This document shows positions 1 to 64,000 of a stretch of DNA of 64,000 nucleotides, piece after piece. The translations under genes and the position numbers were made by a program. Within the stretch, counting starts at the first letter, position 1. The number at the start of each line of letters is the position of its first letter. The notes under the pieces are model-generated. The model was not told the DNA's origin. It did not search any database and saw nothing but the letters and a program-made list of their open reading frames with translations. The stretch lies in NCBI RefSeq assembly GCF_048403405.1, contig NZ_CP183129.1; one strand, written 5' to 3'. The stretch is from Escherichia coli. GTDB taxonomy: Bacteria > Pseudomonadota > Gammaproteobacteria > Enterobacterales > Enterobacteriaceae.

Positions 1-756
1 CAACCCGGTATACATCGCCACTTTTTCGGCAAACATCCGGTGCGCCGCATCAATCCGCTGCTGCATGTCCTGGCGAACCTCTGCCGGCAACGCTTCAAAC
101 TGATTGCCATCCACCTTGTGCGCCCCGGCATAAATCAGCGTGATATCCACACCGGCCTGCGCCAGATGACCGGCATAGCTGACATGGCTCATCATCACGC
201 CAATGGAGCCGATACGGGATGTCTGGGTAACCAGCCGTCGGGAGCAGGCCGACGCCAGCAGCATGGCTGCAGAACAGGCAGTGTCATTGCACAGTGCCCA
301 GACCGGCTTCTGCTGACGGAGGCGGTAAATCATGTCAGCGCAGTCAAACGCGCCGGCGGCCTGCCCGCCCGGACTGTCAATGTCCAGCAGTACGCCCCGC
401 ACCTGGCTATCCGCCATTGCCTGCTGAAGACAGGCGACAATGCCGTCATAGCCTGTCATTCCGGAAAATGGCCGCATACCGCCCAGCCGGTGCACCAGCG
501 TGCCGGTCACCGGCAGTACAGCAATACCGTTCACCACCCGGTAAACACGGGCCGGTCGTTTACCTCCGGCCATGTACTCGTCCGTTTCAGCCAGCATTCC
601 GGGAGCATCAAGCTGTACCTGTTGTTGTGGTACCGAAAGACTTGCTGCCCCTATCTCGCGCCCGAGCGCGCAAAAGAAAACCCGCGCATAGGCGGGCTCC
701 AGAAGCAGCGGTTCATTGAATGCTGCGGCAATAATGTGTGAAAGATTACGTCTCAC
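1..756 (-). CDS. Head maturation protease/scaffold, lambda gpC-like (S49 peptidase family); 3' end cut by window edge
   Basis: Minus frame open from GTG at 756 to position 1; my translation ...NEPLLLEPAYARVFF...GIAVLPVTGTL...QRIDAAHRMFAEKVAMYTGL matches lambda C as I recall it. Confidence 0.85.
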   Translation of the reverse strand, partial: MRRNLSHIIAAAFNEPLLLEPAYARVFFCALGREIGAASLSVPQQQVQLDAPGMLAETDEYMAGGKRPARVYRVVNGIAVLPVTGTLVHRLGGMRPFSGMTGYDGIVACLQQAMADSQVRGVLLDIDSPGGQAAGAFDCADMIYRLRQQKPVWALCNDTACSAAMLLASACSRRLVTQTSRIGSIGVMMSHVSYAGHLAQAGVDITLIYAGAHKVDGNQFEALPAEVRQDMQQRIDAAHRMFAEKVAMYTGL

Positions 757-2338
757 GTGGTGTTGTCTCCTCTTCCGGCCTGCGACTCTCCGCTATCTGC
801 TGCTGATACGCCTGCGCTATCCACACCGGACGTGAGAGTCCGGCTTTTTCCCGCTCTGCAGATTCCCTGACCTGCTGGCGGAAAATGTCCTGATAATCCT
901 CGCCCATCAGCGCCAGCTCTTTCTCATACGTGCTCAGTCCGGCCTCAATGCGCATCACTGATTCCTGAACCTCCTTGAGCCCGTCAATGGCCATTCTTCC
1001 GGCTCCAATCCACTCAGCCCGTGACCAGGCTGATCGCGCCTGATAAAAATCAAAACGTGCCCGTGGCGGACGAATAATCCCCCGAAGAAGTGCCTCTTCC
1101 AGCCAGCAGGAAAACATCTGCGTGGCCAGCCGGGACGCAATAAATTTTCGCCGCCCCATAAAATAGCGCCACGACTCATTGGCGGATGCGCGGGCACTTG
1201 AATAACTGACCTTCGAGTAATCACGGGACAACTGTTCGTAGGAAACGCCAAGACCGGCGGCGATATACCGCAGCAGCGCCTGTTCAAGCGCCGAAAATCC
1301 ATTGTCTGAATCCTGCGCGGTCTGAAGTTTCAGATCATCACCGGGGAAAAGGTGCGGAATTTTGACACCGCCCAGCGTCACGCTATTCGTGTCATACCAG
1401 GTGGAGAACTTATCCAGAATATTAATAAGCGGATTATCCTTCTGCCCCTGCGGCGCACCGGCGATATATTCAAAGGCCTTTTCGGTATCAAGGTCACTTT
1501 CAATCGTCGCTGCATACATCGCCTTCACTATGGCCGACTGAAGCTGTGTTGCCTGCAGGGAATCGAGCATCTTCAGCCGTTCCATAACGCTGTAAAACTG
1601 ATTGGCTCCACGGGTCTGCCCGTCCTCCACCGGCTCGAAAATATGCAGCATGGCCGGACGCCCGGTGGGAAGTTCACGCGGGATCCGTTCCCATCGTCCA
1701 CTCCCGGAGAACGGAAAATCATCCTCACAGATATGGTACGCGACGGCACGGCCATATCGATCGACCTCCACCCCGGCCCGCAGAAAACGGTTCCCGATAC
1801 CATGTCCTGGCGTGTCCACCCGTTTCGGACTCACGGCTTTAAAACGCGTACGAAACAGTTGCGTGCTCTCCGGATCCCAGACCGGCTGCACAAAGATTTC
1901 GCCGTTAAACGCATGAACGCCCACACCTTCACGAATAAATTCTGTAAACGTGCGTTTCCCTTCCACGTCGATCTCGCCAAACACCCCTTCTGCGTATTCT
2001 GACCAGGCCGCCTCCACCTCATCGACAAAACTTTTTGTCGCGGTCTCCCGCATCCCCAACCAGCGCCAGTTCGGGCGGTAGCTGATAAGAAACATATGCC
2101 CGACAATGTGATCCTTATGCAGGGCCACCGCATTGGCCGCTATCCCGTTATTGCGCACCAGATCATCTGCCCGGGCATTCCCCAGACGCAACGCGGGCAG
2201 CAGGGCCGCATCGGCACTCTGCGCCGGTGGCAACCACTCCGCCATTTGCCCGCCAAATCCTGCGCCGCCCCCGTTGTAGCTGAGGCTCTCCCGAAGCGGA
2301 ACGCCGTTCACATCAATCAGGACAGGCGTTCGTTTCAT
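746..2338 (-). CDS. Portal protein (lambda gpB-like)
   Basis: 530-aa ORF starting MKRTPVLIDVNGVPLRESLSYNGGGAGFGGQ; position between W and C as in lambda. Confidence 0.9.
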   Translation of the reverse strand: MKRTPVLIDVNGVPLRESLSYNGGGAGFGGQMAEWLPPAQSADAALLPALRLGNARADDLVRNNGIAANAVALHKDHIVGHMFLISYRPNWRWLGMRETATKSFVDEVEAAWSEYAEGVFGEIDVEGKRTFTEFIREGVGVHAFNGEIFVQPVWDPESTQLFRTRFKAVSPKRVDTPGHGIGNRFLRAGVEVDRYGRAVAYHICEDDFPFSGSGRWERIPRELPTGRPAMLHIFEPVEDGQTRGANQFYSVMERLKMLDSLQATQLQSAIVKAMYAATIESDLDTEKAFEYIAGAPQGQKDNPLINILDKFSTWYDTNSVTLGGVKIPHLFPGDDLKLQTAQDSDNGFSALEQALLRYIAAGLGVSYEQLSRDYSKVSYSSARASANESWRYFMGRRKFIASRLATQMFSCWLEEALLRGIIRPPRARFDFYQARSAWSRAEWIGAGRMAIDGLKEVQESVMRIEAGLSTYEKELALMGEDYQDIFRQQVRESAEREKAGLSRPVWIAQAYQQQIAESRRPEEETTPRET

Positions 2339-2541
2339 AACCTCACTCCCAGCGGACGACGGCGACGGCGGGTTGTCCCCAGTACCAACTCAGCATCATT
2401 GATCGCACGGTTAAGCTCATCCAGAGAGGCCGCCGTATATTCAATTCTTCGTCCATCTTTCTGGACAGACACCACCCGTTTACCGGTTAATAAATCAAGG
2501 CGCGCCTGACGCAGCGCCTGCAGTTCAGCGACTGTAACCAT
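2335..2541 (-). CDS. Head-tail joining protein (lambda gpW-like)
   Basis: 68-aa ORF between terminase large subunit and portal, overlapping both. Confidence 0.85.
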   Translation of the reverse strand: MVTVAELQALRQARLDLLTGKRVVSVQKDGRRIEYTAASLDELNRAINDAELVLGTTRRRRRPLGVRL

Positions 2542-4453
2542 TCACTCCTCCGGACAGCTTCGCTGCCAGTTCTTTAAGGGTTGGCCGGGTCGTCTCTTCT
2601 TCCCGGGATTTTGCCAGTACAGCCAGATCAAGCTGCCAGCGTTGCACGGACACACGTAATGCCGCGTAGGCATACACCAGGCAGTCCAGCGCTTCGTTAC
2701 GCCGCTTTTTGTTATCCCACAGCAGACGCATCTTTCCTTTTTCCCACTTCTCCACAAGCTCTTCCGCGACCAGTTGCTGCGCCTCTGTCTGCGAAAAAAT
2801 CTCCGGATCATCAGGAAAACGGATGGCATACGACGTGGCTTCATCCGCAGGCGTGGGCTCGGCTTTCATACGGGCATAGAGAATTTCTTTTGCGGTGTCC
2901 GTCCCCACTTCACACAGATAAACGCCCCGCTGATTGCGGGTTTTCGGCATGGTGATCACCGGCTTGCCATAGACAGACGCGCCTTTTACCGGCAGCACAC
3001 GGAAAACACCGTGTTTTTTTGACCTCTGGTAGACGATTTCACCATCGATCCCCCCGGTGTCCCAGCAGACACGGGAAATGGTCATTTCGGTGCCATCCGC
3101 ATGGCGGTATTTTTTGTTGATCGCCGCATCCACACGTAACAGCGTCTCTTCCTCATCAGGACGCCCCATAATGATGATTTTATCCACCAGAAAAGCTTCC
3201 TCTCCCGGTGCCCATCCCCAGACATACATCTCAAAACGGTTTCGCTGCGAGTCAATGCCCGCCGTCAGATAAACCACCCGGGCAGGCACCGCCGCCGTGT
3301 AACGCACAACCTTATCCATCAGCACCTGGTGATCGAGTTTTTCGCCCACGGCCTCTTCCCAGGTCTCGCCCAGCGTGGTGTTCACAAAGGTTTTCAGGCC
3401 GTTGGGATCTTTCAGTGCATCCAGCCAGTCATAGACTATCTGTACCCAGGTGGTGAACGGACTGTACGCTGTCCAGATATGGAACGTGATGGAGCGCGGC
3501 GGCGGAATTTCATTATCCGCGGCGCTGAAAAACGTCAGACCGTCACGGGTCCACATCCCCGTGTTTTCACAGATCCACCGCCCGTTGCTCTGGTCAAGCT
3601 CAGACTGATGGATCACGCAGCCATGATGTTCACAGAGGTAGAAAACGCTTTCGGGGCTGTCCTTCTCCCATTTAAGGCCAAAAGGCGTGGATTCATCGCC
3701 AAATTTCAGATACTGCTCCTCCCCACAGTGTGGGCAGGGCACATAAAAACGCATGAAATGCGCCGACTCGTTGGCCGCTTTTTCGATCTGGCAGGTGCCT
3801 TTGATTTTAGGCGTCGAGCCGCGAATGGATTTGGGCCATACAGAGCCCTCAATACGTTTATCCCCAAGCAGGGTTGGCGAACCCTCTTTTTCGACATCCG
3901 GTTCGAACGAGGAAAGTTCGTCATAGCAGACCACGTCCACGGATTTTTCACGGTAGTTTTTGGCGGCAGCGCCGCCCAGGCACCAGAAACCCACACCCGA
4001 TGAAAAGCGTTTCAGCGTGAGGGTATTGTCACGATGTTTACGCCCCAGCCATGGAAAAAGGTCTTTCAGACATGGCACATCCCGAATCGTCGCCTCCACG
4101 TGAGACTTCATAAAATCTTCAGCGGCAGAATCCGTGGGCTGAAAAAGCAGACTGTTTCGGGATTTATGCTCAATAAAATACCCGACCACCCCCAGCAACA
4201 TCTTTGTATAGCCAACACGGGCAGATTTAATCAGATTAACAGTCCGGATCTGATCATTCCCCATGCTGTTCATGATGGCGATCTGGAACGGCAGCGTTTT
4301 CCATTCTCCCTCACCATATGAAGATTCTTTAGGCAGATAATAATTTTGATCAGCCCATTCAACTGGCGTCACCGGCAATGCCCTTATCAGGGGCTGTAAT
4401 GCTGTTGTGACAGCACTCATCATATTATTCAGTTGTTGCTCTGATATATTCAT
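2525..4453 (-). CDS. Terminase large subunit (lambda gpA-like)
   Basis: ORF track 2525..4510; start moved to ATG at 4453 (MNISEQQL...) by similarity to lambda A N-terminus; conserved WADQNYYLPKES, KSARVGYTKMLLG motifs. Confidence 0.9.
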   Translation of the reverse strand: MNISEQQLNNMMSAVTTALQPLIRALPVTPVEWADQNYYLPKESSYGEGEWKTLPFQIAIMNSMGNDQIRTVNLIKSARVGYTKMLLGVVGYFIEHKSRNSLLFQPTDSAAEDFMKSHVEATIRDVPCLKDLFPWLGRKHRDNTLTLKRFSSGVGFWCLGGAAAKNYREKSVDVVCYDELSSFEPDVEKEGSPTLLGDKRIEGSVWPKSIRGSTPKIKGTCQIEKAANESAHFMRFYVPCPHCGEEQYLKFGDESTPFGLKWEKDSPESVFYLCEHHGCVIHQSELDQSNGRWICENTGMWTRDGLTFFSAADNEIPPPRSITFHIWTAYSPFTTWVQIVYDWLDALKDPNGLKTFVNTTLGETWEEAVGEKLDHQVLMDKVVRYTAAVPARVVYLTAGIDSQRNRFEMYVWGWAPGEEAFLVDKIIIMGRPDEEETLLRVDAAINKKYRHADGTEMTISRVCWDTGGIDGEIVYQRSKKHGVFRVLPVKGASVYGKPVITMPKTRNQRGVYLCEVGTDTAKEILYARMKAEPTPADEATSYAIRFPDDPEIFSQTEAQQLVAEELVEKWEKGKMRLLWDNKKRRNEALDCLVYAYAALRVSVQRWQLDLAVLAKSREEETTRPTLKELAAKLSGGVNGYSR

Positions 4454-4934
4454 CGAGTAAATCCGGTAATTTATCCCCCGCCCGCGCACACTGATTTGCC
4501 CCCTTCGCAATAAGGGTTTTCAGATGGTCAAGATGGCGCGGTGTTAAATCAGGAAACTGTCGCTGCATGGATAAAGGGATGGAATCAAGCGTACTGGATA
4601 ACGCCATTGCCAGCTTGCTGAGGGCAAAAATACAGAACCCGGTATCAATAAGTTTTCCTTTTGACACCTCATTTTTTAACTGCTGTGTAACAGCCTGTTC
4701 TGCTGTCAGTTCCCATCTGGCAATAAGCAATTTCTCCTCATAGTCGTCTTCGCTATCGCCATCAGGCACATCGTTTTTACTTCTTCTCAGATACGATATG
4801 TAAAAATCGCGCCAGGCATCCAGATCCAGTTGCCCTCGCTTATTCGATATCGGGGCACCCGGCAATTTCTGCAATCTGCGAAGCTGGCGATCGGTCAGAC
4901 TTAAATGCCTGGCAACTTCAGTCTGCGTAGCCAC
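4425..4934 (-). CDS. Terminase small subunit (lambda Nu1-like)
   Basis: 169-aa ORF, GTG start with upstream GAGGTGAGGA; C-terminal half resembles Nu1 (…PLSMQRQFPDL…RHLDHLK…). Confidence 0.8.
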   Translation of the reverse strand: MATQTEVARHLSLTDRQLRRLQKLPGAPISNKRGQLDLDAWRDFYISYLRRSKNDVPDGDSEDDYEEKLLIARWELTAEQAVTQQLKNEVSKGKLIDTGFCIFALSKLAMALSSTLDSIPLSMQRQFPDLTPRHLDHLKTLIAKGANQCARAGDKLPDLLDEYIRATTE

Positions 4935-5129
4935 TCCTCACCTCGCAAAAACTCTCACTTCACAATCACAACAAAACCGGTCATGTCCGGCTTACATGTC
5001 TATTTTTTGTGCATGTCCGGTTCACAGAAGACCTCTTTTTTTATTTTTCATATAGTTAACTTGAAGAGAAACCGGACATGGTTCCCGGAAAATTTTCATA
5101 AATAGCGAAAACCCGCGAGGTCGCCGCCC
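4935..5129. other. cos site: cosN cohesive end at 5118..5129 (AGGTCGCCGCCC, revcomp GGGCGGCGACCT) with cosB-like region toward Nu1
   Basis: 5101..5129 is the reverse complement of the lambda left-end sequence GGGCGGCGACCTCGCGGGTTTTCGCTATT; immediately upstream of Nu1. Confidence 0.8.
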
Positions 5130-5277
5130 CGTAACCTGTTGGATCGACGGAAAGGACCCGAAAACGAGAATAATTATCACTTACAGCAAGAATCGAATCT
5201 GATCTATTATGGTGCTTGCTATTATGTGCCGGCACAAGTGCGTCGTTTACCGTCATTTCACACAGAGGCATCATCAA

Positions 5278-5529
5278 ATGAAAATCAGAAATATTCTCGC
5301 TATCTCCCTTGCAACATCATCCTTCAGTTGCCTGGCATTTAAATCCTCGCCCAATGTGCTACCAGGACCAACGAATCAACTAACTGCGGTAGAAAGTAAA
5401 ATTATCGGACATTTTTATGCCCCACACAGTGCATTACCCGGAACAACCATCACAGGGACATGTGACGCCTCCCCCGTCCCGGGATGCACCTGTCCGTTTT
5501 GTACTATGCTGCGTAGCCAAAACCGATAA
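5278..5529 (+). CDS. Hypothetical small secreted Cys-rich protein (83 aa)
   Basis: ATG at 5278 after AGAGG; N-terminal signal-like MKIRNILAISLATSSFSCLA; CDASPVPGCTCPFC cluster; AT-rich; opposite strand to late operon. Confidence 0.3.
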   Translation: MKIRNILAISLATSSFSCLAFKSSPNVLPGPTNQLTAVESKIIGHFYAPHSALPGTTITGTCDASPVPGCTCPFCTMLRSQNR

Positions 5530-5590
5530 CATCCGCATTTACCTGGTATTACATGATGAGTTCACGCAGCGACTGATAGAGGAAGGAAAG

Positions 5591-5770
5591 ATGGTTAGTA
5601 AAAGCAAGGCGCATTGCCGCCGCATGCTGCAGGCATTGCAACAGACGAGAGCAGGTATTTTTGACCAGTTGGAAAACTGCCAGCATACTTTGCCCGAGTA
5701 TATCGCCATCTCATCGGAAACCAGTGCAACTCTTATTCATCGGGTTCCACCAGAGAAAAAGAAGAAATGA
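5591..5770 (+). CDS. Hypothetical small protein (59 aa)
   Basis: ATG at 5591 preceded by GGAAGGAAAG; no recognisable homology. Confidence 0.25.
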   Translation: MVSKSKAHCRRMLQALQQTRAGIFDQLENCQHTLPEYIAISSETSATLIHRVPPEKKKK

Positions 5771-5892
5771 ACAGTGAGGCGTTGTGTGGCATACAACGCC
5801 TTCTTCCATCATTCCTCGTCAGCCATGACAAAAATATAACCGCTGGCTCTTTCATTTTTCTCCTGCGTCCAGCCCCTCTCTACCTGGAAGCA

Positions 5893-6219
5893 TCAAGGAC
5901 GTGACGGCGTAAAGATAAATTGTCTCTTCACTCCCTGACAGGGGCGATTCTTTTCAAATCGCCATTTCGCCATGGCCTTCACCACTTCATCACGAAACAA
6001 ATTATGAGGCTCTGAGCGGAGAAAAACGATCCGTGTCACAGTCCCATCAGCACCAATATCGAACTTAACCTCAACCAGCCCCTTGATATAATTTGCTGCA
6101 GCATATTCCGGATATCGTGGATACACCGTCACTAATTGCCGGGGCTCATCAGCTTTTTGCTGCGAGCATCCCACTGCCAGGACAGATAACAGAAAAAGTA
6201 GTAAAAGGCGTCTTTTCAT
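5893..6219 (-). CDS. Lipoprotein with TonB C-terminal domain
   Basis: Start ATG 6219 after AGGAAT; lipobox LAVGC; …YPRYPEYAAANYIKGLVEVKFDIGADGTVTRIVFLRSEPHNLFRDEVVKAMAKWRFE aligns with TonB C-terminal domain. Confidence 0.75.
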   Translation of the reverse strand: MKRRLLLLFLLSVLAVGCSQQKADEPRQLVTVYPRYPEYAAANYIKGLVEVKFDIGADGTVTRIVFLRSEPHNLFRDEVVKAMAKWRFEKNRPCQGVKRQFIFTPSRP

Positions 6220-6529
6220 TTTTATTCCTACGGGTCTTATTCTGACAATATATCCTGTGTTCCAGACTGCCACATCACCACATCCTGTGCCATTATCTGA
6301 CTCACATTACATACATCGCATCGGGATACAGTAGTAGCACTTTCTGTAATACAGCTTCCTGTTTCTTCCACCATCGCACCGGGATAAACCCGCGAATCAT
6401 TAACGCGGTAAAAACCCGGTGTGCATCGTTTTTAATTATCCCCGCACACTCGCGCAGAGGAGTCTCCCTGTCGGGCTGCGGTCTCTGTTAATGAGGGAAT
6501 ATAGCGACGATACGGCGCATCAACAAAAC

Positions 6530-7003
6530 TTATTTCAGGCACTGAGTGCGGATATAGTCCTGTGCCCCTTCCAGTTGCTTGTGCATCGTCATCAGCCGCT
6601 CTCTGAGGGTGAAATAATCCCGTGTAACGGTGTCTGCCAGTTGGGGGCCGGTTGCATTATCCACGCCGGAGGTGGTGGGGGCTTCACGCACGGAGCCTGG
6701 ACAGGTGGCGTTGATCCGCAGGCGCTTACGACCAGCGGCAACGTCAGCGCGAAGAGTTTCATTTTCAGCTCTCGCATCGGCTAATTCCCTCGAGTATTTT
6801 GCATCGAGCGCAGCAACATCGCGCTGGCGCACCTGCATATCAGTAATGGTTGCGTTCGCCAGCTTCAGTTCACTGGCTTTGTTATCGCGCTGCGCTTTGT
6901 AGGTAATCGCGTTATCACGGTAATGGTCTGTTGCCATCCACAGCGCACCACAGGCCACCAGCAGAATAACGATAAACGCGGAAAGCATTCGGTTTATGTT
7001 CAC
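6530..7003 (-). CDS. Rz i-spanin
   Basis: 157 aa; [14 protein letters not shown]…DYFTLRERL…QLEG matches lambda Rz. Confidence 0.9.
6592..6777 (-). CDS. Rz1 o-spanin lipoprotein, embedded in Rz in +1 frame (true start probably internal MKLFALTL)
   Basis: [10 protein letters not shown] lipobox and [14 protein letters not shown] proline-rich motif as in lambda Rz1. Confidence 0.8.
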
Positions 7004-7131
7004 CCCAGCAACCCCGACGAAGACAACATCATCCAGGCCATGGAAAGAAAAAGAGCAACCAGCATTAGTGAAAATGAAATGCCGACAATTACACAGAGGA
7101 TCTTCGCCAGCGTTATGAGTTTGTCTGACAT
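7000..7131 (-). CDS. Hypothetical single-pass membrane peptide (43 aa)
   Basis: ATG 7131 preceded by AAGGGAGGA; stop overlaps Rz start (ATGA); hydrophobic core [26 protein letters not shown]. Confidence 0.45.
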
Positions 7132-7145
7132 GCTTAATCCTCCCT

Positions 7146-7328
7146 TCACGATTTCAACGCAATGACCAGTTTTGCCAGCCCATACAGCATCGGGGACACA
7201 GCAACACCGACCGCCACCCACTTAATGGCAAAAGCCAGTGCTCTGCTGATGTCATCAGTTACAGGCGCTTTCAGTTCAAGGCCATTTTTCATAGTCAACC
7301 TCAACAGAATTCGTTTACACTTCGCCAT
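7146..7328 (-). CDS. Hypothetical small protein with C-terminal hydrophobic helix (60 aa; alternative start at 7292)
   Basis: ATG 7328 preceded by AAGGGAGA; ends 14 nt before next ORF; …[27 protein letters not shown]. Confidence 0.45.
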
Positions 7329-7484
7329 GTTCTCCCTTGCCTTACTCAAGGTCAGAAACACAAAACCTCGCTTGGTGCCAACAAACGGGGTTTTTACTTT
7401 TATTCACTTACGTTTCGCCAGTTCGCAGGATTTCGTGTTATCCGCCCGCGTGGCCATTCCTCATTTTTCAGCAAAATATTCTGC

Positions 7485-8018
7485 TTATCTGTCGATACCC
7501 CAGCACGCCAGCGCGCTCTCCTGGTCACGACGGGATACCTGACCGTAACAGTTGTTTGAACGAATACGGCAGTCTCTGCCACCGTCCTTAATCCACCAGC
7601 GAATCGCTTCGCAGGCACCTTTTCGATCACCAGCATTAATTCGTCTGTAAAACGTCGACGGGAAACACTTACCGGGATCAATGTTGTACGGACAGAATGA
7701 CGCGATCCCCGCTTTCTGGGGTTCGGTCAGCGGCACTCTGATGTTTTTCTCCACCCACGCCAGCGCTTTATCACGCTCAATGGCGTTAACCTGGTCGCAT
7801 TTTTCCTTCGACAACTTCATGCCCGGAACGACAGGTTTGCCATCCACCATGATGGCACCACGGCAGATGGTCCAGATACCTGCACCATCACGGTATGCCG
7901 TGGTGTGGTTGCCTTCCTTTTCATCCAGAAACTGGTCGAGAATGTCAGGCGCAGGCGCACCAGCGGCAATCAGCGCCAGAACGGCAGCCGACAGGCCGTA
8001 TTTGATTTTGGTGTTCAT
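7485..8018 (-). CDS. SAR endolysin (T4-lysozyme-like, phage 21 R type)
   Basis: N-terminal hydrophobic SAR segment YGLSAAVLALIAAGAPA; E-x8-D-x5-T catalytic spacing in EGNHTTAYRDGAGIWT. Confidence 0.85.
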   Translation of the reverse strand: MNTKIKYGLSAAVLALIAAGAPAPDILDQFLDEKEGNHTTAYRDGAGIWTICRGAIMVDGKPVVPGMKLSKEKCDQVNAIERDKALAWVEKNIRVPLTEPQKAGIASFCPYNIDPGKCFPSTFYRRINAGDRKGACEAIRWWIKDGGRDCRIRSNNCYGQVSRRDQESALACWGIDR

Positions 8019-8054
8019 GGATATATTAAATATTCAGCCGCTGTCCCTGGCCCA

Positions 8055-8945
8055 CTAAATACGCACTTTAAGATAAGTCAGCCCCGGATGAAGCCAGTAA
8101 GCCGGCACTTTTTTAAAGGGTGGAGTATTAAAATCACGAAGAAGAGCCTCCCGCACAATTGCATCCTTATCAGCACCACTGGCCAGCGCTTCAATCTCAG
8201 CGGCTACCTGAAGATATCCCATGCAACGGCCAACGCGCTTCATCAGCCCCTGCTTTTTATTGTTCTTCAGGTAATCAATGGCAAATTCAATGAGCTCCTC
8301 ACTGTGCTGGTGCGATGGAGGTGTTACTTTCCCATTTTCTGAGATGGTTATTTTCCCAGCATCACCGGATACAACAAAGGATGGCCGGTTACACTCCCAT
8401 TCCGGGTCACTGAAATTATCATTATGAATACTGAAACACTCTGCGAGATTTCTGCTCATCACTTTCCGACAATAATCGTCAAACGCAGCAAACTGCTTTT
8501 CATCGCCAGAAGGCACCAATATCGACCATTTCTTATTCAGCTCAACGACGTAGCTCTCCAGTTTTTCAATACGTGATTCAACATCATCTTTTTCTGACCG
8601 CAGTGTTGACGGCGGCATCTTCAGAGAACAAGTAATTCTTCCCGGTAGCTTTCCTTTGTAGGTTATCAACATATCCTGCGCCTCTAAAATTACGGGGCGC
8701 TTTTCCGGCAACGGTTCGTTCCATTCACATAACCCGGCAGCAACATCCATGAAAAACTGCTTCGCCTGCTTTTTCGCCTCAGCTTCGTAAAACTCCAGCG
8801 TGGCACCTTCAGTACGGTCAAGACTAATCGCCACATCTGGCAACAACAGCGACGCTTGCCCGTCACCTTCCGACTTCACAGTAACAGTAACCTTATCCCC
8901 GTAATTATTTATCCCCTTAACAACCAGTTCATATTTTTTATTCAT
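8055..8945 (-). CDS. Hypothetical 296-aa protein inserted between holin and endolysin
   Basis: Long ORF, ATG 8945 four nt after holin stop with GGGGAGAG upstream; ends 36 nt before endolysin; no TM segment, no motif I recognise. Confidence 0.7.
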   Translation of the reverse strand: MNKKYELVVKGINNYGDKVTVTVKSEGDGQASLLLPDVAISLDRTEGATLEFYEAEAKKQAKQFFMDVAAGLCEWNEPLPEKRPVILEAQDMLITYKGKLPGRITCSLKMPPSTLRSEKDDVESRIEKLESYVVELNKKWSILVPSGDEKQFAAFDDYCRKVMSRNLAECFSIHNDNFSDPEWECNRPSFVVSGDAGKITISENGKVTPPSHQHSEELIEFAIDYLKNNKKQGLMKRVGRCMGYLQVAAEIEALASGADKDAIVREALLRDFNTPPFKKVPAYWLHPGLTYLKVRI

Positions 8946-8949
8946 CACT

Positions 8950-9165
8950 TTACTCTCCCCGCGCCGCCTTACGCCGGTCCTCTTTGATTTTGAAATACAG
9001 GTTAGTCAGATATGTCAGCAGCCCAAACAGCAGACTCCCCAGCACGCCTATTGCCGCCCACTGAGACGGGGAAACCCTGTCCAGCAACTGCAGGAACCAG
9101 TAGCCCGTTCCCACCGCTGACGTGGTGTATGACACACCTGTTGTGATTTTTTCCATCTGGTACAT
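8950..9165 (-). CDS. Class II holin, phage 21 S21 pinholin type, dual-start motif MYQM
   Basis: [71 protein letters not shown] matches S21 as I recall it; two Met three codons apart. Confidence 0.85.
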
Positions 9166-9198
9166 ACCCCGTCTCCCGTTATCCGGAAGCTGACAACA

Positions 9199-9229
9199 AT
9201 AAAAAAGCCACCAGTTAAGTACTGATGGC
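9199..9229 (-). terminator. Hairpin plus U-run upstream of holin (Q-dependent read-through terminator candidate)
   Basis: GCCAUCAGU / ACUGGUGGC stem (one G-U) followed by UUUUUU on minus strand. Confidence 0.4.
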
Positions 9230-9472
9230 TCTGATAACTCATGCAGGCGTCTCAGACGCCCCACTGACACTACCGGTGAGTTTAACGATACCTTCCATTT
9301 GACTGGCTCACTTTTTATGATGATGCCGGTGCATTTATCTCCAGCACCAGACTTTCTATCTCAACGCCATACGTTGCATTTTTGGTAATATCCGTCAGCG
9401 TCAGTGCATTTAGTCCCACTGCCAGACCGTCTTTTATGGCCTGGAATGCCGGGCCAGTACGATGACGTAGTA

Positions 9473-9661
9473 TCACTCCGGCTCAGTTGCACCACTGACC
9501 ACCACATCACCTTCTGCTGCAATCGCCTGCATCAGGGTATAAGGGGTTATGGCCACCGGACTACCAAACGGCTGCCAGCCCTCTTTCAGTTTATGTGTCA
9601 GCTTTTCCGCAAGATCTGACGGCGACGCCGCCCTGACAACATCATAGTGTTTAAATGCCAT
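9473..9661 (-). CDS. Small conserved phage protein (possibly DUF1737-like)
   Basis: ATG 9661 preceded by GGTGGAAAG; MAFKHYDVVRAASPSDLAEKL…; family assignment from memory only. Confidence 0.5.
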   Translation of the reverse strand: MAFKHYDVVRAASPSDLAEKLTHKLKEGWQPFGSPVAITPYTLMQAIAAEGDVVVSGATEPE

Positions 9662-9921
9662 GGTTCTTTCCACCATCTGAAAAATGATTCTTTAAAATAC
9701 CTGACATGTAATACAGAAAAAACACAAAACCATACCTTAAATAAAAACCTCATCATCAAGCAGATATGCATGGATAAACTACAAGACGAGATATAAACCA
9801 CCCTGCATTTAAATAAACAATAAACAACATCAGAAAAATAATTCTGCTCTATGGTTTACAATCAAAAATATCATTTATACTTTTCAGAACATCACCAGCA
9901 AGGCATAAACAAGGAAACTAA

Positions 9922-10257
9922 ATGAAGTGGATTGTGATTGATACAGTTATCCAGCCATCATGCGGAATATCTTTTTCAGTCATATGGAGTAAAATAAAAT
10001 TAATAATCTGGTATCAATCGGATGCTTTCTTACCTCCTGAAAGTATATTTACACTGACTCACACAGGTATCATGCTCAATAACAAAGTGCTACCTGTAAC
10101 CATTTACAACGTAGTACCATTCAATAAAACATTCTGGAATTTAATCAAAAACAGCCAGGAATGCCCTACAAATACAGATAACGTATTGAATGAATGCTTT
10201 AATAACCGTTGCACTCTGCAAATATGTCCTTATGGGCTAAAACAACAAAGTCCATAA
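9922..10257 (+). CDS. Hypothetical protein (111 aa), AT-rich moron on opposite strand to late operon
   Basis: ATG preceded by AAGGAAACTAA; strongly AT-rich relative to flanks; candidate promoter TTTACA-15nt-TATACT upstream; GC hairpin downstream (10295..10316). Confidence 0.5.
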
Positions 10258-10614
10258 GGAGTTTACTCACATCTGACAAAATCAATATAAACAGCCCCTC
10301 CGGAGAGGGGCTGGAGAGTGGCGCTATGTGCCATTGCATGGTGCCGGGTGCCTCCCGGTGAATTCAGTACCAGCACCTGAATCCGCGATTATCCCATATA
10401 CCTACTCGCTGATTGCCCCTCCGCACAGGGGGATTCACCATGCCAGTTTCTTTTAACAAACTCCCCGCAAACCAGACAACAGTCAACCGCCTGAATTGTG
10501 AAGTATTTAAAAATTTCTCCCGCTAACTGATACCCGGCTAACAGTCTGGCGTTTTCTTTTTCAGCAACGGGAAAGCAACAACCACCACACCCACCAGCCG
10601 CCCATTTACCACAA

Positions 10615-10639
10615 ATAAAAAAGCCTTCAGGACTGAAGG
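10615..10639 (-). terminator. Rho-independent terminator after small HTH gene
   Basis: CCUUCAG/CUGAAGG stem followed by U-run on minus strand. Confidence 0.55.
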
Positions 10640-10824
10640 TGTCTGTAACAACCAAACTGATAGTCTGCCAGACCCGCCATAACAAGCTGGGTCAGTATTA
10701 ACTGGCAGCGTTCGCGTGAAAGGTAAGTATTCTGTGCAATCTCCCTGACTGTCGCCGGGTCGGTAACGCTTAATTCATTAAACACCACTCTGGCGGCTTC
10801 TGTCATATCCTGCTGTTTTAGCAT
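10627..10824 (-). CDS. Small putative winged-helix/HTH protein (65 aa)
   Basis: Internal ATG 10824 with GGAAAAGGGAAAAAG upstream; the ORF-track start at 10959 abuts a terminator U-run with no RBS; …TVREIAQNTYLSRERCQLILTQLVMAGL. Confidence 0.45.
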   Translation of the reverse strand: MLKQQDMTEAARVVFNELSVTDPATVREIAQNTYLSRERCQLILTQLVMAGLADYQFGCYRHLQS

Positions 10825-10947
10825 GTCTTTTTCCCTTTTCCGGTTAACGTGACATACCAATAACTCTTGTCGAAAAAGCCGGCAAGCTGAAAGACCCGTA
10901 TTCGCAACCACCAGCGCGTTTACTGTACTGACGCGATTTTCGGACAT

Positions 10948-10976
10948 AAAAAAAACCACCTGGCGGTGGTTTTTTC
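10948..10976. terminator. Bidirectional rho-independent terminator just downstream of Q (tR'-like candidate)
   Basis: AAAAAAAACCACC-TGGC-GGTGGTTTTTT: perfect stem flanked by A-run and T-run. Confidence 0.6.
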
Positions 10977-11036
10977 TTACTTTGCCATCACGTACAAAAT
11001 CGGCAAAATATCAGATTTATACGAAACATACGCGAT

Positions 11037-11726
11037 TTAATTGACTTTTGCAATATCTCGTCGTGAAAAGGTCGCTTTTTGTTGCGCTCTTATTTTCACG
11101 GAGCAAATCAAGGATTCTCTATCGAGGCGCTTAAAAATATCGCACATCTCACGCCAGTAGTTCGCATAATTATGGCTCCAGTTATCAGGCTTAACTCCAC
11201 ACAGTCTGGCAAGCTCCTGTCTCTGGTAGACCTCACACCCGGTAACCCATCCTCTGACATCCTGTGCCGCCAGCCAGATCAACTTCTTCACACGCTCCAG
11301 CGTTTTCACTGCAATTTTTCTGGAGCCGGACTGAGTTTTAAATTCACTCCACCCCCACTGCGTTATCGCGATCTGATGCTCCCAGCAAATGTTTCCGCCA
11401 TAACACCACAACAACCACGCCTTCTGATGTTCTTCCAGTTCCAGAACAGCACGCCGCCACGATGATGTTGCAAACTCAACAGGACTGACCAGCGCAATTG
11501 ATGAGCCTTTCGCCAGTGATTGTTTACCCTGGATCGGGGGATTATCCCGCGTGATCATTTTTCCGGTTACCTCATCGCGGTAACGAATTTTTTTGCGTCT
11601 GTAACGCCCTGTATCGAACAGGGCATTTTCCTGCCAGGCTTCCAGCTGGCATTTTGTCGACCCACTGAGATCTGCAGTGGCAATCATGAGTTGCTCACGA
11701 ACAAACTGTAAATACTGGTTATTCAT
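11037..11726 (-). CDS. Late-gene antiterminator Q (phage 82 / Qin quuQ type)
   Basis: ATG 11726 with GAGGTG upstream; MNNQYLQFVREQLMIATADLSG…; position between rusA and tR'-like terminator. Confidence 0.75.
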   Translation of the reverse strand: MNNQYLQFVREQLMIATADLSGSTKCQLEAWQENALFDTGRYRRKKIRYRDEVTGKMITRDNPPIQGKQSLAKGSSIALVSPVEFATSSWRRAVLELEEHQKAWLLWCYGGNICWEHQIAITQWGWSEFKTQSGSRKIAVKTLERVKKLIWLAAQDVRGWVTGCEVYQRQELARLCGVKPDNWSHNYANYWREMCDIFKRLDRESLICSVKIRAQQKATFSRRDIAKVN

Positions 11727-12087
11727 GCACACCCACCTCTGTAATTCTTATCTCCAGCCGTCCACCAGATACTGGCTGGCCACGTACAATATTGATTTCA
11801 TCAAACTGCTCATCGTCCATTAACAACCCCGCGTGCGTCAGCGCATCCAGTGGTGCTTTCAGAATATTGTCCAGGTCACGACGACGCTTATCCGGTGGCT
11901 CTGCAATAATTTTTATTGCCAGCCGTCCGGACAGGCTTAATTTCAGTCGCTGCTGGCGAACAATAAGCGCCACTGCCCGGCGATAACGCTCCCCGGCTTT
12001 TGATACAAAATATGTGCTGCCACGGCGTCGCCAGTAAGTGTTCACCGTCGGCGAGTAAGGCAAAACAAATTCTATGCGTTCGGTCAT
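11719..12087 (-). CDS. rusA: Holliday junction resolvase RusA
   Basis: 122 aa; …RRRDLDNILKAPLDALTHAGLLMDDEQ… with catalytic acidic residues as in RusA. Confidence 0.9.
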   Translation of the reverse strand: MTERIEFVLPYSPTVNTYWRRRGSTYFVSKAGERYRRAVALIVRQQRLKLSLSGRLAIKIIAEPPDKRRRDLDNILKAPLDALTHAGLLMDDEQFDEINIVRGQPVSGGRLEIRITEVGVHE

Positions 12088-13146
12088 TTATGCTTTCCAC
12101 TTCAGAACACCCGAATTTCTCGCGTGCATTAAAAAACGAATCAGCAACAACAACTGACTACCGTGTTTTTCTTCAAAATCTTTTACCCCGGCGTGTAGTT
12201 CGTTATGGCATTTACGACACAGCGGAATAACAAACAAATCGTCAGCCTTTGTTCCCATCCCTCCCAGTCCATGACCAATGATGTGATGCGGATCATCTGC
12301 CTGATTGCCACACGTCATGCATTTCTGCGTTTTTACCCAGCGCGTGTATACAGGCATCTCTTCCCGTTGTGGTTTCTGGCGCTGGAGATACTGAGCCGGA
12401 GATTCCGGATCAACGGCAATGCTGACCACCGTCTTTTCCTGTGGTGGGTTCTGTTGCTGGTGGGCGTGAGGCAGCGGCGCAAGATTTTTTGTGCGCTGTT
12501 TCAGTATGCTGGTGGCGGTCTGCTCTCCCGGTACGATGTCGCTTTCACGGTACATTGAGCGGATTTTTTCCGCACGCAACCCCAGCGAACGACGTAATAC
12601 CGCTTCCGGTAGCGCGTCCGCCACCTGATTGCGGACCGCCCACCAGGATAATTCAGCCAGCGATAATTCCCGTTCCTGCGAGCCATTCATTGCATGGCGT
12701 ATGACGTCAATCATCCATGCAGACAGGTTTTGGTGAGCAAGTTGCCCGAGTGATTCGGAGGTCTGGTCGCGCAGCTGGTTGTCGCAGTGCCAGCACAACA
12801 CCATTGCGCCGGTACCATAACGGTGAATGACGGTTTCACTGTGGTGATAATCGCCGTGTGGCCACTGGCAGGATTTAACATGGCGCAGTAACCAGTCAGA
12901 CAATGCGCCAGCGCCACCAGCAGCACGAATCACTCGTTCGTCGCTGAAAAATGGCAGTAATGATTTATCCTCCGCCAGCGGCTGGCGAACGGCAGGAACG
13001 ACCCCGGACGACAGATTACGCATGCTTTTCGGTTCCGGCTCCACCAGTACCCGGGTATTGTGGAATACCGGCATGGATTCACGGCCCGGTTTTAGCACCA
13101 CCAGCCCAAGTTCCGGTACCAGAACAGGTCGAAGTAATACCCGCAC
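12088..13146 (-). CDS. DUF968-type phage protein (YdfU-like) with C-terminal HNH-like zinc motif
   Basis: 352-aa ORF; CMTCGNQADDPHHIIGHG…CRKCHNELH; sits next to rusA/Q as ydfU does in Qin; start (GTG 13146 vs ATG 13074) uncertain. Confidence 0.7.
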   Translation of the reverse strand: MRVLLRPVLVPELGLVVLKPGRESMPVFHNTRVLVEPEPKSMRNLSSGVVPAVRQPLAEDKSLLPFFSDERVIRAAGGAGALSDWLLRHVKSCQWPHGDYHHSETVIHRYGTGAMVLCWHCDNQLRDQTSESLGQLAHQNLSAWMIDVIRHAMNGSQERELSLAELSWWAVRNQVADALPEAVLRRSLGLRAEKIRSMYRESDIVPGEQTATSILKQRTKNLAPLPHAHQQQNPPQEKTVVSIAVDPESPAQYLQRQKPQREEMPVYTRWVKTQKCMTCGNQADDPHHIIGHGLGGMGTKADDLFVIPLCRKCHNELHAGVKDFEEKHGSQLLLLIRFLMHARNSGVLKWKA

Positions 13147-13147
13147 G

Positions 13148-13426
13148 TTACCTCCAGATGCGTTGCTGGAATGTGCGGGACGGACGCGGTGGCCGTTCGG
13201 AGTAAGGGAGCCTGACGGAGATTATCCAGTGACGATAATCGAGGCTGAGGGCTTTCTTAATCTCGTATCCGTGTCTGCGGTAGCACTGAATTAGCCACTC
13301 GGCCTGTTCTTCAGTGCATGGGGGATGCTGGTACCAGTCTGACTTAAATGCATGAGAATACCGCTCGTGCGTGTGGGCAAGAACGGTCGAATTATCATGA
13401 TTGTAATATTTTGCGTTGCGTGCCAT
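13148..13426 (-). CDS. Hypothetical small phage protein (92 aa)
   Basis: ORF in operon orientation, stop abuts next gene start. Confidence 0.5.
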   Translation of the reverse strand: MARNAKYYNHDNSTVLAHTHERYSHAFKSDWYQHPPCTEEQAEWLIQCYRRHGYEIKKALSLDYRHWIISVRLPYSERPPRPSRTFQQRIWR

Positions 13427-13492
13427 CGGTTTTCTCCGGTGGCACGGTGTTACTCAGCGGGAGTTCAGCCCCGCGCAAGATTGTAGATGAGT

Positions 13493-13744
13493 TTATTCTT
13501 CTGAAAAAGCAGAAAAGCCAGCTTTTATTCCGATCTCTTTCAATGCCTGTAATGAAGTGACAAACTCACCGTCGTGCAAGATAAATCCGTCCGTCACTCG
13601 GGCATCCACAAAATTAATTAACGCAGCCCCATTTTTTTGCAAACACACAATGCGGTAATGGCTAACAATATTTCCATTTTCAACGCACACAGCATAGAGG
13701 CCATCTTCACAAAAAATTTTACGCAGTTCTTCGATGTTCATCAT
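13493..13744 (-). CDS. Hypothetical small phage protein (83 aa; same position and size as Qin rem)
   Basis: ORF immediately downstream of hok as rem is in Qin; identity not verified. Confidence 0.5.
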   Translation of the reverse strand: MMNIEELRKIFCEDGLYAVCVENGNIVSHYRIVCLQKNGAALINFVDARVTDGFILHDGEFVTSLQALKEIGIKAGFSAFSEE

Positions 13745-13860
13745 CAGAATCCTTCCGGATAATTAGCTCTCCCCTTTAAGGGACCATCCCTCTTATCCCT
13801 GCGCGCTACTTAAGTATTTTTGATTCTATTCCGGCACCGTCCAGAACTTCAAATGCGTTG

Positions 13861-13892
13861 AAAATAAAAACAAAAACCCGCCGAAGCGGGTT
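13861..13892 (-). terminator. Rho-independent terminator at 3' end of hok mRNA
   Basis: AACCCGC-CGAA-GCGGGTT stem followed by long U-rich run on minus strand. Confidence 0.6.
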
Positions 13893-13960
13893 AAGTGCGG
13901 GTGCGTTGAGGATGCCTGCCACATCAGAGGTGGCGAGGGATTTCTCCCTCGCCTGGTCTC

Positions 13961-14116
13961 TTACTCCTCAGGTTCGTAAGCTGTGAAGACAGCGACCTCC
14001 GTCTGGCCGGTTCGGATTCGTACCTCGCAGAGGTCTTTCCTCGTTACCAGTGCCGTCACTATGACGGTTAAACAGATGACGATCAGGGCGATTAACATCG
14101 CCTTTTGCTGCTTCAT
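13961..14116 (-). CDS. Hok-family type I toxin (51 aa)
   Basis: Below ORF-track length cut-off; my translation MKQQKAMLIALIVICLTVIVTALVTRKDLCEVRIRTGQTEVAVFTAYEPEE is the canonical Hok/HokD sequence. Confidence 0.85.
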   Translation of the reverse strand: MKQQKAMLIALIVICLTVIVTALVTRKDLCEVRIRTGQTEVAVFTAYEPEE

Positions 14117-14129
14117 AGCCTGCTTCTCC

Positions 14130-14235
14130 TTGACCTTTCGGTCCGTAAGAGGCTAATCTCTATGTGTCGCATAGATATGGCCTCAGATTAATGTTAAGCG
14201 TCTTGCAGGACGCGTAATGTTAACTGGGGCTTTTC
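14130..14235 (+). ncRNA. Putative Sok-like antisense RNA with its promoter, antisense to hok leader
   Basis: TTGACC-17/18nt-TAATCT promoter on plus strand overlapping hok translation start; short hairpin GCGUC…GACGC downstream; inferred from hok/sok architecture. Confidence 0.3.
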
Positions 14236-14374
14236 TCTATCTGCCTTTTGGTGTTCATGCCTGAGACAGATAGCCTCAAGCACCCGCAGTTATTCTACTT
14301 AACTAAGATTTCCCCGCAAACCGTTTTTGTCCGGCACAGTAAATATCCAACTAAACCAATGGCGTTCGCTGTAT

Positions 14375-14554
14375 TTACCGCCAGTATTCAATGCACATGA
14401 CCGCCATGAACACCCCTAAAAAAAGGGCATTTATATGTCCAAACATTAATATCAAAACATCAATTTTTTCCATATACCTTGCTGTGAAGATGATGGGCAT
14501 ACATGATGCGAACAACCAGAACGCAACAAACAAAAACTGCAATGCGTTTTTCAT
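14375..14554 (-). CDS. Hypothetical small two-helix membrane protein (59 aa)
   Basis: ATG 14554 after GGGGGAA; MKNALQFLFVAFWLFASCMPIIF…LFLGVFMAVMCIEYWR; AT-rich island between hok and nin genes. Confidence 0.45.
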   Translation of the reverse strand: MKNALQFLFVAFWLFASCMPIIFTARYMEKIDVLILMFGHINALFLGVFMAVMCIEYWR

Positions 14555-14674
14555 TATTCCCCCTACAATCAATGTGCAATAACATTTAAACACACCTCAA
14601 TTTGGCCGGACATATAAATATCTAAACCAGAAAAAATCACTTACATAGCGTTACAAACTCTTTAGTCTAAATAT

Positions 14675-15661
14675 TCATCGTAAAACATCCTCCACGCTTA
14701 TCAGTCCATTTCGTTTCAGGTAATCCATCGCCTTCTCCGGTAATTTGCAGTCCGGCTGAGCTTTTTTCAGTTGACTGACCAGTCGTTTAACCCACATTGT
14801 TAATTCGCTAACCTGGTTACCTAGCGCTGGCGACGCTACTGTCTGTTCCAGAACGTCATCAGGTACTACCGGCTCTACTGCCAACTGACTGGCATATTTG
14901 TTAATGGTAACGATAAGCTCTTGCTCGGCCTCATCCAGACAATCACCGATACCTCGCCTGTCACCGTCAAAATCATCGAAATCGGCGCGAATCCTGGCAA
15001 CCTCCCGGATTGCGGACAACACCTCACCAGGAATTACCGGAGAGTTGCCCGATAGTGCATTCTGCTCCAGTGATGCCTTTACAAACCACGCGGCCTGAAC
15101 TATTACGCCATGAATCCAGCGCAAATCAGCATCGCGATCTTTCTTTTTCATCTTTTCGCCACTTAAAGCCTGGCTTATGTGGCTACGTACAAGGTCTTCA
15201 TGTAACACCTTCGCATCCTCAATGGTGAAACCACCAGGCAGGCGAGCCGGGGTTACATGAGGGTTGCCTTCCCCCTGACTCTGAAGCATGGCGGCGCGGT
15301 AGGCATTCCAGCCTCTCACCTCTGCAATAGCGGCAACATCATCGACCGCGTACATTTTAAGAGGGTTAGGCATTGGTTTTTCTTCAGATACTACTGGCAC
15401 TGGAGGGGCGGCATAAACAGGAATAACGTCCGCTTGCTCTTTATTGCTTTCATCCGTTAAAGCCCAGAATAATTTCCCGGCCGGATGTTTGAAAATATAA
15501 GCAACTGGTTCTGCGCTATCAGCTTCGCGCCGCTTCTGTAGCTCTGCTGCCATTGCGCTCACGACTTCAACTGGTGCCCTTGCAGCAAACTCTATGTTGG
15601 TGATAAGCTCATTAAGATATTGCTCGCTGGGATACTGTTTCTTATTGGTAATAGTGGTCAT
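14675..15661 (-). CDS. Hypothetical phage protein (328 aa) sharing N-terminal module with 16025..16432
   Basis: Long ORF; contains PVYAAPPVPVVSEEK also present in upstream paralogue. Confidence 0.7.
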   Translation of the reverse strand: MTTITNKKQYPSEQYLNELITNIEFAARAPVEVVSAMAAELQKRREADSAEPVAYIFKHPAGKLFWALTDESNKEQADVIPVYAAPPVPVVSEEKPMPNPLKMYAVDDVAAIAEVRGWNAYRAAMLQSQGEGNPHVTPARLPGGFTIEDAKVLHEDLVRSHISQALSGEKMKKKDRDADLRWIHGVIVQAAWFVKASLEQNALSGNSPVIPGEVLSAIREVARIRADFDDFDGDRRGIGDCLDEAEQELIVTINKYASQLAVEPVVPDDVLEQTVASPALGNQVSELTMWVKRLVSQLKKAQPDCKLPEKAMDYLKRNGLISVEDVLR

Positions 15662-16023
15662 GCTGTAGCCCCTTCTTGATATTTTTCAAACCAGAACACA
15701 ACCGGGTCAGATTTCATTTCAACCAATCCCATACGAACCAGCGCTTTGCCTTTCCCGGACGCAAGGAATTCACGACGACCATCACTGATAATTCGCCGAT
15801 AGTCTTCCAGGCTACTGCAATGCTTGTGCAGATTGCATGGGTGGCATGCCGGAACCATGTTGGATATATCGTCACGTTCCTGGTGAAGCATATTTCCATT
15901 AAAACGAATGACCGGTTTTACATGGTCTGCATGCCACTTTTCGCCAAGTTCACAGCCGCAATAAGCACAGCGACCGCCAAACTTCATGCGCAATTCTGCA
16001 CGTTGTTTTTTCGTCAGTGCCAT
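15658..16023 (-). CDS. HNH endonuclease
   Basis: CAYCGCEL…HADHVKPV…N…CHPCNLHK HNH motif; 121 aa. Confidence 0.8.
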   Translation of the reverse strand: MALTKKQRAELRMKFGGRCAYCGCELGEKWHADHVKPVIRFNGNMLHQERDDISNMVPACHPCNLHKHCSSLEDYRRIISDGRREFLASGKGKALVRMGLVEMKSDPVVFWFEKYQEGATA

Positions 16024-16024
16024 A

Positions 16025-16432
16025 TCAGTCTCCTTTGATGCCAGTGTTTACAACCTGGCAGGCCTCTTTGAGCACCCAGTCAACAGCGTCTTTCCATGCT
16101 CCGGTTTCGACTGGCGGATTTTCACGCTTAACCTTTTCATAGAAGCGCACGGCTTTAACCAGTCCTTCAGACACAACCGGCACAGGTGGAGCTGCGAATA
16201 GTGGTTTAGGTGATATCTCCGCACGTTTTGCGTATGCTTCAACTGTGTCAGGATTAAACAGGATTATGTTTTCGCCGCATTTCCACGCTATCGGTTCCGC
16301 TTCTAGCGATGCCAGTGCAATTTTGAATAACTCACCCTCTACCCGTGCCATCCCTGAATTCGTGTGGCATTTCGCAATCGCTATTTTTAATTTGGCTTCT
16401 TCGATTAATTGCTCTTTTGTTAATTCAGTCAT
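16025..16432 (-). CDS. Hypothetical phage protein (135 aa), paralogous N-terminal module
   Basis: Contains PLFAAPPVPVVSEG; stop abuts HNH gene. Confidence 0.65.
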   Translation of the reverse strand: MTELTKEQLIEEAKLKIAIAKCHTNSGMARVEGELFKIALASLEAEPIAWKCGENIILFNPDTVEAYAKRAEISPKPLFAAPPVPVVSEGLVKAVRFYEKVKRENPPVETGAWKDAVDWVLKEACQVVNTGIKGD

Positions 16433-16527
16433 TTTTCATTACCGCCCTTTCGGGCGGCCTCCTGATGTTCTGAGGGTGCAGAAATCCCTCCGGTTAAGGA
16501 TAAAATTTTTAACAGTGCTAAATTTAA

Positions 16528-16884
16528 TTATTCAGTTCTGGATTTTGTCGCCCTGCATATCCGCGCTTTCGCGTTACGCTCAATCTGAATTAACTTTTCT
16601 ATATTTTTCCGCCTTTCCTGTTCCTCCTGGCGCAATAGCCTTACATCATCTGCCAGTCTGGTTTCTCTTTTCGCCACAGAGAGCATCCAGTCAAACGGCT
16701 CCACAACTGCACCGCAGATTTTACAGCGGACCTGACGCTCTTTTTCGTCAACCCGAACAGAGGCGTGATGACAATATGGTCTTTCCGATGACTCATAAAG
16801 AAAATTAACCTGATTACGAGGGTCATCCTCTTTTACCGGAAATAAAACGATATTGCTTAACTCATCCTCTGGTTTTATTTCCAT
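16528..16884 (-). CDS. Hypothetical protein with putative zinc ribbon (118 aa)
   Basis: CHH…CKIC motif followed by charged coiled-coil-like tail. Confidence 0.55.
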   Translation of the reverse strand: MEIKPEDELSNIVLFPVKEDDPRNQVNFLYESSERPYCHHASVRVDEKERQVRCKICGAVVEPFDWMLSVAKRETRLADDVRLLRQEEQERRKNIEKLIQIERNAKARICRATKSRTE

Positions 16885-17323
16885 GCTCCTCTCCTTTGAT
16901 GCGAATGCCAGCGACGCGTAATGCGTGTTCTAGGTCAATCAGGTAAAGCCAACTGCCATTTTCTTTAGGTATCATGACATGTCGCTCATCTGCATTTATC
17001 GGGTGTCCATATCGAAGGTCGTAGCGAGTCGGTAATTGAACTTCCCGCGCTTCCAGTTCAGCAATACGCTTACTCCCATCAGAGATAACGCCTTCGTAAT
17101 ACTCACGCTGCTCGTTGAGTTGTGATTTTGCTTCTTCCAGTCCATCCAGCAAATCAGCGATAATATCCGCTTCCCGATGACGGATGTGACGCTTAAACGC
17201 AGCAAGAGCCGCATCACAATCCCGTTCAGCATTTGGGCTGTCCGGGATAGCCTGATACCACGCCAGCGTCGACTGATAGTTTTGTGCTGCCTCACGAAGC
17301 GCCTCATAGTTAACCTCTCTCAT
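16862..17323 (-). CDS. Hypothetical phage protein (153 aa)
   Basis: ORF overlapping neighbours by a few nt in operon orientation. Confidence 0.55.
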   Translation of the reverse strand: MREVNYEALREAAQNYQSTLAWYQAIPDSPNAERDCDAALAAFKRHIRHREADIIADLLDGLEEAKSQLNEQREYYEGVISDGSKRIAELEAREVQLPTRYDLRYGHPINADERHVMIPKENGSWLYLIDLEHALRVAGIRIKGEEHGNKTRG

Positions 17324-17616
17324 TGAGCCACCTCCTGATAAATCACCGCATGCCCCAGTTTCTCCGCCAGTGCCAGCTCTGCCTTAGCGCCCGCTGACCG
17401 CTGCCAGCCATTCAGCATGTAAATCGCATCCACACAACGAATCATTGCCATGCAAATATCCATGTAGTGCGGCTGTGTCAGCCCGTCCGGAAGTACTGCC
17501 GGGTTTAAGACGGTATGCCCTTCCCGTTTCAGTTCCTCTTCCGCCTTGTGAAACGCCTCACGGTTGAAATTTTCATATCCCGTCATTGGACCGGCAATAT
17601 AAACTCTCACCCTCAC
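17320..17616 (-). CDS. Nucleoside 2-deoxyribosyltransferase-like protein (DUF4406-like)
   Basis: VRVYIAGPMTGYENFN… motif typical of the family; GTG start at 17616 overlapping upstream stop (GTGA); ORF track gives longer 17320..17685. Confidence 0.6.
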   Translation of the reverse strand: MRVRVYIAGPMTGYENFNREAFHKAEEELKREGHTVLNPAVLPDGLTQPHYMDICMAMIRCVDAIYMLNGWQRSAGAKAELALAEKLGHAVIYQEVAQ

Positions 17617-18020
17617 TCCATCACCTCCTGAAAGTTTCCCCGATAGAACGCCAGCACACGCTGCATGACTTCGCTCTGGCGGCACTCACGACAAATTATG
17701 TTCTGCCGTCTGTTGTAACGACGTATTTCTCCGTCAGGTAACTTTCGAATCAGTGTCGGGTCAGCAGCCTTCTCCGGTGTCTTACGCCATACGCGATACG
17801 CCTGCTCTGATGGAAATACCCCGCAACCAGAGAGCCAGACATCACCACTGGCCGCAAGCGCACCAGATAAACGACGAATAGCGGTCTTACTGACACCCGT
17901 TTTATCTGCCAGTTGTCGAAAAGTTTCTCGTCCGCTCAGGCGCACGAATTCCACAATGCGCGCCTTCACTTCTTCCCGCTCTTCTGGTGTAAATACTTTT
18001 GCCATAAGCGCCTCCGGCAA
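17613..18020 (-). CDS. Hypothetical HTH-containing phage protein
   Basis: 135 aa; …QLADKTGVSKTAIRRLSG… HTH-like segment. Confidence 0.55.
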   Translation of the reverse strand: MPEALMAKVFTPEEREEVKARIVEFVRLSGRETFRQLADKTGVSKTAIRRLSGALAASGDVWLSGCGVFPSEQAYRVWRKTPEKAADPTLIRKLPDGEIRRYNRRQNIICRECRQSEVMQRVLAFYRGNFQEVME

Positions 18021-18809
18021 TCACTTTTCCGATACAACACGGCGGGAAGAATCACTAATCTGTCGAACAATATCCCGGTGCTTGTTCAGCTCCCGCAGCG
18101 CGGCGCAGACTCGCTCCCACTTCTGAACATCACTTTTCGCCCTGCGCAGCGCCAGGTTTGCCCTGCGAAGGGACGGAAAAATCAGCTCATCTGCTTGCGT
18201 TTCGGTAAACGATGGCAACGGCTGCACAATGTCCGCCACAGTTTCTGTTTTAATTTCTTCCTGTGTTGCGGCTTCCCGGACTGGTAACGCAGCACCTGCT
18301 GGCTGAGGAAAGGCCTTACCATCACTTTCCGTTACCAGCGCGGCTTTCGGCTCTGCTGGTAAATTATCGCCCGGCATGCAGTAACGAAATTTACCGTTCT
18401 GATTAACGCGTGCCAGCCGCCCCGTTGCGGTTACCACCGCCAGCGTGGAGGCAACCTTGCGAGTACTGACGCCGAACTTACCCGCCAGTTCCTCACACGT
18501 TTTAGCACCATCCTGACCGATAAACTCAATCATCATGTCTGCGGTAACTTTTTGTTCGACCTCCCCGGTCAGCATATCCTGTGCTTCAGATTTTACTGGC
18601 CGCTCTTCGGTTACCCGGGATTCACCTTCGCCAGCCAGAAACCAGGTGTGACCAGTTTTATCAACGACGCCATTTCTTTTGAGTTCCCACAGCTCGTTGA
18701 GAACCTCTTCACGACTGATATCAAGTCGCGCGGCCAGTTCTACCGATGTGGCTTTTCCCATTGCTTTCAGTGCGTCAAATACGGTTTCCATTAAAATTTC
18801 CTCCGACAA
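18021..18809 (-). CDS. Hypothetical protein with two winged-helix-like segments (262 aa)
   Basis: [30 protein letters not shown] and [33 protein letters not shown]. Confidence 0.6.
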
Positions 18810-18824
18810 AATCGTTTCTCAGAT

Positions 18825-19490
18825 TCAAATAAAACCAGCTGCCTTCCGGCGTTCGTATTCCTGTTTCAGCCGTTCAATTGGCGTTGGCCCTTGCGGGTGT
18901 TTCGCCCCTTCCAGTTGTCGTCGCACTGGCGGAACACTCATCCCGTTACCAACATGCTTTGCCCATTTCGTCAGTTGCCGTTCTGCAAGTCGTTTTAACT
19001 CACCCTGCGTCATCTGGCGCTCAATCCCTCTGGTACGCATTTCGAGGCAGATGTGGTACAGCACAGGCTGAGGCCACGGATATTTGTCGCTTCCGTCATA
19101 TCGCCAGGACTCATCACGCCAGCGGCGGTACTCCTCCATCACAGCATCCACCGTCAGGCCAAATGGATTGGCCCCGCTTTCTGAAATCAGCGCCACAAAC
19201 TCAGCCAGGTCCGGAGGCCATGTTTCACCCGCCCGGCAGCGGTCCATGCACTGGCGGCAGACCTGTCGGATTTGCTGCTCAGTCATCGCGCCAATCTGTG
19301 CAATCCAGAGCTTCGAAGGTGCGGCCCCGTTCTTCTGGGTCCAGCGGTTCGAATAAACCTCCCCCATGAGTTCCCACAGCTTCCAGACCGTTTCCGTCGC
19401 TGATAAATCCGTTTTCACGTTCCCACTGCTCACGTGCTGCCCGAATTTCCTGAACTGCCCGTGATGCGGTGCCACCTGGTGCTGCTGCAT
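18825..19490 (-). CDS. Replication protein P-like (helicase loader); start uncertain
   Basis: …WPPDLAEFVAL…KYPWPQP… resembles lambda P; ORF overlaps 3' end of O by about 210 nt; internal starts at 19370 or 19286 possible. Confidence 0.65.
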   Translation of the reverse strand: MQQHQVAPHHGQFRKFGQHVSSGNVKTDLSATETVWKLWELMGEVYSNRWTQKNGAAPSKLWIAQIGAMTEQQIRQVCRQCMDRCRAGETWPPDLAEFVALISESGANPFGLTVDAVMEEYRRWRDESWRYDGSDKYPWPQPVLYHICLEMRTRGIERQMTQGELKRLAERQLTKWAKHVGNGMSVPPVRRQLEGAKHPQGPTPIERLKQEYERRKAAGFI

Positions 19491-20319
19491 GGTTTACCCC
19501 CTTGCTGACTGGTTTAACCTGCGCCCTGACGTGATTTACGTGACGGGCGAATTTCTGCTCCCACTGAATCTGCGTAAACACTTTCCCCTCCGCTGCCCAG
19601 TAGTCCCGGAAGGCGGCAAGTTCAGCAGGTGTAAATTCTGTCTCCGGCAAAGCCATCCCCCACAACGCAGCCCGTCGTCGAAAATCCCGTGACGGATACC
19701 AGCTATCGGTCATCGGAAATTTTCCGATGGGTTCGCTCAGGCCATCCAGGAATACAAGGGGTGCTGCCTGTAACGACAAAACTTCCTGCTCACTGGTCGG
19801 AGCACTCTCGCGTGCGTTATGTGTGGGGTTTAGATCTTTGGGTTCCTTTGGGTTCCGTGATCCGTTTTTGGGTGTCTTTGATGGAAAATTTGGGTGTCTT
19901 TGGTTATTTTCCATGCAGCTAAGAGTTCCGTTTTTGGGTCTGTTTTGTGCTGAAACATAACCATTTTCGGTACTGTTTTTATTAACAGCACCAATTTTAC
20001 CCACCTTTAAAGACTCCCGTTTTTGGGTGTATTCAGGCTCGGCAACACTTTCTTCTACACCGATAAGTCGGTACACCACAATTTGCTTTGTTCTGCCTTT
20101 TCTCTCACCGGTATCAACAATTAACCCAATCTCCATCAGGTGTCGTAAGCTGTCCTGCACAGTCTTTTTGTTCAGTTCCGTTACTTCTGCCAGTGCAGAT
20201 ACAGACGGGTATGCACACAAATCGGCACCGCACATATCAGCAAGCCAGGTCAATACAGACTTACTGGATGAACTGCCGGTTTTCACCTTTTTAGCCCATC
20301 GTAGTGCATCGATACTCAT
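19279..20319 (-). CDS. Replication initiator O-like protein with N-terminal HTH domain
   Basis: ATG 20319 with AGGGGT upstream (MSIDALRWAKK…); iteron repeats inside the gene. Confidence 0.75.
   Translation of the reverse strand: MSIDALRWAKKVKTGSSSSKSVLTWLADMCGADLCAYPSVSALAEVTELNKKTVQDSLRHLMEIGLIVDTGERKGRTKQIVVYRLIGVEESVAEPEYTQKRESLKVGKIGAVNKNSTENGYVSAQNRPKNGTLSCMENNQRHPNFPSKTPKNGSRNPKEPKDLNPTHNARESAPTSEQEVLSLQAAPLVFLDGLSEPIGKFPMTDSWYPSRDFRRRAALWGMALPETEFTPAELAAFRDYWAAEGKVFTQIQWEQKFARHVNHVRAQVKPVSKGVNHAAAPGGTASRAVQEIRAAREQWERENGFISDGNGLEAVGTHGGGLFEPLDPEERGRTFEALDCTDWRDD
19835..20035. repeat. Putative replication origin iterons inside O gene
   Basis: Repeated CCGTTTTTGGGTGT-like units at 19861..19876, 19926..19942, 20016..20032 plus TTTGGGTTCC/TTTGGGTGTC partial copies; adjacent A/T-rich stretch. 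Confidence 0.6.
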
Positions 20320-20842
20320 ACAAACCCCTGGCAGACATTTGTTTATCTGCAAAGTAATATTGATATTGCTGACGATACGCATGCTTGAAAGCAATAGCTT
20401 TTTCTATAAGCTCGTCAGTCTCACGTTCCACAACAGCTGGATCCGCAAAAAGCAGCCCGGACTCCACCACATCGCCATATTCTTTGTTTAATCCGGCGAT
20501 CATGTACGTAATGCTTTTTCCATCACTGATCTCACGATACAACCTGAAATCACTAATTCGGATAGCCTCCATAATTGCCGGAATCAGCGCCGTGAATTTT
20601 TTCCGCTTATCCCTGGTGTCGATAGCTTTCCAGCGTTCGAATATCTTCACCCGGTTAACGCCCAGCGCCCGTTGATCAACCTCGCCATCATTAAACGTGA
20701 CGCGTTGAACATCGATGTTCGGGCGTTCTTTCAGAGCCCAGAATGCTTCCGTGATTAATATCGTCGCTTGCTCCTGTGTCATTCCTGGTCGACATACCCA
20801 GGCATCCAGAGCCTCACAAACCTGTTCAGGGGTGATTTTCAT
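20291..20842 (-). CDS. Early regulatory protein, possibly YdaT-like
   Basis: 183 aa directly downstream of cro-like gene; …KRKKFTALIPAIMEAIR… resembles what I recall of YdaT; low certainty. Confidence 0.5.
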   Translation of the reverse strand: MKITPEQVCEALDAWVCRPGMTQEQATILITEAFWALKERPNIDVQRVTFNDGEVDQRALGVNRVKIFERWKAIDTRDKRKKFTALIPAIMEAIRISDFRLYREISDGKSITYMIAGLNKEYGDVVESGLLFADPAVVERETDELIEKAIAFKHAYRQQYQYYFADKQMSARGLYEYRCTTMG

Positions 20843-21053
20843 TGTTCAACCGCCCCGCCCGCTTTGCCTTACGATATTCGTCATAAACTTTGGGGTCGTA
20901 CTGAAGTTCCCCGCCGGATGCCTCCTGTAGACGCATCGCGCGACCTTCAGGAACCAGTTTCCCCCATGCAGCAACGCTTGCCAGCCTAACTCCTGCGGCA
21001 TTGGCAAGCTTTGTTTTGCTGCCAAAAAACGCTATAGCATCAATTTTCAACAT
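20826..21053 (-). CDS. Cro-like repressor (DicC/YdaS type)
   Basis: 75 aa MLKIDAIAFFGSKTKLANAAGV…; divergent from DicA-like repressor. Confidence 0.75.
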   Translation of the reverse strand: MLKIDAIAFFGSKTKLANAAGVRLASVAAWGKLVPEGRAMRLQEASGGELQYDPKVYDEYRKAKRAGRLNNENHP

Positions 21054-21129
21054 ATCGAACTCCTTAGATTTTCCTAAGGAAACTAGATCGTAGAGAAACC
21101 TAAGTCAAGAAAAATTAGAATTACCTAAT
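21054..21129. promoter_or_regulatory. Divergent immunity promoter/operator region
   Basis: 20-bp element TCCTTAG-ATTTTC-CTAAGGA at 21061..21080 (7-bp inverted repeats) plus further CCTAAG half-site. Confidence 0.6.
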
Positions 21130-21537
21130 ATGAAAAACGAAACCTTCGGTGCTCGCCTCTTATACAGGCGTAAAAAATTAAAACTGTCTCAGGCCGCATT
21201 AGGTAAGCTGGTCAAAGTGGCTCACGTAACAATTTCTCAATGGGAAAGAGATGAAACACAGCCAGCGGGGAAGAGATTATTCGCACTGAGCCAGGCGCTT
21301 CAGTGCTCGCCGACTTGGCTTCTTTTTGGAGATGAAGATAAGCAACCAGGCGAACCGATCCCAGATAATCAGCCAGTTAATCTGACAGAAGATCAAAAAG
21401 AGTTGCTTCAACTGTTCGACGCACTGCCTGAGTCAGAGCAAAAGGCTCTGTTGTCAGAGATGCGTGCTCGAGTTGAGAATTTCAACAAACTTTTTGAAGA
21501 ACTACTCAAAGCTCGCAAAAGAAGCGCAAATAAATAA
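21130..21537 (+). CDS. DicA-like XRE-family repressor (cI analogue)
   Basis: 135 aa; HTH KLSQAALGKLVKVAHVTISQWERDET. Confidence 0.8.
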   Translation: MKNETFGARLLYRRKKLKLSQAALGKLVKVAHVTISQWERDETQPAGKRLFALSQALQCSPTWLLFGDEDKQPGEPIPDNQPVNLTEDQKELLQLFDALPESEQKALLSEMRARVENFNKLFEELLKARKRSANK

Positions 21538-21573
21538 CCCTCCCTTTTTTTTCGCCACTCTCTGTAATAAAAA

Positions 21574-21602
21574 GCACAAACTTTCAAATGCTTGTGTTTT
21601 TT
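21574..21602 (+). terminator. Hairpin plus T-run after repressor gene
   Basis: GCACAA…TTGTGT stem (long loop) followed by TTTTTT. Confidence 0.4.
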
Positions 21603-21637
21603 ACATCAAAAAACTTAGGTTTTTCTACACAAAAAGC

Positions 21638-21667
21638 TTGACCATAATTCTTAGGTTATTCTAAATT
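21638..21667 (+). promoter_or_regulatory. pL-like early promoter with operator half-sites
   Basis: TTGACC-17nt-CTAAAT; CTTAGG at 21613..21618 and 21650..21655 matching operator half-sites of the divergent region. Confidence 0.5.
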
Positions 21668-21743
21668 CTACTCATCAAGACACCGCACGGTGTTCTCAGC
21701 AAACAGTTCCGCTACCCTGGCGTTAAGGGGAAATGAGGTCAGC

Positions 21744-21896
21744 ATGGATACTATCGATCTTGGCAACAACGAATCTCTGGTATGCGGCGTGTTTCCCAAC
21801 CAGGACGGCACGTTTACCGCGATGACGTATACCAGAAGCAAAACGTTTCAAACTGAAGCTGGCGCGCGTCGCTGGTTAACCAGAAACACTGACTGA
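21744..21896 (+). CDS. YdfA-like small protein (DUF1391-like, 50 aa)
   Basis: ATG 21744 after GAGGT; MDTIDLGNNESLVCGVFPNQDGTFTAMTYT…; first gene after DicA-like repressor as in Qin. Confidence 0.65.
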   Translation: MDTIDLGNNESLVCGVFPNQDGTFTAMTYTRSKTFQTEAGARRWLTRNTD

Positions 21897-21907
21897 TGAG
21901 GTTGACG

Positions 21908-22282
21908 ATGGAATTTAAAGATTTACCAGTACCATTCCAGGAAATGGCATCGAATGTGGTTCGCTCTCAACTGGCGACTCTTGACCTGAGTACCGTAGAA
22001 AAAGAAACCATCGATACTATATCCGGTAACGTGCGTCGTGCCTTTATCGGTCTGTACGAAGAGAAGCAGCTCTCTGATAACCAGGATTTACATGAAAAAT
22101 ACTTCCTGGAATTAATGGACATCATTAATAAAGGATTTGGCTTGTTAATGAAAAAGAAAGGGATTCGAATAGCTCCCCTTGAAAATCATTTTACAGCGAG
22201 CAGTATTAATTCCTGTGATTTAAAGCATCACACATCCGATGGGAAAGTTGAATCAAACAACAAAATATCAATTAATCATTAA
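21908..22282 (+). CDS. Hypothetical protein (124 aa)
   Basis: ATG 21908 after GAGG, 11 nt past ydfA-like stop. Confidence 0.5.
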   Translation: MEFKDLPVPFQEMASNVVRSQLATLDLSTVEKETIDTISGNVRRAFIGLYEEKQLSDNQDLHEKYFLELMDIINKGFGLLMKKKGIRIAPLENHFTASSINSCDLKHHTSDGKVESNNKISINH

Positions 22283-22581
22283 TTTATTCACAGGTGAGGT
22301 AGAGTGCGTGCGCCGGACACGGATAAGAATCCGGCACTGACAGTTTACTAAAAAGGATATATCCCTGAAAAGTCAGGGCATAACACGAAAGCGCCCGGCG
22401 AAGTTAGTCTCTCTGTATAGGTCGTCGTTAAATTTAATTCGATCGTGCGCTTCCGGTTGTGGCAATCCGCGAAATGGCGCGGCGGTAAGTATGGCTGGGG
22501 TTTCCTCCATTGCTCCAGAAAATGCACCGGGTTGTCAGGTTGACCATACGCTTAAGTGACAGCCCCGCCACAATACCCATG

Positions 22582-22633
22582 TGTAGTCTTTGGTGGCATC
22601 AGTTCTACTCCGTGACTGCTCTGCCACCCTTTT
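22582..22633 (+). ncRNA. dicF: DicF-like small RNA
   Basis: GGTGGCATCAGTTCTACTCCGTGACTGCTCTGCCACCC + TTTTT closely matches the K-12 DicF sequence as I recall it, with compensating stem changes; sits between ydfA-like genes and dicB. Confidence 0.75.
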
Positions 22634-23109
22634 TAAAGTGAATTTTGTGATGCGGTGAATGCGGCTAAGCGCACGCGGAACAGTTAAAACCAAAAACAGT
22701 GTTATGGGTGGATTCTCTGTATCCGGCGTTAATTGTTAACTGGTTAACGTCACCTGGAGGCACCAGGCACCGCATCAACAAAGTTCACTTCGGTGATGAA
22801 AGGTAAGAGAAAATGTTGAATGTAGCTATTGAAAACCAGAACGGGTGGAATTATAGTGCACCTGCACCTCATAAAACGGGTGCCGGGCGTGGAAACCCGG
22901 AATTCAATCAAGCGCATAACCGCGCTCAGGCGGTTTTTTTATGCGTCAAGCACAGCCACATTCAGATTATGGTGGGGCGTGCAGGGCAGCTGCAAGGCTG
23001 GCCGGATTCTTGGTTGACCGGTATTTCCACCCCTGTACGCCTCACCACCCTTATGGTCGTGGAAAACCTTGGTGGTGAGTTATTAATACTCAACCAAGAG
23101 GCTGCCATT

Positions 23110-23667
23110 ATGGCTACTATCCCTACCCTTTCTCACCCTGACGTAACCATCGAAAATGGTCGCGCTGTCACTACGTCTGTTGCGGTTGCAGAGTTCTTCC
23201 GCAAAATGCACAAGGACGTTCTGCGCAAAATTGAAACGCTAGAATGCTCTGAAGATTTTAACGAGCGCAATTTTACGCCCGTTACCTACACCGACGCCAA
23301 AGGCGAAAAACGCCCCATGTACCAAATCACCAAAAACGGCTTCGTTTTCCTGGTGATGGGGTTCACAGGTAAAAAAGCCGCAACTTTCAAAGAAGCCTAC
23401 ATCGCTGAGTTCGATCGCATGGAGGAAGAACTGCGCCAGAATAACGCCCCGTCTCCCGACAAAATGATTCACGGGGACGGACGCACCCTGGTTATCCGTC
23501 TCGACGAACACGGCAATATCAAATTCACTGAAACCGTTCCTGACGGCGCAATGGTCTGCACCCTGGATACCTTCCGGTTTTATCTGGAGAAACAAGGATG
23601 GACTCTTGTAAACCGGAGCGCAATTAAAAATATGACTGTGGAGCAATTGCTAAAAATTCATTGTTGA
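23110..23667 (+). CDS. Rha-family phage regulatory protein
   Basis: ATG 23110 after AAGAGG; …ENGRAVTTSVAVAEFFRKMHKDVLRKIETL… Rha domain; ORF track extends in frame to 22813 but that part contains a terminator-like hairpin. Confidence 0.8.
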   Translation: MATIPTLSHPDVTIENGRAVTTSVAVAEFFRKMHKDVLRKIETLECSEDFNERNFTPVTYTDAKGEKRPMYQITKNGFVFLVMGFTGKKAATFKEAYIAEFDRMEEELRQNNAPSPDKMIHGDGRTLVIRLDEHGNIKFTETVPDGAMVCTLDTFRFYLEKQGWTLVNRSAIKNMTVEQLLKIHC

Positions 23668-23677
23668 GGACGCGATA

Positions 23678-23866
23678 ATGGAAACGTCACTACCAAACGT
23701 TAATACGTCTGACGGGTGCTTTAATATTGGTGTTCTGCTCAGTAACAGGGATTTCACCGAGGATGCAATCAATATGAGAAAATATGAACCCTACCTGCTG
23801 AATGACAATTCCATACTCTCCAGAATTGCCCTTCTTAAACTCGGTATTTTCGGAGAGTGGCGATGA
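23678..23866 (+). CDS. dicB: Cell-division inhibitor DicB
   Basis: 62 aa METSLPNVNTSDGCFNIGVLLSN…, same length and strong similarity to K-12 DicB. Confidence 0.85.
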   Translation: METSLPNVNTSDGCFNIGVLLSNRDFTEDAINMRKYEPYLLNDNSILSRIALLKLGIFGEWR

Positions 23867-24066
23867 ACACATTATTCGTACTCATTCTGACTGTACATCT
23901 CAATACTGGTGAGTCGCTTGATGCAATCACCGGCATGTACAACTCAATGAAAGAATGCATGGCTGCCGCAGCGGAACAGAAAATTCCCGGCAACTGTTAT
24001 CCGGTCGATAAAGTTATTCACATGGACAATAACGAAATCCCGGCGGGGCTTAAAACAGCACCGTAA
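23857..24066 (+). CDS. YdfD-like small protein
   Basis: …NTLFVLILTVHLNTGE…AAAAEQKIPGNCYPVDKVIH…; directly after dicB as ydfD in Qin. Confidence 0.7.
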   Translation: MAMNTLFVLILTVHLNTGESLDAITGMYNSMKECMAAAAEQKIPGNCYPVDKVIHMDNNEIPAGLKTAP

Positions 24067-24143
24067 TTAATATCCGGTTTCATTTTTATATGCCAGCAAT
24101 GGCAGGGATTTGTTCACCCTTAAATCTGTAATGAGGTTTATCA

Positions 24144-26600
24144 ATGAGCACTGATAAAGAAGAAATTGCACTATATTACGAAGCCAAAAATGACAAAATC
24201 AGAAAACGTCTTGGAATTAAAGGCGGTTTTTACTGGCGCACAGCAAAAAAATTATCGGTTGCAATATCACGCGGTGTTGTCGCAATGGACGATGCCGGAT
24301 TTGACAAAGAGGATTTTAAAAAACCTGTTCGCGTCCATTTACCCGTTGTGAATGACCTTCCTCCGGAAGGCGTGTTTGATACCGAATTCTGCAACCGATA
24401 CGAAAAGGGCGGTGAAGATGGTATCACAATGGTACTTATCGCGCCCTCGCCCTCTGTTCAGGATAAACCAGCCAGCACTGACAATACCAACGTCAACGGC
24501 GAAGACATGGCTGAGATTGAGGAGAACATGCTCCTGCCGGTTTCAGGTCAGATTCTGCCTGTTCGATGGCTGGCACAGCACGGCAGCGAAAAACCGATCA
24601 CACACGTTTCGCGGGACGAACTGCGCACATTACATAACGCACAGGATGAAAAACTTCCCGCCGTTACCGCGCTGGCCATCTCAAATAAAGCAGCGCAACT
24701 CGAACCGCTGGAAATTCGCGATCTCCACAAACTGGTTCGTGACACGGACAAAGTTTTCCCTAATCCTGGTAATTCAGACCTGGGACTGATGACTGCTTTT
24801 TTCGAAGCATACCTGGGCGCTGACTACACCGATCGCGGTCTGCTGACAAAAGAGTGGATGAAAGGAAATCGTGTTTCACGCATCACCCGCACGGCTTCCG
24901 GTGCTAATGCCGGTGGAGGGAACAAAACCGATCGCAATCCGAATTTAGTACACACCTTCGATACGCTGGATGTGGAGATTGCAGCGGCCACACTTCCGAT
25001 GGATTTTAATATTTATGAAATTCCGGGCAGCGTTTATCGTCGCGCAAAAGAAGTCGTCCGGAAGAAAGAAAGTCCGTTCAAAGAATGGTCCGCAGCACTT
25101 CGCGCAATCCCGGGTATCCTGGATTATTCCCGCGCCGCTATTTTTGCACTTATCCGAAGCGCACACCCTGAATTTTATCACTACCCGGGACGCCTTCAGG
25201 GGTATATCAACGCCTATTTGACGGAAACTGATCACGAGAACCCTACCGAGGAAACTCTCGCTGCTGCACGACATACACCGGAAAAAGATATCCTGGAAGA
25301 AGTTAACCGCGAACTGGCTGCTGAACGCGAAACAGAAGAAGAAAAAAATAATGAGGAAAAATCACAACCGTCTGACGCAATGGCAGATGAACAGGCAACG
25401 ACTGAAGCAATGGAGCCGAATACAACTGAACATCGCCAGGACACGCAATCGCTGGATACTCAGGCACAGATAGATCCGGTTAATCAGGTAAAAGTTACCG
25501 CTGACGAAGTAAACAAAATTATGCAGGCAGCCAATATCAGCCAGCCTGACGCCGATAAGTTGCTTGCGGCCTCTCGCGGAGAATTTGTTGCAGGGATTAG
25601 CGACCCGAATGATCCGAAATGGGTCAAGGGGATGGAAACCCGCGATTCTGTGAACCAGAACCAGCAAGAAACGGAACAGAACGGCCAGAAAGCGGAACAA
25701 AACAGCCCAAATGCGTTACAAAACGAGCCAGAAACGAAACAACCTGAACCAGTAGTGCAACAGGAACCGGAAAAGATCTGCACCGCCTGCGGTCAGACCG
25801 GCGGCGGCAACTGCCCTGATTGTGGCGCGGTGATGGGCGACGCAACATACCAGGAAACATTCAATGAAGAGAATCAGGTTGAAGTTCAGGAAAATGATCC
25901 GGAGGAAATGGAAGGCACTGAACATCCACACAAGGAGAACCCTGGCGGCAATCAGCATCACGATAGCGATAGTGAAACTGGCGAGGCGACAGATCACTCA
26001 GTTAAGGTGAACGGTCATCATAAAGGCACATCCACCAGCGGGACGTGTGACCATCTAATGATCGACCTTGAAACCATGGGAAAAAATCCAGATGCCCCGA
26101 TTATCTCAATAGGTGCAATATTTTTCGATCCGCAAACCGGAGATATGGGACCGGAATTTAGTAAGACTATCGATCTGGAAACTGCTGGCGGAGTCATTGA
26201 TCGGGACACCATTAAATGGTGGCTTAAGCAATCACGCGAAGCGCAATCTGCCATTATGACCGATGAAATCCCGTTAGATGATGCACTGTTACAATTGCGG
26301 GAATTTATCGACGAAAACTCCGGCGAATTTTTTGTTCAGGTCTGGGGAAATGGAGCCAACTTCGACAACACGATTTTGCGCCGTTCATACGAACGGCAGG
26401 GGATCCCCTGCCCGTGGCGTTACTACAACGATCGCGATGTACGCACAATCGTTGAGCTGGGGAAAGCCATAGACTTCGATGCCAGAACGGCTATTCCATT
26501 CGAAGGTGAGCGCCATAATGCACTTGATGACGCCCGTTACCAGGCAAAATACGTTTCAGTTATCTGGCAAAAACTGATCCCGAGTCAGGCTGATTTTTAA
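24144..26600 (+). CDS. Large phage exonuclease: N-terminal domain, acidic/Gln-rich linker, C4 zinc ribbon, C-terminal DEDDh 3'-5' exonuclease domain
   Basis: 818 aa; MIDLETMG (Exo I), WGNGANFDNTIL (Exo II), HNALDDARYQAKY (Exo III); CTACGQTGGGNCPDCG ribbon; same position as the 'exodeoxyribonuclease VIII' genes of lambdoid prophages. Confidence 0.8.
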   Translation: MSTDKEEIALYYEAKNDKIRKRLGIKGGFYWRTAKKLSVAISRGVVAMDDAGFDKEDFKKPVRVHLPVVNDLPPEGVFDTEFCNRYEKGGEDGITMVLIAPSPSVQDKPASTDNTNVNGEDMAEIEENMLLPVSGQILPVRWLAQHGSEKPITHVSRDELRTLHNAQDEKLPAVTALAISNKAAQLEPLEIRDLHKLVRDTDKVFPNPGNSDLGLMTAFFEAYLGADYTDRGLLTKEWMKGNRVSRITRTASGANAGGGNKTDRNPNLVHTFDTLDVEIAAATLPMDFNIYEIPGSVYRRAKEVVRKKESPFKEWSAALRAIPGILDYSRAAIFALIRSAHPEFYHYPGRLQGYINAYLTETDHENPTEETLAAARHTPEKDILEEVNRELAAERETEEEKNNEEKSQPSDAMADEQATTEAMEPNTTEHRQDTQSLDTQAQIDPVNQVKVTADEVNKIMQAANISQPDADKLLAASRGEFVAGISDPNDPKWVKGMETRDSVNQNQQETEQNGQKAEQNSPNALQNEPETKQPEPVVQQEPEKICTACGQTGGGNCPDCGAVMGDATYQETFNEENQVEVQENDPEEMEGTEHPHKENPGGNQHHDSDSETGEATDHSVKVNGHHKGTSTSGTCDHLMIDLETMGKNPDAPIISIGAIFFDPQTGDMGPEFSKTIDLETAGGVIDRDTIKWWLKQSREAQSAIMTDEIPLDDALLQLREFIDENSGEFFVQVWGNGANFDNTILRRSYERQGIPCPWRYYNDRDVRTIVELGKAIDFDARTAIPFEGERHNALDDARYQAKYVSVIWQKLIPSQADF

Positions 26601-26661
26601 TGTTCAACCGTCGCCAGTTGTCGTTGATATTCTGCAACTGGCGCGTTCCGGAGTGATAGCC

Positions 26662-26931
26662 ATGAGCGAACAGTACCTGATAACGCTCGACGAGTGGAAA
26701 CCAAAACGGTTCAGTCTCCCAATAACAAACACTACCCTGGTGAAATACGGAAAACTAGGATACATCGTTCCAAGACCACAAAAAATTCGTGGGCGTTGGC
26801 TGATAGATCGCCGAGCAGTATTTGTTGGGCCTGGTGAAACGGGAATTGCGCCGGAAATTCATACTGGCGATGATGATGCACTGAAGGAGATTTTAACTCA
26901 TGTCACCGAGGCCACGAAAAAACAGCACTGA
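26662..26931 (+). CDS. xis: Excisionase (putative)
   Basis: Small ORF immediately upstream of and overlapping int by about 30 nt; ATG 26662 chosen over GTG 26653. Confidence 0.6.
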   Translation: MSEQYLITLDEWKPKRFSLPITNTTLVKYGKLGYIVPRPQKIRGRWLIDRRAVFVGPGETGIAPEIHTGDDDALKEILTHVTEATKKQH

Positions 26932-28018
26932 CGTAGCCGGTCTTTACGAAAAGTTTGATCGCAGAACTGGCAGAGTTTACTACCAGTATAAAAATCCTGT
27001 GACTGGAAAATTTCACGGACTCGGAACAGACAAAGGTAAGGCAGAAAAAATCGCTTCCACAGCCAATCAGCGAATAGCTGCAGCAGAAGCTGAATATTTC
27101 ATGCGCAAAATTGATGAAAGTCCGTCAGCAACAAAACGTCGGGGTATCAGATTAAAGGCATGGGTTGATCGATATCTGAAAATACAGGACACGCGACTGA
27201 AAAATGGAGATATTGCAGCTACAACTCACAAAGAAAAAACTCGAATGGCTGCATACCTGGTTTCCCGTCTGGGAAACCACCCATTGAAAGAACTGGAAGT
27301 AAGAGACTTTGCATTAATACTGGATGAGTGGCTGGATAAAGACATGGTCAGCACAGCGAGAGTAAATCGTGGATTATGGGTTGATATTTATAAAGAAGCA
27401 CAGCATGCAGGGGAAGTTCCTCCTGGATGGAATCCTCCGGAGGCTACCCGTAAACCGATCCCTAAAGTAACCAGAGCCAGGCTCACCATGGAAGACTGGC
27501 AAAAAATTTACAATGCAACGCCTGAAAAACACTTTATCCGTAACGCAATGCTTCTTGCGATTGTTACTGGTCAGCGCCGTGATGACATTTGCCACATGCG
27601 TTTTTCAGATGTGTGGAACGAACACTTGCATATCACCCAGGGAAAAACCGGAATGCGTCTGGCGTTACCGCTTACACTACGCTGTGATGCCATTGGGATA
27701 ACGTTAAAAGAAGTTATTGATGGGTGCCGAGACAGAATATTAAGTCCATATCTAATCCATAGTCGGCACCAGAAACAACCGAAGCCGATGAGTAAAGACA
27801 ACCTGAGCGACTACTTTGCCAAAGCACGGGATCTGGCTGGGATAATTCCACCAGCAGGAAAAACTCCGCCAACATTTCATGAACAACGCTCTCTATCAGA
27901 ACGGCTGTACCGTGCACAGGGTATCGATACAAAAACATTACTAGGACATAAAGTCCAGGCAACCACCGATCGCTATAACGATACTCGAGGTCAGGAATGG
28001 GTTAAGTTGGTTATTTGA
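26900..28018 (+). CDS. int: Tyrosine integrase (lambda Int family)
   Basis: 372 aa; C-terminal HEQRSLSERLY…LLGHK…RYNDTRGQEW resembles lambda Int catalytic region. Confidence 0.9.
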   Translation: MSPRPRKNSTDVAGLYEKFDRRTGRVYYQYKNPVTGKFHGLGTDKGKAEKIASTANQRIAAAEAEYFMRKIDESPSATKRRGIRLKAWVDRYLKIQDTRLKNGDIAATTHKEKTRMAAYLVSRLGNHPLKELEVRDFALILDEWLDKDMVSTARVNRGLWVDIYKEAQHAGEVPPGWNPPEATRKPIPKVTRARLTMEDWQKIYNATPEKHFIRNAMLLAIVTGQRRDDICHMRFSDVWNEHLHITQGKTGMRLALPLTLRCDAIGITLKEVIDGCRDRILSPYLIHSRHQKQPKPMSKDNLSDYFAKARDLAGIIPPAGKTPPTFHEQRSLSERLYRAQGIDTKTLLGHKVQATTDRYNDTRGQEWVKLVI

Positions 28019-28068
28019 CAAACACCATATGGAATATCCGTCACCATCTCAGGAAAAAAGTGTTGTAA

Positions 28069-28188
28069 AATGCGTGGCCTAGTTTTGGGGAAACGTTTTG
28101 GAGAGATTTTGGAGAAAGGAAAAAATTGAATAAATTCAAAATCCTGAAAGTGCTCCACCTTATGAATAAGAAGGTGGAACTCGAATGA
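28069..28188 (+). other. Attachment junction (attR-like) carrying a phage-supplied 3' end of potB
   Basis: Frame ending …KILKVLHLMNKKVELE-TGA with stop overlapping potC ATG (ATGA); last residues NKKVELE equal native PotB C-terminus as I recall it. Confidence 0.6.
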
Positions 28189-28979
28189 TCGGTCGACTGC
28201 TTCGCGGCGGTTTTATGACCGCTATCTACGCGTACCTGTATATTCCAATCATTATTTTGATTGTGAACTCGTTCAACAGCTCGCGCTTTGGCATCAACTG
28301 GCAGGGTTTTACCACTAAATGGTATAGCCTGCTGATGAACAACGACAGTCTGTTGCAGGCAGCTCAGCATTCATTGACGATGGCGGTGTTTTCAGCGACG
28401 TTTGCTACGCTTATCGGTTCACTGACTGCAGTTGCGCTGTACCGTTATCGCTTTCGCGGTAAACCGTTCGTTAGCGGAATGCTGTTCGTGGTGATGATGT
28501 CGCCAGATATTGTGATGGCGATTTCGCTGCTGGTGCTGTTTATGCTGCTGGGTATTCAGCTTGGCTTCTGGTCGCTGCTGTTCTCGCATATCACCTTCTG
28601 CCTGCCATTTGTGGTGGTGACAGTGTATTCGCGCCTGAAAGGTTTTGACGTGCGAATGCTGGAAGCGGCGAAAGATCTCGGTGCCAGCGAATTTACCATT
28701 CTGCGAAAAATCATTCTGCCACTGGCAATGCCAGCGGTAGCGGCGGGCTGGGTGTTAAGCTTTACCCTGTCGATGGACGATGTAGTAGTTTCTTCGTTCG
28801 TCACCGGACCAAGCTATGAAATTCTGCCGTTAAAAATTTATTCGATGGTCAAAGTCGGCGTATCGCCGGAAGTTAACGCGCTGGCAACCATATTACTGGT
28901 GCTGTCGCTGGTGATGGTAATTGCCAGCCAGCTTATTGCTCGTGATAAAACGAAAGGTAACACAGGGGACGTTAAATGA
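28185..28979 (+). CDS. potC: Spermidine/putrescine ABC transporter permease PotC
   Basis: 264 aa, full-length. Confidence 0.95.
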   Translation: MIGRLLRGGFMTAIYAYLYIPIIILIVNSFNSSRFGINWQGFTTKWYSLLMNNDSLLQAAQHSLTMAVFSATFATLIGSLTAVALYRYRFRGKPFVSGMLFVVMMSPDIVMAISLLVLFMLLGIQLGFWSLLFSHITFCLPFVVVTVYSRLKGFDVRMLEAAKDLGASEFTILRKIILPLAMPAVAAGWVLSFTLSMDDVVVSSFVTGPSYEILPLKIYSMVKVGVSPEVNALATILLVLSLVMVIASQLIARDKTKGNTGDVK

Positions 28980-30022
28980 AAAAATGGTCACGCCACCTGC
29001 TCGCGGCGGGTGCTCTGGCACTGGGCATGAGCGCCGCTCACGCCGATGACAACAACACGCTGTATTTCTACAACTGGACCGAGTACGTGCCGCCAGGACT
29101 GCTTGAGCAGTTCACCAAAGAAACCGGTATTAAGGTTATCTATTCGACTTACGAGTCGAACGAAACCATGTACGCGAAGCTGAAAACGTACAAAGACGGT
29201 GCCTATGACCTGGTGGTTCCTTCAACCTATTACGTCGATAAAATGCGTAAAGAAGGGATGATCCAGAAGATCGACAAGTCGAAGTTAAGCAACTTCAGCA
29301 ACCTCGATCCAGACATGCTCAACAAGCCGTTTGACCCGAATAACGACTACTCCATTCCGTATATCTGGGGGGCGACGGCGATTGGCGTTAACGGTGATGC
29401 GGTAGATCCGAAATCCGTTACCAGCTGGGCCGATCTGTGGAAGCCTGAGTACAAAGGCAGCCTGCTGCTGACCGACGATGCCCGTGAAGTGTTCCAGATG
29501 GCGCTGCGCAAACTGGGCTACTCCGGTAACACTACCGATCCGAAAGAGATTGAAGCTGCATATAACGAGTTGAAAAAACTGATGCCAAACGTCGCGGCGT
29601 TTAACTCCGATAACCCCGCTAACCCGTATATGGAAGGCGAAGTTAACCTCGGCATGATCTGGAACGGTTCTGCTTTCGTTGCACGCCAGGCGGGTACGCC
29701 AATTGATGTGGTGTGGCCGAAAGAAGGCGGCATTTTCTGGATGGACAGCCTGGCGATCCCGGCAAATGCCAAAAACAAAGAAGGCGCGCTGAAATTGATC
29801 AACTTCCTGCTGCGCCCGGATGTGGCAAAACAGGTTGCAGAAACTATCGGTTATCCAACGCCAAACCTTGCGGCGCGTAAGCTGTTAAGTCCGGAAGTGG
29901 CGAACGATAAAACGCTCTACCCGGATGCTGAAACCATTAAAAATGGTGAATGGCAGAATGACGTTGGCGCAGCCAGCAGCATTTATGAAGAGTATTATCA
30001 GAAGCTGAAAGCAGGACGTTAA
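28976..30022 (+). CDS. potD: Spermidine/putrescine periplasmic binding protein PotD
   Basis: 348 aa with signal peptide. Confidence 0.95.
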   Translation: MKKWSRHLLAAGALALGMSAAHADDNNTLYFYNWTEYVPPGLLEQFTKETGIKVIYSTYESNETMYAKLKTYKDGAYDLVVPSTYYVDKMRKEGMIQKIDKSKLSNFSNLDPDMLNKPFDPNNDYSIPYIWGATAIGVNGDAVDPKSVTSWADLWKPEYKGSLLLTDDAREVFQMALRKLGYSGNTTDPKEIEAAYNELKKLMPNVAAFNSDNPANPYMEGEVNLGMIWNGSAFVARQAGTPIDVVWPKEGGIFWMDSLAIPANAKNKEGALKLINFLLRPDVAKQVAETIGYPTPNLAARKLLSPEVANDKTLYPDAETIKNGEWQNDVGAASSIYEEYYQKLKAGR

Positions 30023-30030
30023 TTCAGCAA

Positions 30031-30060
30031 GCGGGCGGTGGTATTACCGCCCGTTTTTTA
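30031..30060 (+). terminator. Rho-independent terminator after potD
   Basis: GCGGGCGGT…ACCGCCCG stem followed by TTTTTT. Confidence 0.6.
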
Positions 30061-30079
30061 TTTAGCAAGGATGTGGCTA

Positions 30080-30541
30080 ATGAGTCAGGACAGTAGAGTT
30101 TTCTTTCGTATATTCCTCGGTATCGGTCTGGTACTGATCCTCATTTCTGTTGTTGTCTTTTATAACCAGTTCACCTATAGCAAAGACGCGATTCATACTG
30201 AAGGCGTCATTGTTGATACCGTCTGGCACTCCAGTCATTCTCATCGCACGGGTAAAAATGGTTCGTGGTATCCCGTCGTTGCCTTTCGTCCAACGCCAGA
30301 TTACACGCTAATTTTCAATTCGAGTATTGGCAGCGATTTTTATGAAGACAGCGAAGGCGATAAAGTTAATGTTTATTATTCTCCAGGACATCCTGAAAAG
30401 GCTGAGATAAATAACCCGTGGGTTAATTTTTTTAAATGGGGATTTATCGGCATTATGGGCGTTATTTTTATCTCCGTCGGTTTATTAATCAGTATGCCCT
30501 ACTCTAAAAAGACACGCAGGAAACGGAAGTCCCGCCCATGA
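30080..30541 (+). CDS. ymfA: Inner membrane protein YmfA
   Basis: ATG 30080 (MSQDSRVFF…) gives 153 aa. Confidence 0.8.
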
Positions 30542-31323
30542 AAAAAATCATATTATTGCTCAGTTTACTGATACTCCTGCCTCTGACGGCAACCAGTAAT
30601 CCATTGATTCCAATAATGAAGACTCTTTTTACAGATGTTACAGGTACTGTACCAGATGCTGAAGAGATCGCGCATAAAGCCGAGCTTTTTCGCCAACAAA
30701 CCGGGATTGCGCCGTTTATCGTGGTTGTACCTGGCGTTAATGAAGCAAGCTTCAGGCAAAATGGCAAAGCGATGCTGGCGCATGCGTCATCTTCATTGAG
30801 TGATGTAAAAGGCAGCGTCCTGTTACTTTTTACCACCCGCGAGCCACGGTTAATTATGATAACCAACGGCCAGGTTGAAAGCGGTCTGGACGATAAACAT
30901 CTCGGCCTTCTGGTAGAAAATCACACTCAGGCTTATTTACATGCGGACCTCTGGTATCAGGGAATCAATAATGCATTGGCTGTTTTACAAGCACAGATAT
31001 TAAAACAACCGACGCCGCCACTGACATATTATCCGCATCCCGGACAACAGCAGGAGAATGATCCTCCCGGCAGTACCACGATATTAGGTCTTTTTGCCTG
31101 GGCAGTTGCATTCATCGTCTTTACTGCATTTTTTTACTACACGACGCGCCTTAATTATGCATTAAAGTTTGCAGTGGCGATGACTATTGCCAATATGGGT
31201 TATCAGGCTTTATGCCTGTATATCGATAATAGCTTTGCGATTACCAGAATATCGCCACTCTGGGCAGGACTGATTGGTGTCTGTACGTTTATTGCCGCGT
31301 TGTTATTGACGAGTAAACGGTAA
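30538..31323 (+). CDS. ycfZ: Inner membrane protein YcfZ
   Basis: 261-aa ORF with signal peptide and C-terminal TM segments. Confidence 0.85.
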
Positions 31324-31344
31324 AAGAGGCAGTAAAGTGTGCGT

Positions 31345-31445
31345 CTATTATGCCGGAGGCGGCGTAAACGCCTTATCCGGCCCACAAACCCGCAAATTCA
31401 ATTAATTGCGTCCCCTTGTAGGCCTGATAAGCGTAGCACATCAGG
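31345..31445. repeat. REP/BIME-like palindromic elements
   Basis: GCCGGAGGCGGCGTAAACGCCTTATCCGGCC and TGTAGGCCTGATAAGCGTAGCACATCAGGCA. Confidence 0.6.
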
Positions 31446-31459
31446 CAATTCTTCCCGCT

Positions 31460-32281
31460 TTATAAGCCCTTCAGCAACTTTTCAACAAACTCTGGCACCA
31501 CCTGGCTTGCCGGGCCGTAATATTTCTCGGCAAATTCATTACCGACCTGGCTTGGTTCAAGATTCAGTTCCACGGTGTGCGCGCCATGCAGTTTCGCTTC
31601 GTGAACAAACCCAGCTGCCGGATAAACATGCCCGGAAGTACCAATGGCAATGAAAATATCGGCCATCGACAACGCCATATAAATTTCATCCATGCCGAGT
31701 GGCATTTCGCCAAACCAAACGACGTGCGGGCGCAAGGGCGCCGGGAACTGGCAACAATGGCATTTATCTTCTGGCGTAACGTCTCCGGTCCAGTCGAGAA
31801 CCTGACCACTTTGCGAACAGCGAACTTTCAGCAGTTCCCCATGCATATGAATGACATTGGTATTACCTGCGCGTTCATGCAGGTTGTCGATATTCTGCGT
31901 CACCAGCAAAAAGCGATCGCCGAGGGCGTCTTGCAGTTTAGCCAGCGCAAGATGCGCGGCGTTAGGCTGAATTTCTGGCTGCTGTAGCTGTCGACGACGG
32001 GCGTTATAAAACGCTTGCACCAGTTCAGGATCGCGATCGAAACCTTCCGGCGTTGCCACATCTTCAACCCGATGTTCTTCCCACAGGCCATCTGCGGCGC
32101 GAAAGGTACGAATACCTGATTCCGCAGAAATCCCTGCCCCTGTCAGTACGAGTACTCTTGGTTTTTCCATTGCTTCCGGCACCACTTTATCTCTGAAAAA
32201 AATACGCTGACGCAAACGCTCGCGCAGACGGCGTTTATTTTTACGAAAACGACTTAACCGATGACCCCGACGCGACAGCAT
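31460..32281 (-). CDS. cobB: NAD-dependent protein deacylase CobB (Sir2 family)
   Basis: 273-aa ORF; possible premature stop relative to 279-aa reference (see findings). Confidence 0.9.
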
Positions 32282-32296
32282 AGCAACCTCTGTTGT

Positions 32297-33208
32297 TTAA
32301 TCGGTTAGATGTAGGAAAGCCGCACCACGCATTCCTCCCGCATCACCGTGGCGCGCGCGTTCAATGCGCGGAACACGAGCTACAGGTAAGAGATGACGAG
32401 GCAGCCTGTCCGCCAGTTGCGTTGTGATTGCCGGGAAATTCGATAAGCCACCACCAATGACGACCAGGTCAGGGTCAACAATGGTCAGGATATTTCCCAG
32501 ACAAACCGCTAATAAATCCAGATAACGCTCAACGTGCGCCCTTGCCTGCTCATCGCCTTGATCATAAAGCGCAATAATTTCGGGAGCCTGCAACGGTTGA
32601 TGATAATAGTGTTGATACAGCCATGCAAAACCGCGACCAGACAGATAATTTTCAATGCAGCCATGCTGACCACAGCCGCAGCGGCGTAACGGGAAATCCA
32701 GCCCCATCATGGTTAACGCATCAACCGGCAGACGCATATGGCCAAACTCGCCGGTAATATAGCTTTTACCGGTAATTGGTTTACCGTTGAAAATCAGCCC
32801 GCCGCCAACGCCGGTGCCGAGAATCAACCCCATCACCAGTGGATATTGAGTAAATTCATCATCCCAGGCTTCTGAAAGGGCAAAACAGTTGGCATCGTTA
32901 TCAAGGCGTACATCGCGATCAAGACGTGCACTCAGGTCGGCACGGAGCGGTTTACCGCTAGCAGCGGGGACATTGGCAGCATACAGCGTACCATCTTCTG
33001 TTTCCGGCATTCCCGGAATACCGATGCCGACAGAACCTTTACAGCCAAAACGCTTATCGGCTTCAGCCACCAGCTCGCACACTGCATCTAAAAATGCGTC
33101 ATAGCTGTCACGCGGTGTCGGCACCCGCTTTTCCCACTGCAACTGCCGACCGCTATCAAACACGCCAAGCGCAATTTTCGTTCCACCAATATCAAACCCG
33201 TAATACAT
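32297..33208 (-). CDS. nagK: N-acetyl-D-glucosamine kinase
   Basis: Start at [16 protein letters not shown] (303 aa). Confidence 0.9.
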
Positions 33209-33236
33209 TGCCGCTCCTTGTTTTAATGTACTGCCT

Positions 33237-36485
<3,249 letters not shown>

Positions 36486-36635
36486 TCAATCGGCTAAAGT
36501 GCCTCATTTTATCATCGGCCATGTGGCCTGATCTTTATCTGAAAAATAACCAAATACAGACAGATACGCATTACACCTCGGGTCATAACCTGCAGGATCA
36601 ACCGCATGTAAATTAAAAAAGAGCGTGTTGTCCTG

Positions 36636-37709
36636 ATGAAACAAAAAGAGCTATGGATTAACCAGATCAAAGGGTTATGTATTTGTCTGGTGGTGATTTA
36701 TCACTCGGTCATTACCTTTTATCCGCATCTGAGCACTTTCCAGCATCCGTTATCGGAAGTCCTGAGCAAATGCTGGATCTATTTCAATCTTTACCTTGCA
36801 CCCTTTCGTATGCCGGTTTTTTTCTTTATATCCGGCTATTTGATTCGCCGCTATATCGACAGCGTACCGTGGGGAAATTGTCTCGATAAACGGATCTGGA
36901 ACATCTTCTGGGTGCTGGCGCTTTGGGGCGTGGTGCAGTGGCTGGCGTTAAGTGCGCTGAACCAGTGGCTAGCACCTGAGCGCGATTTAAGCAATGCCTC
37001 CAATGCCGCGTATGCCGATTCCACCGGTGAGTTCCTGCACGGGATGATCACCGCCAGCACCAGTTTGTGGTATCTGTATGCGTTAATTGTTTATTTCGTG
37101 GTATGTAAAATTTTTAGCCGTCTGGCGCTGCCACTATTCGCCTTGTTTGTACTGATGAGTGTGGCGGTTAATTTCGTTCCCACGCCGTGGTGGGGAATGA
37201 ACAGTGTGATCCGCAATTTGCCTTATTACAGCCTTGGCGCATGGTTTGGCGCAACATTAATGACCTACGTTAAAGAGGTGCCGTTGCGCCGCCATCTGCT
37301 GATGGCTTCTTTGCTAACCGTTCTGGCGGTCGGTGCCTGGTTGTTTACTATCTCGCTGCTGTTGTCGCTGGTATCGATTGTGGTGATCATGAAGCTGTTT
37401 TATCAATACGAGCAACGTTTCGGTATGCGCTCCACCAGCCTGCTGAATGTGATTGGCTCCAACACCATTGCTATCTACACCACCCATCGCATTCTGGTTG
37501 AAATATTCAGCTTAACTCTGCTTGCGCAAATGAACGCAGCACGCTGGTCGCCGCAAGTGGAATTGGCGCTCCTGTTGGTTTATCCCTTTGTCAGTTTGTT
37601 GATTTGTACTGTTGCGGGCTTGCTGGTAAGAAAACTTTCGCAGCGCGCATTCAGCGATCTGTTGTTCTCCCCGCCTTCTCTGCCCGCTGCCGTCAGTTAC
37701 TCCCGCTAA
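36636..37709 (+). CDS. ycfT: Inner membrane acyltransferase-family protein YcfT
   Basis: 357 aa multi-pass membrane protein. Confidence 0.85.
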   Translation: MKQKELWINQIKGLCICLVVIYHSVITFYPHLSTFQHPLSEVLSKCWIYFNLYLAPFRMPVFFFISGYLIRRYIDSVPWGNCLDKRIWNIFWVLALWGVVQWLALSALNQWLAPERDLSNASNAAYADSTGEFLHGMITASTSLWYLYALIVYFVVCKIFSRLALPLFALFVLMSVAVNFVPTPWWGMNSVIRNLPYYSLGAWFGATLMTYVKEVPLRRHLLMASLLTVLAVGAWLFTISLLLSLVSIVVIMKLFYQYEQRFGMRSTSLLNVIGSNTIAIYTTHRILVEIFSLTLLAQMNAARWSPQVELALLLVYPFVSLLICTVAGLLVRKLSQRAFSDLLFSPPSLPAAVSYSR

Positions 37710-37836
37710 GCCATCGCCCCAGCAGGGGCGATTCAATTTGCTAAACCATGTCGATTACGGATAATGAACAGCATTGCTTATCAGAGATATGCCCCCATAT
37801 GTTGAGGCATATCCTAACGAGAATCTGACAACCGTT

Positions 37837-40800
37837 ATGCCTGAACAATATCGTTATACGCTGCCCGTCAAAGCGGGTGAGCAGCGTCTGCTGGGCGAGT
37901 TAACCGGCGCTGCCTGCGCGACGCTGGTAGCGGAAATTGCCGAACGTCACGCCGGTCCGGTGGTACTTATTGCACCAGATATGCAAAATGCCCTGCGTTT
38001 GCATGATGAAATCAGCCAGTTCACCGATCAGATGGTGATGAATCTGGCGGACTGGGAAACCCTCCCTTACGACAGTTTTTCGCCTCATCAGGACATTATC
38101 TCCTCGCGTCTTTCCACCCTTTACCAGTTACCATCGATGCAGCGTGGCGTACTGATTGTTCCGGTGAATACGCTTATGCAGCGCGTTTGCCCGCACAGTT
38201 TTCTCCACGGCCATGCGCTGGTGATGAAAAAAGGTCAGCGCCTGTCACGAGATGCATTACGAACCCAACTGGACAGCGCAGGTTATCGCCATGTTGACCA
38301 GGTGATGGAGCACGGCGAATACGCCACGCGCGGCGCGTTGCTGGATCTCTTCCCGATGGGGAGTGAGCTGCCTTATCGTCTTGATTTCTTTGATGATGAA
38401 ATCGACAGCCTGCGGGTGTTTGACGTCGATAGCCAGCGCACGCTGGAGGAAGTAGAAGAGATCAATCTGCTGCCCGCGCACGAATTTCCGACCGATAAAG
38501 CGGCAATTGAACTGTTCCGCAGCCAGTGGCGTGATACCTTCGAAGTGAAGCGCGACCCGGAACATATTTATCAGCAAGTGAGTAAAGGCACATTACCTGC
38601 CGGGATCGAGTACTGGCAGCCGCTATTCTTCAGCGAACCGCTGCCGCCACTGTTCAGTTATTTCCCTGCCAATACGCTGTTGGTGAATACTGGCGATCTG
38701 GAAAACAGTGCCGAACGTTTCCAGGCTGACACGCTGGCGCGTTTTGAAAATCGCGGCGTCGATCCGATGCGTCCACTGTTGCCACCACAATCGCTCTGGC
38801 TGCGGGTAGACGAGCTCTTTTCAGAGCTGAAAAACTGGCCGCGTGTGCAGCTAAAAACTGAACATTTACCGACAAAAGCCGCGAATGCCAATTTAGGTTT
38901 CCAGAAACTGCCAGACCTGGCCGTTCAGGCACAACAAAAAGCGCCGCTGGATGCGCTGCGTAAGTTCCTCGAGTCTTTCGACGGTCCGGTGGTGTTCTCG
39001 GTAGAAAGTGAAGGTCGCCGTGAAGCGCTGGGTGAACTGCTCGCGCGAATTAAAATTGCTCCGCAACGCATTATGCGTCTTGATGAAGCCAGCGACCGTG
39101 GGCGTTATCTGATGATTGGCGCTGCCGAACATGGTTTTGTCGATACGGTACGTAATCTGGCGCTGATCTGCGAAAGCGATCTGCTCGGTGAACGTGTTGC
39201 CCGTCGTCGTCAGGACTCTCGCCGCACCATCAACCCCGATACACTGATCCGTAACCTCGCGGAGCTGCACATTGGTCAGCCGGTGGTCCATCTGGAGCAC
39301 GGCGTCGGGCGCTATGCCGGAATGACCACGCTCGAAGCTGGAGGCATTACTGGCGAGTATTTGATGCTCACCTATGCCAACGACGCCAAACTGTATGTTC
39401 CGGTGTCGTCACTGCATCTGATTAGCCGTTACGCAGGTGGCGCGGAAGAAAACGCCCCGCTGCATAAACTTGGCGGCGATGCGTGGTCACGCGCGCGGCA
39501 GAAAGCGGCGGAAAAAGTGCGTGATGTGGCGGCAGAATTACTGGATATTTACGCGCAACGCGCCGCCAAAGAGGGCTTCGCGTTTAAACACGATCGCGAG
39601 CAGTATCAGTTGTTCTGCGACAGCTTCCCGTTTGAAACCACGCCGGATCAGGCACAGGCCATTAATGCGGTACTTAGCGACATGTGTCAGCCGCTGGCAA
39701 TGGATCGTCTGGTGTGCGGCGATGTTGGCTTTGGTAAAACAGAAGTGGCGATGCGCGCCGCTTTCCTGGCAGTAGATAACCACAAGCAGGTGGCGGTGCT
39801 GGTGCCTACCACCCTTCTCGCGCAGCAGCATTACGACAACTTCCGCGACCGTTTCGCCAACTGGCCGGTACGTATCGAAATGATCTCCCGTTTCCGCAGC
39901 GCCAAAGAGCAGACGCAAATCCTTGCGGAAGTGGCGGAAGGGAAAATCGATATTCTGATCGGTACGCACAAACTGCTGCAAAGTGACGTCAAGTTTAAAG
40001 ATTTAGGCCTGCTGATTGTCGATGAAGAACACCGCTTCGGGGTGCGTCATAAAGAGCGCATTAAAGCGATGCGCGCGAACGTGGATATTCTGACGCTTAC
40101 CGCTACGCCGATCCCACGTACGCTGAATATGGCGATGAGCGGAATGCGCGATCTGTCGATTATTGCCACGCCGCCCGCCCGTCGTCTGGCGGTCAAAACG
40201 TTTGTCCGCGAGTATGACAGTCTGGTGGTCAGGGAGGCGATCCTGCGTGAAATTTTGCGCGGGGGGCAGGTTTATTATCTTTACAATGATGTGGAAAACA
40301 TCCAGAAAGCCGCCGAACGGCTGGCGGAACTGGTGCCAGAAGCGCGTATTGCTATCGGTCACGGGCAGATGCGTGAGCGCGAGCTGGAACGGGTGATGAA
40401 TGATTTCCATCATCAACGTTTCAACGTGCTGGTTTGTACCACCATTATCGAAACCGGGATCGACATCCCGACTGCCAACACCATAATCATTGAACGCGCG
40501 GATCACTTCGGTCTGGCGCAACTGCACCAGTTACGCGGTCGCGTCGGACGTTCGCATCATCAGGCATATGCATGGCTGCTGACGCCGCATCCAAAAGCGA
40601 TGACTACCGATGCGCAAAAACGTCTTGAAGCGATTGCCTCGCTGGAAGATCTCGGGGCAGGTTTTGCGCTGGCAACGCACGATCTGGAGATTCGCGGCGC
40701 GGGTGAACTGCTTGGCGAAGAACAAAGCGGCTCAATGGAAACCATCGGTTTCTCGCTGTATATGGAGTTGCTGGAAAACGCCGTCGATGCGCTGAAAGCC

Positions 40801-41283
40801 GGACGCGAGCCGTCGCTGGAAGATCTCACCAGTCAGCAAACAGAAGTCGAGCTGCGGATGCCGTCGCTGTTGCCGGATGATTTCATTCCTGACGTGAATA
40901 CGCGTTTGTCGTTCTATAAACGTATTGCCAGCGCCAAAACGGAAAACGAACTGGAAGAGATCAAAGTTGAGCTTATCGATCGCTTCGGCCTGCTGCCGGA
41001 TCCGGCGCGTACCCTGCTGGATATTGCCCGTCTGCGCCAGCAAGCGCAGAAACTGGGGATCAGGAAGCTGGAAGGTAATGAGAAAGGCGGCGTGATCGAA
41101 TTTGCCGAGAAGAATCACGTTAATCCGGCCTGGTTGATTGGTTTGCTGCAAAAACAGCCGCAGCATTACCGCCTTGATGGTCCGACGCGCCTGAAGTTTA
41201 TTCAGGATTTGAGTGAGCGGAAAACGCGTATCGAATGGGTACGCCAGTTTATGCGTGAACTGGAAGAGAACGCCATCGCTTAA
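37837..41283 (+). CDS. mfd: Transcription-repair coupling factor Mfd
   Basis: ATG 37837 (MPEQYRYTLPVKAGEQ…) gives 1148 aa; helicase motifs GFGKTEVA, DEEHRFG. Confidence 0.95.
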   Translation: MPEQYRYTLPVKAGEQRLLGELTGAACATLVAEIAERHAGPVVLIAPDMQNALRLHDEISQFTDQMVMNLADWETLPYDSFSPHQDIISSRLSTLYQLPSMQRGVLIVPVNTLMQRVCPHSFLHGHALVMKKGQRLSRDALRTQLDSAGYRHVDQVMEHGEYATRGALLDLFPMGSELPYRLDFFDDEIDSLRVFDVDSQRTLEEVEEINLLPAHEFPTDKAAIELFRSQWRDTFEVKRDPEHIYQQVSKGTLPAGIEYWQPLFFSEPLPPLFSYFPANTLLVNTGDLENSAERFQADTLARFENRGVDPMRPLLPPQSLWLRVDELFSELKNWPRVQLKTEHLPTKAANANLGFQKLPDLAVQAQQKAPLDALRKFLESFDGPVVFSVESEGRREALGELLARIKIAPQRIMRLDEASDRGRYLMIGAAEHGFVDTVRNLALICESDLLGERVARRRQDSRRTINPDTLIRNLAELHIGQPVVHLEHGVGRYAGMTTLEAGGITGEYLMLTYANDAKLYVPVSSLHLISRYAGGAEENAPLHKLGGDAWSRARQKAAEKVRDVAAELLDIYAQRAAKEGFAFKHDREQYQLFCDSFPFETTPDQAQAINAVLSDMCQPLAMDRLVCGDVGFGKTEVAMRAAFLAVDNHKQVAVLVPTTLLAQQHYDNFRDRFANWPVRIEMISRFRSAKEQTQILAEVAEGKIDILIGTHKLLQSDVKFKDLGLLIVDEEHRFGVRHKERIKAMRANVDILTLTATPIPRTLNMAMSGMRDLSIIATPPARRLAVKTFVREYDSLVVREAILREILRGGQVYYLYNDVENIQKAAERLAELVPEARIAIGHGQMRERELERVMNDFHHQRFNVLVCTTIIETGIDIPTANTIIIERADHFGLAQLHQLRGRVGRSHHQAYAWLLTPHPKAMTTDAQKRLEAIASLEDLGAGFALATHDLEIRGAGELLGEEQSGSMETIGFSLYMELLENAVDALKAGREPSLEDLTSQQTEVELRMPSLLPDDFIPDVNTRLSFYKRIASAKTENELEEIKVELIDRFGLLPDPARTLLDIARLRQQAQKLGIRKLEGNEKGGVIEFAEKNHVNPAWLIGLLQKQPQHYRLDGPTRLKFIQDLSERKTRIEWVRQFMRELEENAIA

Positions 41284-41426
41284 TGGTAAATCGGGGGCGT
41301 TTCTGCGCCCCCATCTGCAACATTTACAAATTCTTTGCACTTCCCTGCACTATCCGACACTGTCACCATCCATAATTCAGGCTTATCTGTTTATTACAAT
41401 AACCTTATATTTATTATGGATTTTTG

Positions 41427-42389
41427 GTGATGATCAAAACGCGTTTTTCTCGCTGGCTAACGTTTTTTACGTTCGCCGCTGCCGTGGCGCTGGCGCTACC
41501 GGCAAAAGCCAACACCTGGCCGCTGCCGCCAGCGGGCAGTCGTCTGGTTGGCGAAAACAAATTTCATGTGGTGGAAAATGACGGTGGTTCTCTGGAAGCC
41601 ATCGCCAAAAAATATAACGTCGGCTTTCTCGCTCTGTTACAGGCTAACCCCGGCGTTGATCCTTACGTACCGCGCGCGGGCAGCGTGTTAACGATCCCGT
41701 TGCAAACCCTACTTCCAGATGCGCCGCGCGAAGGCATTGTGATCAATATTGCGGAGCTGCGTCTCTATTACTACCCGCCGGGTAAAAATTCGGTAACCGT
41801 GTATCCAATAGGTATTGGTCAGTTGGGTGGTGACACGCTGACACCGACAATGGTGACCACCGTTTCAGACAAACGAGCAAACCCAACCTGGACGCCAACG
41901 GCAAACATCCGCGCCCGTTATAAAGCACAGGGAATTGAGTTGCCTGCGGTAGTGCCGGCTGGACCGGATAATCCAATGGGCCATCATGCGATTCGTCTGG
42001 CGGCCTATGGCGGCGTTTATTTGCTTCATGGTACGAACGCCGATTTCGGCATTGGCATGCGGGTAAGTTCTGGCTGTATTCGTCTGCGTGATGACGATAT
42101 CAAAACACTCTTTAGCCAGGTCACCCCAGGCACCAAAGTGAATATCATCAACACTCCGATAAAAGTCTCTGCCGAACCAAACGGTGCGCGTCTGGTTGAA
42201 GTACATCAGCCGCTGTCAGAGAAGATTGATGACGATCCGCAGCTGCTGCCAATTACGCTGAATAGCGCAATGCAATCATTTAAAGATGCAGCACAAACTG
42301 ACGCTGAAGTGATGCAACATGTGATGGATGTCCGTTCCGGGATGCCGGTGGATGTCCGCCGTCATCAAGTGAGCCCACAAACTCTGTAA
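41427..42389 (+). CDS. ldtC: L,D-transpeptidase LdtC (YcfS)
   Basis: LysM plus YkuD domain (…HGTN…SSGCIRL); start among TTG 41424/GTG 41427/ATG 41430. Confidence 0.9.
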   Translation: MMIKTRFSRWLTFFTFAAAVALALPAKANTWPLPPAGSRLVGENKFHVVENDGGSLEAIAKKYNVGFLALLQANPGVDPYVPRAGSVLTIPLQTLLPDAPREGIVINIAELRLYYYPPGKNSVTVYPIGIGQLGGDTLTPTMVTTVSDKRANPTWTPTANIRARYKAQGIELPAVVPAGPDNPMGHHAIRLAAYGGVYLLHGTNADFGIGMRVSSGCIRLRDDDIKTLFSQVTPGTKVNIINTPIKVSAEPNGARLVEVHQPLSEKIDDDPQLLPITLNSAMQSFKDAAQTDAEVMQHVMDVRSGMPVDVRRHQVSPQTL

Positions 42390-42398
42390 ATCCTGGAT

Positions 42399-42433
42399 AA
42401 AAAAAATCCCCGCGACACGGCATGTCGCGGGGA
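42399..42433 (-). terminator. Rho-independent terminator for bhsA
   Basis: TCCCCGCGACA…TGTCGCGGGGA stem with U-run on minus strand. Confidence 0.6.
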
Positions 42434-42471
42434 AAAAATCAGCAGTAGCAGGCATTAATGAGGGTTAATGC

Positions 42472-42729
42472 TTATTTATAAATTACTGCTGTTCCATGGA
42501 GGGTATTTGGACCGGTTACAGAAGTAATACGGAATGATTTTGCGCCCATCTCATCCGCTTTTTGCGCCAGCTGCTCTTCCAGCGATCCCAGATTTGTCCC
42601 CGCGTTAGCACTGATAGTACCGACTTTTTGTTGGCCTTCTGGCGTTGACTGAACTTCGACAGCCGCAAAGCTGGCAAATGACATTGAGCTTAAAATCGCC
42701 GCAGCGATGAGGGTTTTTACGTTTTTCAT
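42472..42729 (-). CDS. bhsA: Multiple stress resistance protein BhsA (YcfR)
   Basis: 85 aa with signal peptide. Confidence 0.9.
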   Translation of the reverse strand: MKNVKTLIAAAILSSMSFASFAAVEVQSTPEGQQKVGTISANAGTNLGSLEEQLAQKADEMGAKSFRITSVTGPNTLHGTAVIYK

Positions 42730-42989
42730 AATAGTGGCCTTATGCAGATGAATGACGTCGCAAGCAATTACTTAACGATCGATAACTAAATGATAGATGT
42801 GATCTGGATCACATACAAGATATTTTTTATAACAATCATTAATTAATTTAAAAATCTTTAAATTTCAGTTAAATAGAAAGCAATTATTTTTATGGGATCT
42901 GGACTGGTGAACGGAGGTGATTATTTTTATAATAACCTTTCATTCACAGTCACCAGGTACAACGGCATCATGGCAACTGACTCAACACA

Positions 42990-43601
42990 ATGTGTAAAAA
43001 AAGCCGTGGCCGCCCAAAAGTGTTCGACAGGGATGCCGCGCTTGATAAGGCCATGAAATTGTTCTGGCAACACGGTTATGAAGCGACTTCTCTTGCGGAC
43101 CTCGTCGAAGCGACCGGAGCCAAAGCGCCCACGCTATACGCGGAATTTACCAACAAAGAGGGGTTATTTCGCGCCGTACTCGACCGCTATATCGATCATT
43201 TTGCCGCTAAGCATGAAGCACAGCTGTTTTGTGAAGAGAAAAGCGTGGAGACTGCGCTGGCTGACTATTTTGCTGCCGTCGCCAACTGCTTTACCAGCAA
43301 AGACACCCCGGCTGGCTGCTTTATGATCAACAACTGCACCACCCTCTCCCCGGATTCCGGAGATATCGGCAATACGCTGAAATCACGCCATGCGATGCAA
43401 GAGCGCACTTTGCAGCAGTTTTTATGTCAACGACAAGCGCGCGGGGAAATCCCGACCCACTGTGACGTGACGCATCTGGCAGAATTCCTTAATTGTATTA
43501 TTCAGGGGATGTCGATCAGCGCACGCGAAGGTGCATCGCTGGAAAAACTGATGCAGATTGCCCGAACGACTTTGCGTTTATGGCCCGAACTGGTGAAATA
43601 A
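42990..43601 (+). CDS. comR: TetR-family repressor ComR (YcfQ); N-terminus possibly altered by a 1-nt deletion
   Basis: 203-aa ORF from ATG 42990; upstream ATG 42970 is out of frame by one base across an A7 run. Confidence 0.85.
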   Translation: MCKKSRGRPKVFDRDAALDKAMKLFWQHGYEATSLADLVEATGAKAPTLYAEFTNKEGLFRAVLDRYIDHFAAKHEAQLFCEEKSVETALADYFAAVANCFTSKDTPAGCFMINNCTTLSPDSGDIGNTLKSRHAMQERTLQQFLCQRQARGEIPTHCDVTHLAEFLNCIIQGMSISAREGASLEKLMQIARTTLRLWPELVK

Positions 43602-43606
43602 GGCGC

Positions 43607-43640
43607 AAAAAAAGCCCCTCAGCCTGAGCGAATGAGGGGC
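43607..43640 (-). terminator. Terminator for ycfJ
   Basis: GCCCCTC…GAGGGGC stem followed by U-run on minus strand. Confidence 0.5.
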
Positions 43641-43662
43641 TAAATTGCAGAGTACAGCCTTG

Positions 43663-44202
43663 TTATACTTTGTTATTCAAAATCAGTTGCCCGTTGCTAT
43701 CTAGCGGGATCTGCGTACCCGGATCGCGGTCCATGCGGATTTTGCCCTGCTGATCGCCAATCTTATAGGTCACATCATAACCGAGCATTTTTTCTGACTT
43801 GTCATACACCGTTTTACAACGCTGTTGCGTAGTCGTGTAAGTATCGCTTTCCTGGAGAGAGCCCTGGATCTGGTTACCGGCATAGCCACCTCCCAGCGCC
43901 CCCACAACAGTGGCGACATCTTTACCGCGACCACCGCCAAACTGATGCCCTATCACGCCGCCAGCAACAGCGCCGAGCACCGACCCGGTAATGCGATTTT
44001 CATCCTGCACCGGTCGACGATGGGTCACTGTGACGTTGCGACACTCCTGACGCGGTGTTTTAACCGTTTCCTTGATTGGGGTTGCAGAAACAACCTGAGC
44101 GTATTGCGGGCCCCGTTCAAACACGTTCAGACTGGCCACTGCCGCTACGCCCAGCGCAGCTGCGACACCAATCCCGATACCCGCCAACATTGATTTATTC
44201 AC
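43663..44202 (-). CDS. ycfJ: Glycine-zipper outer-membrane-associated protein YcfJ
   Basis: Start at MNKSMLAGIGIGVAAALG (179 aa). Confidence 0.85.
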   Translation of the reverse strand: MNKSMLAGIGIGVAAALGVAAVASLNVFERGPQYAQVVSATPIKETVKTPRQECRNVTVTHRRPVQDENRITGSVLGAVAGGVIGHQFGGGRGKDVATVVGALGGGYAGNQIQGSLQESDTYTTTQQRCKTVYDKSEKMLGYDVTYKIGDQQGKIRMDRDPGTQIPLDSNGQLILNNKV

Positions 44203-44309
44203 GGGAACACCTCCTTCTTTGCTGTTATGCCAATCATGCAAGCGAAGGAGAAAAGCAGCTATCAGACAGAAGATGAAAAGCGCGGGAATGGCTGGAAATA
44301 CTTAGGGAT

Positions 44310-44428
<119 letters not shown>

Positions 44429-44435
<7 letters not shown>

Positions 44436-45733
44436 AACTTCAAACGTGGACGGATAACGCGGTTAATACTCCCCACCAGCATCATTAATCCGGTTTTAAA
44501 GTAACCATGCAGCGCAATCTGATGCATTCTGTACAGCGAGATGTATACAAAGCGCGCAATTCGTCCTTCAATCATCATTGAGCCGCGCGTCAGGTTACCC
44601 ATCAGGCTACCGACGGTGGAGAAGTTCGACAGCGATACCAGAGAACCGTGATCTTTATACTGATAATTTTTCAGCGGCTTACCATTCATCTGCGCCAGAA
44701 TGTTGTTCATTGCGCAGGTTGCCATCTGGTGTGCGGCCTGCGCACGCGGCGGAACAAAGCCCCCTTCCGGACGCGGGCATGACGCGCAATCGCCAATAGC
44801 GTAAATGTCTGGATCGCGAGTGGTTTGCAGCGTCGGTTCCACCACCAGCTGGTTGATACGGTTGGTTTCAAGACCACCGATATCTTTCAGGAAGTCTGGC
44901 GCTTTGATCCCGGCTGCCCACACCATCAGATCAGCCTCAATATATTCGCCATCTTTAGTATGCAGGCCGCCTTCATCAGCACTGGTGACCATGGTTTGCG
45001 TCAGCACGCGAACGCCAAGTTTCGTTAACTCATTATGGGCCGCAGCAGAGATACGTGGCGGTAATGCAGGCAAAATACGTTCGCCCGCTTCTACCAGCGT
45101 TACGTTCAGGGCTTCGTTGGTCAGACCTTTATAGCCGTAGCTGTGCAGTTGCTTGACCGCGTTGTGCAATTCAGCGGAGAGTTCTACACCCGTCGCGCCG
45201 CCACCGACAATCGCAATGTTCACTTTGCCATTCGCGCCCAGGTTGGCGGAGTATTTCAGGAACAGATTCAGCATCTCCTGGTGGAAGCGACGCGCCTGGT
45301 GCGGGTTATCGAGGAAAATGCAGTTCTCTTTGACACCTGGTGTATTGAAATCGTTAGAGGTGCTACCCAGCGCCATTACCAGAGTGTCATAGGCGATTTT
45401 ACGTTCCGGAACCAGCAGTTCACCTTTCTCGTCGCGCAGTTCTGCAATAGTGATTGTTTTCGCTTCACGATCAATATCAATGACGGAACCCAGCTGGAAC
45501 TGGAAACCATGATTGCGCGCATGGGCCAGATAGCTCAACGCATCGACGCCTTCATCAAGCGAGCCAGTCGCTACTTCGTGCAGCAGCGGTTTCCACAGGT
45601 GGCTGTGGTTACGATCGACCAGCGTAATTTTGGCTTTTTTCTTGCGTCCCAGCTTATGCCCCAGCTGTGTTGCCATTTCCAGCCCACCAGCACCGCCGCC
45701 GACAATCACAATTTTTTTCAATGGCGTAGTCAA
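44429..45733 (-). CDS. ndh: NADH dehydrogenase II
   Basis: TTG start at 45733 ([17 protein letters not shown]…) gives 434 aa. Confidence 0.9.
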
Positions 45734-45994
45734 CGTGACCCCCTTAAATTTATTAACCAATTGTTAATTAATGGTTATTAGCATAGCTCTTAATTAACAA
45801 CAGGTTACAGCAATGAAAATGTTCTTCGCTAATGAGAATAACATGAATGGTGCATTGGTCATACCAAAATTGATGTTAATCAAGTTTTGTTGCTGAAAAG
45901 ATAGGCGACTTTACCGGGTGAGATCAAAAAACAGAGTTTGTTGTTTATTATTTGAGCGAATTTGTGAGAGTGATATAGAGTGAGGTGTGTATGG

Positions 45995-46125
<131 letters not shown>

Positions 46126-46132
46126 AGGGCAT

Positions 46133-46675
46133 TTACCCGAGGGTTTTGAACGCTTTAATGCGCTGCAAATGCGGGGAGATATTCTTGAATTTGTGCGTCT
46201 GCTCTTCGTCCCAGACAATCTCGTAATAATGATGCAGCTCTTCAGATGTCCGCTGGCTGTTAAGCGCTTCATCATTACGCGACAAAATCACCAGGCAACG
46301 ATCGCGATTCTTCTCACGGAAGTTGGTCACACACTTAGTGGCAATATCGGCATACTCTTCCGGGCGATCAATCTTGCCTTCCATGTTCTCATAAGGGAAC
46401 AAATTAGGGTTGAAGATCACCTGGCGGATATCGCAAAGAAAACCAATCCGTTCCGCCCAGTATCCGCCCAGACCAACGCCGCAAATCAGCGGACGCTCGT
46501 CGACGTTCAGTTGCAACATTTTGTCCACTTCTTTGAGCAGATGCTGCATATCATGTTTCGGATGCCGCGTACTGTAGCTTATCAAGCGTACATCCGGGTC
46601 AATAAACTGCAATTGTAAGACTTTCTCGTGGTTACCCGGACTGTTAGAGTCAAAACCGTGTAAATAGATAATCAT
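46133..46675 (-). CDS. ycfP: Alpha/beta hydrolase YcfP
   Basis: Start at [14 protein letters not shown] (180 aa). Confidence 0.85.
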
Positions 46676-46697
46676 CGCTTCCTCACATAAGCCAGGG

Positions 46698-48538
<1,841 letters not shown>

Positions 48539-48558
<20 letters not shown>

Positions 48559-49183
48559 CTTTACCTGACCAGATAATTTCGCCCGTCTGCACCAGCATCA
48601 GCTGCATTTGTAGGGTCGGAGCGTTAACGTTGCCAGAGGCGCTGGAGTACAGCACGTAATGAGCGCCGACATTGCGGGCAATGCCTATGGCTTTACTACG
48701 GGTGCCTAAACTGTCCTGCGGCGACAAACCTAACTGTTGCTTTGCCATCGACAGCTGCTGGGCGGAAACCAGGGTAAATTTACCGTTATTAGCCAGCGCA
48801 TTTCGCAGCGTTTCGGTCGCTTCTGCGGCATTCAGCGAACCGTTAGTACGGTTGTTAACGCTATCAACCAGCAGGACGCTACCCGCAGTCACGCCGTCAG
48901 CCCCAAGCATCTTACTGACCATCGGCTGCATTGCGCCATTCCAGTCATAATGGCGAATATGCGGCGCAGGCGGCGCCGTTTGATCTTCGTGCTCAATTGG
49001 GCCTGGCTGCTGCGGTATCGTCGGCACCGATGGCACTGTGGGGACAGGCTGTTGCGGCTCGGCTGGTTGTTCCGGCGCTGGTTTCACTTCTTCTACCGGT
49101 GCAGGTTCACGTTGCCCCACACACCCGGCGAGAAACATCGCCAGCGCGGTAATCAAGGCGTAGCGACTCATTTTTGTCATCAA
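48539..49183 (-). CDS. lpoB: PBP1b activator lipoprotein LpoB
   Basis: Lipobox LAGC; Pro-rich linker. Confidence 0.9.
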
Positions 49184-49193
49184 GATTCACCCC

Positions 49194-49571
49194 TTACAAA
49201 TATAGATAAAGTCTGACTTTGTGCGCCCCCAGAAAATTGGCGCTGCCGTACAGCGTTACCGCCGAATGTGCGGGAATGGTAACGCTGCGTGGCCTTTCCA
49301 GAGGATGCATCTCCAGCCCTCTGGCGTCATACCAGTAAAAACGATAATGAACGGTAACGGGTTCTTGCCTTTCGTTATAAAGCGTTGAGGATGCTGAAGG
49401 TTGAATATCAGACGTCGAAAGGACGGGCTTTTCTGCACTGATGCCCGCAGCCAATAAAGATGACTCCATCACCAGCGATTGCTCATCATTCACCGGAATT
49501 TCCGGATGTGAACGACAGCCCACCAGCACTAACAACGCCAGAGACACCAGCCCAAAGCATCCTTTTCTCAT
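49194..49571 (-). CDS. ycfL: Lipoprotein YcfL
   Basis: 125 aa, lipobox LVGC. Confidence 0.85.
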   Translation of the reverse strand: MRKGCFGLVSLALLVLVGCRSHPEIPVNDEQSLVMESSLLAAGISAEKPVLSTSDIQPSASSTLYNERQEPVTVHYRFYWYDARGLEMHPLERPRSVTIPAHSAVTLYGSANFLGAHKVRLYLYL

Positions 49572-49573
49572 CG

Positions 49574-49933
49574 TTACAGACCTTTATGCGCCAGCATTGG
49601 TCCCAGCGGACGGCCACCCAACAAGTGCATATGGATGTGGTAAACCTCTTGTCCGCCGTGGCGGTTGGTGTTCATGATCAGACGATAGCCATCTTCGGCA
49701 ATACCTTCTTGCTCAGCAATTTTTGCCGCTACGGTGATCATGCGTCCCAGCGCCTGCTCATGCTCAGCAGACACGTCGTTCACAGTCGGAATGAGGATAT
49801 TTGGAATGATCAGAATATGCGTTGGCGCTTGCGGCGAAATATCGCGAAACGCCGTTACCAGATCATCCTGGTAGACGATATCGGAGGGGATCTCACGACG
49901 AATAATTTTGCTAAATATAGTTTCTTCTGCCAC
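49574..49933 (-). CDS. hinT: Purine nucleoside phosphoramidase HinT (HIT family)
   Basis: GTG start 49933; [12 protein letters not shown] motif. Confidence 0.9.
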
Positions 49934-50266
49934 GACATTTTCCTTTTTCAAATAGCCATGCGTTGCGCCATGCTACGCCGCGCCACACTGCGAGTATAGA
50001 GTATGGTCGAGTTAAACCTGCTCTTTCAACCTTAACTCACGATTTCTTAAGCAAAAAATCGTTTTGCTGCCGTATATATCGCCATTATTCCCATTTCTGC
50101 CTGCGAATGCGCTGAAAAGACATTCTTTGTTTGGTTTACACGTCAAATATGAATGCGTATATTTCTCATTTGCATTTACATGCAAAATTATTCGCACACT
50201 AAATATAACCGCTCATCACCCTGCTCCGGCATGAGCCTGACGACAACATAAACCAAGAGATTTCAG

Positions 50267-52456
50267 ATGCTTTCAACACAATTTAACAGGGATAATCAAT
50301 ATCAAACCACCTCCAAGCCGTCACTGCTTGCCGCCTGCATAGCACTGGCACTCTTACCTTCCGCCGCTTTTGCTGCACCAGCCACTGAAGAAACGGTGAT
50401 TGTTGAGGGTTCAGCCACTACTCCAGTTGATGACGAAAATGATTACAGCGTAACGTCTACCTCTGCGGGTACCAAAATGCAGATGACTCAACGTGATATT
50501 CCTCAGTCGGTCACTATTGTTAGCCAGCAGCGGATGGAAGATCAGCAGTTACAAACGCTGGGCGAAGTGATGGAAAACACGCTGGGGATCAGCAAAAGTC
50601 AGGCGGATTCCGATCGTGCTCTTTATTATTCCCGCGGATTCCAGATCGATAACTATATGGTTGATGGTATCCCCACCTATTTTGAATCGCGCTGGAATCT
50701 GGGCGACGCACTTTCTGATATGGCACTGTTTGAACGCGTAGAAGTTGTGCGTGGCGCGACAGGCCTCATGACCGGGACGGGTAATCCATCTGCGGCAATT
50801 AATATGGTTCGAAAACACGCGACCAGTCGTGAATTTAAAGGCGATGTCTCGGCGGAATACGGTAGCTGGAACAAAGAACGGTATGTGGCGGATATACAAA
50901 GCCCACTCACCGAAGATGGTAAAATCCGCGCACGAATTGTCGGCGGCTACCAGAATAACGACTCATGGCTGGACCGCTACAACAGTGAAAAGACCTTCTT
51001 CTCCGGCATTGTCGATGCTGATTTAGGCGATCTTACGATGCTTTCAGCCGGTTACGAATATCAGCGTATTGATGTTAATAGCCCAACCTGGGGCGGTTTA
51101 CCGCGCTGGAATACTGATGGCAGCAGCAACAGTTACGATCGCGCACGCAGTACCGCACCTGACTGGGCGTACAACGATAAAGAGATCAACAAGGTCTTTA
51201 TGACCCTGAAGCAGCGGTTTGCTGATACCTGGCAAGCGACACTGAATGCCACCCACTCCGAAGTCGAATTTGACAGCAAAATGATGTATGTCGATGCCTA
51301 TGTAAACAAAGCGGATGGTATGCTGGTTGGGCCATACAGTAATTATGGACCTGGCTTTGATTATGTCGGCGGCACCGGTTGGAACAGCGGCAAACGTAAA
51401 GTTGATGCGCTGGATTTGTTCGCTGACGGTAGTTATGAATTGTTTGGTCGTCAGCACAATCTAATGTTTGGTGGCAGTTACAGCAAACAAAACAATCGTT
51501 ACTTCAGTTCATGGGCCAACATCTTCCCGGATGAAATTGGCAGTTTCTACAACTTTAATGGCAATTTCCCACAAACCGACTGGTCACCACAGAGTCTGGC
51601 GCAGGACGATACCACACATATGAAATCGTTATATGCTGCCACTCGTGTCACCCTTGCCGATCCGCTGCATCTGATCCTCGGCGCACGTTATACCAACTGG
51701 CGGGTTGATACGCTGACTTACAGCATGGAGAAAAACCACACCACGCCTTATGCTGGTTTGGTATTTGACATCAATGACAACTGGTCGACCTACGCCAGCT
51801 ATACCTCTATTTTCCAGCCGCAAAATGATCGTGACAGTTCAGGCAAATATCTGGCTCCAATCACCGGTAACAACTACGAGCTGGGTCTGAAATCGGACTG
51901 GATGAATAGCCGTCTGACCACCACGTTAGCCATCTTCCGTATTGAGCAGGATAATGTCGCTCAGTCCACCGGTACACCTATCCCCGGCAGCAACGGCGAA
52001 ACCGCCTATAAAGCGGTGGATGGGACAGTCAGTAAAGGTGTGGAATTTGAACTCAACGGCGCAATTACCGACAACTGGCAGCTGACGTTTGGCGCAACGC
52101 GCTATATTGCAGAGGATAACGAAGGAAACGCCGTTAATCCTAATCTGCCACGCACCACGGTTAAAATGTTCACCAGCTACCGGTTGCCTGTCATGCCAGA
52201 GTTGACGGTCGGCGGTGGTGTTAACTGGCAAAATCGCGTGTATACCGACACCGTGACACCGTATGACACCTTCCGCGCCGAGCAAGGTAGCTACGCGCTG
52301 GTGGATCTCTTCACCCGCTACCAGGTGACGAAAAACTTCTCGTTACAGGGGAACGTCAATAACCTGTTCGACAAAACCTACGATACCAACGTGGAAGGTT
52401 CTATCGTCTACGGCGCACCGCGTAATTTCAGCATTACCGGCACGTATCAATTCTGA
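50267..52456 (+). CDS. fhuE: TonB-dependent ferric-coprogen/rhodotorulic acid receptor FhuE
   Basis: 729 aa, signal peptide, TonB box region, C-terminal …TGTYQF. Confidence 0.95.
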   Translation: MLSTQFNRDNQYQTTSKPSLLAACIALALLPSAAFAAPATEETVIVEGSATTPVDDENDYSVTSTSAGTKMQMTQRDIPQSVTIVSQQRMEDQQLQTLGEVMENTLGISKSQADSDRALYYSRGFQIDNYMVDGIPTYFESRWNLGDALSDMALFERVEVVRGATGLMTGTGNPSAAINMVRKHATSREFKGDVSAEYGSWNKERYVADIQSPLTEDGKIRARIVGGYQNNDSWLDRYNSEKTFFSGIVDADLGDLTMLSAGYEYQRIDVNSPTWGGLPRWNTDGSSNSYDRARSTAPDWAYNDKEINKVFMTLKQRFADTWQATLNATHSEVEFDSKMMYVDAYVNKADGMLVGPYSNYGPGFDYVGGTGWNSGKRKVDALDLFADGSYELFGRQHNLMFGGSYSKQNNRYFSSWANIFPDEIGSFYNFNGNFPQTDWSPQSLAQDDTTHMKSLYAATRVTLADPLHLILGARYTNWRVDTLTYSMEKNHTTPYAGLVFDINDNWSTYASYTSIFQPQNDRDSSGKYLAPITGNNYELGLKSDWMNSRLTTTLAIFRIEQDNVAQSTGTPIPGSNGETAYKAVDGTVSKGVEFELNGAITDNWQLTFGATRYIAEDNEGNAVNPNLPRTTVKMFTSYRLPVMPELTVGGGVNWQNRVYTDTVTPYDTFRAEQGSYALVDLFTRYQVTKNFSLQGNVNNLFDKTYDTNVEGSIVYGAPRNFSITGTYQF

Positions 52457-52467
52457 ATAACACCTGT

Positions 52468-52491
52468 AAAAAAGGCAGCCATCCGGCTGCC
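52468..52491 (-). terminator. Terminator for ptsG
   Basis: GGCAGCC-ATCC-GGCTGCC stem with U-run on minus strand. Confidence 0.6.
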
Positions 52492-52515
52492 TTAGTCTCC
52501 CCAACGTCTTACGGA

Positions 52516-53949
52516 TTAGTGGTTACGGATGTACTCATCCATCTCGGTTTTCAGGTTATCGGATTTAGTACCGAAAATCGCCTGAACACCAGAACCAGCA
52601 ACCACTACGCCCGCTGCGCCCAGTTTCTTCAGGCCAGCCTGATCCACTTTAGACACATCAGCAACGCTGACGCGCAGACGGGTAATACATGCGTCGAGGT
52701 TAGTAATGTTTTCTTTACCACCAAATGCAGCAACCAGAGCCGGTGCCATTTCGCTGGTACCTGTCGCTTTTGCATCTTCAGTCGCATCTTCACGACCCGG
52801 CGTTTTCAGATCCAGTGCTTTAATCAGCACGCGGAAGATGGTGTAGTAAACAATCGCATAACCGATACCGACGATCGGGAACAGCCACAGTTTGCTGCTG
52901 TTACCAGACAGAACGATGAAGTCGATCAGACCGTGCGAGAACGACGTACCGTCACGCATCCCCAGAAGAATACAGATTGGGAATGCCAGGCCTGCCAGAA
53001 TCGCGTGGATGATGTACAGGATCGGCGCAACGAACATGAAGGAGAACTCGATCGGCTCGGTGATACCGGTCAGGAACGAGGTCAGCGCCGCGGAGATCAT
53101 AATACCGCCCACTTTCGCGCGGTTTTCTGGTTTAGCAGAGTGCCAGATAGCAATTGCGGCAGCTGGCAGACCGTACATTTTGAACAGGAAGCCACCAGAC
53201 AGTTTACCCGCAGTCGGGTCACCCGCCATATAACGCGGAATGTCGCCGTGGAAAACCTGACCTGCTGCGTTGGTGTATTCACCAATTTGCATCTGGAAAG
53301 GTACGTTCCAGATGTGGTGCAGACCAAACGGTACCAGGCAACGTTCGATGAAACCGTAAATGCCAAACGCAACTACCGGGTTCTGGTAAGCAGCCCACTG
53401 AGAGAAGGTCTGGATTGCAGAACCAATCGGCGGCCAAATGAAGGACAGCACAACGCCAGTAAAGATGGCAGCCAGGCCAGAAATGATCGGCACAAAGCGT
53501 TTACCGGCAAAGAAGCCAAGATACTCAGGCAGCTTAATACGGTAGAAACGGTTAAACATGTACGCTGCGATCGCACCGGAGATAATCCCTCCGAGTACGC
53601 CAGTATCCGCCAGGTGTTTAGAGGCGATTTCTTCAGCAGGTAAATGCAGTACCAGTGGCGCAACCACGGCCATGGTTTTAACCATGATGCCATAGGCAAC
53701 AACTGCGGCCAGCGCGGATACGCCATCGTTATTGGTAAAGCCGAGGGCGACACCGATCGCAAAAATCAGTGGCATGTTTGCAAAGACGGAACCGCCTGCT
53801 TCTGCCATAACATGCGATACAACGGCGGGCAGCCAGCTGAAATTCGCGGAACCGACGCCCAGCAGAATACCTGCGATAGGCAGTACGGATACCGGCAGCA
53901 TCAGCGATTTACCGACCTTTTGCAGGTTAGCAAATGCATTCTTAAACAT
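52516..53949 (-). CDS. ptsG: Glucose-specific PTS enzyme IICB
   Basis: 477 aa. Confidence 0.95.
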
Positions 53950-54241
53950 AATTGAGAGTGCTCCTGAGTATGGGTGCTTTTTTACGTTCTCACGCGTGGC
54001 AAGGGGGAGAGCCTCGCCGTGTACAGGGCATCTAAGCGCCCTTTATTTATTACACAGAGTAAAATAATTCAGTGCCGATTTGTTTGACGGCTATCACGTT
54101 TCAACTTCAGATCATTGGAGAAGTTGCACATTTTGACAAAACATATGTCACAATATTTCAAACGTGGTTATTCACCGCCCAATTTTCGGCGGTGAACTTT
54201 ACTCGTTTTAGCCATTAATTACGAGCTTTAAAAAAACTCAT

Positions 54242-55039
54242 TCAACGGATGGATTGAAGGCGGGAAGCGTCGATGTGAAACAGACGGGCGAAGTTATCGG
54301 TGGTTACCTGCGCCAGTTCTTCAACGGCAACACCTTTCAACACAGCCATGTATTCTGCAACGTCACGAACCATCGCAGGTTGATTCTCTTTTCCTCGATG
54401 CGGCACCGGTGCAAGGTAAGGTGAGTCAGTTTCTACCAGTAACCGATCCAGGGGGACATAACGCGCAGCATCGCGCAGTTGCTCCGCATTACGGAAGGTC
54501 ACAATGCCGGAAAAGGAGATGTAAAATCCGAGATCCAGTAATTTACCCGCCGTTTCTCTGTCCTCTGTAAAACAGTGTAGTACGCCACCGCAATCCGTCA
54601 CTTTTTCTTCGCGCAGAATTGCCAGCGTATCGGCGCGGGCGTCACGGGTATGGACGATAACCGGCTTGTTCAGTTCACGACCAATCTGGATATGATGGAT
54701 GAAGGACTCTTGCTGCCGTACTTTAGTTTCCGGCGTGTAATAATAATCCAACCCGGTTTCACCCAGCGCAACAACGCCCTCTTCTGCCGCCAGACGGCGT
54801 AAATCTTCTACATCGTAGGGATCATTCTGGTTGAGTGGATGCACGCCACAAGAAAATACGACGTTGTCACGTTCGCCTACCAGATCCCGCATGTGTAAAT
54901 AACCCGGTAATGTTGTGGCGACTGCCAGACAAAATTTCACATCGCGTGCGGCGGCTTTCGCCAGAACGTCATCCACGTCCTTATGCAAAGATTCATAATC
55001 CAGACCATCGAGATGGCAGTGTGAGTCGACTAAAAACAT
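54242..55039 (-). CDS. ycfH: TatD-family metal-dependent hydrolase YcfH
   Basis: Start at [11 protein letters not shown] (265 aa). Confidence 0.9.
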
Positions 55040-55049
55040 GATGTCTCTC

Positions 55050-56054
55050 TTAAAGATGAGGAACCGGTAGCACAACGCCCGGTTGCAGGTAATGCTCAAT
55101 ACGCAGTAAAAGATCGGTGATGAGAAGCTCGCGGTTGATGCCTGTGACAGACATTAACTGTTCACGAATGTGGCAAACATCCCCCAGTATAGCCTGCAGG
55201 CGCGAGGGAGAAAGATGGTTTGCCAGTTCGACGACCAGTCCCGGCACATCAACATTGGTCACCTGCGCAGCGCCATGATGGCGTTTTAGCGCATCCATCA
55301 GCAACGTTGCCAGCCAGTGTAAACGCGCCGGAGCTTGTTCATGATTAAGGGCCGCTAGCAGCGAATACCAGTCGCCCGATGGCACGCTATATGCCAACGC
55401 CTGACACAATGTTTCACGAGCCTGCCAGTTATCTCCCTGAAACAACGCCAGTGCCGCGCCAGGCGAACCGGCGCTTAAGCGCAATGCGGCAAGTAATGCA
55501 TCCTGTGACATTGTCACTTCGCGTGAAAGCCAGGTCACGGCGTACTGTTCCGGCGGCGGCGCAAGGTAATGTAACCGACAACGACTACGTAATGTTGCCA
55601 GTAAACGTTCAGGCTCGCGGGTAGCCAGGAAAAACCAGGTTTCTGCTGGTGGCTCTTCAAGCGTTTTCAGCAATGCGTTAGCCGCGGCGTCGGTCAGTAA
55701 GGCAGCATCGGTTACCCAGACAACTTTCGCACCACCTAAGCGGGCGTGCTCATTCAGTTTTTCAGTGACCTCACGTACCGCATCAATGCCCAGCGTATTT
55801 TTCCCTTTTTCGGGAGCCAGGGTGTAATAATCGGGATGCGTGCCAGCCTGCATCAACTGACATCCACGACAGTGACCGCAACTTTTGTGGCCCTGCGGTT
55901 GTTGGCAGAGTAAATAACGGCTCAGGGCGTAGATTAAAGCATCATCGCCCATGCCCGGTAACGCCTGAATGAGCAGCGCATGGTGACCTCTTCCGGCCTG
56001 ATAGCTGGCTACCAGTTTTTCGAAATCAGGTCGTAACCATGGATACCATCTCAT
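55050..56054 (-). CDS. holB: DNA polymerase III delta-prime subunit
   Basis: Start at [14 protein letters not shown] (334 aa); zinc module C…C..C. Confidence 0.9.
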
Positions 56055-56692
56055 GCGTCCAACTCCTTCACCCAATTGGTCACGGTAGTGCGGATTGCAT
56101 CCATCACGGACTCCAGCGGCTGGGTGGCATCAATGGTATGAATGCTTTTATCTTGTGCTGCCAGTTCCAGATAGCGGGCGCGGGTGCGATTAAAGAAATC
56201 GAAAGACTCTTGCTCAATACGATCCAGCTCGCCGCGCGCACGCGCGCGTTTTAAGCCAACTTCCGGGGTAACATCGAGATAGAGCGTTAAGTCGGGGCGA
56301 AAATCCCCGAGAACAGCATCACGCAATGTTGCCAGCATATGTTGGTCAATACCACGTCCGCCGCCCTGATACGCCTGAGTGGAGAGATCGTGGCGATCGC
56401 CAATCACCCAGGTGCCGTTAGCCAGCGCAGGTTTGATGACCGTTTCTACCAGTTGAACGCGCGCGGCATAAAACATCAGAACTTCGGCTTTATCGGTAAT
56501 GACTTCATCGCCTACCGATTTGATATCCAGTACCAGGCTTCTTAACTTTTCGGCAAGTTGCGTACCGCCAGGTTCCCGAGTGAAAACCATGTCGCGGATA
56601 CCCAGTTGCTCGAGCGTCTCAACCACCACGTTACGCGCGGTAGTTTTGCCTGCGCCTTCCAGCCCCTCAATGACGATATACTTACTGCGCAT
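56051..56692 (-). CDS. tmk: Thymidylate kinase
   Basis: 213 aa; P-loop GLEGAGKTT. Confidence 0.95.
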
Positions 56693-57704
56693 TTTTTTCC
56701 TTAAGCACTTTCAGATAATCCTGCACAGACTTGTTATGACTGGCAAGATTGGTATTAAACGTGTGACCACCTTTACCATCGGCCACAAAATAGAGATACG
56801 GCGTTTTTGCCGGATGCGCAGCAGCCTTCAGCGAATCCGCCCCCGGCGTAGCTATTGCACCTGGCGGCAAACCGGTAATGGTATAGGTGTTATACGCTGT
56901 CGGCGTTTCCAGGTCTGCACGAGAAAGTTTGCCATTATAACGCTCTCCCATCCCGTAAATCACGGTCGGGTCGGTCTGCAGGCGCATACCAATGCGTAAC
57001 CGGTTGATAAATACCGAGGCAACCTGATCGCGTTCACTGGCAACGGCGGTTTCTTTTTCGATAATTGATGCCATCGTCACCAGCTGGTTTTTATCTTTAT
57101 AGGGCAGACCGTCCGCACGCCCTTCCCAGGCGCTATCGACCGCTTTCACCATTTTCTTGTGCGCTCGCTTGAGTAACGCGACATCGGTGGTATTGGCGGT
57201 ATACATCCAGGTGTCTGGCCAGAACCAACCTTCAATCCACTCTGGGTTTTCCAGTTCAAGTGCCTGCGCTACGGTGGCGTACTTATCGTCGCTCAGCGTA
57301 TGCTTGATATACGGGGCCTCACGCAATTGCTTGAGGTAATCGCTTAAACGCATCCCTTCTACCAGTCGCAGAGGGAACTGTGCTTCTTTACCGCTTTCCA
57401 GCAATTTCAGCATCTCACGTACGGTCATCTGCGGTGTAAAGCGGTAAGTCCCGGCTTTAAAGTGAGAAAGATCCGGTTCGATACGCAGCAGCCATTGGAA
57501 AACCCGTGGGCGATTGATGATCTTATCGGCATAAAGCTGTTCACCGAGCGCCAGACGTCCGGTCCCTGGCTTTAGGGTAAATATCGTCTCTTCTTTGATA
57601 AGCAATTTGCTGTCGGCAAGATGGCGAACCTTCCAGACGCCCACACCAGCGGCGATACCCAGTACCACCAGCAATAACAAGATAATCAATAACACTTTTT
57701 TCAT
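56682..57704 (-). CDS. mltG: Endolytic murein transglycosylase MltG (YceG)
   Basis: 340 aa with N-terminal TM anchor. Confidence 0.9.
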
Positions 57705-57706
57705 GA

Positions 57707-58516
57707 CTAATTCGGGCGCTCACAAAGTGGGGCTAAATATTCATATAACGTTGCTGACGAAAAGGAGACATCGCCACAGGCACGTACGGGCATCACTGGC
57801 ATTAACGCATTACAAATAACCATCTCATCTGCCTGCAACGCCTCCTCCAGCGAGGCTTGCACTTCGACAAGCTGATAAGAGGATTGTGCCAGTAAACGGA
57901 TACAGAATTGTCGCATAATGCCGTTAACACCTGCCTGATCCAGTCGCGGCGTATAAACTACGTTGCCCTTCCGCCAGAACAAATTAGCCGCACAGCATTC
58001 CGTAACCCACCCTTCGCTGTCAAGGACCAGCGCCTCATCAGCGTTTGTCTGCTCAAGATGAGAGCGGATCAATACTTGCTCAAGCCGATTAAGATGTTTA
58101 ATACCTGCAAGATGAGGATTGCGCCCCAGCCGCACCGGGCTTAGCGCCAACGTCATCCCCTCGTTACGCAAACGGTCGTAATGTGCGGGATAAACCGTAA
58201 CGGAGAGAATCCGCGTTGCCGGTCCGCTGTTCAATGTGCTGTATCCTCGCCCGCCACTACCGCGACTGATCACCACTTTCAGCACACCATTTTGCTGTTC
58301 TGCTGCCAGCGTTTTCATCTCTAGTTCAAGCTGAGGCCAGAAGTCACAGGAAATCATCAACCGCTGACAAGCATCCTGTAGTCGCTGGATATGCGCCGAT
58401 AACAAACTGACTTTACCGTCGATAACTCTGGCGGTGGTAAAACAACCATCACCAAACTGCGTTGCCCGATCGCTTACTGCCAGCGATTCCTGCTTATGAC
58501 CGTTAATTAAGAACAT
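57707..58516 (-). CDS. pabC: Aminodeoxychorismate lyase
   Basis: 269 aa. Confidence 0.9.
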
Positions 58517-58635
58517 ACCGGCTCCTTATCAGAGAATTGTTAGTGTGGCAGCATGTTCACTACGGAACAAGTCAGAATAAAAGCTAAGAAAAAAGGCCCG
58601 CAAGCGGACCTTTTATAAGGGTGGGAAATGACAAC

Positions 58636-59907
<1,272 letters not shown>

Positions 59908-59964
59908 CTAGTGGGACAAAAAGATAAAACTCAGGCGGTCGAACGACCGCCTGGAGATGTTCAC

Positions 59965-60201
59965 TTACGCCTGGTGGCCGTTGATGTAATCAATGGCAGC
60001 CTGAACGGTGGTGATTTTCTCAGCTTCTTCGTCCGGAATCTCAGTATCAAACTCTTCTTCCAGAGCCATTACCAGCTCAACGGTGTCAAGAGAATCCGCG
60101 CCCAGGTCTTCAACGAAAGAAGCATTGTTGGTAACTTCTTCCTGCTTAACGCCCAGCTGTTCGCCGATAATTTTCTTAACGCGTTCTTCGATAGTGCTCA
60201 T
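59965..60201 (-). CDS. acpP: Acyl carrier protein
   Basis: 78 aa; [20 protein letters not shown]. Confidence 0.95.
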
Positions 60202-60411
60202 ACTCTTAAATTTCCTATCAAAACTCGCTTTCGCGATGGTTTTCGTAGTGTATAAAATGTTGAAAAATTTGCAACTAAATCCCGGCAGGTCTTACCACGA
60301 TTTTACGTTATTTTGAGGCCTTACCCCCCAATAACGCAAATCATTTTGCACTAATTATTACTCATAACCACGCAGACTGCGCGCAACATGAGCATTTTGT
60401 GCAAATCGCGG

Positions 60412-61146
60412 TCAGACCATGTACATCCCGCCGTTCACATGCAAAGTTTCACCCGTGATGTAAGCTGCTTCGTCGGATGCCAGGAATGCAACCGCGTTGG
60501 CGATTTCCTGTGCGCCGCCGAGGCGACCCGCAGGAACCTGCGCCAGGATACCCGCACGCTGGTCATCGCTCAGCGCACGTGTCATGTCCGTTTCAATAAA
60601 GCCCGGAGCAACAACGTTTACAGTAATACCGCGTGACGCAACTTCGCGCGCCAGTGATTTACTGAAGCCGATCAAGCCCGCTTTCGCCGCAGCGTAGTTG
60701 GCCTGACCGCCATTTCCCATGGTACCAACCACAGAACCGATAGTGATAATACGACCATGACGCTTTTTCATCATAGCGCGCATTACCGCTTTTGACAGAC
60801 GGAAAACAGATGAAAGGTTGGTTTCGATAATATCGTTCCACTCTTCATCTTTCATTCGCATTAACAGGTTATCACGAGTGATACCGGCATTATTGACCAG
60901 GATATCCACTTCACCAAATTCTGCGCGAATTTTTTCCAGAACAGATTCGATAGATGCCGGGTCGGTCACATTCAACATCAGACCTTTGCCGTTGGCACCT
61001 AAATAATCACTGATCGCCTGAGCGCCATTTTCACTGGTCGCAGTGCCAATAACTTTCGCGCCACGGGCTGCGAGCGTTTCAGCAATTGCGCGACCAATTC
61101 CGCGGCTTGCACCGGTTACCAGTGCGATTTTTCCTTCAAAATTCAT
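60412..61146 (-). CDS. fabG: 3-oxoacyl-ACP reductase
   Basis: 244 aa; TGASRGIG Rossmann motif. Confidence 0.95.
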   Translation of the reverse strand: MNFEGKIALVTGASRGIGRAIAETLAARGAKVIGTATSENGAQAISDYLGANGKGLMLNVTDPASIESVLEKIRAEFGEVDILVNNAGITRDNLLMRMKDEEWNDIIETNLSSVFRLSKAVMRAMMKKRHGRIITIGSVVGTMGNGGQANYAAAKAGLIGFSKSLAREVASRGITVNVVAPGFIETDMTRALSDDQRAGILAQVPAGRLGGAQEIANAVAFLASDEAAYITGETLHVNGGMYMV

Positions 61147-61158
61147 GATTTTCCTCTT

Positions 61159-62088
61159 TTAAAGCTCGAGCGCCGCTGCCATCGCTGAAGGTTCGTTCAG
61201 CGCCGAGGCGGTCAGGGTGTCGACAATGCGTTTCGTCAGGCCAGTAAGCACTTTGCCCGGGCCGACTTCATAGAGATGTTCTACGCCTTGCGCTGCCATG
61301 TATTCAACAGACTTCGTCCACTGAACCGGGTTATACAACTGACGTACCAGTGCGTCACGGATGGCATCACCATTGGTTTCGCATTTCACATCAACGTTAT
61401 TCACAACAGGTACTGTTGGTGCGTTAAAGGTGATTTTCGCTAATTCTACTGCCAGTTTGTCGGCTGCTGGTTTCATCAGCGCACAGTGAGACGGTACGCT
61501 CACTGGTAACGGCAGAGCGCGTTTTGCGCCCGCAGCTTTACAGGCAGCGCCAGCACGCTCAACTGCTTCTTTATGACCGGCAATAACCACCTGTCCCGGA
61601 GAGTTAAAGTTTACCGGAGAAACGACCTGACCTTCTGCAGCTTCTTCACACGCTTTCGCAATAGACGCATCATCCAGACCGATGATTGCCGCCATAGCGC
61701 CCGTGCCTTCCGGTACGGCTTCTTGCATAAACTTACCGCGCATCTCAACCAGACGCACCGCATCAGCGAAATCAATCACACCAGCGCAAACCAGCGCGGA
61801 GTATTCCCCCAGGCTGTGACCGGCCATCAATGCCGGTGCTTTACCGCCCTGCTGCTGCCATGCGCGGTACAGCGCAACAGATGCAGTCAACAGCGCTGGC
61901 TGGGTTTGCCAGGTTTTATTCAGTTCTTCAGCTGGCCCCTGCTGGGTCAGCGCCCACAGGTCGTAGCCCAGCGCCGCAGAAGCTTCAGCAAACGTTTCTT
62001 CGACAATTGGATAGCTCGCCGCCATATCAGCCAGCATTCCAACGGTTTGAGAACCCTGTCCAGGGAACACAAATGCAAATTGCGTCAT
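61159..62088 (-). CDS. fabD: Malonyl-CoA:ACP transacylase
   Basis: 309 aa; GHSLGE active site. Confidence 0.95.
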   Translation of the reverse strand: MTQFAFVFPGQGSQTVGMLADMAASYPIVEETFAEASAALGYDLWALTQQGPAEELNKTWQTQPALLTASVALYRAWQQQGGKAPALMAGHSLGEYSALVCAGVIDFADAVRLVEMRGKFMQEAVPEGTGAMAAIIGLDDASIAKACEEAAEGQVVSPVNFNSPGQVVIAGHKEAVERAGAACKAAGAKRALPLPVSVPSHCALMKPAADKLAVELAKITFNAPTVPVVNNVDVKCETNGDAIRDALVRQLYNPVQWTKSVEYMAAQGVEHLYEVGPGKVLTGLTKRIVDTLTASALNEPSAMAAALEL

Positions 62089-62103
62089 GTTTTAATCCTT
62101 ATC

Positions 62104-63057
62104 CTAGAAACGAACCAGCGCGGAGCCCCAGGTGAATCCACCGCCAAAGGCTTCAAGCAGAACCAACTGCCCCGGCTTAATGCGCCCGTCGCGTACAGCT
62201 TCATCCAGCGCGCACGGGACAGAGGCCGCAGAGGTATTACCGTGGCGATCCAGCGTCACCACGACATTGTCCATCGACATACCGAGTTTTTTCGCCGTTG
62301 CACTGATAATACGCAGGTTAGCCTGATGCGGAACCAGCCAGTCCAGTTGAGAACGGTCAAGATTATTCGCCGCCAGCGTCTCATCAACGATGTGCGCCAG
62401 TTCCGTTACCGCAACCTTGAAGACTTCGTTGCCCGCCATCGTCAGATGAATTGAATTCTCTGGATTCACGCGGTCAGCATTAGGCAGCGTCAGCAATTCA
62501 CCATAGCTACCGTCGGCATGTAGATGGGTGGAGATGATTCCCGGCTCTTCAGAGGCAGCCAGCACCGCAGCGCCCGCGCCATCGCCAAAAATAATAATAG
62601 TCCCACGGTCTGTTGGATCGCAGGTGCGCGCCAGTACATCGGAACCGACGACCAGAGCATACTTCACCGCCCCAGATTTCACGTATTGATCGGCTACGCT
62701 TAATGCATAGGTGAAACCTGCGCAGGCTGCTGCAACGTCAAATGCCGGGCAACCTTTAATGCCCAGCATGCTTTGAATCTGACAAGCTGCGCTCGGGAAA
62801 GCGTGCGTAGCAGAAGTCGTTGCCACAACGATCAGGCCAATCTGGTCTTTCTCAATGCCCGCCATCTCAATTGCGCGTGTCGCCGCTTCAAAGCCCATGG
62901 TTGAAACGGTTTCGTTTGGCGCGGCAATGTGGCGTTCGCGGATACCGGTACGAGTGACAATCCACTCGTCAGAGGTGTCCACCATTTTTTCCAAATCGGC
63001 GTTTGTCCGCACTTGTTCGGGCAGATAGCTGCCAGTACCAATAATCTTCGTATACAT
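62104..63057 (-). CDS. fabH: 3-oxoacyl-ACP synthase III
   Basis: 317 aa. Confidence 0.95.
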
Positions 63058-63124
63058 GTACGCTCAGTCACTTTTCGGTTATATACCGTCACTTGCAAAC
63101 TGCGAGTTCGCTGGCAGCGTCCTG

Positions 63125-64000
63125 CTACCGCAGAGTTCCGCTTTTGCCACCGTCCAGCAGCTCAAAACCAGCTGGGTATACAGATTCCAGGCGAGCGGCA
63201 ATTCGCTGAGGAACTTGTCGCTGCACCGCCTGCACTGCCTGTTCAATCGCGACCGCAAAAGCTCGCTGATTGGCTGCACCATGACTTTTTATCACCGTGC
63301 CGCGCAATCCTAACAGACAGGCGCCGTTATACTGGTCGGGGTTGAGGTGACTGAATCGCCTCGTCAGGCTCTTTTGTAGCCAACGCTTTAATAACAGTAG
63401 CCACCACGACCGTTTTTTCCCTTCACCCTGAGATTTCAGCAGAGAAAGGAACATCCTGACAACACCTTCCATCGTCTTTAATGTGACATTTCCTGTAAAG
63501 CCGTCACAAACCAGCACATCTGTCTTGCCAGTTAACAACTCATTGGCTTCAAGATAGCCGATATAATTGATAGAAGGGATTGTTTTAAGCACCGCTGAGG
63601 CATCCCGAATACTGTCGAGACCCTTTACTTCTTCTTCACCAATATTGAGCAACGCCACGCGAGGATTGGGAATTTCCACCACCTCTTCAGCCAGAACTGA
63701 GCCCATAATGGCAAATTGCACCAACATTGTGCTGTCACAATCGACGTTGGCCCCTAAATCGAGGACCACCGTTTTGCCCTTTTGCTGATGCGGTAATACC
63801 GTCACCAGCGCCGGACGCTCAATCCCCTCCAGGGGCTTGAGTAATAATTTTGCCAGCCCCATCAGCGCCCCGGTATTACCGGCACTGACACAGGCTTGCG
63901 CTCGACCTTCTTTCACCAGCTCCAGGGCCACGCGCATTGAACTCCCACGACTGGCGCGGATAGCTTGCGAAGGCCGGGCATCACTGGCGATAACTGACTG
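63125..64000 (-). CDS. plsX: Phosphate acyltransferase PlsX, 5' end beyond window
   Basis: ORF track gives C-terminal 270 aa from an internal Met; gene expected to continue past 64000. Confidence 0.9.

What the first reader, a model, noticed from the sequence alone, without database searches (positions are those of the whole stretch)
22290..23110. DicF-like sRNA with compensatory stem changes, and rha cassette inserted between dicF and dicB
The DicF-like sequence keeps the single-stranded core and the terminator stem but, compared with the K-12 DicF sequence as I recall it, has paired changes on both stem arms (GGTGG…CCACC versus GGCGG…CCGCC) that preserve base-pairing. A dicB-type ribosome-binding context (GAAAGGTAAGAGAAA-ATG at 22813) is retained but now opens an in-frame 99-codon leader that contains a terminator-like hairpin (AACCGC-GCTCAG-GCGGTT + TTTTTTT near 22930) before the rha start, while dicB has its own RBS further on. 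The leader may be a regulatory RNA element or attenuator for rha.
Basis: partly seen in the sequence, partly recalled or inferred. Interest (0 to 1): 0.45.

Follow-up and report, generated by a model that had tools for sequence, protein, structure and literature searches.

The report
P4-type RNA immunity cassette beside DicF
Between the prophage small RNA DicF and the division inhibitor gene dicB lies an 870-bp cassette in which two known phage regulatory RNAs (IsrK/seqA-like and C4/CI-like) are embedded inside the reading frame of an antirepressor-like rha gene, so it is a new example of a known control system, not a new kind.

Summary
DicF is at 22578-22629, above Rfam's curated threshold. 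Compared with K-12 it carries a compensatory C-G to U-A stem change. An ~870-bp rha cassette separates dicF from dicB, which are adjacent in K-12. The 99-codon in-frame leader and its terminator hairpin are real.

One claim fails. K-12's dicB ribosome-binding context sits directly before the window's dicB (ATG 23678), not at 22813.

The leader is a known module, not an unknown attenuator:
- a sigma-70 promoter at 22829-22857;
- an IsrK/seqA-like sRNA at 22864-22940;
- a C4/CI-like antisense RNA at 22965-23052;
- target boxes a2/b2 overlapping the rha Shine-Dalgarno.

Across 40 related leaders, the C4 loop and both of its partner sites co-vary: 18 loop types, cognate pairing -15 kcal/mol against -6.6 for non-cognate.

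The leader shows no amino-acid constraint (pN/pS about 0.8, against 0.27 in rha). Yet its frame has no stop position, against 32 in the other two frames. That matches the nested eta/kil genes of phage P4.

Verdict: a new member of a known kind (P1 immI, P4 immunity, Gifsy-1 isrK). Interest is moderate to low. RefSeq annotates none of the three RNAs at this locus.

The parts
22290..22577 (+). Untranslated region upstream of DicF (dicF precursor), collinear with the K-12 ydfC-dicF intergenic region
   Evidence: Alignment to K-12 Qin. No Rfam match.
22578..22629 (+). DicF sRNA, minority allele: 5' 12 nt replaced, stem GGUGGC/GCCACC
   Evidence: Rfam RF00039, 61.1 bits vs gathering 48. K-12 comparison. 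This allele makes up 12 of 120 DicF copies sampled from IMG/VR. Fold z-score -2.26.
22641..22782 (+). dicF-dicB spacer, about 98% identical to K-12; sub-threshold STnc100-like match
   Evidence: Rfam E-value mode gives 38 bits vs gathering 47.
22779..22789 (+). Left copy of an imperfect 11-bp direct repeat (CAAAGTTCACT) at the cassette junction
   Evidence: Read from the K-12 alignment and the window sequence.
22813..23667 (+). Long ORF (284 codons), eta-like. It starts upstream of the internal promoter, runs in frame through both RNA genes, and continues into rha.
   Evidence: ORF list. PGAP annotates it as a Rha-family CDS. Zero stop positions in 33 of 37 unique leaders vs 18 and 14 in the other frames. 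The same layout is found in P4 eta and six lambdoid phages. BLASTP to P4 Eta gives E 2e-16.
22829..22857 (+). Predicted sigma-70 promoter of the IsrK-like RNA (TTGAAA, 17 nt spacer, TATAGT)
   Evidence: Consensus scan, 10 of 12 matches. A promoter sits in the same register in all 9 loci compared, including P4 and Gifsy-1.
22864..22940 (+). IsrK / P4-seqA-like sRNA. It carries box a1 (GUGGAAA, 22889-22895), box b1 (UCAAUCAAG, 22904-22912) and an intrinsic terminator (22918-22935 plus T-run).
   Evidence: Rfam RF01394, 69.2 bits vs gathering 50. Weak c4-a1b1 match at 25.5 bits. Terminator scan.
22965..23052 (+). C4 / P4-CI-like antisense RNA. Loop b' is UCUUGGUUGA (23008-23017); single-stranded a' is UUUCCAC (23024-23030).
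   Evidence: Rfam RF01695, 78 bits vs gathering 45. MFE -47.4 kcal/mol, z-score -5.05. 27 pairs are 99.6% canonical across 40 sequences, 12 with compensatory changes.
23059..23065 (+). Target box a2 (GUGGAAA), complementary to a'
   Evidence: Direct reading. Cognate a':a2 -12.4 vs non-cognate -6.4 kcal/mol.
23071..23079 (+). GGUGGUGAG, which can pair with the 3' arm of the C4 stem (23041-23049) as an alternative helix
   Evidence: Fold. The matching pair covaries in P4, CTATCGCC/GGCGATAG.
23090..23101 (+). Target box b2 (UCAACCAAGA, 23090-23099) overlapping the rha Shine-Dalgarno AAGAGG (23096-23101)
   Evidence: The only exact match to b2 in the window, apart from its reverse complement, the C4 loop b' itself. 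Cognate b':b2 -15.0 vs non-cognate -6.6 kcal/mol over 18 loop types.
23110..23667 (+). rha short form (185 aa): a Phage_pRha domain plus a C-terminal region shared with the antirepressor family of Gifsy-1 AnrP
   Evidence: Pfam PF09669, E 4.6e-31. PHROGs hits. Codon periodicity and pN/pS 0.27. All 80 relatives align from residue 1.
23652..23662 (+). Right copy of the imperfect direct repeat (AAAAATTCATT); K-12 homology resumes here
23678..23866 (+). dicB, preceded by the same RBS context as K-12 dicB
   Evidence: Pfam DicB, E 1.3e-32. Alignment.

Best explanation
The window carries a dicBF-type prophage operon in which a self-contained RNA immunity cassette lies between dicF and dicB. The cassette is built like the P4 immunity region and P1 immI.

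Proposed mechanism:
1. A promoter (22829-22857) lies inside a long ORF. In P4 the corresponding promoter is constitutive.
2. That promoter transcribes a 77-nt IsrK/seqA-like RNA that usually ends at its own terminator.
3. Read-through transcripts contain a C4/CI-like RNA (22965-23052). By analogy with P1 and P4, it is cut out as a stable antisense RNA.
4. Its two exposed boxes (a' and b') pair with a2 and b2 just downstream. b2 overlaps the rha Shine-Dalgarno, so rha translation from ATG 23110 is blocked. Probably this also lets transcription stop before dicB.
5. The same boxes also pair with a1/b1 in the IsrK-like RNA. That RNA can therefore act as a partner, decoy or activator, as shown for Gifsy-1 IsrK.
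6. The long ORF (ATG 22813, upstream of the internal promoter) can only be translated on transcripts coming from the DicA-controlled upstream promoter through dicF.
7. Ribosomes moving through the leader would melt the RNA structures. Those transcripts would then escape the RNA immunity and express a long Rha form and dicB, as P4 eta does for kil.

Shown here by computation: the three Rfam identities, the promoter register, the three-way covariation, the open frame without amino-acid constraint, and the cassette boundaries.

Inferred from P1, P4 and Gifsy-1 experiments: RNA processing, repression, bypass by translation, and the antirepressor role of Rha.
For: - Rfam matches above curated thresholds for DicF, isrK and C4, in tandem on one strand. 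A weak c4-a1b1 match overlies IsrK.
- The C4-like fold has z = -5.05. Its 27 pairs are 99.6% canonical, 12 with compensatory changes, across 40 unique sequences.
- Variation among 39 unique leaders concentrates in b1, b' and b2 and in a1, a' and a2, and these sites change together.
- Cognate vs non-cognate duplex energies are -15.0 vs -6.6 (b':b2), -13.7 vs -6.7 (b':b1), -12.4 vs -6.4 (a':a2) and -17.6 vs -10.4 kcal/mol (a':a1). The cognate partner is best in 19 of 21 b':b2 combinations.
- The same isrK+C4 tandem occurs in P4 (where it is seqA and CI), Gifsy-1, ST64B, cdtI and four Stx phages.
- A sigma-70 promoter sits in an identical register in all nine loci.
- In rha, pN/pS is 0.27. In the leader it is 0.77, 0.92 and 0.91 in the three frames, and variation by codon position is flat.
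- The rha frame nevertheless has 0 stop positions in 33 of 37 unique leaders, against 18 and 14 in the other frames. It also has 0 stops in 8 of 9 deep lineages, and leader length is always a multiple of 3.
- In P4 the geometry reproduces eta (197-199 aa) and nested kil (65 aa), with the kil ATG at C4 start +142. The rha ATG is at C4 start +145.
- PMC10111431 summarises the P4 mechanism and states that the Rfam C4 and isrK models detect CI and seqA relatives inside Bro-network genes.
- PMC4825925 shows IsrK read-through, the processed STnc1160 RNA and the IsrK-orf45 pairing, and notes the seqA analogy.
Against: - There are no transcript data for this locus. The promoter, terminator efficiency, C4 processing and repression are all inferred.
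- The IsrK fold alone is not exceptional (z = -1.24).
- Gifsy-1 experiments describe IsrK as an activator acting through orf45 translational coupling, not the repressor logic of P1 and P4. The sign of IsrK's effect here is therefore uncertain.
- In Gifsy-1 the long frame is broken. An open long frame is thus not obligatory for the module.
- Three of the 37 leaders carry 1-nt indels that break the frame.
- The N-terminal extension before the internal promoter is only 17 codons here, against about 120 in lambdoid phages.
- Whether upstream transcripts pass the DicF terminator in this strain is not known.
Confidence: 0.72

Rival explanations
1. The leader is purely non-coding RNA. The 99-codon in-frame extension is a chance ORF in G+C-rich structured RNA, and the PGAP 284-aa CDS and the Pfam Phage_ASH match are annotation artefacts.
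For: No codon periodicity and pN/pS near 1 in every frame of the leader. The internal promoter means IsrK-promoter transcripts cannot contain ATG 22813. Phage_ASH coincides exactly with the RNA genes, in P4 Eta as well.
Against: The rha frame has 0 stop positions, against 32 distinct positions in the other two frames, 23 of them absent from the window itself. The same frame is open, and leader length is a multiple of 3, in P4, ST64B, cdtI and four Stx phages despite 16-31% nucleotide divergence. P4 eta translation is reported to prevent termination (summary in PMC10111431).
Confidence: 0.15
2. Gifsy-1-type logic dominates. The short IsrK-like RNA acts in trans as an activator: it opens an inactive read-through mRNA so that an upstream ORF starting at ATG 22969 is translated and carries ribosomes into rha.
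For: The isrK match and architecture. The ATG at C4 start +4 is conserved in all nine loci and corresponds to the first AUG of Salmonella orf45. IsrK a1/b1 are complementary to a'/b'. Experimental demonstration in Salmonella (PMC4825925).
Against: Here the orf45-equivalent is fused in frame to rha rather than ending at an AUGA overlap. The effector differs: a Phage_pRha domain vs ORF6N in AnrP. b2 directly covers the rha Shine-Dalgarno, which suits repression by the C4-like RNA. This rival is compatible with the main explanation and may be one layer of it.
Confidence: 0.3
3. The 284-aa ORF is an ordinary two-domain protein (an Ash domain plus a Rha domain), and the RNA-family matches are incidental to its coding sequence.
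For: PGAP annotation. Pfam Phage_ASH above threshold, E 6.8e-14. PHROGs families span both parts.
Against: Leader pN/pS is 0.77 against 0.27 in rha, with no third-position excess. There are 12 compensatory pairs in the C4 stem. Three-way covariation of the boxes cannot be explained by protein constraint. All 80 Rha relatives found by tblastn with the 185-aa short form align from its first residue, the Met at 23110.
Confidence: 0.04
4. One reading: the hairpin is a simple leader-peptide attenuator of rha, created when the cassette landed behind a retained dicB ribosome-binding site.
For: A terminator hairpin lies inside an ORF that begins with a plausible SD and ATG.
Against: K-12's dicB RBS is at 23661-23677, not at 22813. 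In every record listed, the 22813 context lies under a Rha-family CDS. The hairpin is the terminator of a promoter-equipped sRNA family. This model does not account for the C4-like RNA or its targets.
Confidence: 0.03

Closest known systems
Phage-plasmid P4 immunity region (PLE promoter, seqA, CI RNA, seqC, nested eta/kil genes)
   Same: Same order of elements. The internal promoter is in the same register. The isrK model hits seqA and the C4 model hits CI. A long ORF starts upstream of the promoter and runs in frame into a nested short gene whose ATG lies 142-145 nt after the C4/CI start. The Phage_ASH match covers the same stretch. The conceptual proteins align at E 2e-16.
   Different: The effector is a Rha-domain protein of 185 aa rather than the 65-aa Kil. 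P4 has about 84 extra nucleotides between seqA and CI. The extension before the promoter is 17 codons here. The host context is a dicBF operon, not a satellite's left operon. Rho-dependent termination was not examined here.
P1/P7 immI: C4 antisense RNA with a1/b1 and a2/b2 boxes controlling icd-ant
   Same: RF01695 structure. Two recognition boxes in the RNA each have an upstream and a downstream complement, and the downstream one covers a ribosome-binding site. Specificity varies by matched changes, as in P1/P7 heteroimmunity.
   Different: No icd-like separate small ORF; b2 covers the rha Shine-Dalgarno directly. a1/b1 lie in a separately terminated sRNA. The regulated protein is Rha-type, not Ant. 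No P1 sequence was compared here.
Salmonella Gifsy-1 isrK-orf45-anrP (PMC4825925)
   Same: IsrK with its own promoter and terminator, a C4-like RNA (STnc1160) inside the 'orf45' region, and a downstream Bro-network antirepressor. The ATG at C4 start +4 is conserved. The Rha C-terminal region matches AnrP's PHROG family.
   Different: In Gifsy-1 orf45 ends at an AUGA overlap and the anrP frame has 3 stops in the leader. Here the frame is continuous. AnrP has an ORF6N domain rather than Phage_pRha. The Gifsy-1 locus follows antQ in the late region, not dicF.
E. coli K-12 Qin dicBF operon (ydfABC-dicF-dicB-ydfD)
   Same: The dicF precursor, DicF core, spacer, dicB RBS and dicB are collinear. A DicA-like repressor and a Cro-like gene lie upstream.
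   Different: An ~870-bp cassette lies between dicF and dicB. The DicF allele has a different 5' end and a compensated stem. ydfB/ydfC are replaced by a 128-aa ORF.

Membership tests
DicF sRNA (RF00039) | Covariance-model match above the curated threshold | tested here: met
   61.1 bits vs 48.
DicF sRNA (RF00039) | Located in a dicBF-type operon, downstream of a DicA-like repressor and upstream of dicB | tested here: met
   Collinear with K-12. Pfam HTH_3 and DicB matches.
DicF sRNA (RF00039) | 5' end able to pair with xylR mRNA, as in K-12 | tested here: not met
   K-12 DicF nt 1-20 vs xylR gives -20.3 kcal/mol; the window allele gives -9.5. This defines the K-12 allele's target range, not family membership.
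DicF sRNA (RF00039) | Repression of ftsZ; Hfq binding; RNase E processing | not testable with these tools
   Nucleotides 13-53 differ from K-12 at only 4 positions. The duplex calculation was not discriminating.
C4 antisense RNA (RF01695; P1 C4 / P4 CI) | Covariance-model match and the three-helix fold | tested here: met
   78 bits vs 45. The MFE structure equals the consensus, z -5.05. 12 compensatory pairs.
C4 antisense RNA (RF01695; P1 C4 / P4 CI) | Two exposed boxes complementary to a downstream site at the RBS of the controlled gene | tested here: met
   b' 23008-23017 pairs with b2 23090-23099, which overlaps the SD. a' pairs with a2. Both covary across 18 and 10 types.
C4 antisense RNA (RF01695; P1 C4 / P4 CI) | Upstream copy of the targets (a1/b1, seqA) | tested here: met
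   a1 at 22889-22895 and b1 at 22904-22912 covary. The c4-a1b1 model scores only 25.5 bits vs 46.7.
C4 antisense RNA (RF01695; P1 C4 / P4 CI) | Excised from the precursor by RNase P and other nucleases; represses in vivo | not testable with these tools
   Needs RNA end mapping and genetics.
IsrK (RF01394) | Covariance-model match, own promoter, intrinsic terminator | tested here: met
   69.2 bits vs 50. Promoter matches 10 of 12 positions and its register is shared with Gifsy-1. Terminator.
IsrK (RF01394) | Downstream orf45 ending in an AUGA overlap with the antirepressor start (translational coupling) | tested here: not met
   The equivalent ORF from ATG 22969 is fused in frame to rha. No stop is present.
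IsrK (RF01394) | Trans-activation of the read-through mRNA; Hfq binding | not testable with these tools
   Experimental.
P4 eta/kil-type nested gene with embedded immunity RNAs | Long ORF beginning upstream of the internal promoter, in frame with a nested short gene | tested here: met
   ATG 22813 lies before the promoter at 22829-22857, in the same frame as ATG 23110. The P4 geometry is reproduced.
P4 eta/kil-type nested gene with embedded immunity RNAs | Frame kept open by selection rather than by chance | tested here: met
   0 vs 32 stop positions. 8 of 9 deep lineages are open. There is no amino-acid constraint.
P4 eta/kil-type nested gene with embedded immunity RNAs | Translation of the long form prevents termination; Rho-dependent terminator downstream | not tested
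   Known for P4 only through the summary in PMC10111431. The primary papers were not held.

The most novel reading that the evidence does not exclude
The cassette may be one allele of a combinatorial RNA 'immunity barcode' system. At least 18 b-box and 10 a-box specificities reassort among closely related E. coli prophages. Co-resident prophages could then each control their own antirepressor without cross-talk. In this dicBF context the barcode would additionally gate the toxic division inhibitor and phage-exclusion gene dicB. The 'Phage_ASH protein domain' would then be an ORF selected only so that ribosomes can pass through it, not for its peptide.
Probability: 0.3. Interest if true: 0.5.

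Novelty: new member of a known kind. Interest (0 to 1): 0.3.

Why it matters
- **Annotation.** In the RefSeq locus 100% identical to window 22290-23900, none of the three RNA genes is annotated. The leader is filed as the N-terminus of a 284-aa protein. A spurious partial 'DicB' pseudogene is called at the equivalent of 22699-22782.
- **Pfam Phage_ASH.** This family coincides with the translated IsrK/seqA and C4/CI RNA region, in P4 Eta as well. In this sample it shows no amino-acid-level constraint.
- **Biology.** P4/P1-type RNA immunity is a portable cassette that can sit inside different early operons: between cII and O in Stx-type phages, and between dicF and dicB here. It carries many specificity types.
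- **DicF work.** About 10% of sampled copies are an allele with a different 5' seed, so DicF target sets probably differ between strains.
- **Limit.** None of this changes the known mechanism.

Tried and rejected
- I first took the 45-codon ORF at 22941-23078 to be the Salmonella orf45 equivalent. Alignment with Gifsy-1 showed that the true equivalent starts at ATG 22969, in the rha frame.
- I first suspected the 284-aa ORF was simply spurious. The stop-codon census and the P4 eta precedent argue against that.
- One literature search was badly framed and returned nothing useful.
- The primary P4 papers (PMC94026, PMC176756) are not held. The P4 mechanism therefore rests on a secondary summary and on my reconstruction of eta/kil from the P4 sequence.
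- Whole-RNA duplex calculations of DicF against ftsZ were not discriminating.
- The column-based a2 alignment was disturbed by a 3-nt indel, so I used duplex energies on extracted segments instead.
- A search for extra b2-like targets in the window found none.
- The direction of the event cannot be decided. It may be an insertion here or a deletion in K-12 between the 11-bp repeats.
Full report
**1. What is at the coordinates**

The window is E. coli prophage DNA. Positions 22290-23900 are 100% identical to many E. coli chromosomes, and 307 of 5426 complete genomes hold at least 80% of the stretch.

Rfam at curated thresholds finds three RNA genes on the + strand of the finding:
- DicF at 22578-22629 (61.1 bits, gathering 48);
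- isrK at 22864-22940 (69.2 bits, gathering 50);
- C4 antisense RNA at 22965-23052 (78 bits, gathering 45).

The ORF list shows ATG 22813 opening 284 codons. The Pfam Rha domain lies at residues 120-205 and a Phage_ASH match at residues 14-109. dicB (23678-23866) follows.

**2. Comparison with K-12**

I fetched K-12 Qin and aligned it.

- The window is collinear with K-12 from 22290 through DicF and the spacer (about 98% identity after DicF) to about 22789, and again from about 23652.
- About 870 bp are absent from K-12.
- The junctions carry an imperfect 11-bp direct repeat: CAAAGTTCACT at 22779-22789 and AAAAATTCATT at 23652-23662. The direction of the event (insertion or deletion) cannot be decided.
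- K-12's dicB context, TTGAGGACGCGATAATG, sits directly before the window's dicB.
- The 22770-22835 junction occurs in 399 of 5426 genomes. All 40 records listed, sampled evenly down the ranking, have a Rha-family CDS under the match.

**3. The DicF allele**

The stem changes are real. GGCGGU/GCCGCC in K-12 becomes GGUGGC/GCCACC here: one C-G to U-A double change and one U.G to C-G change. Predicted stability is unchanged.

In 120 DicF copies sampled from IMG/VR, these changes travel as one haplotype, together with a replaced 5' end (CCAUGUGUAGUC instead of UUUCUGGUGACG). The haplotype makes up 12 of 120 copies. This amounts to a single compensatory event, not repeated covariation.

Both DicF alleles occur with and without the cassette.

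The 5' end of K-12 DicF is what pairs with xylR (PMC5069750). Predicted pairing falls from -20.3 to -9.5 kcal/mol for the window allele. The 3' part, used for ftsZ and pykA, differs at only 4 positions between nt 13 and 53.

**4. Anatomy of the leader**

- **Promoter.** A near-consensus promoter, TTGAAA-17-TATAGT (22829-22857), ends 6 nt before the first base of the isrK match. A promoter in the same register is present in all nine loci compared, including P4 and Gifsy-1.
- **C4-like RNA.** It folds into the family's three-helix shape (-47.4 kcal/mol, z -5.05).
- **Box b.** The 12-nt loop holds b' (UCUUGGUUGA, 23008-23017). It is the exact complement of UCAACCAAGA at 23090-23099, which overlaps the rha Shine-Dalgarno AAGAGG (23096-23101). 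With one G-U pair it also complements UCAAUCAAG (22904-22912) in the IsrK-like RNA.
- **Box a.** The single-stranded a' (UUUCCAC, 23024-23030) complements GUGGAAA both at 23059-23065 and in the loop of the second IsrK hairpin (22889-22895).
- **Layout.** This is the a1 b1 - C4 - a2 b2 arrangement of P1 immI. Rfam's c4-a1b1 model gives a weak match over IsrK (25.5 bits).

**5. Comparative test of the RNA model**

tblastn with the 185-aa Rha core retrieved 80 IMG/VR loci at 77-100% identity, all aligning from residue 1.

- Among 39 unique leaders, variation is concentrated in exactly six short boxes, and the boxes change together.
- After adding P4, Gifsy-1, ST64B, cdtI and four Stx phages, all of which have isrK and C4 in tandem, there are 18 b' types and 10 a' types.

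Duplex energies in kcal/mol:

| Pair | Cognate | Non-cognate |
|---|---|---|
| b':b2 | -15.0 | -6.6 ± 2.6 |
| b':b1 | -13.7 | -6.7 |
| a':a2 | -12.4 | -6.4 |
| a':a1 | -17.6 | -10.4 |

- The cognate partner is the best one in 19 of 21 b':b2 combinations.
- a-types and b-types reassort between loci.
- The 27 C4 base pairs are 99.6% canonical, 12 of them with compensatory changes.

**6. Is the leader coding?**

Two results pull in opposite directions, and both stand.

- **No amino-acid constraint.** rha shows strong third-position variation (785/566/1908) and pN/pS of 0.27, against 1.3-1.65 in the wrong frames. The leader is flat (523/649/672), with pN/pS of 0.77, 0.92 and 0.91 in its three frames.
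- **The frame is kept open.** In 33 of 37 unique leaders the rha frame has no stop. The other two frames show 18 and 14 distinct stop positions, 29 of them polymorphic. The exceptions are three 1-nt indels and one divergent leader.

The deep lineages agree. Leader length is always a multiple of 3, and the short-gene frame has 0 stops in 8 of 9 lineages, Gifsy-1 being the exception.

In ST64B, cdtI and two Stx phages the annotated CDS starts 230-360 nt upstream of IsrK, in three of them overlapping the stop of the preceding gene, and lies upstream of the replication gene O.

In P4 the same frame gives ATGs for a 197-199-aa ORF, with a nested 65-aa ORF starting 142 nt after the CI start. These are eta and kil. 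Pfam Phage_ASH matches P4 Eta residues 22-146, which is the translated seqA-CI region.

**7. Mechanism**

PMC10111431 summarises the P4 mechanism:
- A constitutive promoter inside eta yields a quickly terminated transcript.
- That transcript is processed to the immunity RNA CI.
- Kil is translated only on read-through.
- Full-length Eta is translated only from an upstream promoter, and its translation prevents termination.

The same paper notes that the Rfam C4 and isrK models detect CI and seqA relatives inside Bro-network genes.

PMC4825925 shows for Gifsy-1:
- IsrK read-through;
- a processed RNA, STnc1160, in the orf45 region;
- IsrK pairing with that region;
- trans-activation of anrP through orf45 translation.

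It also points out the seqA analogy.

I therefore read the window as follows. In the repressed prophage, the internal promoter makes the IsrK-like and C4-like RNAs. The C4-like RNA blocks the rha RBS, and probably also downstream dicB, by pairing at a2/b2. On derepression of the upstream dicB-operon promoter, ribosomes starting at ATG 22813 translate through the leader and bypass the block.

The RNA identities, covariation, promoter register and open frame are shown here. Processing, repression, bypass and the sign of IsrK's effect are inferred.

**8. The effector**

The short Rha has a Phage_pRha domain, and its C-terminal part matches the PHROG family of Gifsy-1 AnrP, annotated as anti-repressor. 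Direct BLASTP to AnrP is weak (E 0.003), and AnrP's N-terminal domain is ORF6N. The same RNA leader is thus coupled to different Bro-network effectors.

**9. Verdict**

- The element is a new member of a known kind: P4 immunity, P1 immI and Gifsy-1 isrK.
- I found no description of its position inside a dicBF operon; the one survey of dicF neighbourhoods that I read does not mention it (PMC5069750).
- None of the three RNAs is annotated in RefSeq at the identical locus.
- Interest is moderate to low.

Noticed in passing
window 22813-23139 (aa 14-109 of the 284-aa ORF); L089 P4 Eta aa 22-146: The Pfam family Phage_ASH (PF10554) coincides with the conceptual translation of the IsrK/seqA and C4/CI RNA genes. 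In the 53 sequences compared, that stretch shows no amino-acid-level constraint (pN/pS 0.77-0.92 in all frames) although the frame is kept open.
   Followed up: yes
window 22699-22782 (equivalent to L002 3410-3493): RefSeq/PGAP annotates a partial 'DicB' pseudogene here in identical loci. In K-12 a GTG-initiated frame from this spot runs in frame into dicB. The call is therefore likely an artefact of N-terminally extended DicB reference proteins.
   Followed up: partly
window 22641-22782 and 10283-10472 (- strand): The dicF-dicB spacer, conserved with K-12, gives a sub-threshold match to the STnc100 sRNA model (38 bits vs 47). A full STnc100 copy (132 bits) lies elsewhere in the window on the minus strand.
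   Followed up: no
window 14114-14285 (- strand): A sok antitoxin RNA (hok/sok type I toxin-antitoxin) matches at 106.7 bits.
   Followed up: no
window 23041-23049 with 23071-23079: The 3' arm of the C4 outer stem (CUCACCACC) can also pair with GGUGGUGAG downstream, enclosing box a2 in the loop. The equivalent pair in P4 has covaried (CTATCGCC/GGCGATAG). This suggests a conserved alternative helix in unprocessed read-through RNA.
   Followed up: partly
window 22969-22971; same offset in L083-L090: An ATG four nucleotides into the C4-like RNA is conserved in all nine loci. It is in the long-ORF frame and corresponds to the first AUG of Salmonella orf45. In Gifsy-1 the old long frame is still stop-free over the whole 240-nt leader, but anrP is out of frame with it.
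   Followed up: partly
window 22577-22589: This DicF allele has a completely different 5' 12 nt from K-12. It loses the predicted 13-bp pairing with xylR (-9.5 vs -20.3 kcal/mol). The allele makes up 12 of 120 sampled DicF copies.
   Followed up: partly
L012/L015 (genome 2617271340) and L056/L060 (genome 2537561977): In the two cases where two rha-cassette loci came from the same genome, the copies carry different b-box types. This fits the idea that co-resident prophages avoid cross-talk, but the sample is only two genomes.
   Followed up: no
L015, L028, L071 (leader T-runs): The only frame breaks among close relatives are single-base length changes, two in the terminator T-run and one in the a' T-run. 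They could be sequencing errors or phase-type variation.
   Followed up: no
window 22290-22577: The ~290-nt untranslated stretch upstream of DicF is about as conserved with K-12 as coding sequence and starts exactly where the upstream genes diverge. It has no Rfam match. It may hold the RNase processing signals of the dicF precursor.
   Followed up: no

Follow-up and report, generated by a model that had tools for sequence, protein, structure and literature searches.

Integrase-proximal attachment junction of a lambda-like prophage in the last codons of potB in Escherichia coli

The int-potC segment and its open frame

We analyzed a stretch of 64,000 nucleotides of Escherichia coli DNA (RefSeq assembly GCF_048403405.1, contig NZ_CP183129.1), referred to here as the window, in which a lambdoid prophage is followed by potC and potD. 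The prophage genes in the window comprise portal/terminase, lysis, Q, replication, immunity, recE-like exonuclease, xis and int genes. The features of the region are listed below.

1..28176, no strand: the portion of the lambdoid prophage within the window, based on the annotation of E. coli MS 69-1 and the identity of the window to it
26662..26931, + strand: excisionase gene (xis), overlapping the int start; annotated as excisionase, PF07825 (Exc) at E = 7e-5 and 23.2 bits (cut-off 23)
26900..28018, + strand: lambda-family tyrosine integrase gene (int), 372 aa; PF09003 3.8e-21 (residues 1-64), PF00589 1.5e-18
28019..28162, no strand: int-proximal attP arm, non-coding phage DNA; colinear with IMG/VR contigs L016 and L017, without homology in the prophage-free locus
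28082..28115, + strand: three tandem direct repeats (G)TTTTGGRGA starting at 28083, 28096 and 28107, candidate arm-type Int sites by sequence
28154..28178, no strand: 8-bp inverted repeat, TCCACCTT (28154-28161) and AAGGTGGA (28171-28178) around ATGAATAAG, from the sequence
28163-28176, no strand: 14-bp att core, int-side direct-repeat copy TGAATAAGAAGGTG; the sole block common to both junctions, attB and attP
28163..28188, + strand: orphaned native potB 3' end (..TG AAT AAG AAG GTG GAA CTC GAA TGA), identical to K-12 potB-potC
28185..28979, + strand: potC, intact; WP_000580316.1, the same accession as in K-12
28976..30022, + strand: potD, from the annotation

The integrase aligned with lambda Int over its full length (35% identity, E = 5e-61) and resembles it in possessing an arm-binding domain and all six catalytic residues, where R226, K249, H327, R330, H350 and Y359 align to lambda R212, K235, H308, R311, H333 and Y342, respectively. 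The overlap of xis with the int start is likewise lambda-like. Both empty and occupied potB sites are present among E. coli genomes.

Other genes of the prophage were also noted. The 818-aa 'exonuclease' encoded at 24144-26600 (+) carries an N-terminal Exonuc_VIII (RecE) domain (PF06630, 1.9e-27) and a C-terminal PF16473 domain (1.3e-67), the latter being an Rv2179c-like DEDD 3'-5' exoribonuclease domain, and this combination departs from the classical RecE architecture. Host-interacting morons at 9922-10257 (+), 13961-14116 (-) and 22699-23866 (+) include an IraM-like anti-adapter, hokD, and partial and full dicB flanking a Rha-family regulator. A second iraM is located in the chromosome near icd, at 12819-13142 of the MS 69-1 locus (L003).

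When window 28000-28188 was translated in the potB frame, the product read G-stop-VGYLTNTIWNIRHHLRKKVL-stop-NAWPSFGETFWRDFGERKKLNKFKILKVLHLMNKKVELE-stop. Within 28018-28190, the open frame is limited upstream by TAA 28066-28068 and ends in ...KILKVLHLMNKKVELE, and its stop TGA (28186-28188) overlaps the potC ATG (28185-28187), as an earlier note made from the sequence alone had observed. Native PotB of K-12 ends in ...YWRASRLLNKKVELE. Comparing the two, the last seven residues (NKKVELE) are equal and the eighth differs (M against L), in agreement with the observation of that note that the native PotB end is preceded by differing residues.

Core, junctions and attachment arms

To locate the boundary between phage and bacterial DNA, window 27900-28500 was searched by megablast against 5426 complete E. 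coli genomes. Prophage-free genomes, including K-12 derivatives, matched only from query position 264, which corresponds to window 28163. In the alignment with potB-potC of K-12 XL1-Blue, identity was unbroken from 28163 (TGAATAAGAAGGTGGAACTCGAATGATCGG...) and no similarity was seen to the left. With 28163 as the exact start of nucleotide identity to the prophage-free locus, the seven-residue match to PotB is real and not due to chance. Native identity comprises the last 23 nt before the potC ATG, or 26 nt counting the ATGA overlap, rather than the whole 120 nt of the potB 3' end that the earlier note had considered; the junction therefore really lies at 28163. The 26-nt fragment is cut off from the potB body, as int lies directly upstream and the sole annotated potB is that at the far junction.

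The far junction was located in E. coli MS 69-1 (NZ_CP146675.1), which showed 0 mismatches to the window in the compared stretches of 1221 nt and 3601 nt, with window position 1 corresponding to record position 3067780. The MS 69-1 prophage measures 48,454 bp from core start to core start, continues about 20.3 kb past the window start and splits potAB from potCD. There, potA and potB lie 48.45 kb upstream, and genes for tail fibre, tail and head come directly after them and lead into the window start. The second core copy, which forms the direct repeat expected in the earlier note, is at L003 27489-27502 (record 3047488-3047501), about 20.3 kb to the left of the window, and the potB-side junction reads ...CGCTTGCTGAATAAGAAGGTGAGCGAATTAGATGATTAATCC....

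When the potB-side junction was aligned with K-12 attB and with the int-side junction, only TGAATAAGAAGGTG was shared by the three sequences. Prophage-free genomes equal the potB-side junction exactly up to the last core base, and their BLAST boundaries coincide exactly with both core ends. The core, which occurs once within the window, spans the potB codons from L278 (last 2 nt) to V282 of 285 and ends 8 nt 5' of the potC ATG. The placement of a prophage in the 3' end of potB, with its attachment core adjoining the potB/potC overlap, is thus borne out by both junctions. A core of about 14-15 bp duplicated at both junctions is also shared with lambda.

The attP sequence predicted from the two junctions, i.e., the int-side arm, the core and the tail-side arm, was present as a contiguous sequence equal to the prediction in three IMG/VR contigs found by an exact-pattern scan. 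In L016, the order is int (372 aa), an arm as in window 28019-28162, the core and the tail-side arm of MS 69-1, and L017 is arranged alike. These contigs possibly derive from tandem prophages and not from free phage, and the attP sequence is valid in either case. Recombination of the two junctions would give attB (potB-potC) as ...CTGAATAAGAAGGTGGAACTC... and attP as ...CTTATGAATAAGAAGGTGAGCGAA.... With all four sequences aligned, attP is tiled by the two MS 69-1 junctions, whose overlap is the 14-bp core alone; this settles the core and identifies 28019-28162 as DNA of the phage attP arm. In the GenBank phage collection, a near search returned just two 'phage' records, which are prophage cut-outs containing potC and potD, and a distant search with a synthetic attP returned no record across the core.

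The int-proximal arm is conserved from about 28055 on, even where cargo is inserted after int. In E. coli 2013C-4538 (L008 1097-2000), the int stop and the conserved arm are separated by about 1 kb of cargo, inserted at a point between window 28018 and about 28055, and homology resumes near 28055, which bounds the conserved arm. Two proteins are encoded by the cargo in the opposite orientation, one a DUF2335 protein and the other small and hypothetical, and the cargo represents a moron slot inside the att region.

Within the arm, the GTTTTGGRGA repeats lie 47-80 nt from the core, and the arm also has an A/T-rich spacer. The other arm has a fourth TTTTGGRGA copy, at L003 27619 and 117 nt away from the core, which is kept in all variants despite diverged flanks. 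The arrangement of three tandem candidate arm-type repeats in the int-proximal arm and a further copy in the other arm would resemble lambda P'1-P'3. The inverted repeat TCCACCTT/AAGGTGGA provides candidate core-type Int sites around the strand-exchange region, and its left arm is CCGCCTT in most other copies. One-mismatch matches to the IHF consensus were found twice in the tail-side arm and not in the int-side arm. Compared with lambda, the core and arm sequences are different, and the potB attB lies inside the coding sequence of an operon, whereas that of lambda is intergenic between gal and bio.

The tail-side arm of MS 69-1 contains further elements. At L003 27489-27533, the core TGAATAAGAAGG is accompanied 21 nt downstream by an imperfect inverted copy, CCTTTATATTCA, which is kept in every variant and coincides in part with a match to the IHF consensus with one mismatch (27529-27541). 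A G+C-rich hairpin of 13 bp (CCTCCCCGACTAT/ATGGTCGGGGAGG) follows the potB stop at a distance of about 190 nt (L003 27686-27715) and is also kept in the IMG/VR attP contigs; as it has no T-run, it was not called by the terminator scan. The same hairpin occurs in phage cdtI (AB285204; L006 2500-2660), where a half core (AGAAGGTG), AGCGTATTAGATGATTAATCC and the distal part of a potB-type tail-side arm lie beside cdtA. The cdtI site is a relic of a potB-type attP half-site in another lambdoid phage, adjoining toxin cargo.

Taken all together, 28018-28190 is the integrase-proximal junction of a lambda-like prophage, at which attP and attB were recombined by Int in the last potB codons through a shared 14-bp core, and we assign this reading a probability of roughly 0.92. 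As the course of events, the prophage would have entered the chromosome by Int-mediated site-specific recombination of attP and attB inside the last potB codons. Integration split potABCD so that potA and the potB body remained at the far, tail-fibre end, where phage DNA to the right of the core supplies PotB with five codons and a stop. At the int end, the last seven native potB codons, the stop and the overlapping potC start stayed bacterial and are now preceded by attP arm DNA.

The open frame and the altered PotB terminus

The open frame is a non-coding int-proximal attP arm that is read in the potB frame into the orphaned last seven native codons. Its length of 39 codons was equalled in 10.7% of shuffles of the phage part (P ~0.11) and is therefore unremarkable. 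The complete list of in-frame starts consists of TTG 28126, GTG 28150, ATG 28162, which was created by the junction, and GTG 28174, and the 28018-28190 frame lacks an ATG start preceded by a convincing ribosome-binding site. Among sequence variants of the arm, LH to SR were the sole substitutions seen in this frame and are non-synonymous, so there is no sign of coding constraint.

Nevertheless, a short leader ORF could be truly translated and could restore translational coupling into potC, for example by opening a TCCACCUU/AAGGUGGA hairpin over the Shine-Dalgarno sequence. Candidates for such a leader would start at TTG 28126 (20 codons, with AAAGGA 6 nt upstream), GTG 28150 (12 codons) or ATG 28162 (8 codons). 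RNA folding of both sequence variants predicted an 8-bp hairpin over the potC Shine-Dalgarno sequence, and the A-to-G change in its left arm keeps G-U pairing. However, the z-scores of the folds (-0.85 and -1.0) were insignificant, and neither the length of the frame nor its substitutions favor translation. Moreover, the sequences in question are accounted for as candidate arm-type and core-type Int sites, such that an explanation at the DNA level suffices, and potC has its own native Shine-Dalgarno-like AAGGTGG at 28171-28177. As such, we consider a translated leader very unlikely.

The earlier note had regarded the frame as a phage-encoded replacement C-terminus by which potB is completed at this junction. 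The frame does run into native PotB residues and the native ATGA overlap, but int ends at 28018 directly upstream of it, with no potB body there, and the frame is closed by the TAA at 28066-28068. In the annotation of MS 69-1, which matches the window, potB has a stop of its own and lies at the other junction, at a distance of 48 kb. In addition, the seven matching codons are bacterial and not of phage origin, so that hardly any weight can be given to a replacement terminus in this frame. The same holds for the restored coupling context of potC proposed in that note: judged by the alignment, the Shine-Dalgarno sequence and the ATGA overlap are retained bacterial DNA. A decayed remnant or rearrangement, in which int and debris deleted the potB end without site-specific integration, would fit the degraded state of some potB-site prophages (e.g., frameshifted structural genes in O157:H7 86-24), but is next to impossible given that MS 69-1 has a full lambdoid gene set and two precise junctions with a 14-bp direct repeat that sum exactly to attP with no loss of potB.

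A phage-encoded PotB C-terminus does exist, although at the potB-side junction outside the window. In MS 69-1, the phage gives AGC GAA TTA GAT GAT TAA, i.e., five codons and a stop, and PotB ends in ...LLNKKV-SELDD (287 aa; potB of 864 nt), compared with ...LLNKKV-ELE in K-12 (285 aa; 858 nt). Three native residues are thereby swapped for five; PotB of MS 69-1 is changed from residue 283 onward and otherwise differs from that of K-12 only by the polymorphism Y84F. The altered residues form the extreme end of the RASRLLNKKV... tail, and the last strongly hydrophobic 19-residue window of PotB is 252-270 (mean Kyte-Doolittle 2.06). In other occupied genomes the tail is NELDD, SEIDD or ATEIDN, with five or six substituted residues and the stop at the same codon (287 aa). 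We also considered the phage tail codons (AGCGAATTAGATGATTAA) as a degenerate native potB end, which was rejected because 1174 of 2000 shuffles scored equally. Since only the last residues, beyond the final hydrophobic segment, are changed, a full-length PotB is called by PGAP and about 26% of complete genomes have the junction, PotB-SELDD probably stays functional.

In O157:H7 86-24 (L014 49352-49385; 945-975 on the minus strand), the two core copies differ, reading TGAATAAGAAGG|CAACAG on the potB side and TGAATAAAAAGG|TGGAAC on the int side. This AAG/AAA core polymorphism would tentatively place the exchange, or the resolution of a heteroduplex, in the right half of the core, and the G/A difference may mark where the strand-exchange region ends or may stem from a heteroduplex.

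Related prophages and expression of potCD

The whole int-potC segment was found in at least 1395 of the 5426 complete E. coli genomes (~26%), and in a large share of E. coli, O157:H7 and CFT073-type strains among them, potAB and potCD are set apart by a prophage of about 48 kb. Sakai Sp6 and EDL933 CP-933N are presumably potB-locus prophages as well. Prophages at this locus have been described as PP_potB in O157:H7 clade 8 (PMC9997748), in O145:H28 (PMC7067040) and as phi-CFT073-potB in UPEC CFT073 (PMC4632033). The potB-locus prophages are alike in site, in the int-potC junction (96-100% identical), in the xis-int module and in a rac-like/lambdoid backbone, and differ in mosaic cargo and backbone. 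The O157 version of 86-24 carries nleL/espN/espK, its identity block is just 12 bp instead of 14 and its PotB ends in ATEIDN instead of SELDD, while the int-potC junction is the same.

Phage-supplied gene ends are familiar from e14 and phage 21, the textbook cases that integrate in icd with a substitute gene end. Rac in ttcA is another intragenic prophage with a substitute gene end (PMC4632033). The potB prophage is analogous to these in that attB lies in coding sequence and the phage supplies in-frame codons and a stop, giving a full-length ORF. In contrast with the icd and ttcA prophages, the exchange at potB replaces three residues by five without significant homology to the native end, and the insertion also severs an operon into potAB and potCD. 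In the open-access literature, we found no paper that gives the 14-bp core or the SELDD tail explicitly, and a search of the available literature returned no account, at the nucleotide level, of the att site in potB or of how potCD is expressed in lysogens. The potB site and the phage-supplied gene terminus are already known, and the 14-bp core and SELDD add detail to an element of a known kind.

Int, xis and the upstream early genes lie on the same strand as potC. Scanning the segment between int and potC revealed no terminator-like site on the + strand and no sigma-70-like promoter, and the promoter/terminator scan after potB at the far junction gave nothing relevant. An Rfam scan of 26500-29000 gave no match at E <= 1. 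Based on the lack of a terminator-like site between int and potC, potCD, which is cut off from the potA promoter, would be transcribed by read-through from the int-directed phage strand as the simplest source. The int-directed operon would, however, be mostly shut off by repression in lysogens of the lambda type, which weighs against this source. The TCCACCTT of the arm is anti-Shine-Dalgarno-like and would pair in RNA with AAGGTGGA of potC. An extended proposal, in which about one in four E. coli genomes would rely on phage read-out of int across the junction to express potCD and the TCCACCTT/AAGGTGGA pairing and a leader gate PotC translation, seems very unlikely to us; if it were true, polyamine uptake would be tied to the prophage state. 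For the annotation of intragenic prophage junctions the logic is corrected by the arrangement at potB, in that the native-looking gene end is an orphaned bacterial fragment, while the substitute end supplied by the phage is found at the opposite junction.

Follow-up and report, generated by a model that had tools for sequence, protein, structure and literature searches.

The Escherichia coli gene cobB is shorter by six codons in the sequence studied here than in strain K-12, which raises the question of whether the gene has been cut short, has been misrepresented in the assembly or is complete as it stands. The DNA analysed, hereafter referred to as the window, is a stretch of 64,000 nucleotides of contig NZ_CP183129.1 (assembly GCF_048403405.1). 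In the list of open reading frames, the coding sequence of the long CobB isoform extended over 31460..32281 on the minus strand (822 bp), specifying 273 amino acids followed by a TAA stop codon at 31460..31462. The homologous gene of K-12 MG1655 (NC_000913.3, b1120) is annotated as 840 bp encoding 279 amino acids, with the C-terminus KGLKAGSIA. An earlier reading made from the sequence alone (hereafter the sequence-only reading) had recognised this difference in length correctly, as the ORF list and the MG1655 annotation confirm; it regarded cobB as ending six codons early, suggested one additional base as the cause and, pointing to comR as a second irregular gene, considered either indel errors in the assembly or genuine strain variation. 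The analysis presented below leads, with very little room for doubt, to an ordinary, intact and ancestral cobB encoding a Sir2-family NAD+-dependent protein deacylase, in which TAA follows Leu273 and in which the six-residue difference from K-12 reflects the loss of the T of that TAA.

When the two genes were aligned over their 3' ends, a single additional base was identified in the window, TTATAAAG compared with TTA-AAAG in K-12, which agrees with the single-base explanation (against a presumed TTAAAAG) offered previously. The additional T, at position 31462, belongs to the TAA stop codon and is absent from MG1655. Two substitutions were found near the junction, GGC in the window for GGA in K-12, which is synonymous, and AGA for AGC. 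When translation is continued past the stop, one base out of the cobB frame, the minus strand at 31441..31461 reads AAA GCG GGA AGA ATT GCC TGA, that is KAGRIA followed by a TGA at 31443..31441, exactly as the sequence-only reading had it. This stretch is non-coding in the window and its K-12 homologue encodes KAGSIA, with the AGA/AGC substitution responsible for the difference between the two tails. Apart from the missing T, the six additional C-terminal residues and a TGA stop located within a repetitive extragenic palindromic (REP) element, K-12 CobB (NP_415638.3, 279 amino acids; PDB 1S5P and the 6RXJ series) has the same start codon, SIR2 domain, His147 and zinc-site cysteines as the window protein, and the gene neighbourhood, nagK-cobB / ycfZ-ymfA-potD, is likewise the same.

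The 273 residues of the window protein were identical to residues 1-273 of K-12 CobB (273/273). A Pfam search assigned the protein to the SIR2 family (PF02146; residues 48-221, 183.6 bits against a cut-off of 24, E=4e-54), with all 180 positions of the profile (1-180) covered. The catalytic histidine and zinc-binding cysteines known from the E. coli and Salmonella enzymes (H147, C155 and the CHCC sequence at 174-177) were all present; H147 is the active-site residue, and Cys155 and Cys174 belong to the zinc sites (PMC10965786). An internal Met38 corresponds to the start of the short isoform CobB-S of K-12, which is also represented in the K-12 RefSeq annotation, starting 111 nt into cobB. The conserved part of the protein is complete at its C-terminal end, as judged by PDB 1S5P, the first CobB structure from E. 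coli, whose chain spans residues 40-274, by alignments with archaeal Sir2 homologues, which extend to residue 273 of CobB only, and by a length of 273 amino acids in 68 of 80 orthologues (see below). The six-residue tail of K-12 therefore lies outside the part conserved among Sir2 homologues, and because of this position it probably has little or no catalytic role. Deacylase activity of the 273-residue E. coli protein would be expected from the identity of its core to that of K-12 CobB and by analogy with the Salmonella enzyme of 273 amino acids, which has been reported to be active (PMC10965786, PMC8603916).

An identical 822-bp gene appears in RefSeq under the accession WP_000952736.1 ('Sir2 family NAD+-dependent deacetylase'). 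This protein, present in E. coli W, an O157:H7-lineage strain and MS 69-1, among others, is identical to the window CobB over 273 amino acids, has the same stop and shows no difference at the protein level. The gene carries no pseudogene flag. Since this flag is absent and the stop position is that of the outgroup consensus and of 68% of E. coli genomes, the window cobB is not a pseudogene in the sense of a frame broken relative to the ancestral or consensus form.

In order to determine the ancestral state, CobB was compared across the Enterobacteriaceae using one genome per species (GTDB representatives), giving 80 loci, each of which was translated from where its match begins up to the first stop codon. 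The predicted protein had 273 amino acids at 68 loci, 272-276 at a further 11 and 259 at the remaining one, where the match starts at query residue 15 and is hence shorter. Nearly all of the 80 loci, including those of E. albertii, E. whittamii, Citrobacter and Salmonella, ended in LLKGL with a stop immediately after it, and the KAGSIA tail was found at none of the 80 species-representative loci. Salmonella enterica CobB-L, with about 90% amino-acid identity to the window protein, has the same length and the same LLKGL-stop end, and differs in the DNA that follows the stop. Published work gives CobB-L of Salmonella as 273 and CobB-S as 236 amino acids (PMC10965786, PMC8603916). Closer to E. 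coli, TTA TAA was retained, with the same spacer and REP after it, in all six Escherichia representatives that are not of the K-12 type (E. albertii, E. whittamii, three other Escherichia and one labelled E. coli). Because the outgroups stop directly after KGL and carry the tail in no case, the 273-residue end is ancestral; it is also the majority form in E. coli. The description of cobB as ending six codons early has thus to be turned round, as it is K-12 that ends six codons late.

Sequence variation around the junction was examined in 18 Escherichia sequences that keep the T. Of the last 90 coding nucleotides of cobB, 14 positions varied, 12 of them third codon positions, compared with 6 of 13 positions in the spacer. 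This is the pattern expected if the gene is coding up to Leu273 and the region past it evolves like non-coding DNA.

The frequency of the two alleles was assessed in 5426 complete E. coli genomes with junction queries of 32-33 nt, in which the junction has to fall within every 28-nt seed word, making each query specific to one allele. The 273-residue allele, TTATAAAGC, was detected in 2975 genomes on a GGA background and, on the GGC background to which the window itself belongs, in another 701, giving 3676 genomes in total (68%). The K-12 allele, TTAAAAGC, was detected in 1707 genomes (31%), and a query for this allele on the GGC background had zero matches among the complete E. coli genomes; all three queries were without a match in about 43 of the 5426 genomes. 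Genuine strain variation, which the sequence-only reading had named as an alternative, is what the data show. Its view of the stop as out of line with reference sequence holds for K-12, which does stop elsewhere, but not for the thousands of complete E. coli genomes and the outgroups that share the stop of the window.

Annotation and haplotypes were compared in a sample of 15 matched loci and MG1655. RefSeq gives an unflagged cobB of 822 bp (WP_000952736.1, WP_000952746.1 or WP_000952755.1) for E2348/69, W, the O157:H7-lineage entry NADC 5570/86-24/6565, MS 69-1 and others, and one of 840 bp (WP_000952737.1 or WP_000952734.1) for K-12-like alleles. All five sampled loci of the K-12 type had one identical 75-nt haplotype in common; the T allele was found on at least four haplotypes. 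The K-12 allele most probably represents a single event, a deletion of the T of TAA, a single origin being suggested by the uniform haplotype of the five sampled loci together with the zero count on the GGC background. In two of the loci, from the O157:H7-lineage entry NADC 5570/86-24/6565 and strain 214-4, potD directly follows cobB, and ymfA and ycfZ, corresponding to window positions 30038-31323, are missing. This deletion occurs with both cobB alleles (273 amino acids in the O157:H7-lineage strain and 279 in 214-4), which suggests recombination or recurrent loss.

The quality of the assembly was assessed by comparison with other complete genomes. The 401 bp around the cobB stop (31300-31700) were 100% identical and ungapped in at least 28 complete-genome records, among them swine ETEC, O139:H1 isolates, ST2747, MS 69-1 and TUM strains; because these records match exactly, an assembly error at cobB, as proposed by the sequence-only reading, is excluded, and the difference from K-12 is ordinary strain variation and no assembly artefact. 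Over the 24 kb from 20000 to 44000, three complete genomes matched at a displayed identity of 100.0%. A base-by-base comparison with one of these, MS 69-1, revealed one SNP and one homopolymer base, the latter in comR. The substitution, at window position 31739 (C here, T in MS 69-1), is a synonymous change in cobB (Ala, GCG/GCA). In the region of the comR start (42970-43056), the window has a run of seven A residues at 42996-43002 where MS 69-1 has eight. Read from the sequence, the A7 run shifts the comR frame after codon 11, leading to a product of 28 amino acids. Using a 301-bp query around the run, exact matches were obtained in only 4 of 5423 complete genomes (SLK172, tcmA_3, CUPF12 and OZ489144), the other matches listed being one base longer. 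At comR, the three genomes closest to the window across the 24 kb also had one base more, a difference traced to A8 in MS 69-1, and K-12 presumably has A8 too. The A7 run stems either from an error in sequencing the homopolymer or from a recent mutation that inactivates the gene. It is a rare, sporadic change in homopolymer length, unrelated in kind to the cobB polymorphism; the link between the two genes drawn by the sequence-only reading is therefore not upheld and, as they reflect different kinds of event, together they give no sign of a general indel problem in the assembly. For quality control of the assembly it is the comR run, not cobB, that deserves inspection at the level of the reads.

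The same part of the window includes the end of a lambdoid prophage adjoining potC (approximately 20000-28162), with genes for an integrase, an excisionase, an exonuclease, dicB, a Rha-family regulator and cI/Cro-like regulators. Collinearity with K-12 breaks off at 28163, having reached only 26 nt into potB from its 3' end, and the prophage thus appears to have integrated in the 3' end of that gene. About 360 nt more of the 3' portion of potB were compared with the window and had no other match there.

Downstream of cobB, its convergent neighbour ycfZ, encoding a TPM domain protein, is located at 30538..31323 on the plus strand (ORF list and RefSeq annotation of identical DNA), and the 136 bp between the stops of the two genes hold two REP elements on opposite strands. 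REP sequences conform to a recognised consensus, and REP elements and their composite arrangements (BIMEs), when located at the 3' ends of genes, block the progress of 3' exonucleases and thereby stabilise the upstream mRNA. The REP nearest to cobB, GCCTGATGTGCTACGCTTATCAGGCCTAC, at 31418..31446 on the minus strand, was identified as a pattern match with 1 mismatch and has a predicted hairpin; read from the sequence, it is separated from the cobB stop by a spacer of 13 nt (31447..31459, minus strand). The second REP, TGCCGGAGGCGGCGTAAACGCCTTATCCGGCCCAC, at 31351..31385 on the plus strand, contains the inverted repeats I1 and I2 and has its tail motif at 31372-31385. The two oppositely oriented elements form a BIME-like pair. 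The tail motif CTTATCMGGCCTRC occurred in 4 copies at three separate places in the window, compared with 0.05 expected; two of these copies, CTTATCAGGCCTAC, were located away from cobB, at 44353-44366 and 46005-46018. The pair thus combines imperfect palindromes and a dispersed, conserved tail with an extragenic, opposed placement at gene 3' ends, and shares with the REP/BIME elements of E. coli opposed imperfect palindromes of about 30-35 nt, the tail CTTATC(C/A)GGCCTAC and the location between convergent genes. The copy next to cobB is not strictly extragenic in K-12, where its first six bases are translated. A pattern with fixed spacing and a 13-N loop had no match, not even at the cobB-proximal REP, whose loop is shorter. 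Predicted folding adds little to the evidence for these REPs: the hairpin of the cobB-proximal element had a predicted energy of -15.2 kcal/mol (z = -1.1), a stability not significantly greater than that of shuffled sequence, local REP hairpins in general gave z of about -1 against shuffled sequence, and a fold of the whole intergenic region, which pairs both REPs together, was modestly better than shuffled (z = -2.5). A search for intrinsic terminators detected none for cobB between the two genes, the sole match being on the plus strand inside cobB.

On this basis, the origin of the K-12 tail can be outlined as follows. A lineage including K-12 lost the T of the cobB TAA stop, so that translation runs on through the former spacer, read as AAA GCG GGA AGC ATT, and then through GCC, the first three bases of the REP. 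The frame halts at a TGA in the 5' arm of the element, part of the REP motif GCCTGATG, adding KAGSIA to the protein.

Other explanations of the difference in length were weighed against this one. A spurious T arising from an indel error in sequencing or assembly, and creating a false early stop, might be suspected given that one questionable homopolymer difference, the A7 run of comR that is A8 in nearly all genomes, does exist elsewhere in the window. The T of cobB is, however, not within a homopolymer, and its junction is shared by the 3676 complete E. coli genomes, by every Escherichia outgroup representative and by the records with identical surroundings, which leaves an error of this type with a negligible probability. 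Slightly less improbable, though still very much so, is a real truncation, in which a T inserted in the lineage of the window strain would have shortened an ancestral CobB of 279 amino acids. The numbering of the K-12 reference and of the tail-containing chains of the PDB 6RXJ series on 279 amino acids might favour such a view, but it is at odds with the stop directly after KGL in the Enterobacteriaceae outgroups, with the occurrence of the T allele on several divergent haplotypes and the T-less allele on one, and with the non-coding character of the variation past the stop.

The sequence past the TAA might also be used in addition to the shorter frame, with programmed frameshifting or readthrough giving both a 273-residue and a 279-residue CobB. 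In every Escherichia sequence examined, six open codons do follow out of frame before a TGA is reached; a conserved TGA is nevertheless to be expected in any case, because it belongs to the conserved REP motif. Inspection of C TTA TAA A revealed no slippery heptamer of the type X XXY YYZ, the virtual tail changes freely from one haplotype to another (KAGRIA, KAGSIA, KAGKIA and KSGVIA), and outside Escherichia the downstream sequence is unrelated. We therefore consider dual coding to be as improbable as an indel error at cobB. Taken together, the sequence-only reading was right with regard to strain variation, and neither an early stop nor an assembly error was supported.

The position of the REP may have consequences of its own in an intact, ancestral cobB and in its K-12 derivative. 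A REP this near to the stop, 13 nt away in the window and overlapping in K-12, could affect the efficiency of termination or the stability of the mRNA 3' end. Liang, Rudd and Deutscher (2015, Mol Cell 58:431) reportedly found that protein output is lowered, via ribosome stalling and tmRNA, when a REP lies no more than about 15 nt from a stop codon, and both cobB alleles would fall within that range. If REPs at or near stops do stall ribosomes and trigger tmRNA tagging, the K-12 tail, a small new coding sequence made from spacer and REP with its stop inside the REP hairpin, could cause the two alleles to yield different amounts of the deacylase; by analogy with that work we regard this as conceivable, though unlikely. 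Were it true, results on the acetylome and on CobB regulation obtained in K-12 might not transfer quantitatively to the approximately two thirds of E. coli that have the ancestral allele. The literature searched contained no experiment on the effect of a REP at cobB.

The scientific weight of the cobB finding is small. RefSeq already lists both forms of CobB as ordinary proteins, 273 amino acids is the textbook length of the Salmonella enzyme, and to this extent the finding is already known. A derived, partly REP-encoded origin of the K-12 tail was not found explicitly stated in the literature searched; it is a minor evolutionary footnote. It does provide a clean case of a C-terminal extension arising from the loss of one base of a stop codon, in which the new frame is ended inside a REP. 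For the interpretation of other genomes, a gap in length from the K-12 reference is not in itself evidence of truncation or of assembly error, since here the reference holds the derived minority allele. For work on the enzyme, numbering and constructs based on the 279-residue CobB carry six residues that are absent from most E. coli and from all other enterics examined.

What the first reader, a model, noticed from the sequence alone, without database searches (positions are those of the whole stretch)
42961..43020. Probable 1-nt deletion in an A-run at the start of comR
An ATG at 42970 reads MATDSTQCVKK and then runs through a seven-A homopolymer into a frame that stops after 28 codons. The long ORF starts at ATG 42990 in the +1 frame (203 aa). 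One additional A would join them into a 210-aa protein, which is the length I recall for K-12 ComR. This is either a homopolymer sequencing error or a real frameshift that truncates or abolishes the repressor.
Basis: partly seen in the sequence, partly recalled or inferred. Interest (0 to 1): 0.4.

Follow-up and report, generated by a model that had tools for sequence, protein, structure and literature searches.

The report
One-base A-run frameshift in comR
The copper-responsive repressor gene comR in this E. coli sequence is missing one A from a run of eight, which breaks its reading frame; this is most likely a sequencing or assembly miscount, or otherwise an ordinary strain-private pseudogene, and is not a new kind of feature.

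Summary
Window 42996-43002 is A7. The ATG at 42970 reads MATDSTQCVKK and stops after 28 codons. The ATG at 42990 opens a 203-aa ORF identical to residues 10-210 of ComR.

Six near-identical E. coli genomes all carry A8 and an intact 210-aa comR. Among 5,423 complete genomes, exact-match counts are A8 5,072, A7 9 and A9 3.

I favour a homopolymer miscount (about 0.68) for these reasons:
- The window's only two indels against its relatives are both private one-base deletions in homopolymers (A8→A7 in comR, G6→G5 upstream of ptsG). The six relatives show no indels among themselves over 35.8 kb.
- Strain NCTC 86 has A7 in one assembly and A8 in three others.
- Read-set assemblies carrying A7 also carry other homopolymer deletions that split the essential gene lolC, plus mfd and ldtC.

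A real, recent frameshift (about 0.27) cannot be excluded without reads. It would derepress bhsA/comC and could be leaky. Novelty is nil and interest is low.

The parts
42996..43002 (+). A7 homopolymer. It is A8 in the near-identical relatives and in 5,072 of 5,423 complete E. coli genomes. This is the site of the 1-nt deletion.
42970..43056 (+). Authentic comR start codon and N-terminal codons (MATDSTQCVKK). After the A7 tract the frame runs out of phase to a stop at 43054-43056 (28 codons).
   Evidence: weak Shine-Dalgarno pairing upstream (-3.8 kcal/mol)
42990..43601 (+). A 203-aa ORF carrying the rest of ComR (TetR_N at 18-63, TetR_C_13 at 90-179), 100% identical to residues 10-210 of WP_024176208.1. 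Its ATG has no Shine-Dalgarno support.
42970..43601 (+). comR as a whole: 632 bp, frameshifted. It has the same extent as the 'comR pseudogene, frameshifted' features in the nine A7 RefSeq genomes.
42472..42729 (-). bhsA (= comC = ycfR), the divergently transcribed gene that ComR represses. It is intact (85 aa). If the frameshift is real, this is the gene that would be derepressed.
   Evidence: function from Mermod et al. 2012 as cited in PMC7558416 and PMC11913740
42730..42969 (.). The bhsA-comR divergent intergenic region, identical to the relatives. The presence of promoters and a ComR operator here is inferred, not mapped.
   Evidence: no differences here; literature
54003..54007 (+). G5 run, G6 in all six relatives and G5 in only 1 of 5,423 genomes. 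It is the second private 1-nt homopolymer deletion of this window, 54-58 nt upstream of the ptsG ATG (53949, minus strand). It is listed because it bears on error versus real mutation.

Best explanation
The window carries the ordinary E. coli comR gene, a TetR-family copper-responsive repressor of the divergent bhsA/comC gene. Its A8 tract at codons 9-12 is recorded as A7. I think this is most likely a homopolymer under-call introduced when this genome was sequenced or assembled, so the real strain probably has A8 and an intact 210-aa ComR. Shown: the deletion exists in the given sequence, it is private to it, and it breaks the frame. Inferred: that it arose in sequencing rather than in the cell.
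For: (1) The change is private. Six genomes from the USA, Japan and Spain are otherwise identical across the 35.8-kb backbone, and all have A8.
(2) The window's only two indels over 64 kb are both one-base deletions inside homopolymers: A8→A7 here and G6→G5 at 54003-54007. Both are private and both are rare in the species (9/5,423 and 1/5,423). The six relatives show 2 singleton SNPs and 0 indels among themselves over the same backbone. Against 2-3 private SNPs in the window, two indels is far above the roughly 1:10 indel-to-substitution ratio I recall for wild-type E. coli (own knowledge).
(3) There is a direct precedent. Strain NCTC 86 has A7 and a frameshifted comR in assembly OZ489144.2, but A8 and an intact 633-bp comR in LR217818.1, CP019778.1 and LT601384.1.
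(4) Public read-set (Logan) assemblies that yield the same 203-aa product often carry further one-base homopolymer deletions within a few kb. These split the essential gene lolC, plus mfd and ldtC. The A7 state also turns up in two different haplotypes within the same run series (DRR3937xx, SRR186816xx-186817xx).
(5) Seven of the nine A7 genomes come from clearly different lineages (under 99.5% identity over about 10 kb); the remaining two, CUPF12 and NCTC_86, are 99.9% alike. I did not search for A7 among each genome's own closest relatives, so 'never inherited' is not directly shown. By contrast, a neutral intergenic A8 tract 600 bp away shows inherited A7 in whole lineages (2,263 versus 221 exact matches).
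Against: No reads or quality values are available, so the call cannot be checked directly. Only two homopolymer discrepancies occur in 64 kb, among 85 runs of 6 or more bases, so this is not a grossly error-prone assembly. The window also carries genuine-looking private or rare substitutions: 31739 is synonymous in cobB, and 7678 is shared with other public assemblies. Its strain is therefore a slightly diverged clone member that could carry real private indels. In vivo slippage at A8 tracts does happen, as the polymorphic control tract shows. Loss of comR can be selected, as frameshifts in Serratia under meropenem plus InC58 show (PMC11913740). Four of the A7 complete genomes and two contigs (L005, L007) show no other homopolymer indel nearby, so some A7 calls may be real.
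Confidence: 0.68

Rival explanations
1. This is a real, recent, strain-private slipped-strand deletion (A8→A7) that makes comR a pseudogene. Ribosomes starting at 42970 terminate after 28 codons, little or no repressor is made, and bhsA/comC is constitutively derepressed, lowering outer-membrane copper permeability and altering stress and biofilm traits. The defect could be leaky. A -1 ribosomal slip on the in-frame A_AAA_AAA heptamer after codon 11 would recreate exactly wild-type ComR. Initiation at ATG 42990 would give a 203-aa protein with both domains intact.
For: The deletion is in the sequence and breaks the frame. A8 tracts do slip in vivo: the nearby neutral tract is A7 in 221 genomes, inherited by whole lineages. 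A9 is shared by the sibling isolates 1435 and 1436. The window has other private substitutions, so real private mutations exist. All its private changes are transitions or homopolymer indels, which matches the spectrum of mismatch-repair deficiency (own knowledge). comR frameshifts have been selected experimentally in Serratia, and ycfQ mutations were associated with larger colonies in E. coli range-expansion lines (PMC7092555). The restoring -1 shift and the intact domains are shown. AAAAAAA motifs are discussed as slippage-prone in PMC4066793.
Against: A7 is found in only 0.17% of complete genomes, and one of the nine is contradicted by three other assemblies of the same strain. A second private homopolymer deletion in the same 64 kb, with zero indels among six relatives, fits an assembly artefact better. 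ATG 42990 has no Shine-Dalgarno pairing (-1.5 kcal/mol, typical of random ATGs). The frameshift efficiency of this site is unmeasured.
Confidence: 0.27
2. The A-tract is a contingency (phase-variation) switch, or a programmed recoding site, that E. coli uses to toggle ComR and hence bhsA/comC expression. On this view the A7 state is a functional OFF or recoded state rather than damage.
For: Length variants in both directions exist (A7 9, A9 3) in several unrelated lineages. The tract sits at the very start of a regulator gene, and a -1 slip would restore the protein.
Against: Variants total 12 of 5,423 genomes (0.2%). Those compared are mostly from different lineages. A7 is not reproducible between assemblies of NCTC 86. 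The in-frame A8 arrangement, not the shifted one, is what is conserved (5,072 exact matches). A neutral tract of the same length varies about 50 times more often, so selection at comR keeps the frame rather than exploiting switching.
Confidence: 0.04

Closest known systems
E. coli comR (ycfQ), e.g. WP_024176208.1 in strains MS 69-1, TUM14771 and 4621; the TetR-family copper-responsive repressor of comC/bhsA/ycfR (Mermod et al. 2012, cited in PMC7558416 and PMC11913740)
   Same: It has the same locus (ldtC - bhsA <> comR - ycfJ - ndh) and the same DNA over 771 bp apart from one base. Protein residues 10-210 are identical, and the TetR_N and TetR_C_13 domains are the same.
   Different: The tract is A7 instead of A8, so the 210-aa frame is broken into a 28-codon stub and a 203-aa ORF.
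The nine RefSeq complete genomes whose comR is annotated 'pseudogene, frameshifted' (SLK172, O177:H21, ECC-1470, UPEC-774U/190308, tcmA_3, ETEC1701, TUM14668, CUPF12, NCTC_86 OZ489144.2)
   Same: They have an identical 75-nt sequence around the tract, with A7 and the same 632-bp gene extent.
   Different: They come from different lineages, so the events are independent. For NCTC 86 the A7 is contradicted by three other assemblies of the strain.
Homopolymer under-calls in long-read, 454 or Ion-type sequencing and in assemblies built from such reads
   Same: The changes are one-base deletions confined to homopolymers, private to one assembly, and more than one occurs per region. The same comR tract is shortened in read-set assemblies that also shorten other runs and break the essential gene lolC.
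   Different: The density here is low (2 in 64 kb). The platform and the reads of the source genome are unknown.

Membership tests
comR / ComR (TetR-family copper-responsive repressor of bhsA/comC) | Orthologous position: divergent from bhsA, between ldtC and ycfJ/ndh | tested here: met
   ORF map and RefSeq annotation of near-identical loci
comR / ComR (TetR-family copper-responsive repressor of bhsA/comC) | TetR N-terminal HTH domain plus TetR C-terminal domain | tested here: met
   PF00440 E=1e-15 and PF16925 E=4e-8, in both the 203-aa ORF and the 210-aa reference
comR / ComR (TetR-family copper-responsive repressor of bhsA/comC) | Intact 210-aa reading frame from the annotated start | tested here: not met
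   The frame from ATG 42970 stops after 28 codons, and A7 replaces A8. As recorded, the gene is a pseudogene.
comR / ComR (TetR-family copper-responsive repressor of bhsA/comC) | Copper-responsive repression of bhsA/comC | not testable with these tools
   Known only from the literature
Homopolymer sequencing/assembly indel artefact | One-base length change confined to a homopolymer and absent from near-identical genomes | tested here: met
   A8→A7 is private against six relatives
Homopolymer sequencing/assembly indel artefact | Other discrepancies of the same type in the same assembly, in excess over substitutions | tested here: met
   G6→G5 at 54003-54007 is also private. All indels in the window are homopolymer deletions, there are 2 indels against 2-3 private SNPs, and the relatives have 0 indels
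Homopolymer sequencing/assembly indel artefact | The same tract is miscounted in independent assemblies of one strain | tested here: inconclusive
   This is shown for strain NCTC 86 (A7 in 1 assembly, A8 in 3). No second assembly of the window's own strain was identified.
Homopolymer sequencing/assembly indel artefact | Accurate reads support a tract length different from the assembly | not testable with these tools
   No reads are available
Phase-variable contingency locus (slipped-strand mispairing switch) | Frequent ON/OFF tract-length variation within and between lineages | tested here: not met
   A8 5,072, A7 9, A9 3. The variants compared are mostly from different lineages. A neutral A8 tract varies far more.
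Programmed -1 frameshift / transcriptional slippage recoding site | Slippery X_XXY_YYZ heptamer in the zero frame whose -1 shift gives the functional product | tested here: met
   A_AAA_AAA is in the frame of ATG 42970, and a -1 shift after codon 11 yields the exact wild-type ComR
Programmed -1 frameshift / transcriptional slippage recoding site | The shifted two-frame arrangement is conserved among relatives | tested here: not met
   Relatives and 5,072 genomes have a single in-frame ORF
Programmed -1 frameshift / transcriptional slippage recoding site | Downstream stimulatory structure or upstream SD-like stimulator | not tested
   Not examined, because the conservation criterion already fails

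The most novel reading that the evidence does not exclude
The A8 tract at codons 9-12 of comR could be a genuine mutational hot spot that repeatedly produces short-lived comR-off variants in natural E. coli, including this strain. These variants would be kept partly functional by -1 ribosomal slippage on A_AAA_AAA, which would recreate wild-type ComR. That would make it a crude, leaky switch for bhsA/comC-mediated copper and stress tolerance.
Probability: 0.05. Interest if true: 0.4.

Novelty: already known. Interest (0 to 1): 0.1.

Why it matters
It matters little biologically. If it is an artefact, it only flags the assembly: comR should not be scored as lost, and the ptsG-leader G-run should be re-checked as well. 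If it is real, it is one more strain-private pseudogene. The predictable consequence is constitutive bhsA/comC expression, meaning lower copper permeability and altered stress and biofilm phenotypes. That would be of mild interest because comR loss has been linked to reduced susceptibility to a carbapenem plus metallo-beta-lactamase-inhibitor combination in Serratia (PMC11913740). A practical by-product is that the comR A8 tract is a recurrent miscount site, with 12 of 5,423 RefSeq complete genomes annotated as frameshifted there. It should be treated with caution in pseudogene and heavy-metal-resistance gene surveys.

Tried and rejected
(1) I tried to identify the source assembly or an independent assembly of the same strain.
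- An exact look-up of the 203-aa product found 18 contigs, but the only NCBI record belongs to another lineage (97.9% identity).
- The private cobB SNP is synonymous, so it cannot be used for a protein look-up.
- The lysozyme variant at 7678 is shared by many assemblies that differ from the window at 8672 and 9259.
- No second assembly of the strain was found.

(2) I first read the extra deletions in UPEC-774U (T5 at ~41422, A8 at ~42399) as an error signature. I rejected this because TUM14668 shares both, and the 42399 tract is naturally A7 in 221 genomes.

(3) Literature searches for a described comR/ycfQ A-tract frameshift in E. coli found nothing specific. The supplement of PMC7092555 holds no ycfQ detail.

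(4) I considered that the true ComR start might lie downstream, for example the GTG at codon 18, which would put the tract in the 5' UTR. I rejected this because the tract length is constrained about 50-fold more strongly than a neutral A8 tract, as expected for coding sequence, and because no Shine-Dalgarno motif is visible upstream of that GTG by eye in the sequence.

(5) NCBIfam gave only sub-threshold hits to other TetR regulators and no ComR-specific model.

They would not discriminate error from mutation.

Full report
**1. Observation**

The window reads ...GGCATC ATG GCA ACT GAC TCA ACA CAA TGT GTA AAA AAA GCC GTG G..., with the ATG at 42970 and a run of exactly seven A at 42996-43002. 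Translation from 42970 gives MATDSTQCVKKAVAAQKCSTGMPRLIRP and then a stop. The longest ORF in the area is 42990-43601, starts at an ATG and is 203 aa. The proposed repair of one extra A is nevertheless right.

**2. What the gene is**

The flanking ORFs are ldtC (+), bhsA (42472-42729, -), the gene in question (+), ycfJ (-) and ndh (-). This is the order annotated in near-identical RefSeq genomes, where the gene is [quoted passage not shown], 633 bp and 210 aa (WP_024176208.1).

The reference protein begins MATDSTQCVKKSRGRPKVF. The window's 203-aa ORF is 201/201 identical to its residues 10-210. Pfam finds TetR_N (25-70 of the 210-aa protein, 18-63 of the 203-aa ORF) and TetR_C_13. NCBIfam has no ComR-specific model that passes its cut-off.

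According to reviews citing Mermod et al. 2012, ComR represses the divergent comC (= ycfR = bhsA) gene in a copper-relieved manner, and ComC lowers outer-membrane copper permeability (PMC7558416; PMC11913740).

**3. The difference from relatives**

A 771-bp query has no 100% match among 5,426 complete E. coli genomes. The six best hits (TUM14771, GN02461, 4621, MS 69-1, TUM1226, OX030728) differ by a single extra base. The alignment places that base in the A-run: A8 in the relatives, A7 in the window.

Exact-match counts with 75-77-nt probes across 5,423 genomes are:

| Tract | Genomes |
|---|---|
| A8 | 5,072 |
| A7 | 9 |
| A9 | 3 |
| Other (a substitution within the probe) | remainder |

All nine A7 genomes are annotated "comR, pseudogene, frameshifted" with a 632-bp extent. 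The two A9 genomes I examined are annotated the same way.

**4. Error or mutation? Evidence from the window**

Against MS 69-1, the whole 64-kb window shows three substitutions and two indels. Both indels are one-base deletions in homopolymers: A8→A7 in comR, and G6→G5 at 54003-54007. The G-run lies 54-58 nt upstream of the ptsG start codon.

- Over the 35.8-kb chromosomal backbone (28200-64000), the six relatives differ from one another by two singleton SNPs and no indel.
- Over the same backbone, the window has one private SNP (31739, synonymous in cobB) and the two private homopolymer deletions.
- The G5 allele occurs in 1 of 5,423 genomes.
- In the prophage part, 8672 T is private. 7678 T is absent from the three relatives with the same prophage but present in other public assemblies.

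So every indel in the window is a homopolymer deletion, both are private and rare in the species, and they equal or nearly equal the private substitutions in number. From my own knowledge, spontaneous indels in wild-type E. coli run at about one tenth of substitutions. Two real indels alongside 2-3 substitutions is therefore unlikely (a few per cent), whereas one or two residual homopolymer under-calls per 64 kb are common in long-read or 454-era assemblies.

The density is low: 2 of 85 runs of 6 or more bases are affected. This is not a raw error-prone assembly.

**5. Error or mutation? Evidence from elsewhere**

(a) Strain NCTC 86 is represented several times.
- OZ489144.2 has A7 and a frameshifted comR.
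- LR217818.1, CP019778.1 and LT601384.1 have an intact 633-bp comR.
- So this tract is miscounted in one assembly, or has mutated in one stock of a single strain.

(b) The exact 203-aa product is on record in 18 contigs: one NCBI draft and many Logan assemblies of sequencing runs.
- Several of these carry additional one-base homopolymer deletions within a few kb (T7, T7, A6, A8, C4). These split the essential gene lolC, and also mfd and ldtC.
- Two run series (DRR393716/DRR393773, SRR18681702/SRR18681628) show A7 in two different haplotypes.
- This is what a platform artefact looks like.

(c) Seven of the nine A7 complete genomes come from clearly different lineages; CUPF12 and NCTC_86 are 99.9% alike over about 10 kb. 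I did not check whether each one's closest relatives also carry A7.

(d) As a control I used the intergenic A8 tract at 42399-42406, beside the ldtC/bhsA terminator hairpin.
- It is A8 in 2,263 exact matches and A7 in 221. A7 there is inherited by whole lineages such as O145:H28.
- Real slippage at A8 tracts therefore occurs and persists when neutral.
- At comR it is about 50 times rarer, so the frame is under purifying selection, and A7 calls are either artefacts or very recent events.

**6. What counts for a real mutation**

- No reads are available.
- Four A7 complete genomes and contigs L005 and L007 show no other homopolymer indel nearby.
- A9 is shared by the sibling isolates 1435 and 1436.
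- The window's strain does carry genuine-looking private substitutions.
- All its private changes are transitions or run indels, which also fits mismatch-repair deficiency (own knowledge; the repair genes lie outside the window).
- comR frameshifts were selected in Serratia, and ycfQ mutations were associated with larger colonies in E. coli range-expansion lines.

I put the artefact at about 0.68, a real private frameshift at about 0.27, and anything more exotic at about 0.05.

**7. Mechanism if real (inferred)**

Ribosomes initiating at 42970 (weak Shine-Dalgarno pairing, -3.8 kcal/mol) would terminate at 43054-43056. ATG 42990 has no Shine-Dalgarno pairing (-1.5 kcal/mol, like random ATGs) and lies inside the translated stub, so the 203-aa product should be scarce even though both of its domains are intact. 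Repressor shortage would derepress bhsA/comC.

The defect may be leaky. The tract forms an in-frame A_AAA_AAA heptamer, and a -1 slip after codon 11 regenerates exactly MATDSTQCVKK|SRGRPKVF..., which is wild-type ComR. AAAAAAA motifs are discussed as prone to slippage and are under-represented in E. coli genes (PMC4066793). The efficiency at this site is unknown.

**8. Comparison with known things, and novelty**

The gene is comR by position, domains and identity, but as recorded it fails the intact-frame criterion. It matches the "frameshifted comR" pseudogene annotations already present in nine RefSeq genomes.

It does not qualify as a phase-variable locus, because variants make up 0.2% of genomes and the variants compared come mostly from different lineages. 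It does not qualify as a programmed recoding site, because the in-frame A8 arrangement is what is conserved.

Nothing here is new in kind. Interest is low. The practical lessons are to verify the tract before scoring comR as lost, and to treat this A8 run as a recurrent miscount site.

Noticed in passing
window 54003-54007: G5 run where all six near-identical relatives and 5,422 of 5,423 complete genomes have G6. It lies 54-58 nt upstream of the ptsG start codon (53949, minus strand), in what I recall to be the ptsG leader. It is a second private homopolymer deletion, so it is either another miscount or a change in the ptsG 5' region.
   Followed up: partly
window 1-~28,300: A lambdoid prophage (terminase, portal, lysis cassette, Q, RusA, replication genes, DicB/DicC-like region, exonuclease, excisionase, integrase) is inserted next to potC. 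The same prophage is present in MS 69-1, OX030728 and TUM1226. A different prophage occupies the same site in strain 4621. There is none in GN02461 and TUM14771, where potB abuts potC.
   Followed up: partly
window 42399-42406: An intergenic A8 tract flanks the ldtC/bhsA terminator hairpin (CCCCGCGACA...TGTCGCGGGG). It is naturally polymorphic in E. coli: A8 in 2,263 exact matches and A7 in 221, with A7 fixed in lineages such as O145:H28. It served as a useful neutral control for tract-length variation.
   Followed up: yes
window 8672 and 7678: There are two C→T differences in the prophage lysis region. 8672 T lies in the YdfR/DUF1327 remnant and is seen in no other sequence I examined. 7678 T is non-synonymous in the lysozyme gene, absent from the three relatives with this prophage, and present in other public assemblies (GCA_053971065.1, GCA_030510625.1 and others).
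   Followed up: partly
window 31739: A private synonymous substitution in cobB (GCA→GCG, Ala181). All six relatives carry the other base.
   Followed up: yes
L036 (TUM1226) ~14899-16009; L030 (2014C-4423) ldtC: Relatives and comparison genomes carry their own annotated frameshifts: the DUF968 prophage gene in TUM1226, and ldtC next to an A9 comR in 2014C-4423. This suggests some of these complete genomes also contain local assembly errors.
   Followed up: no
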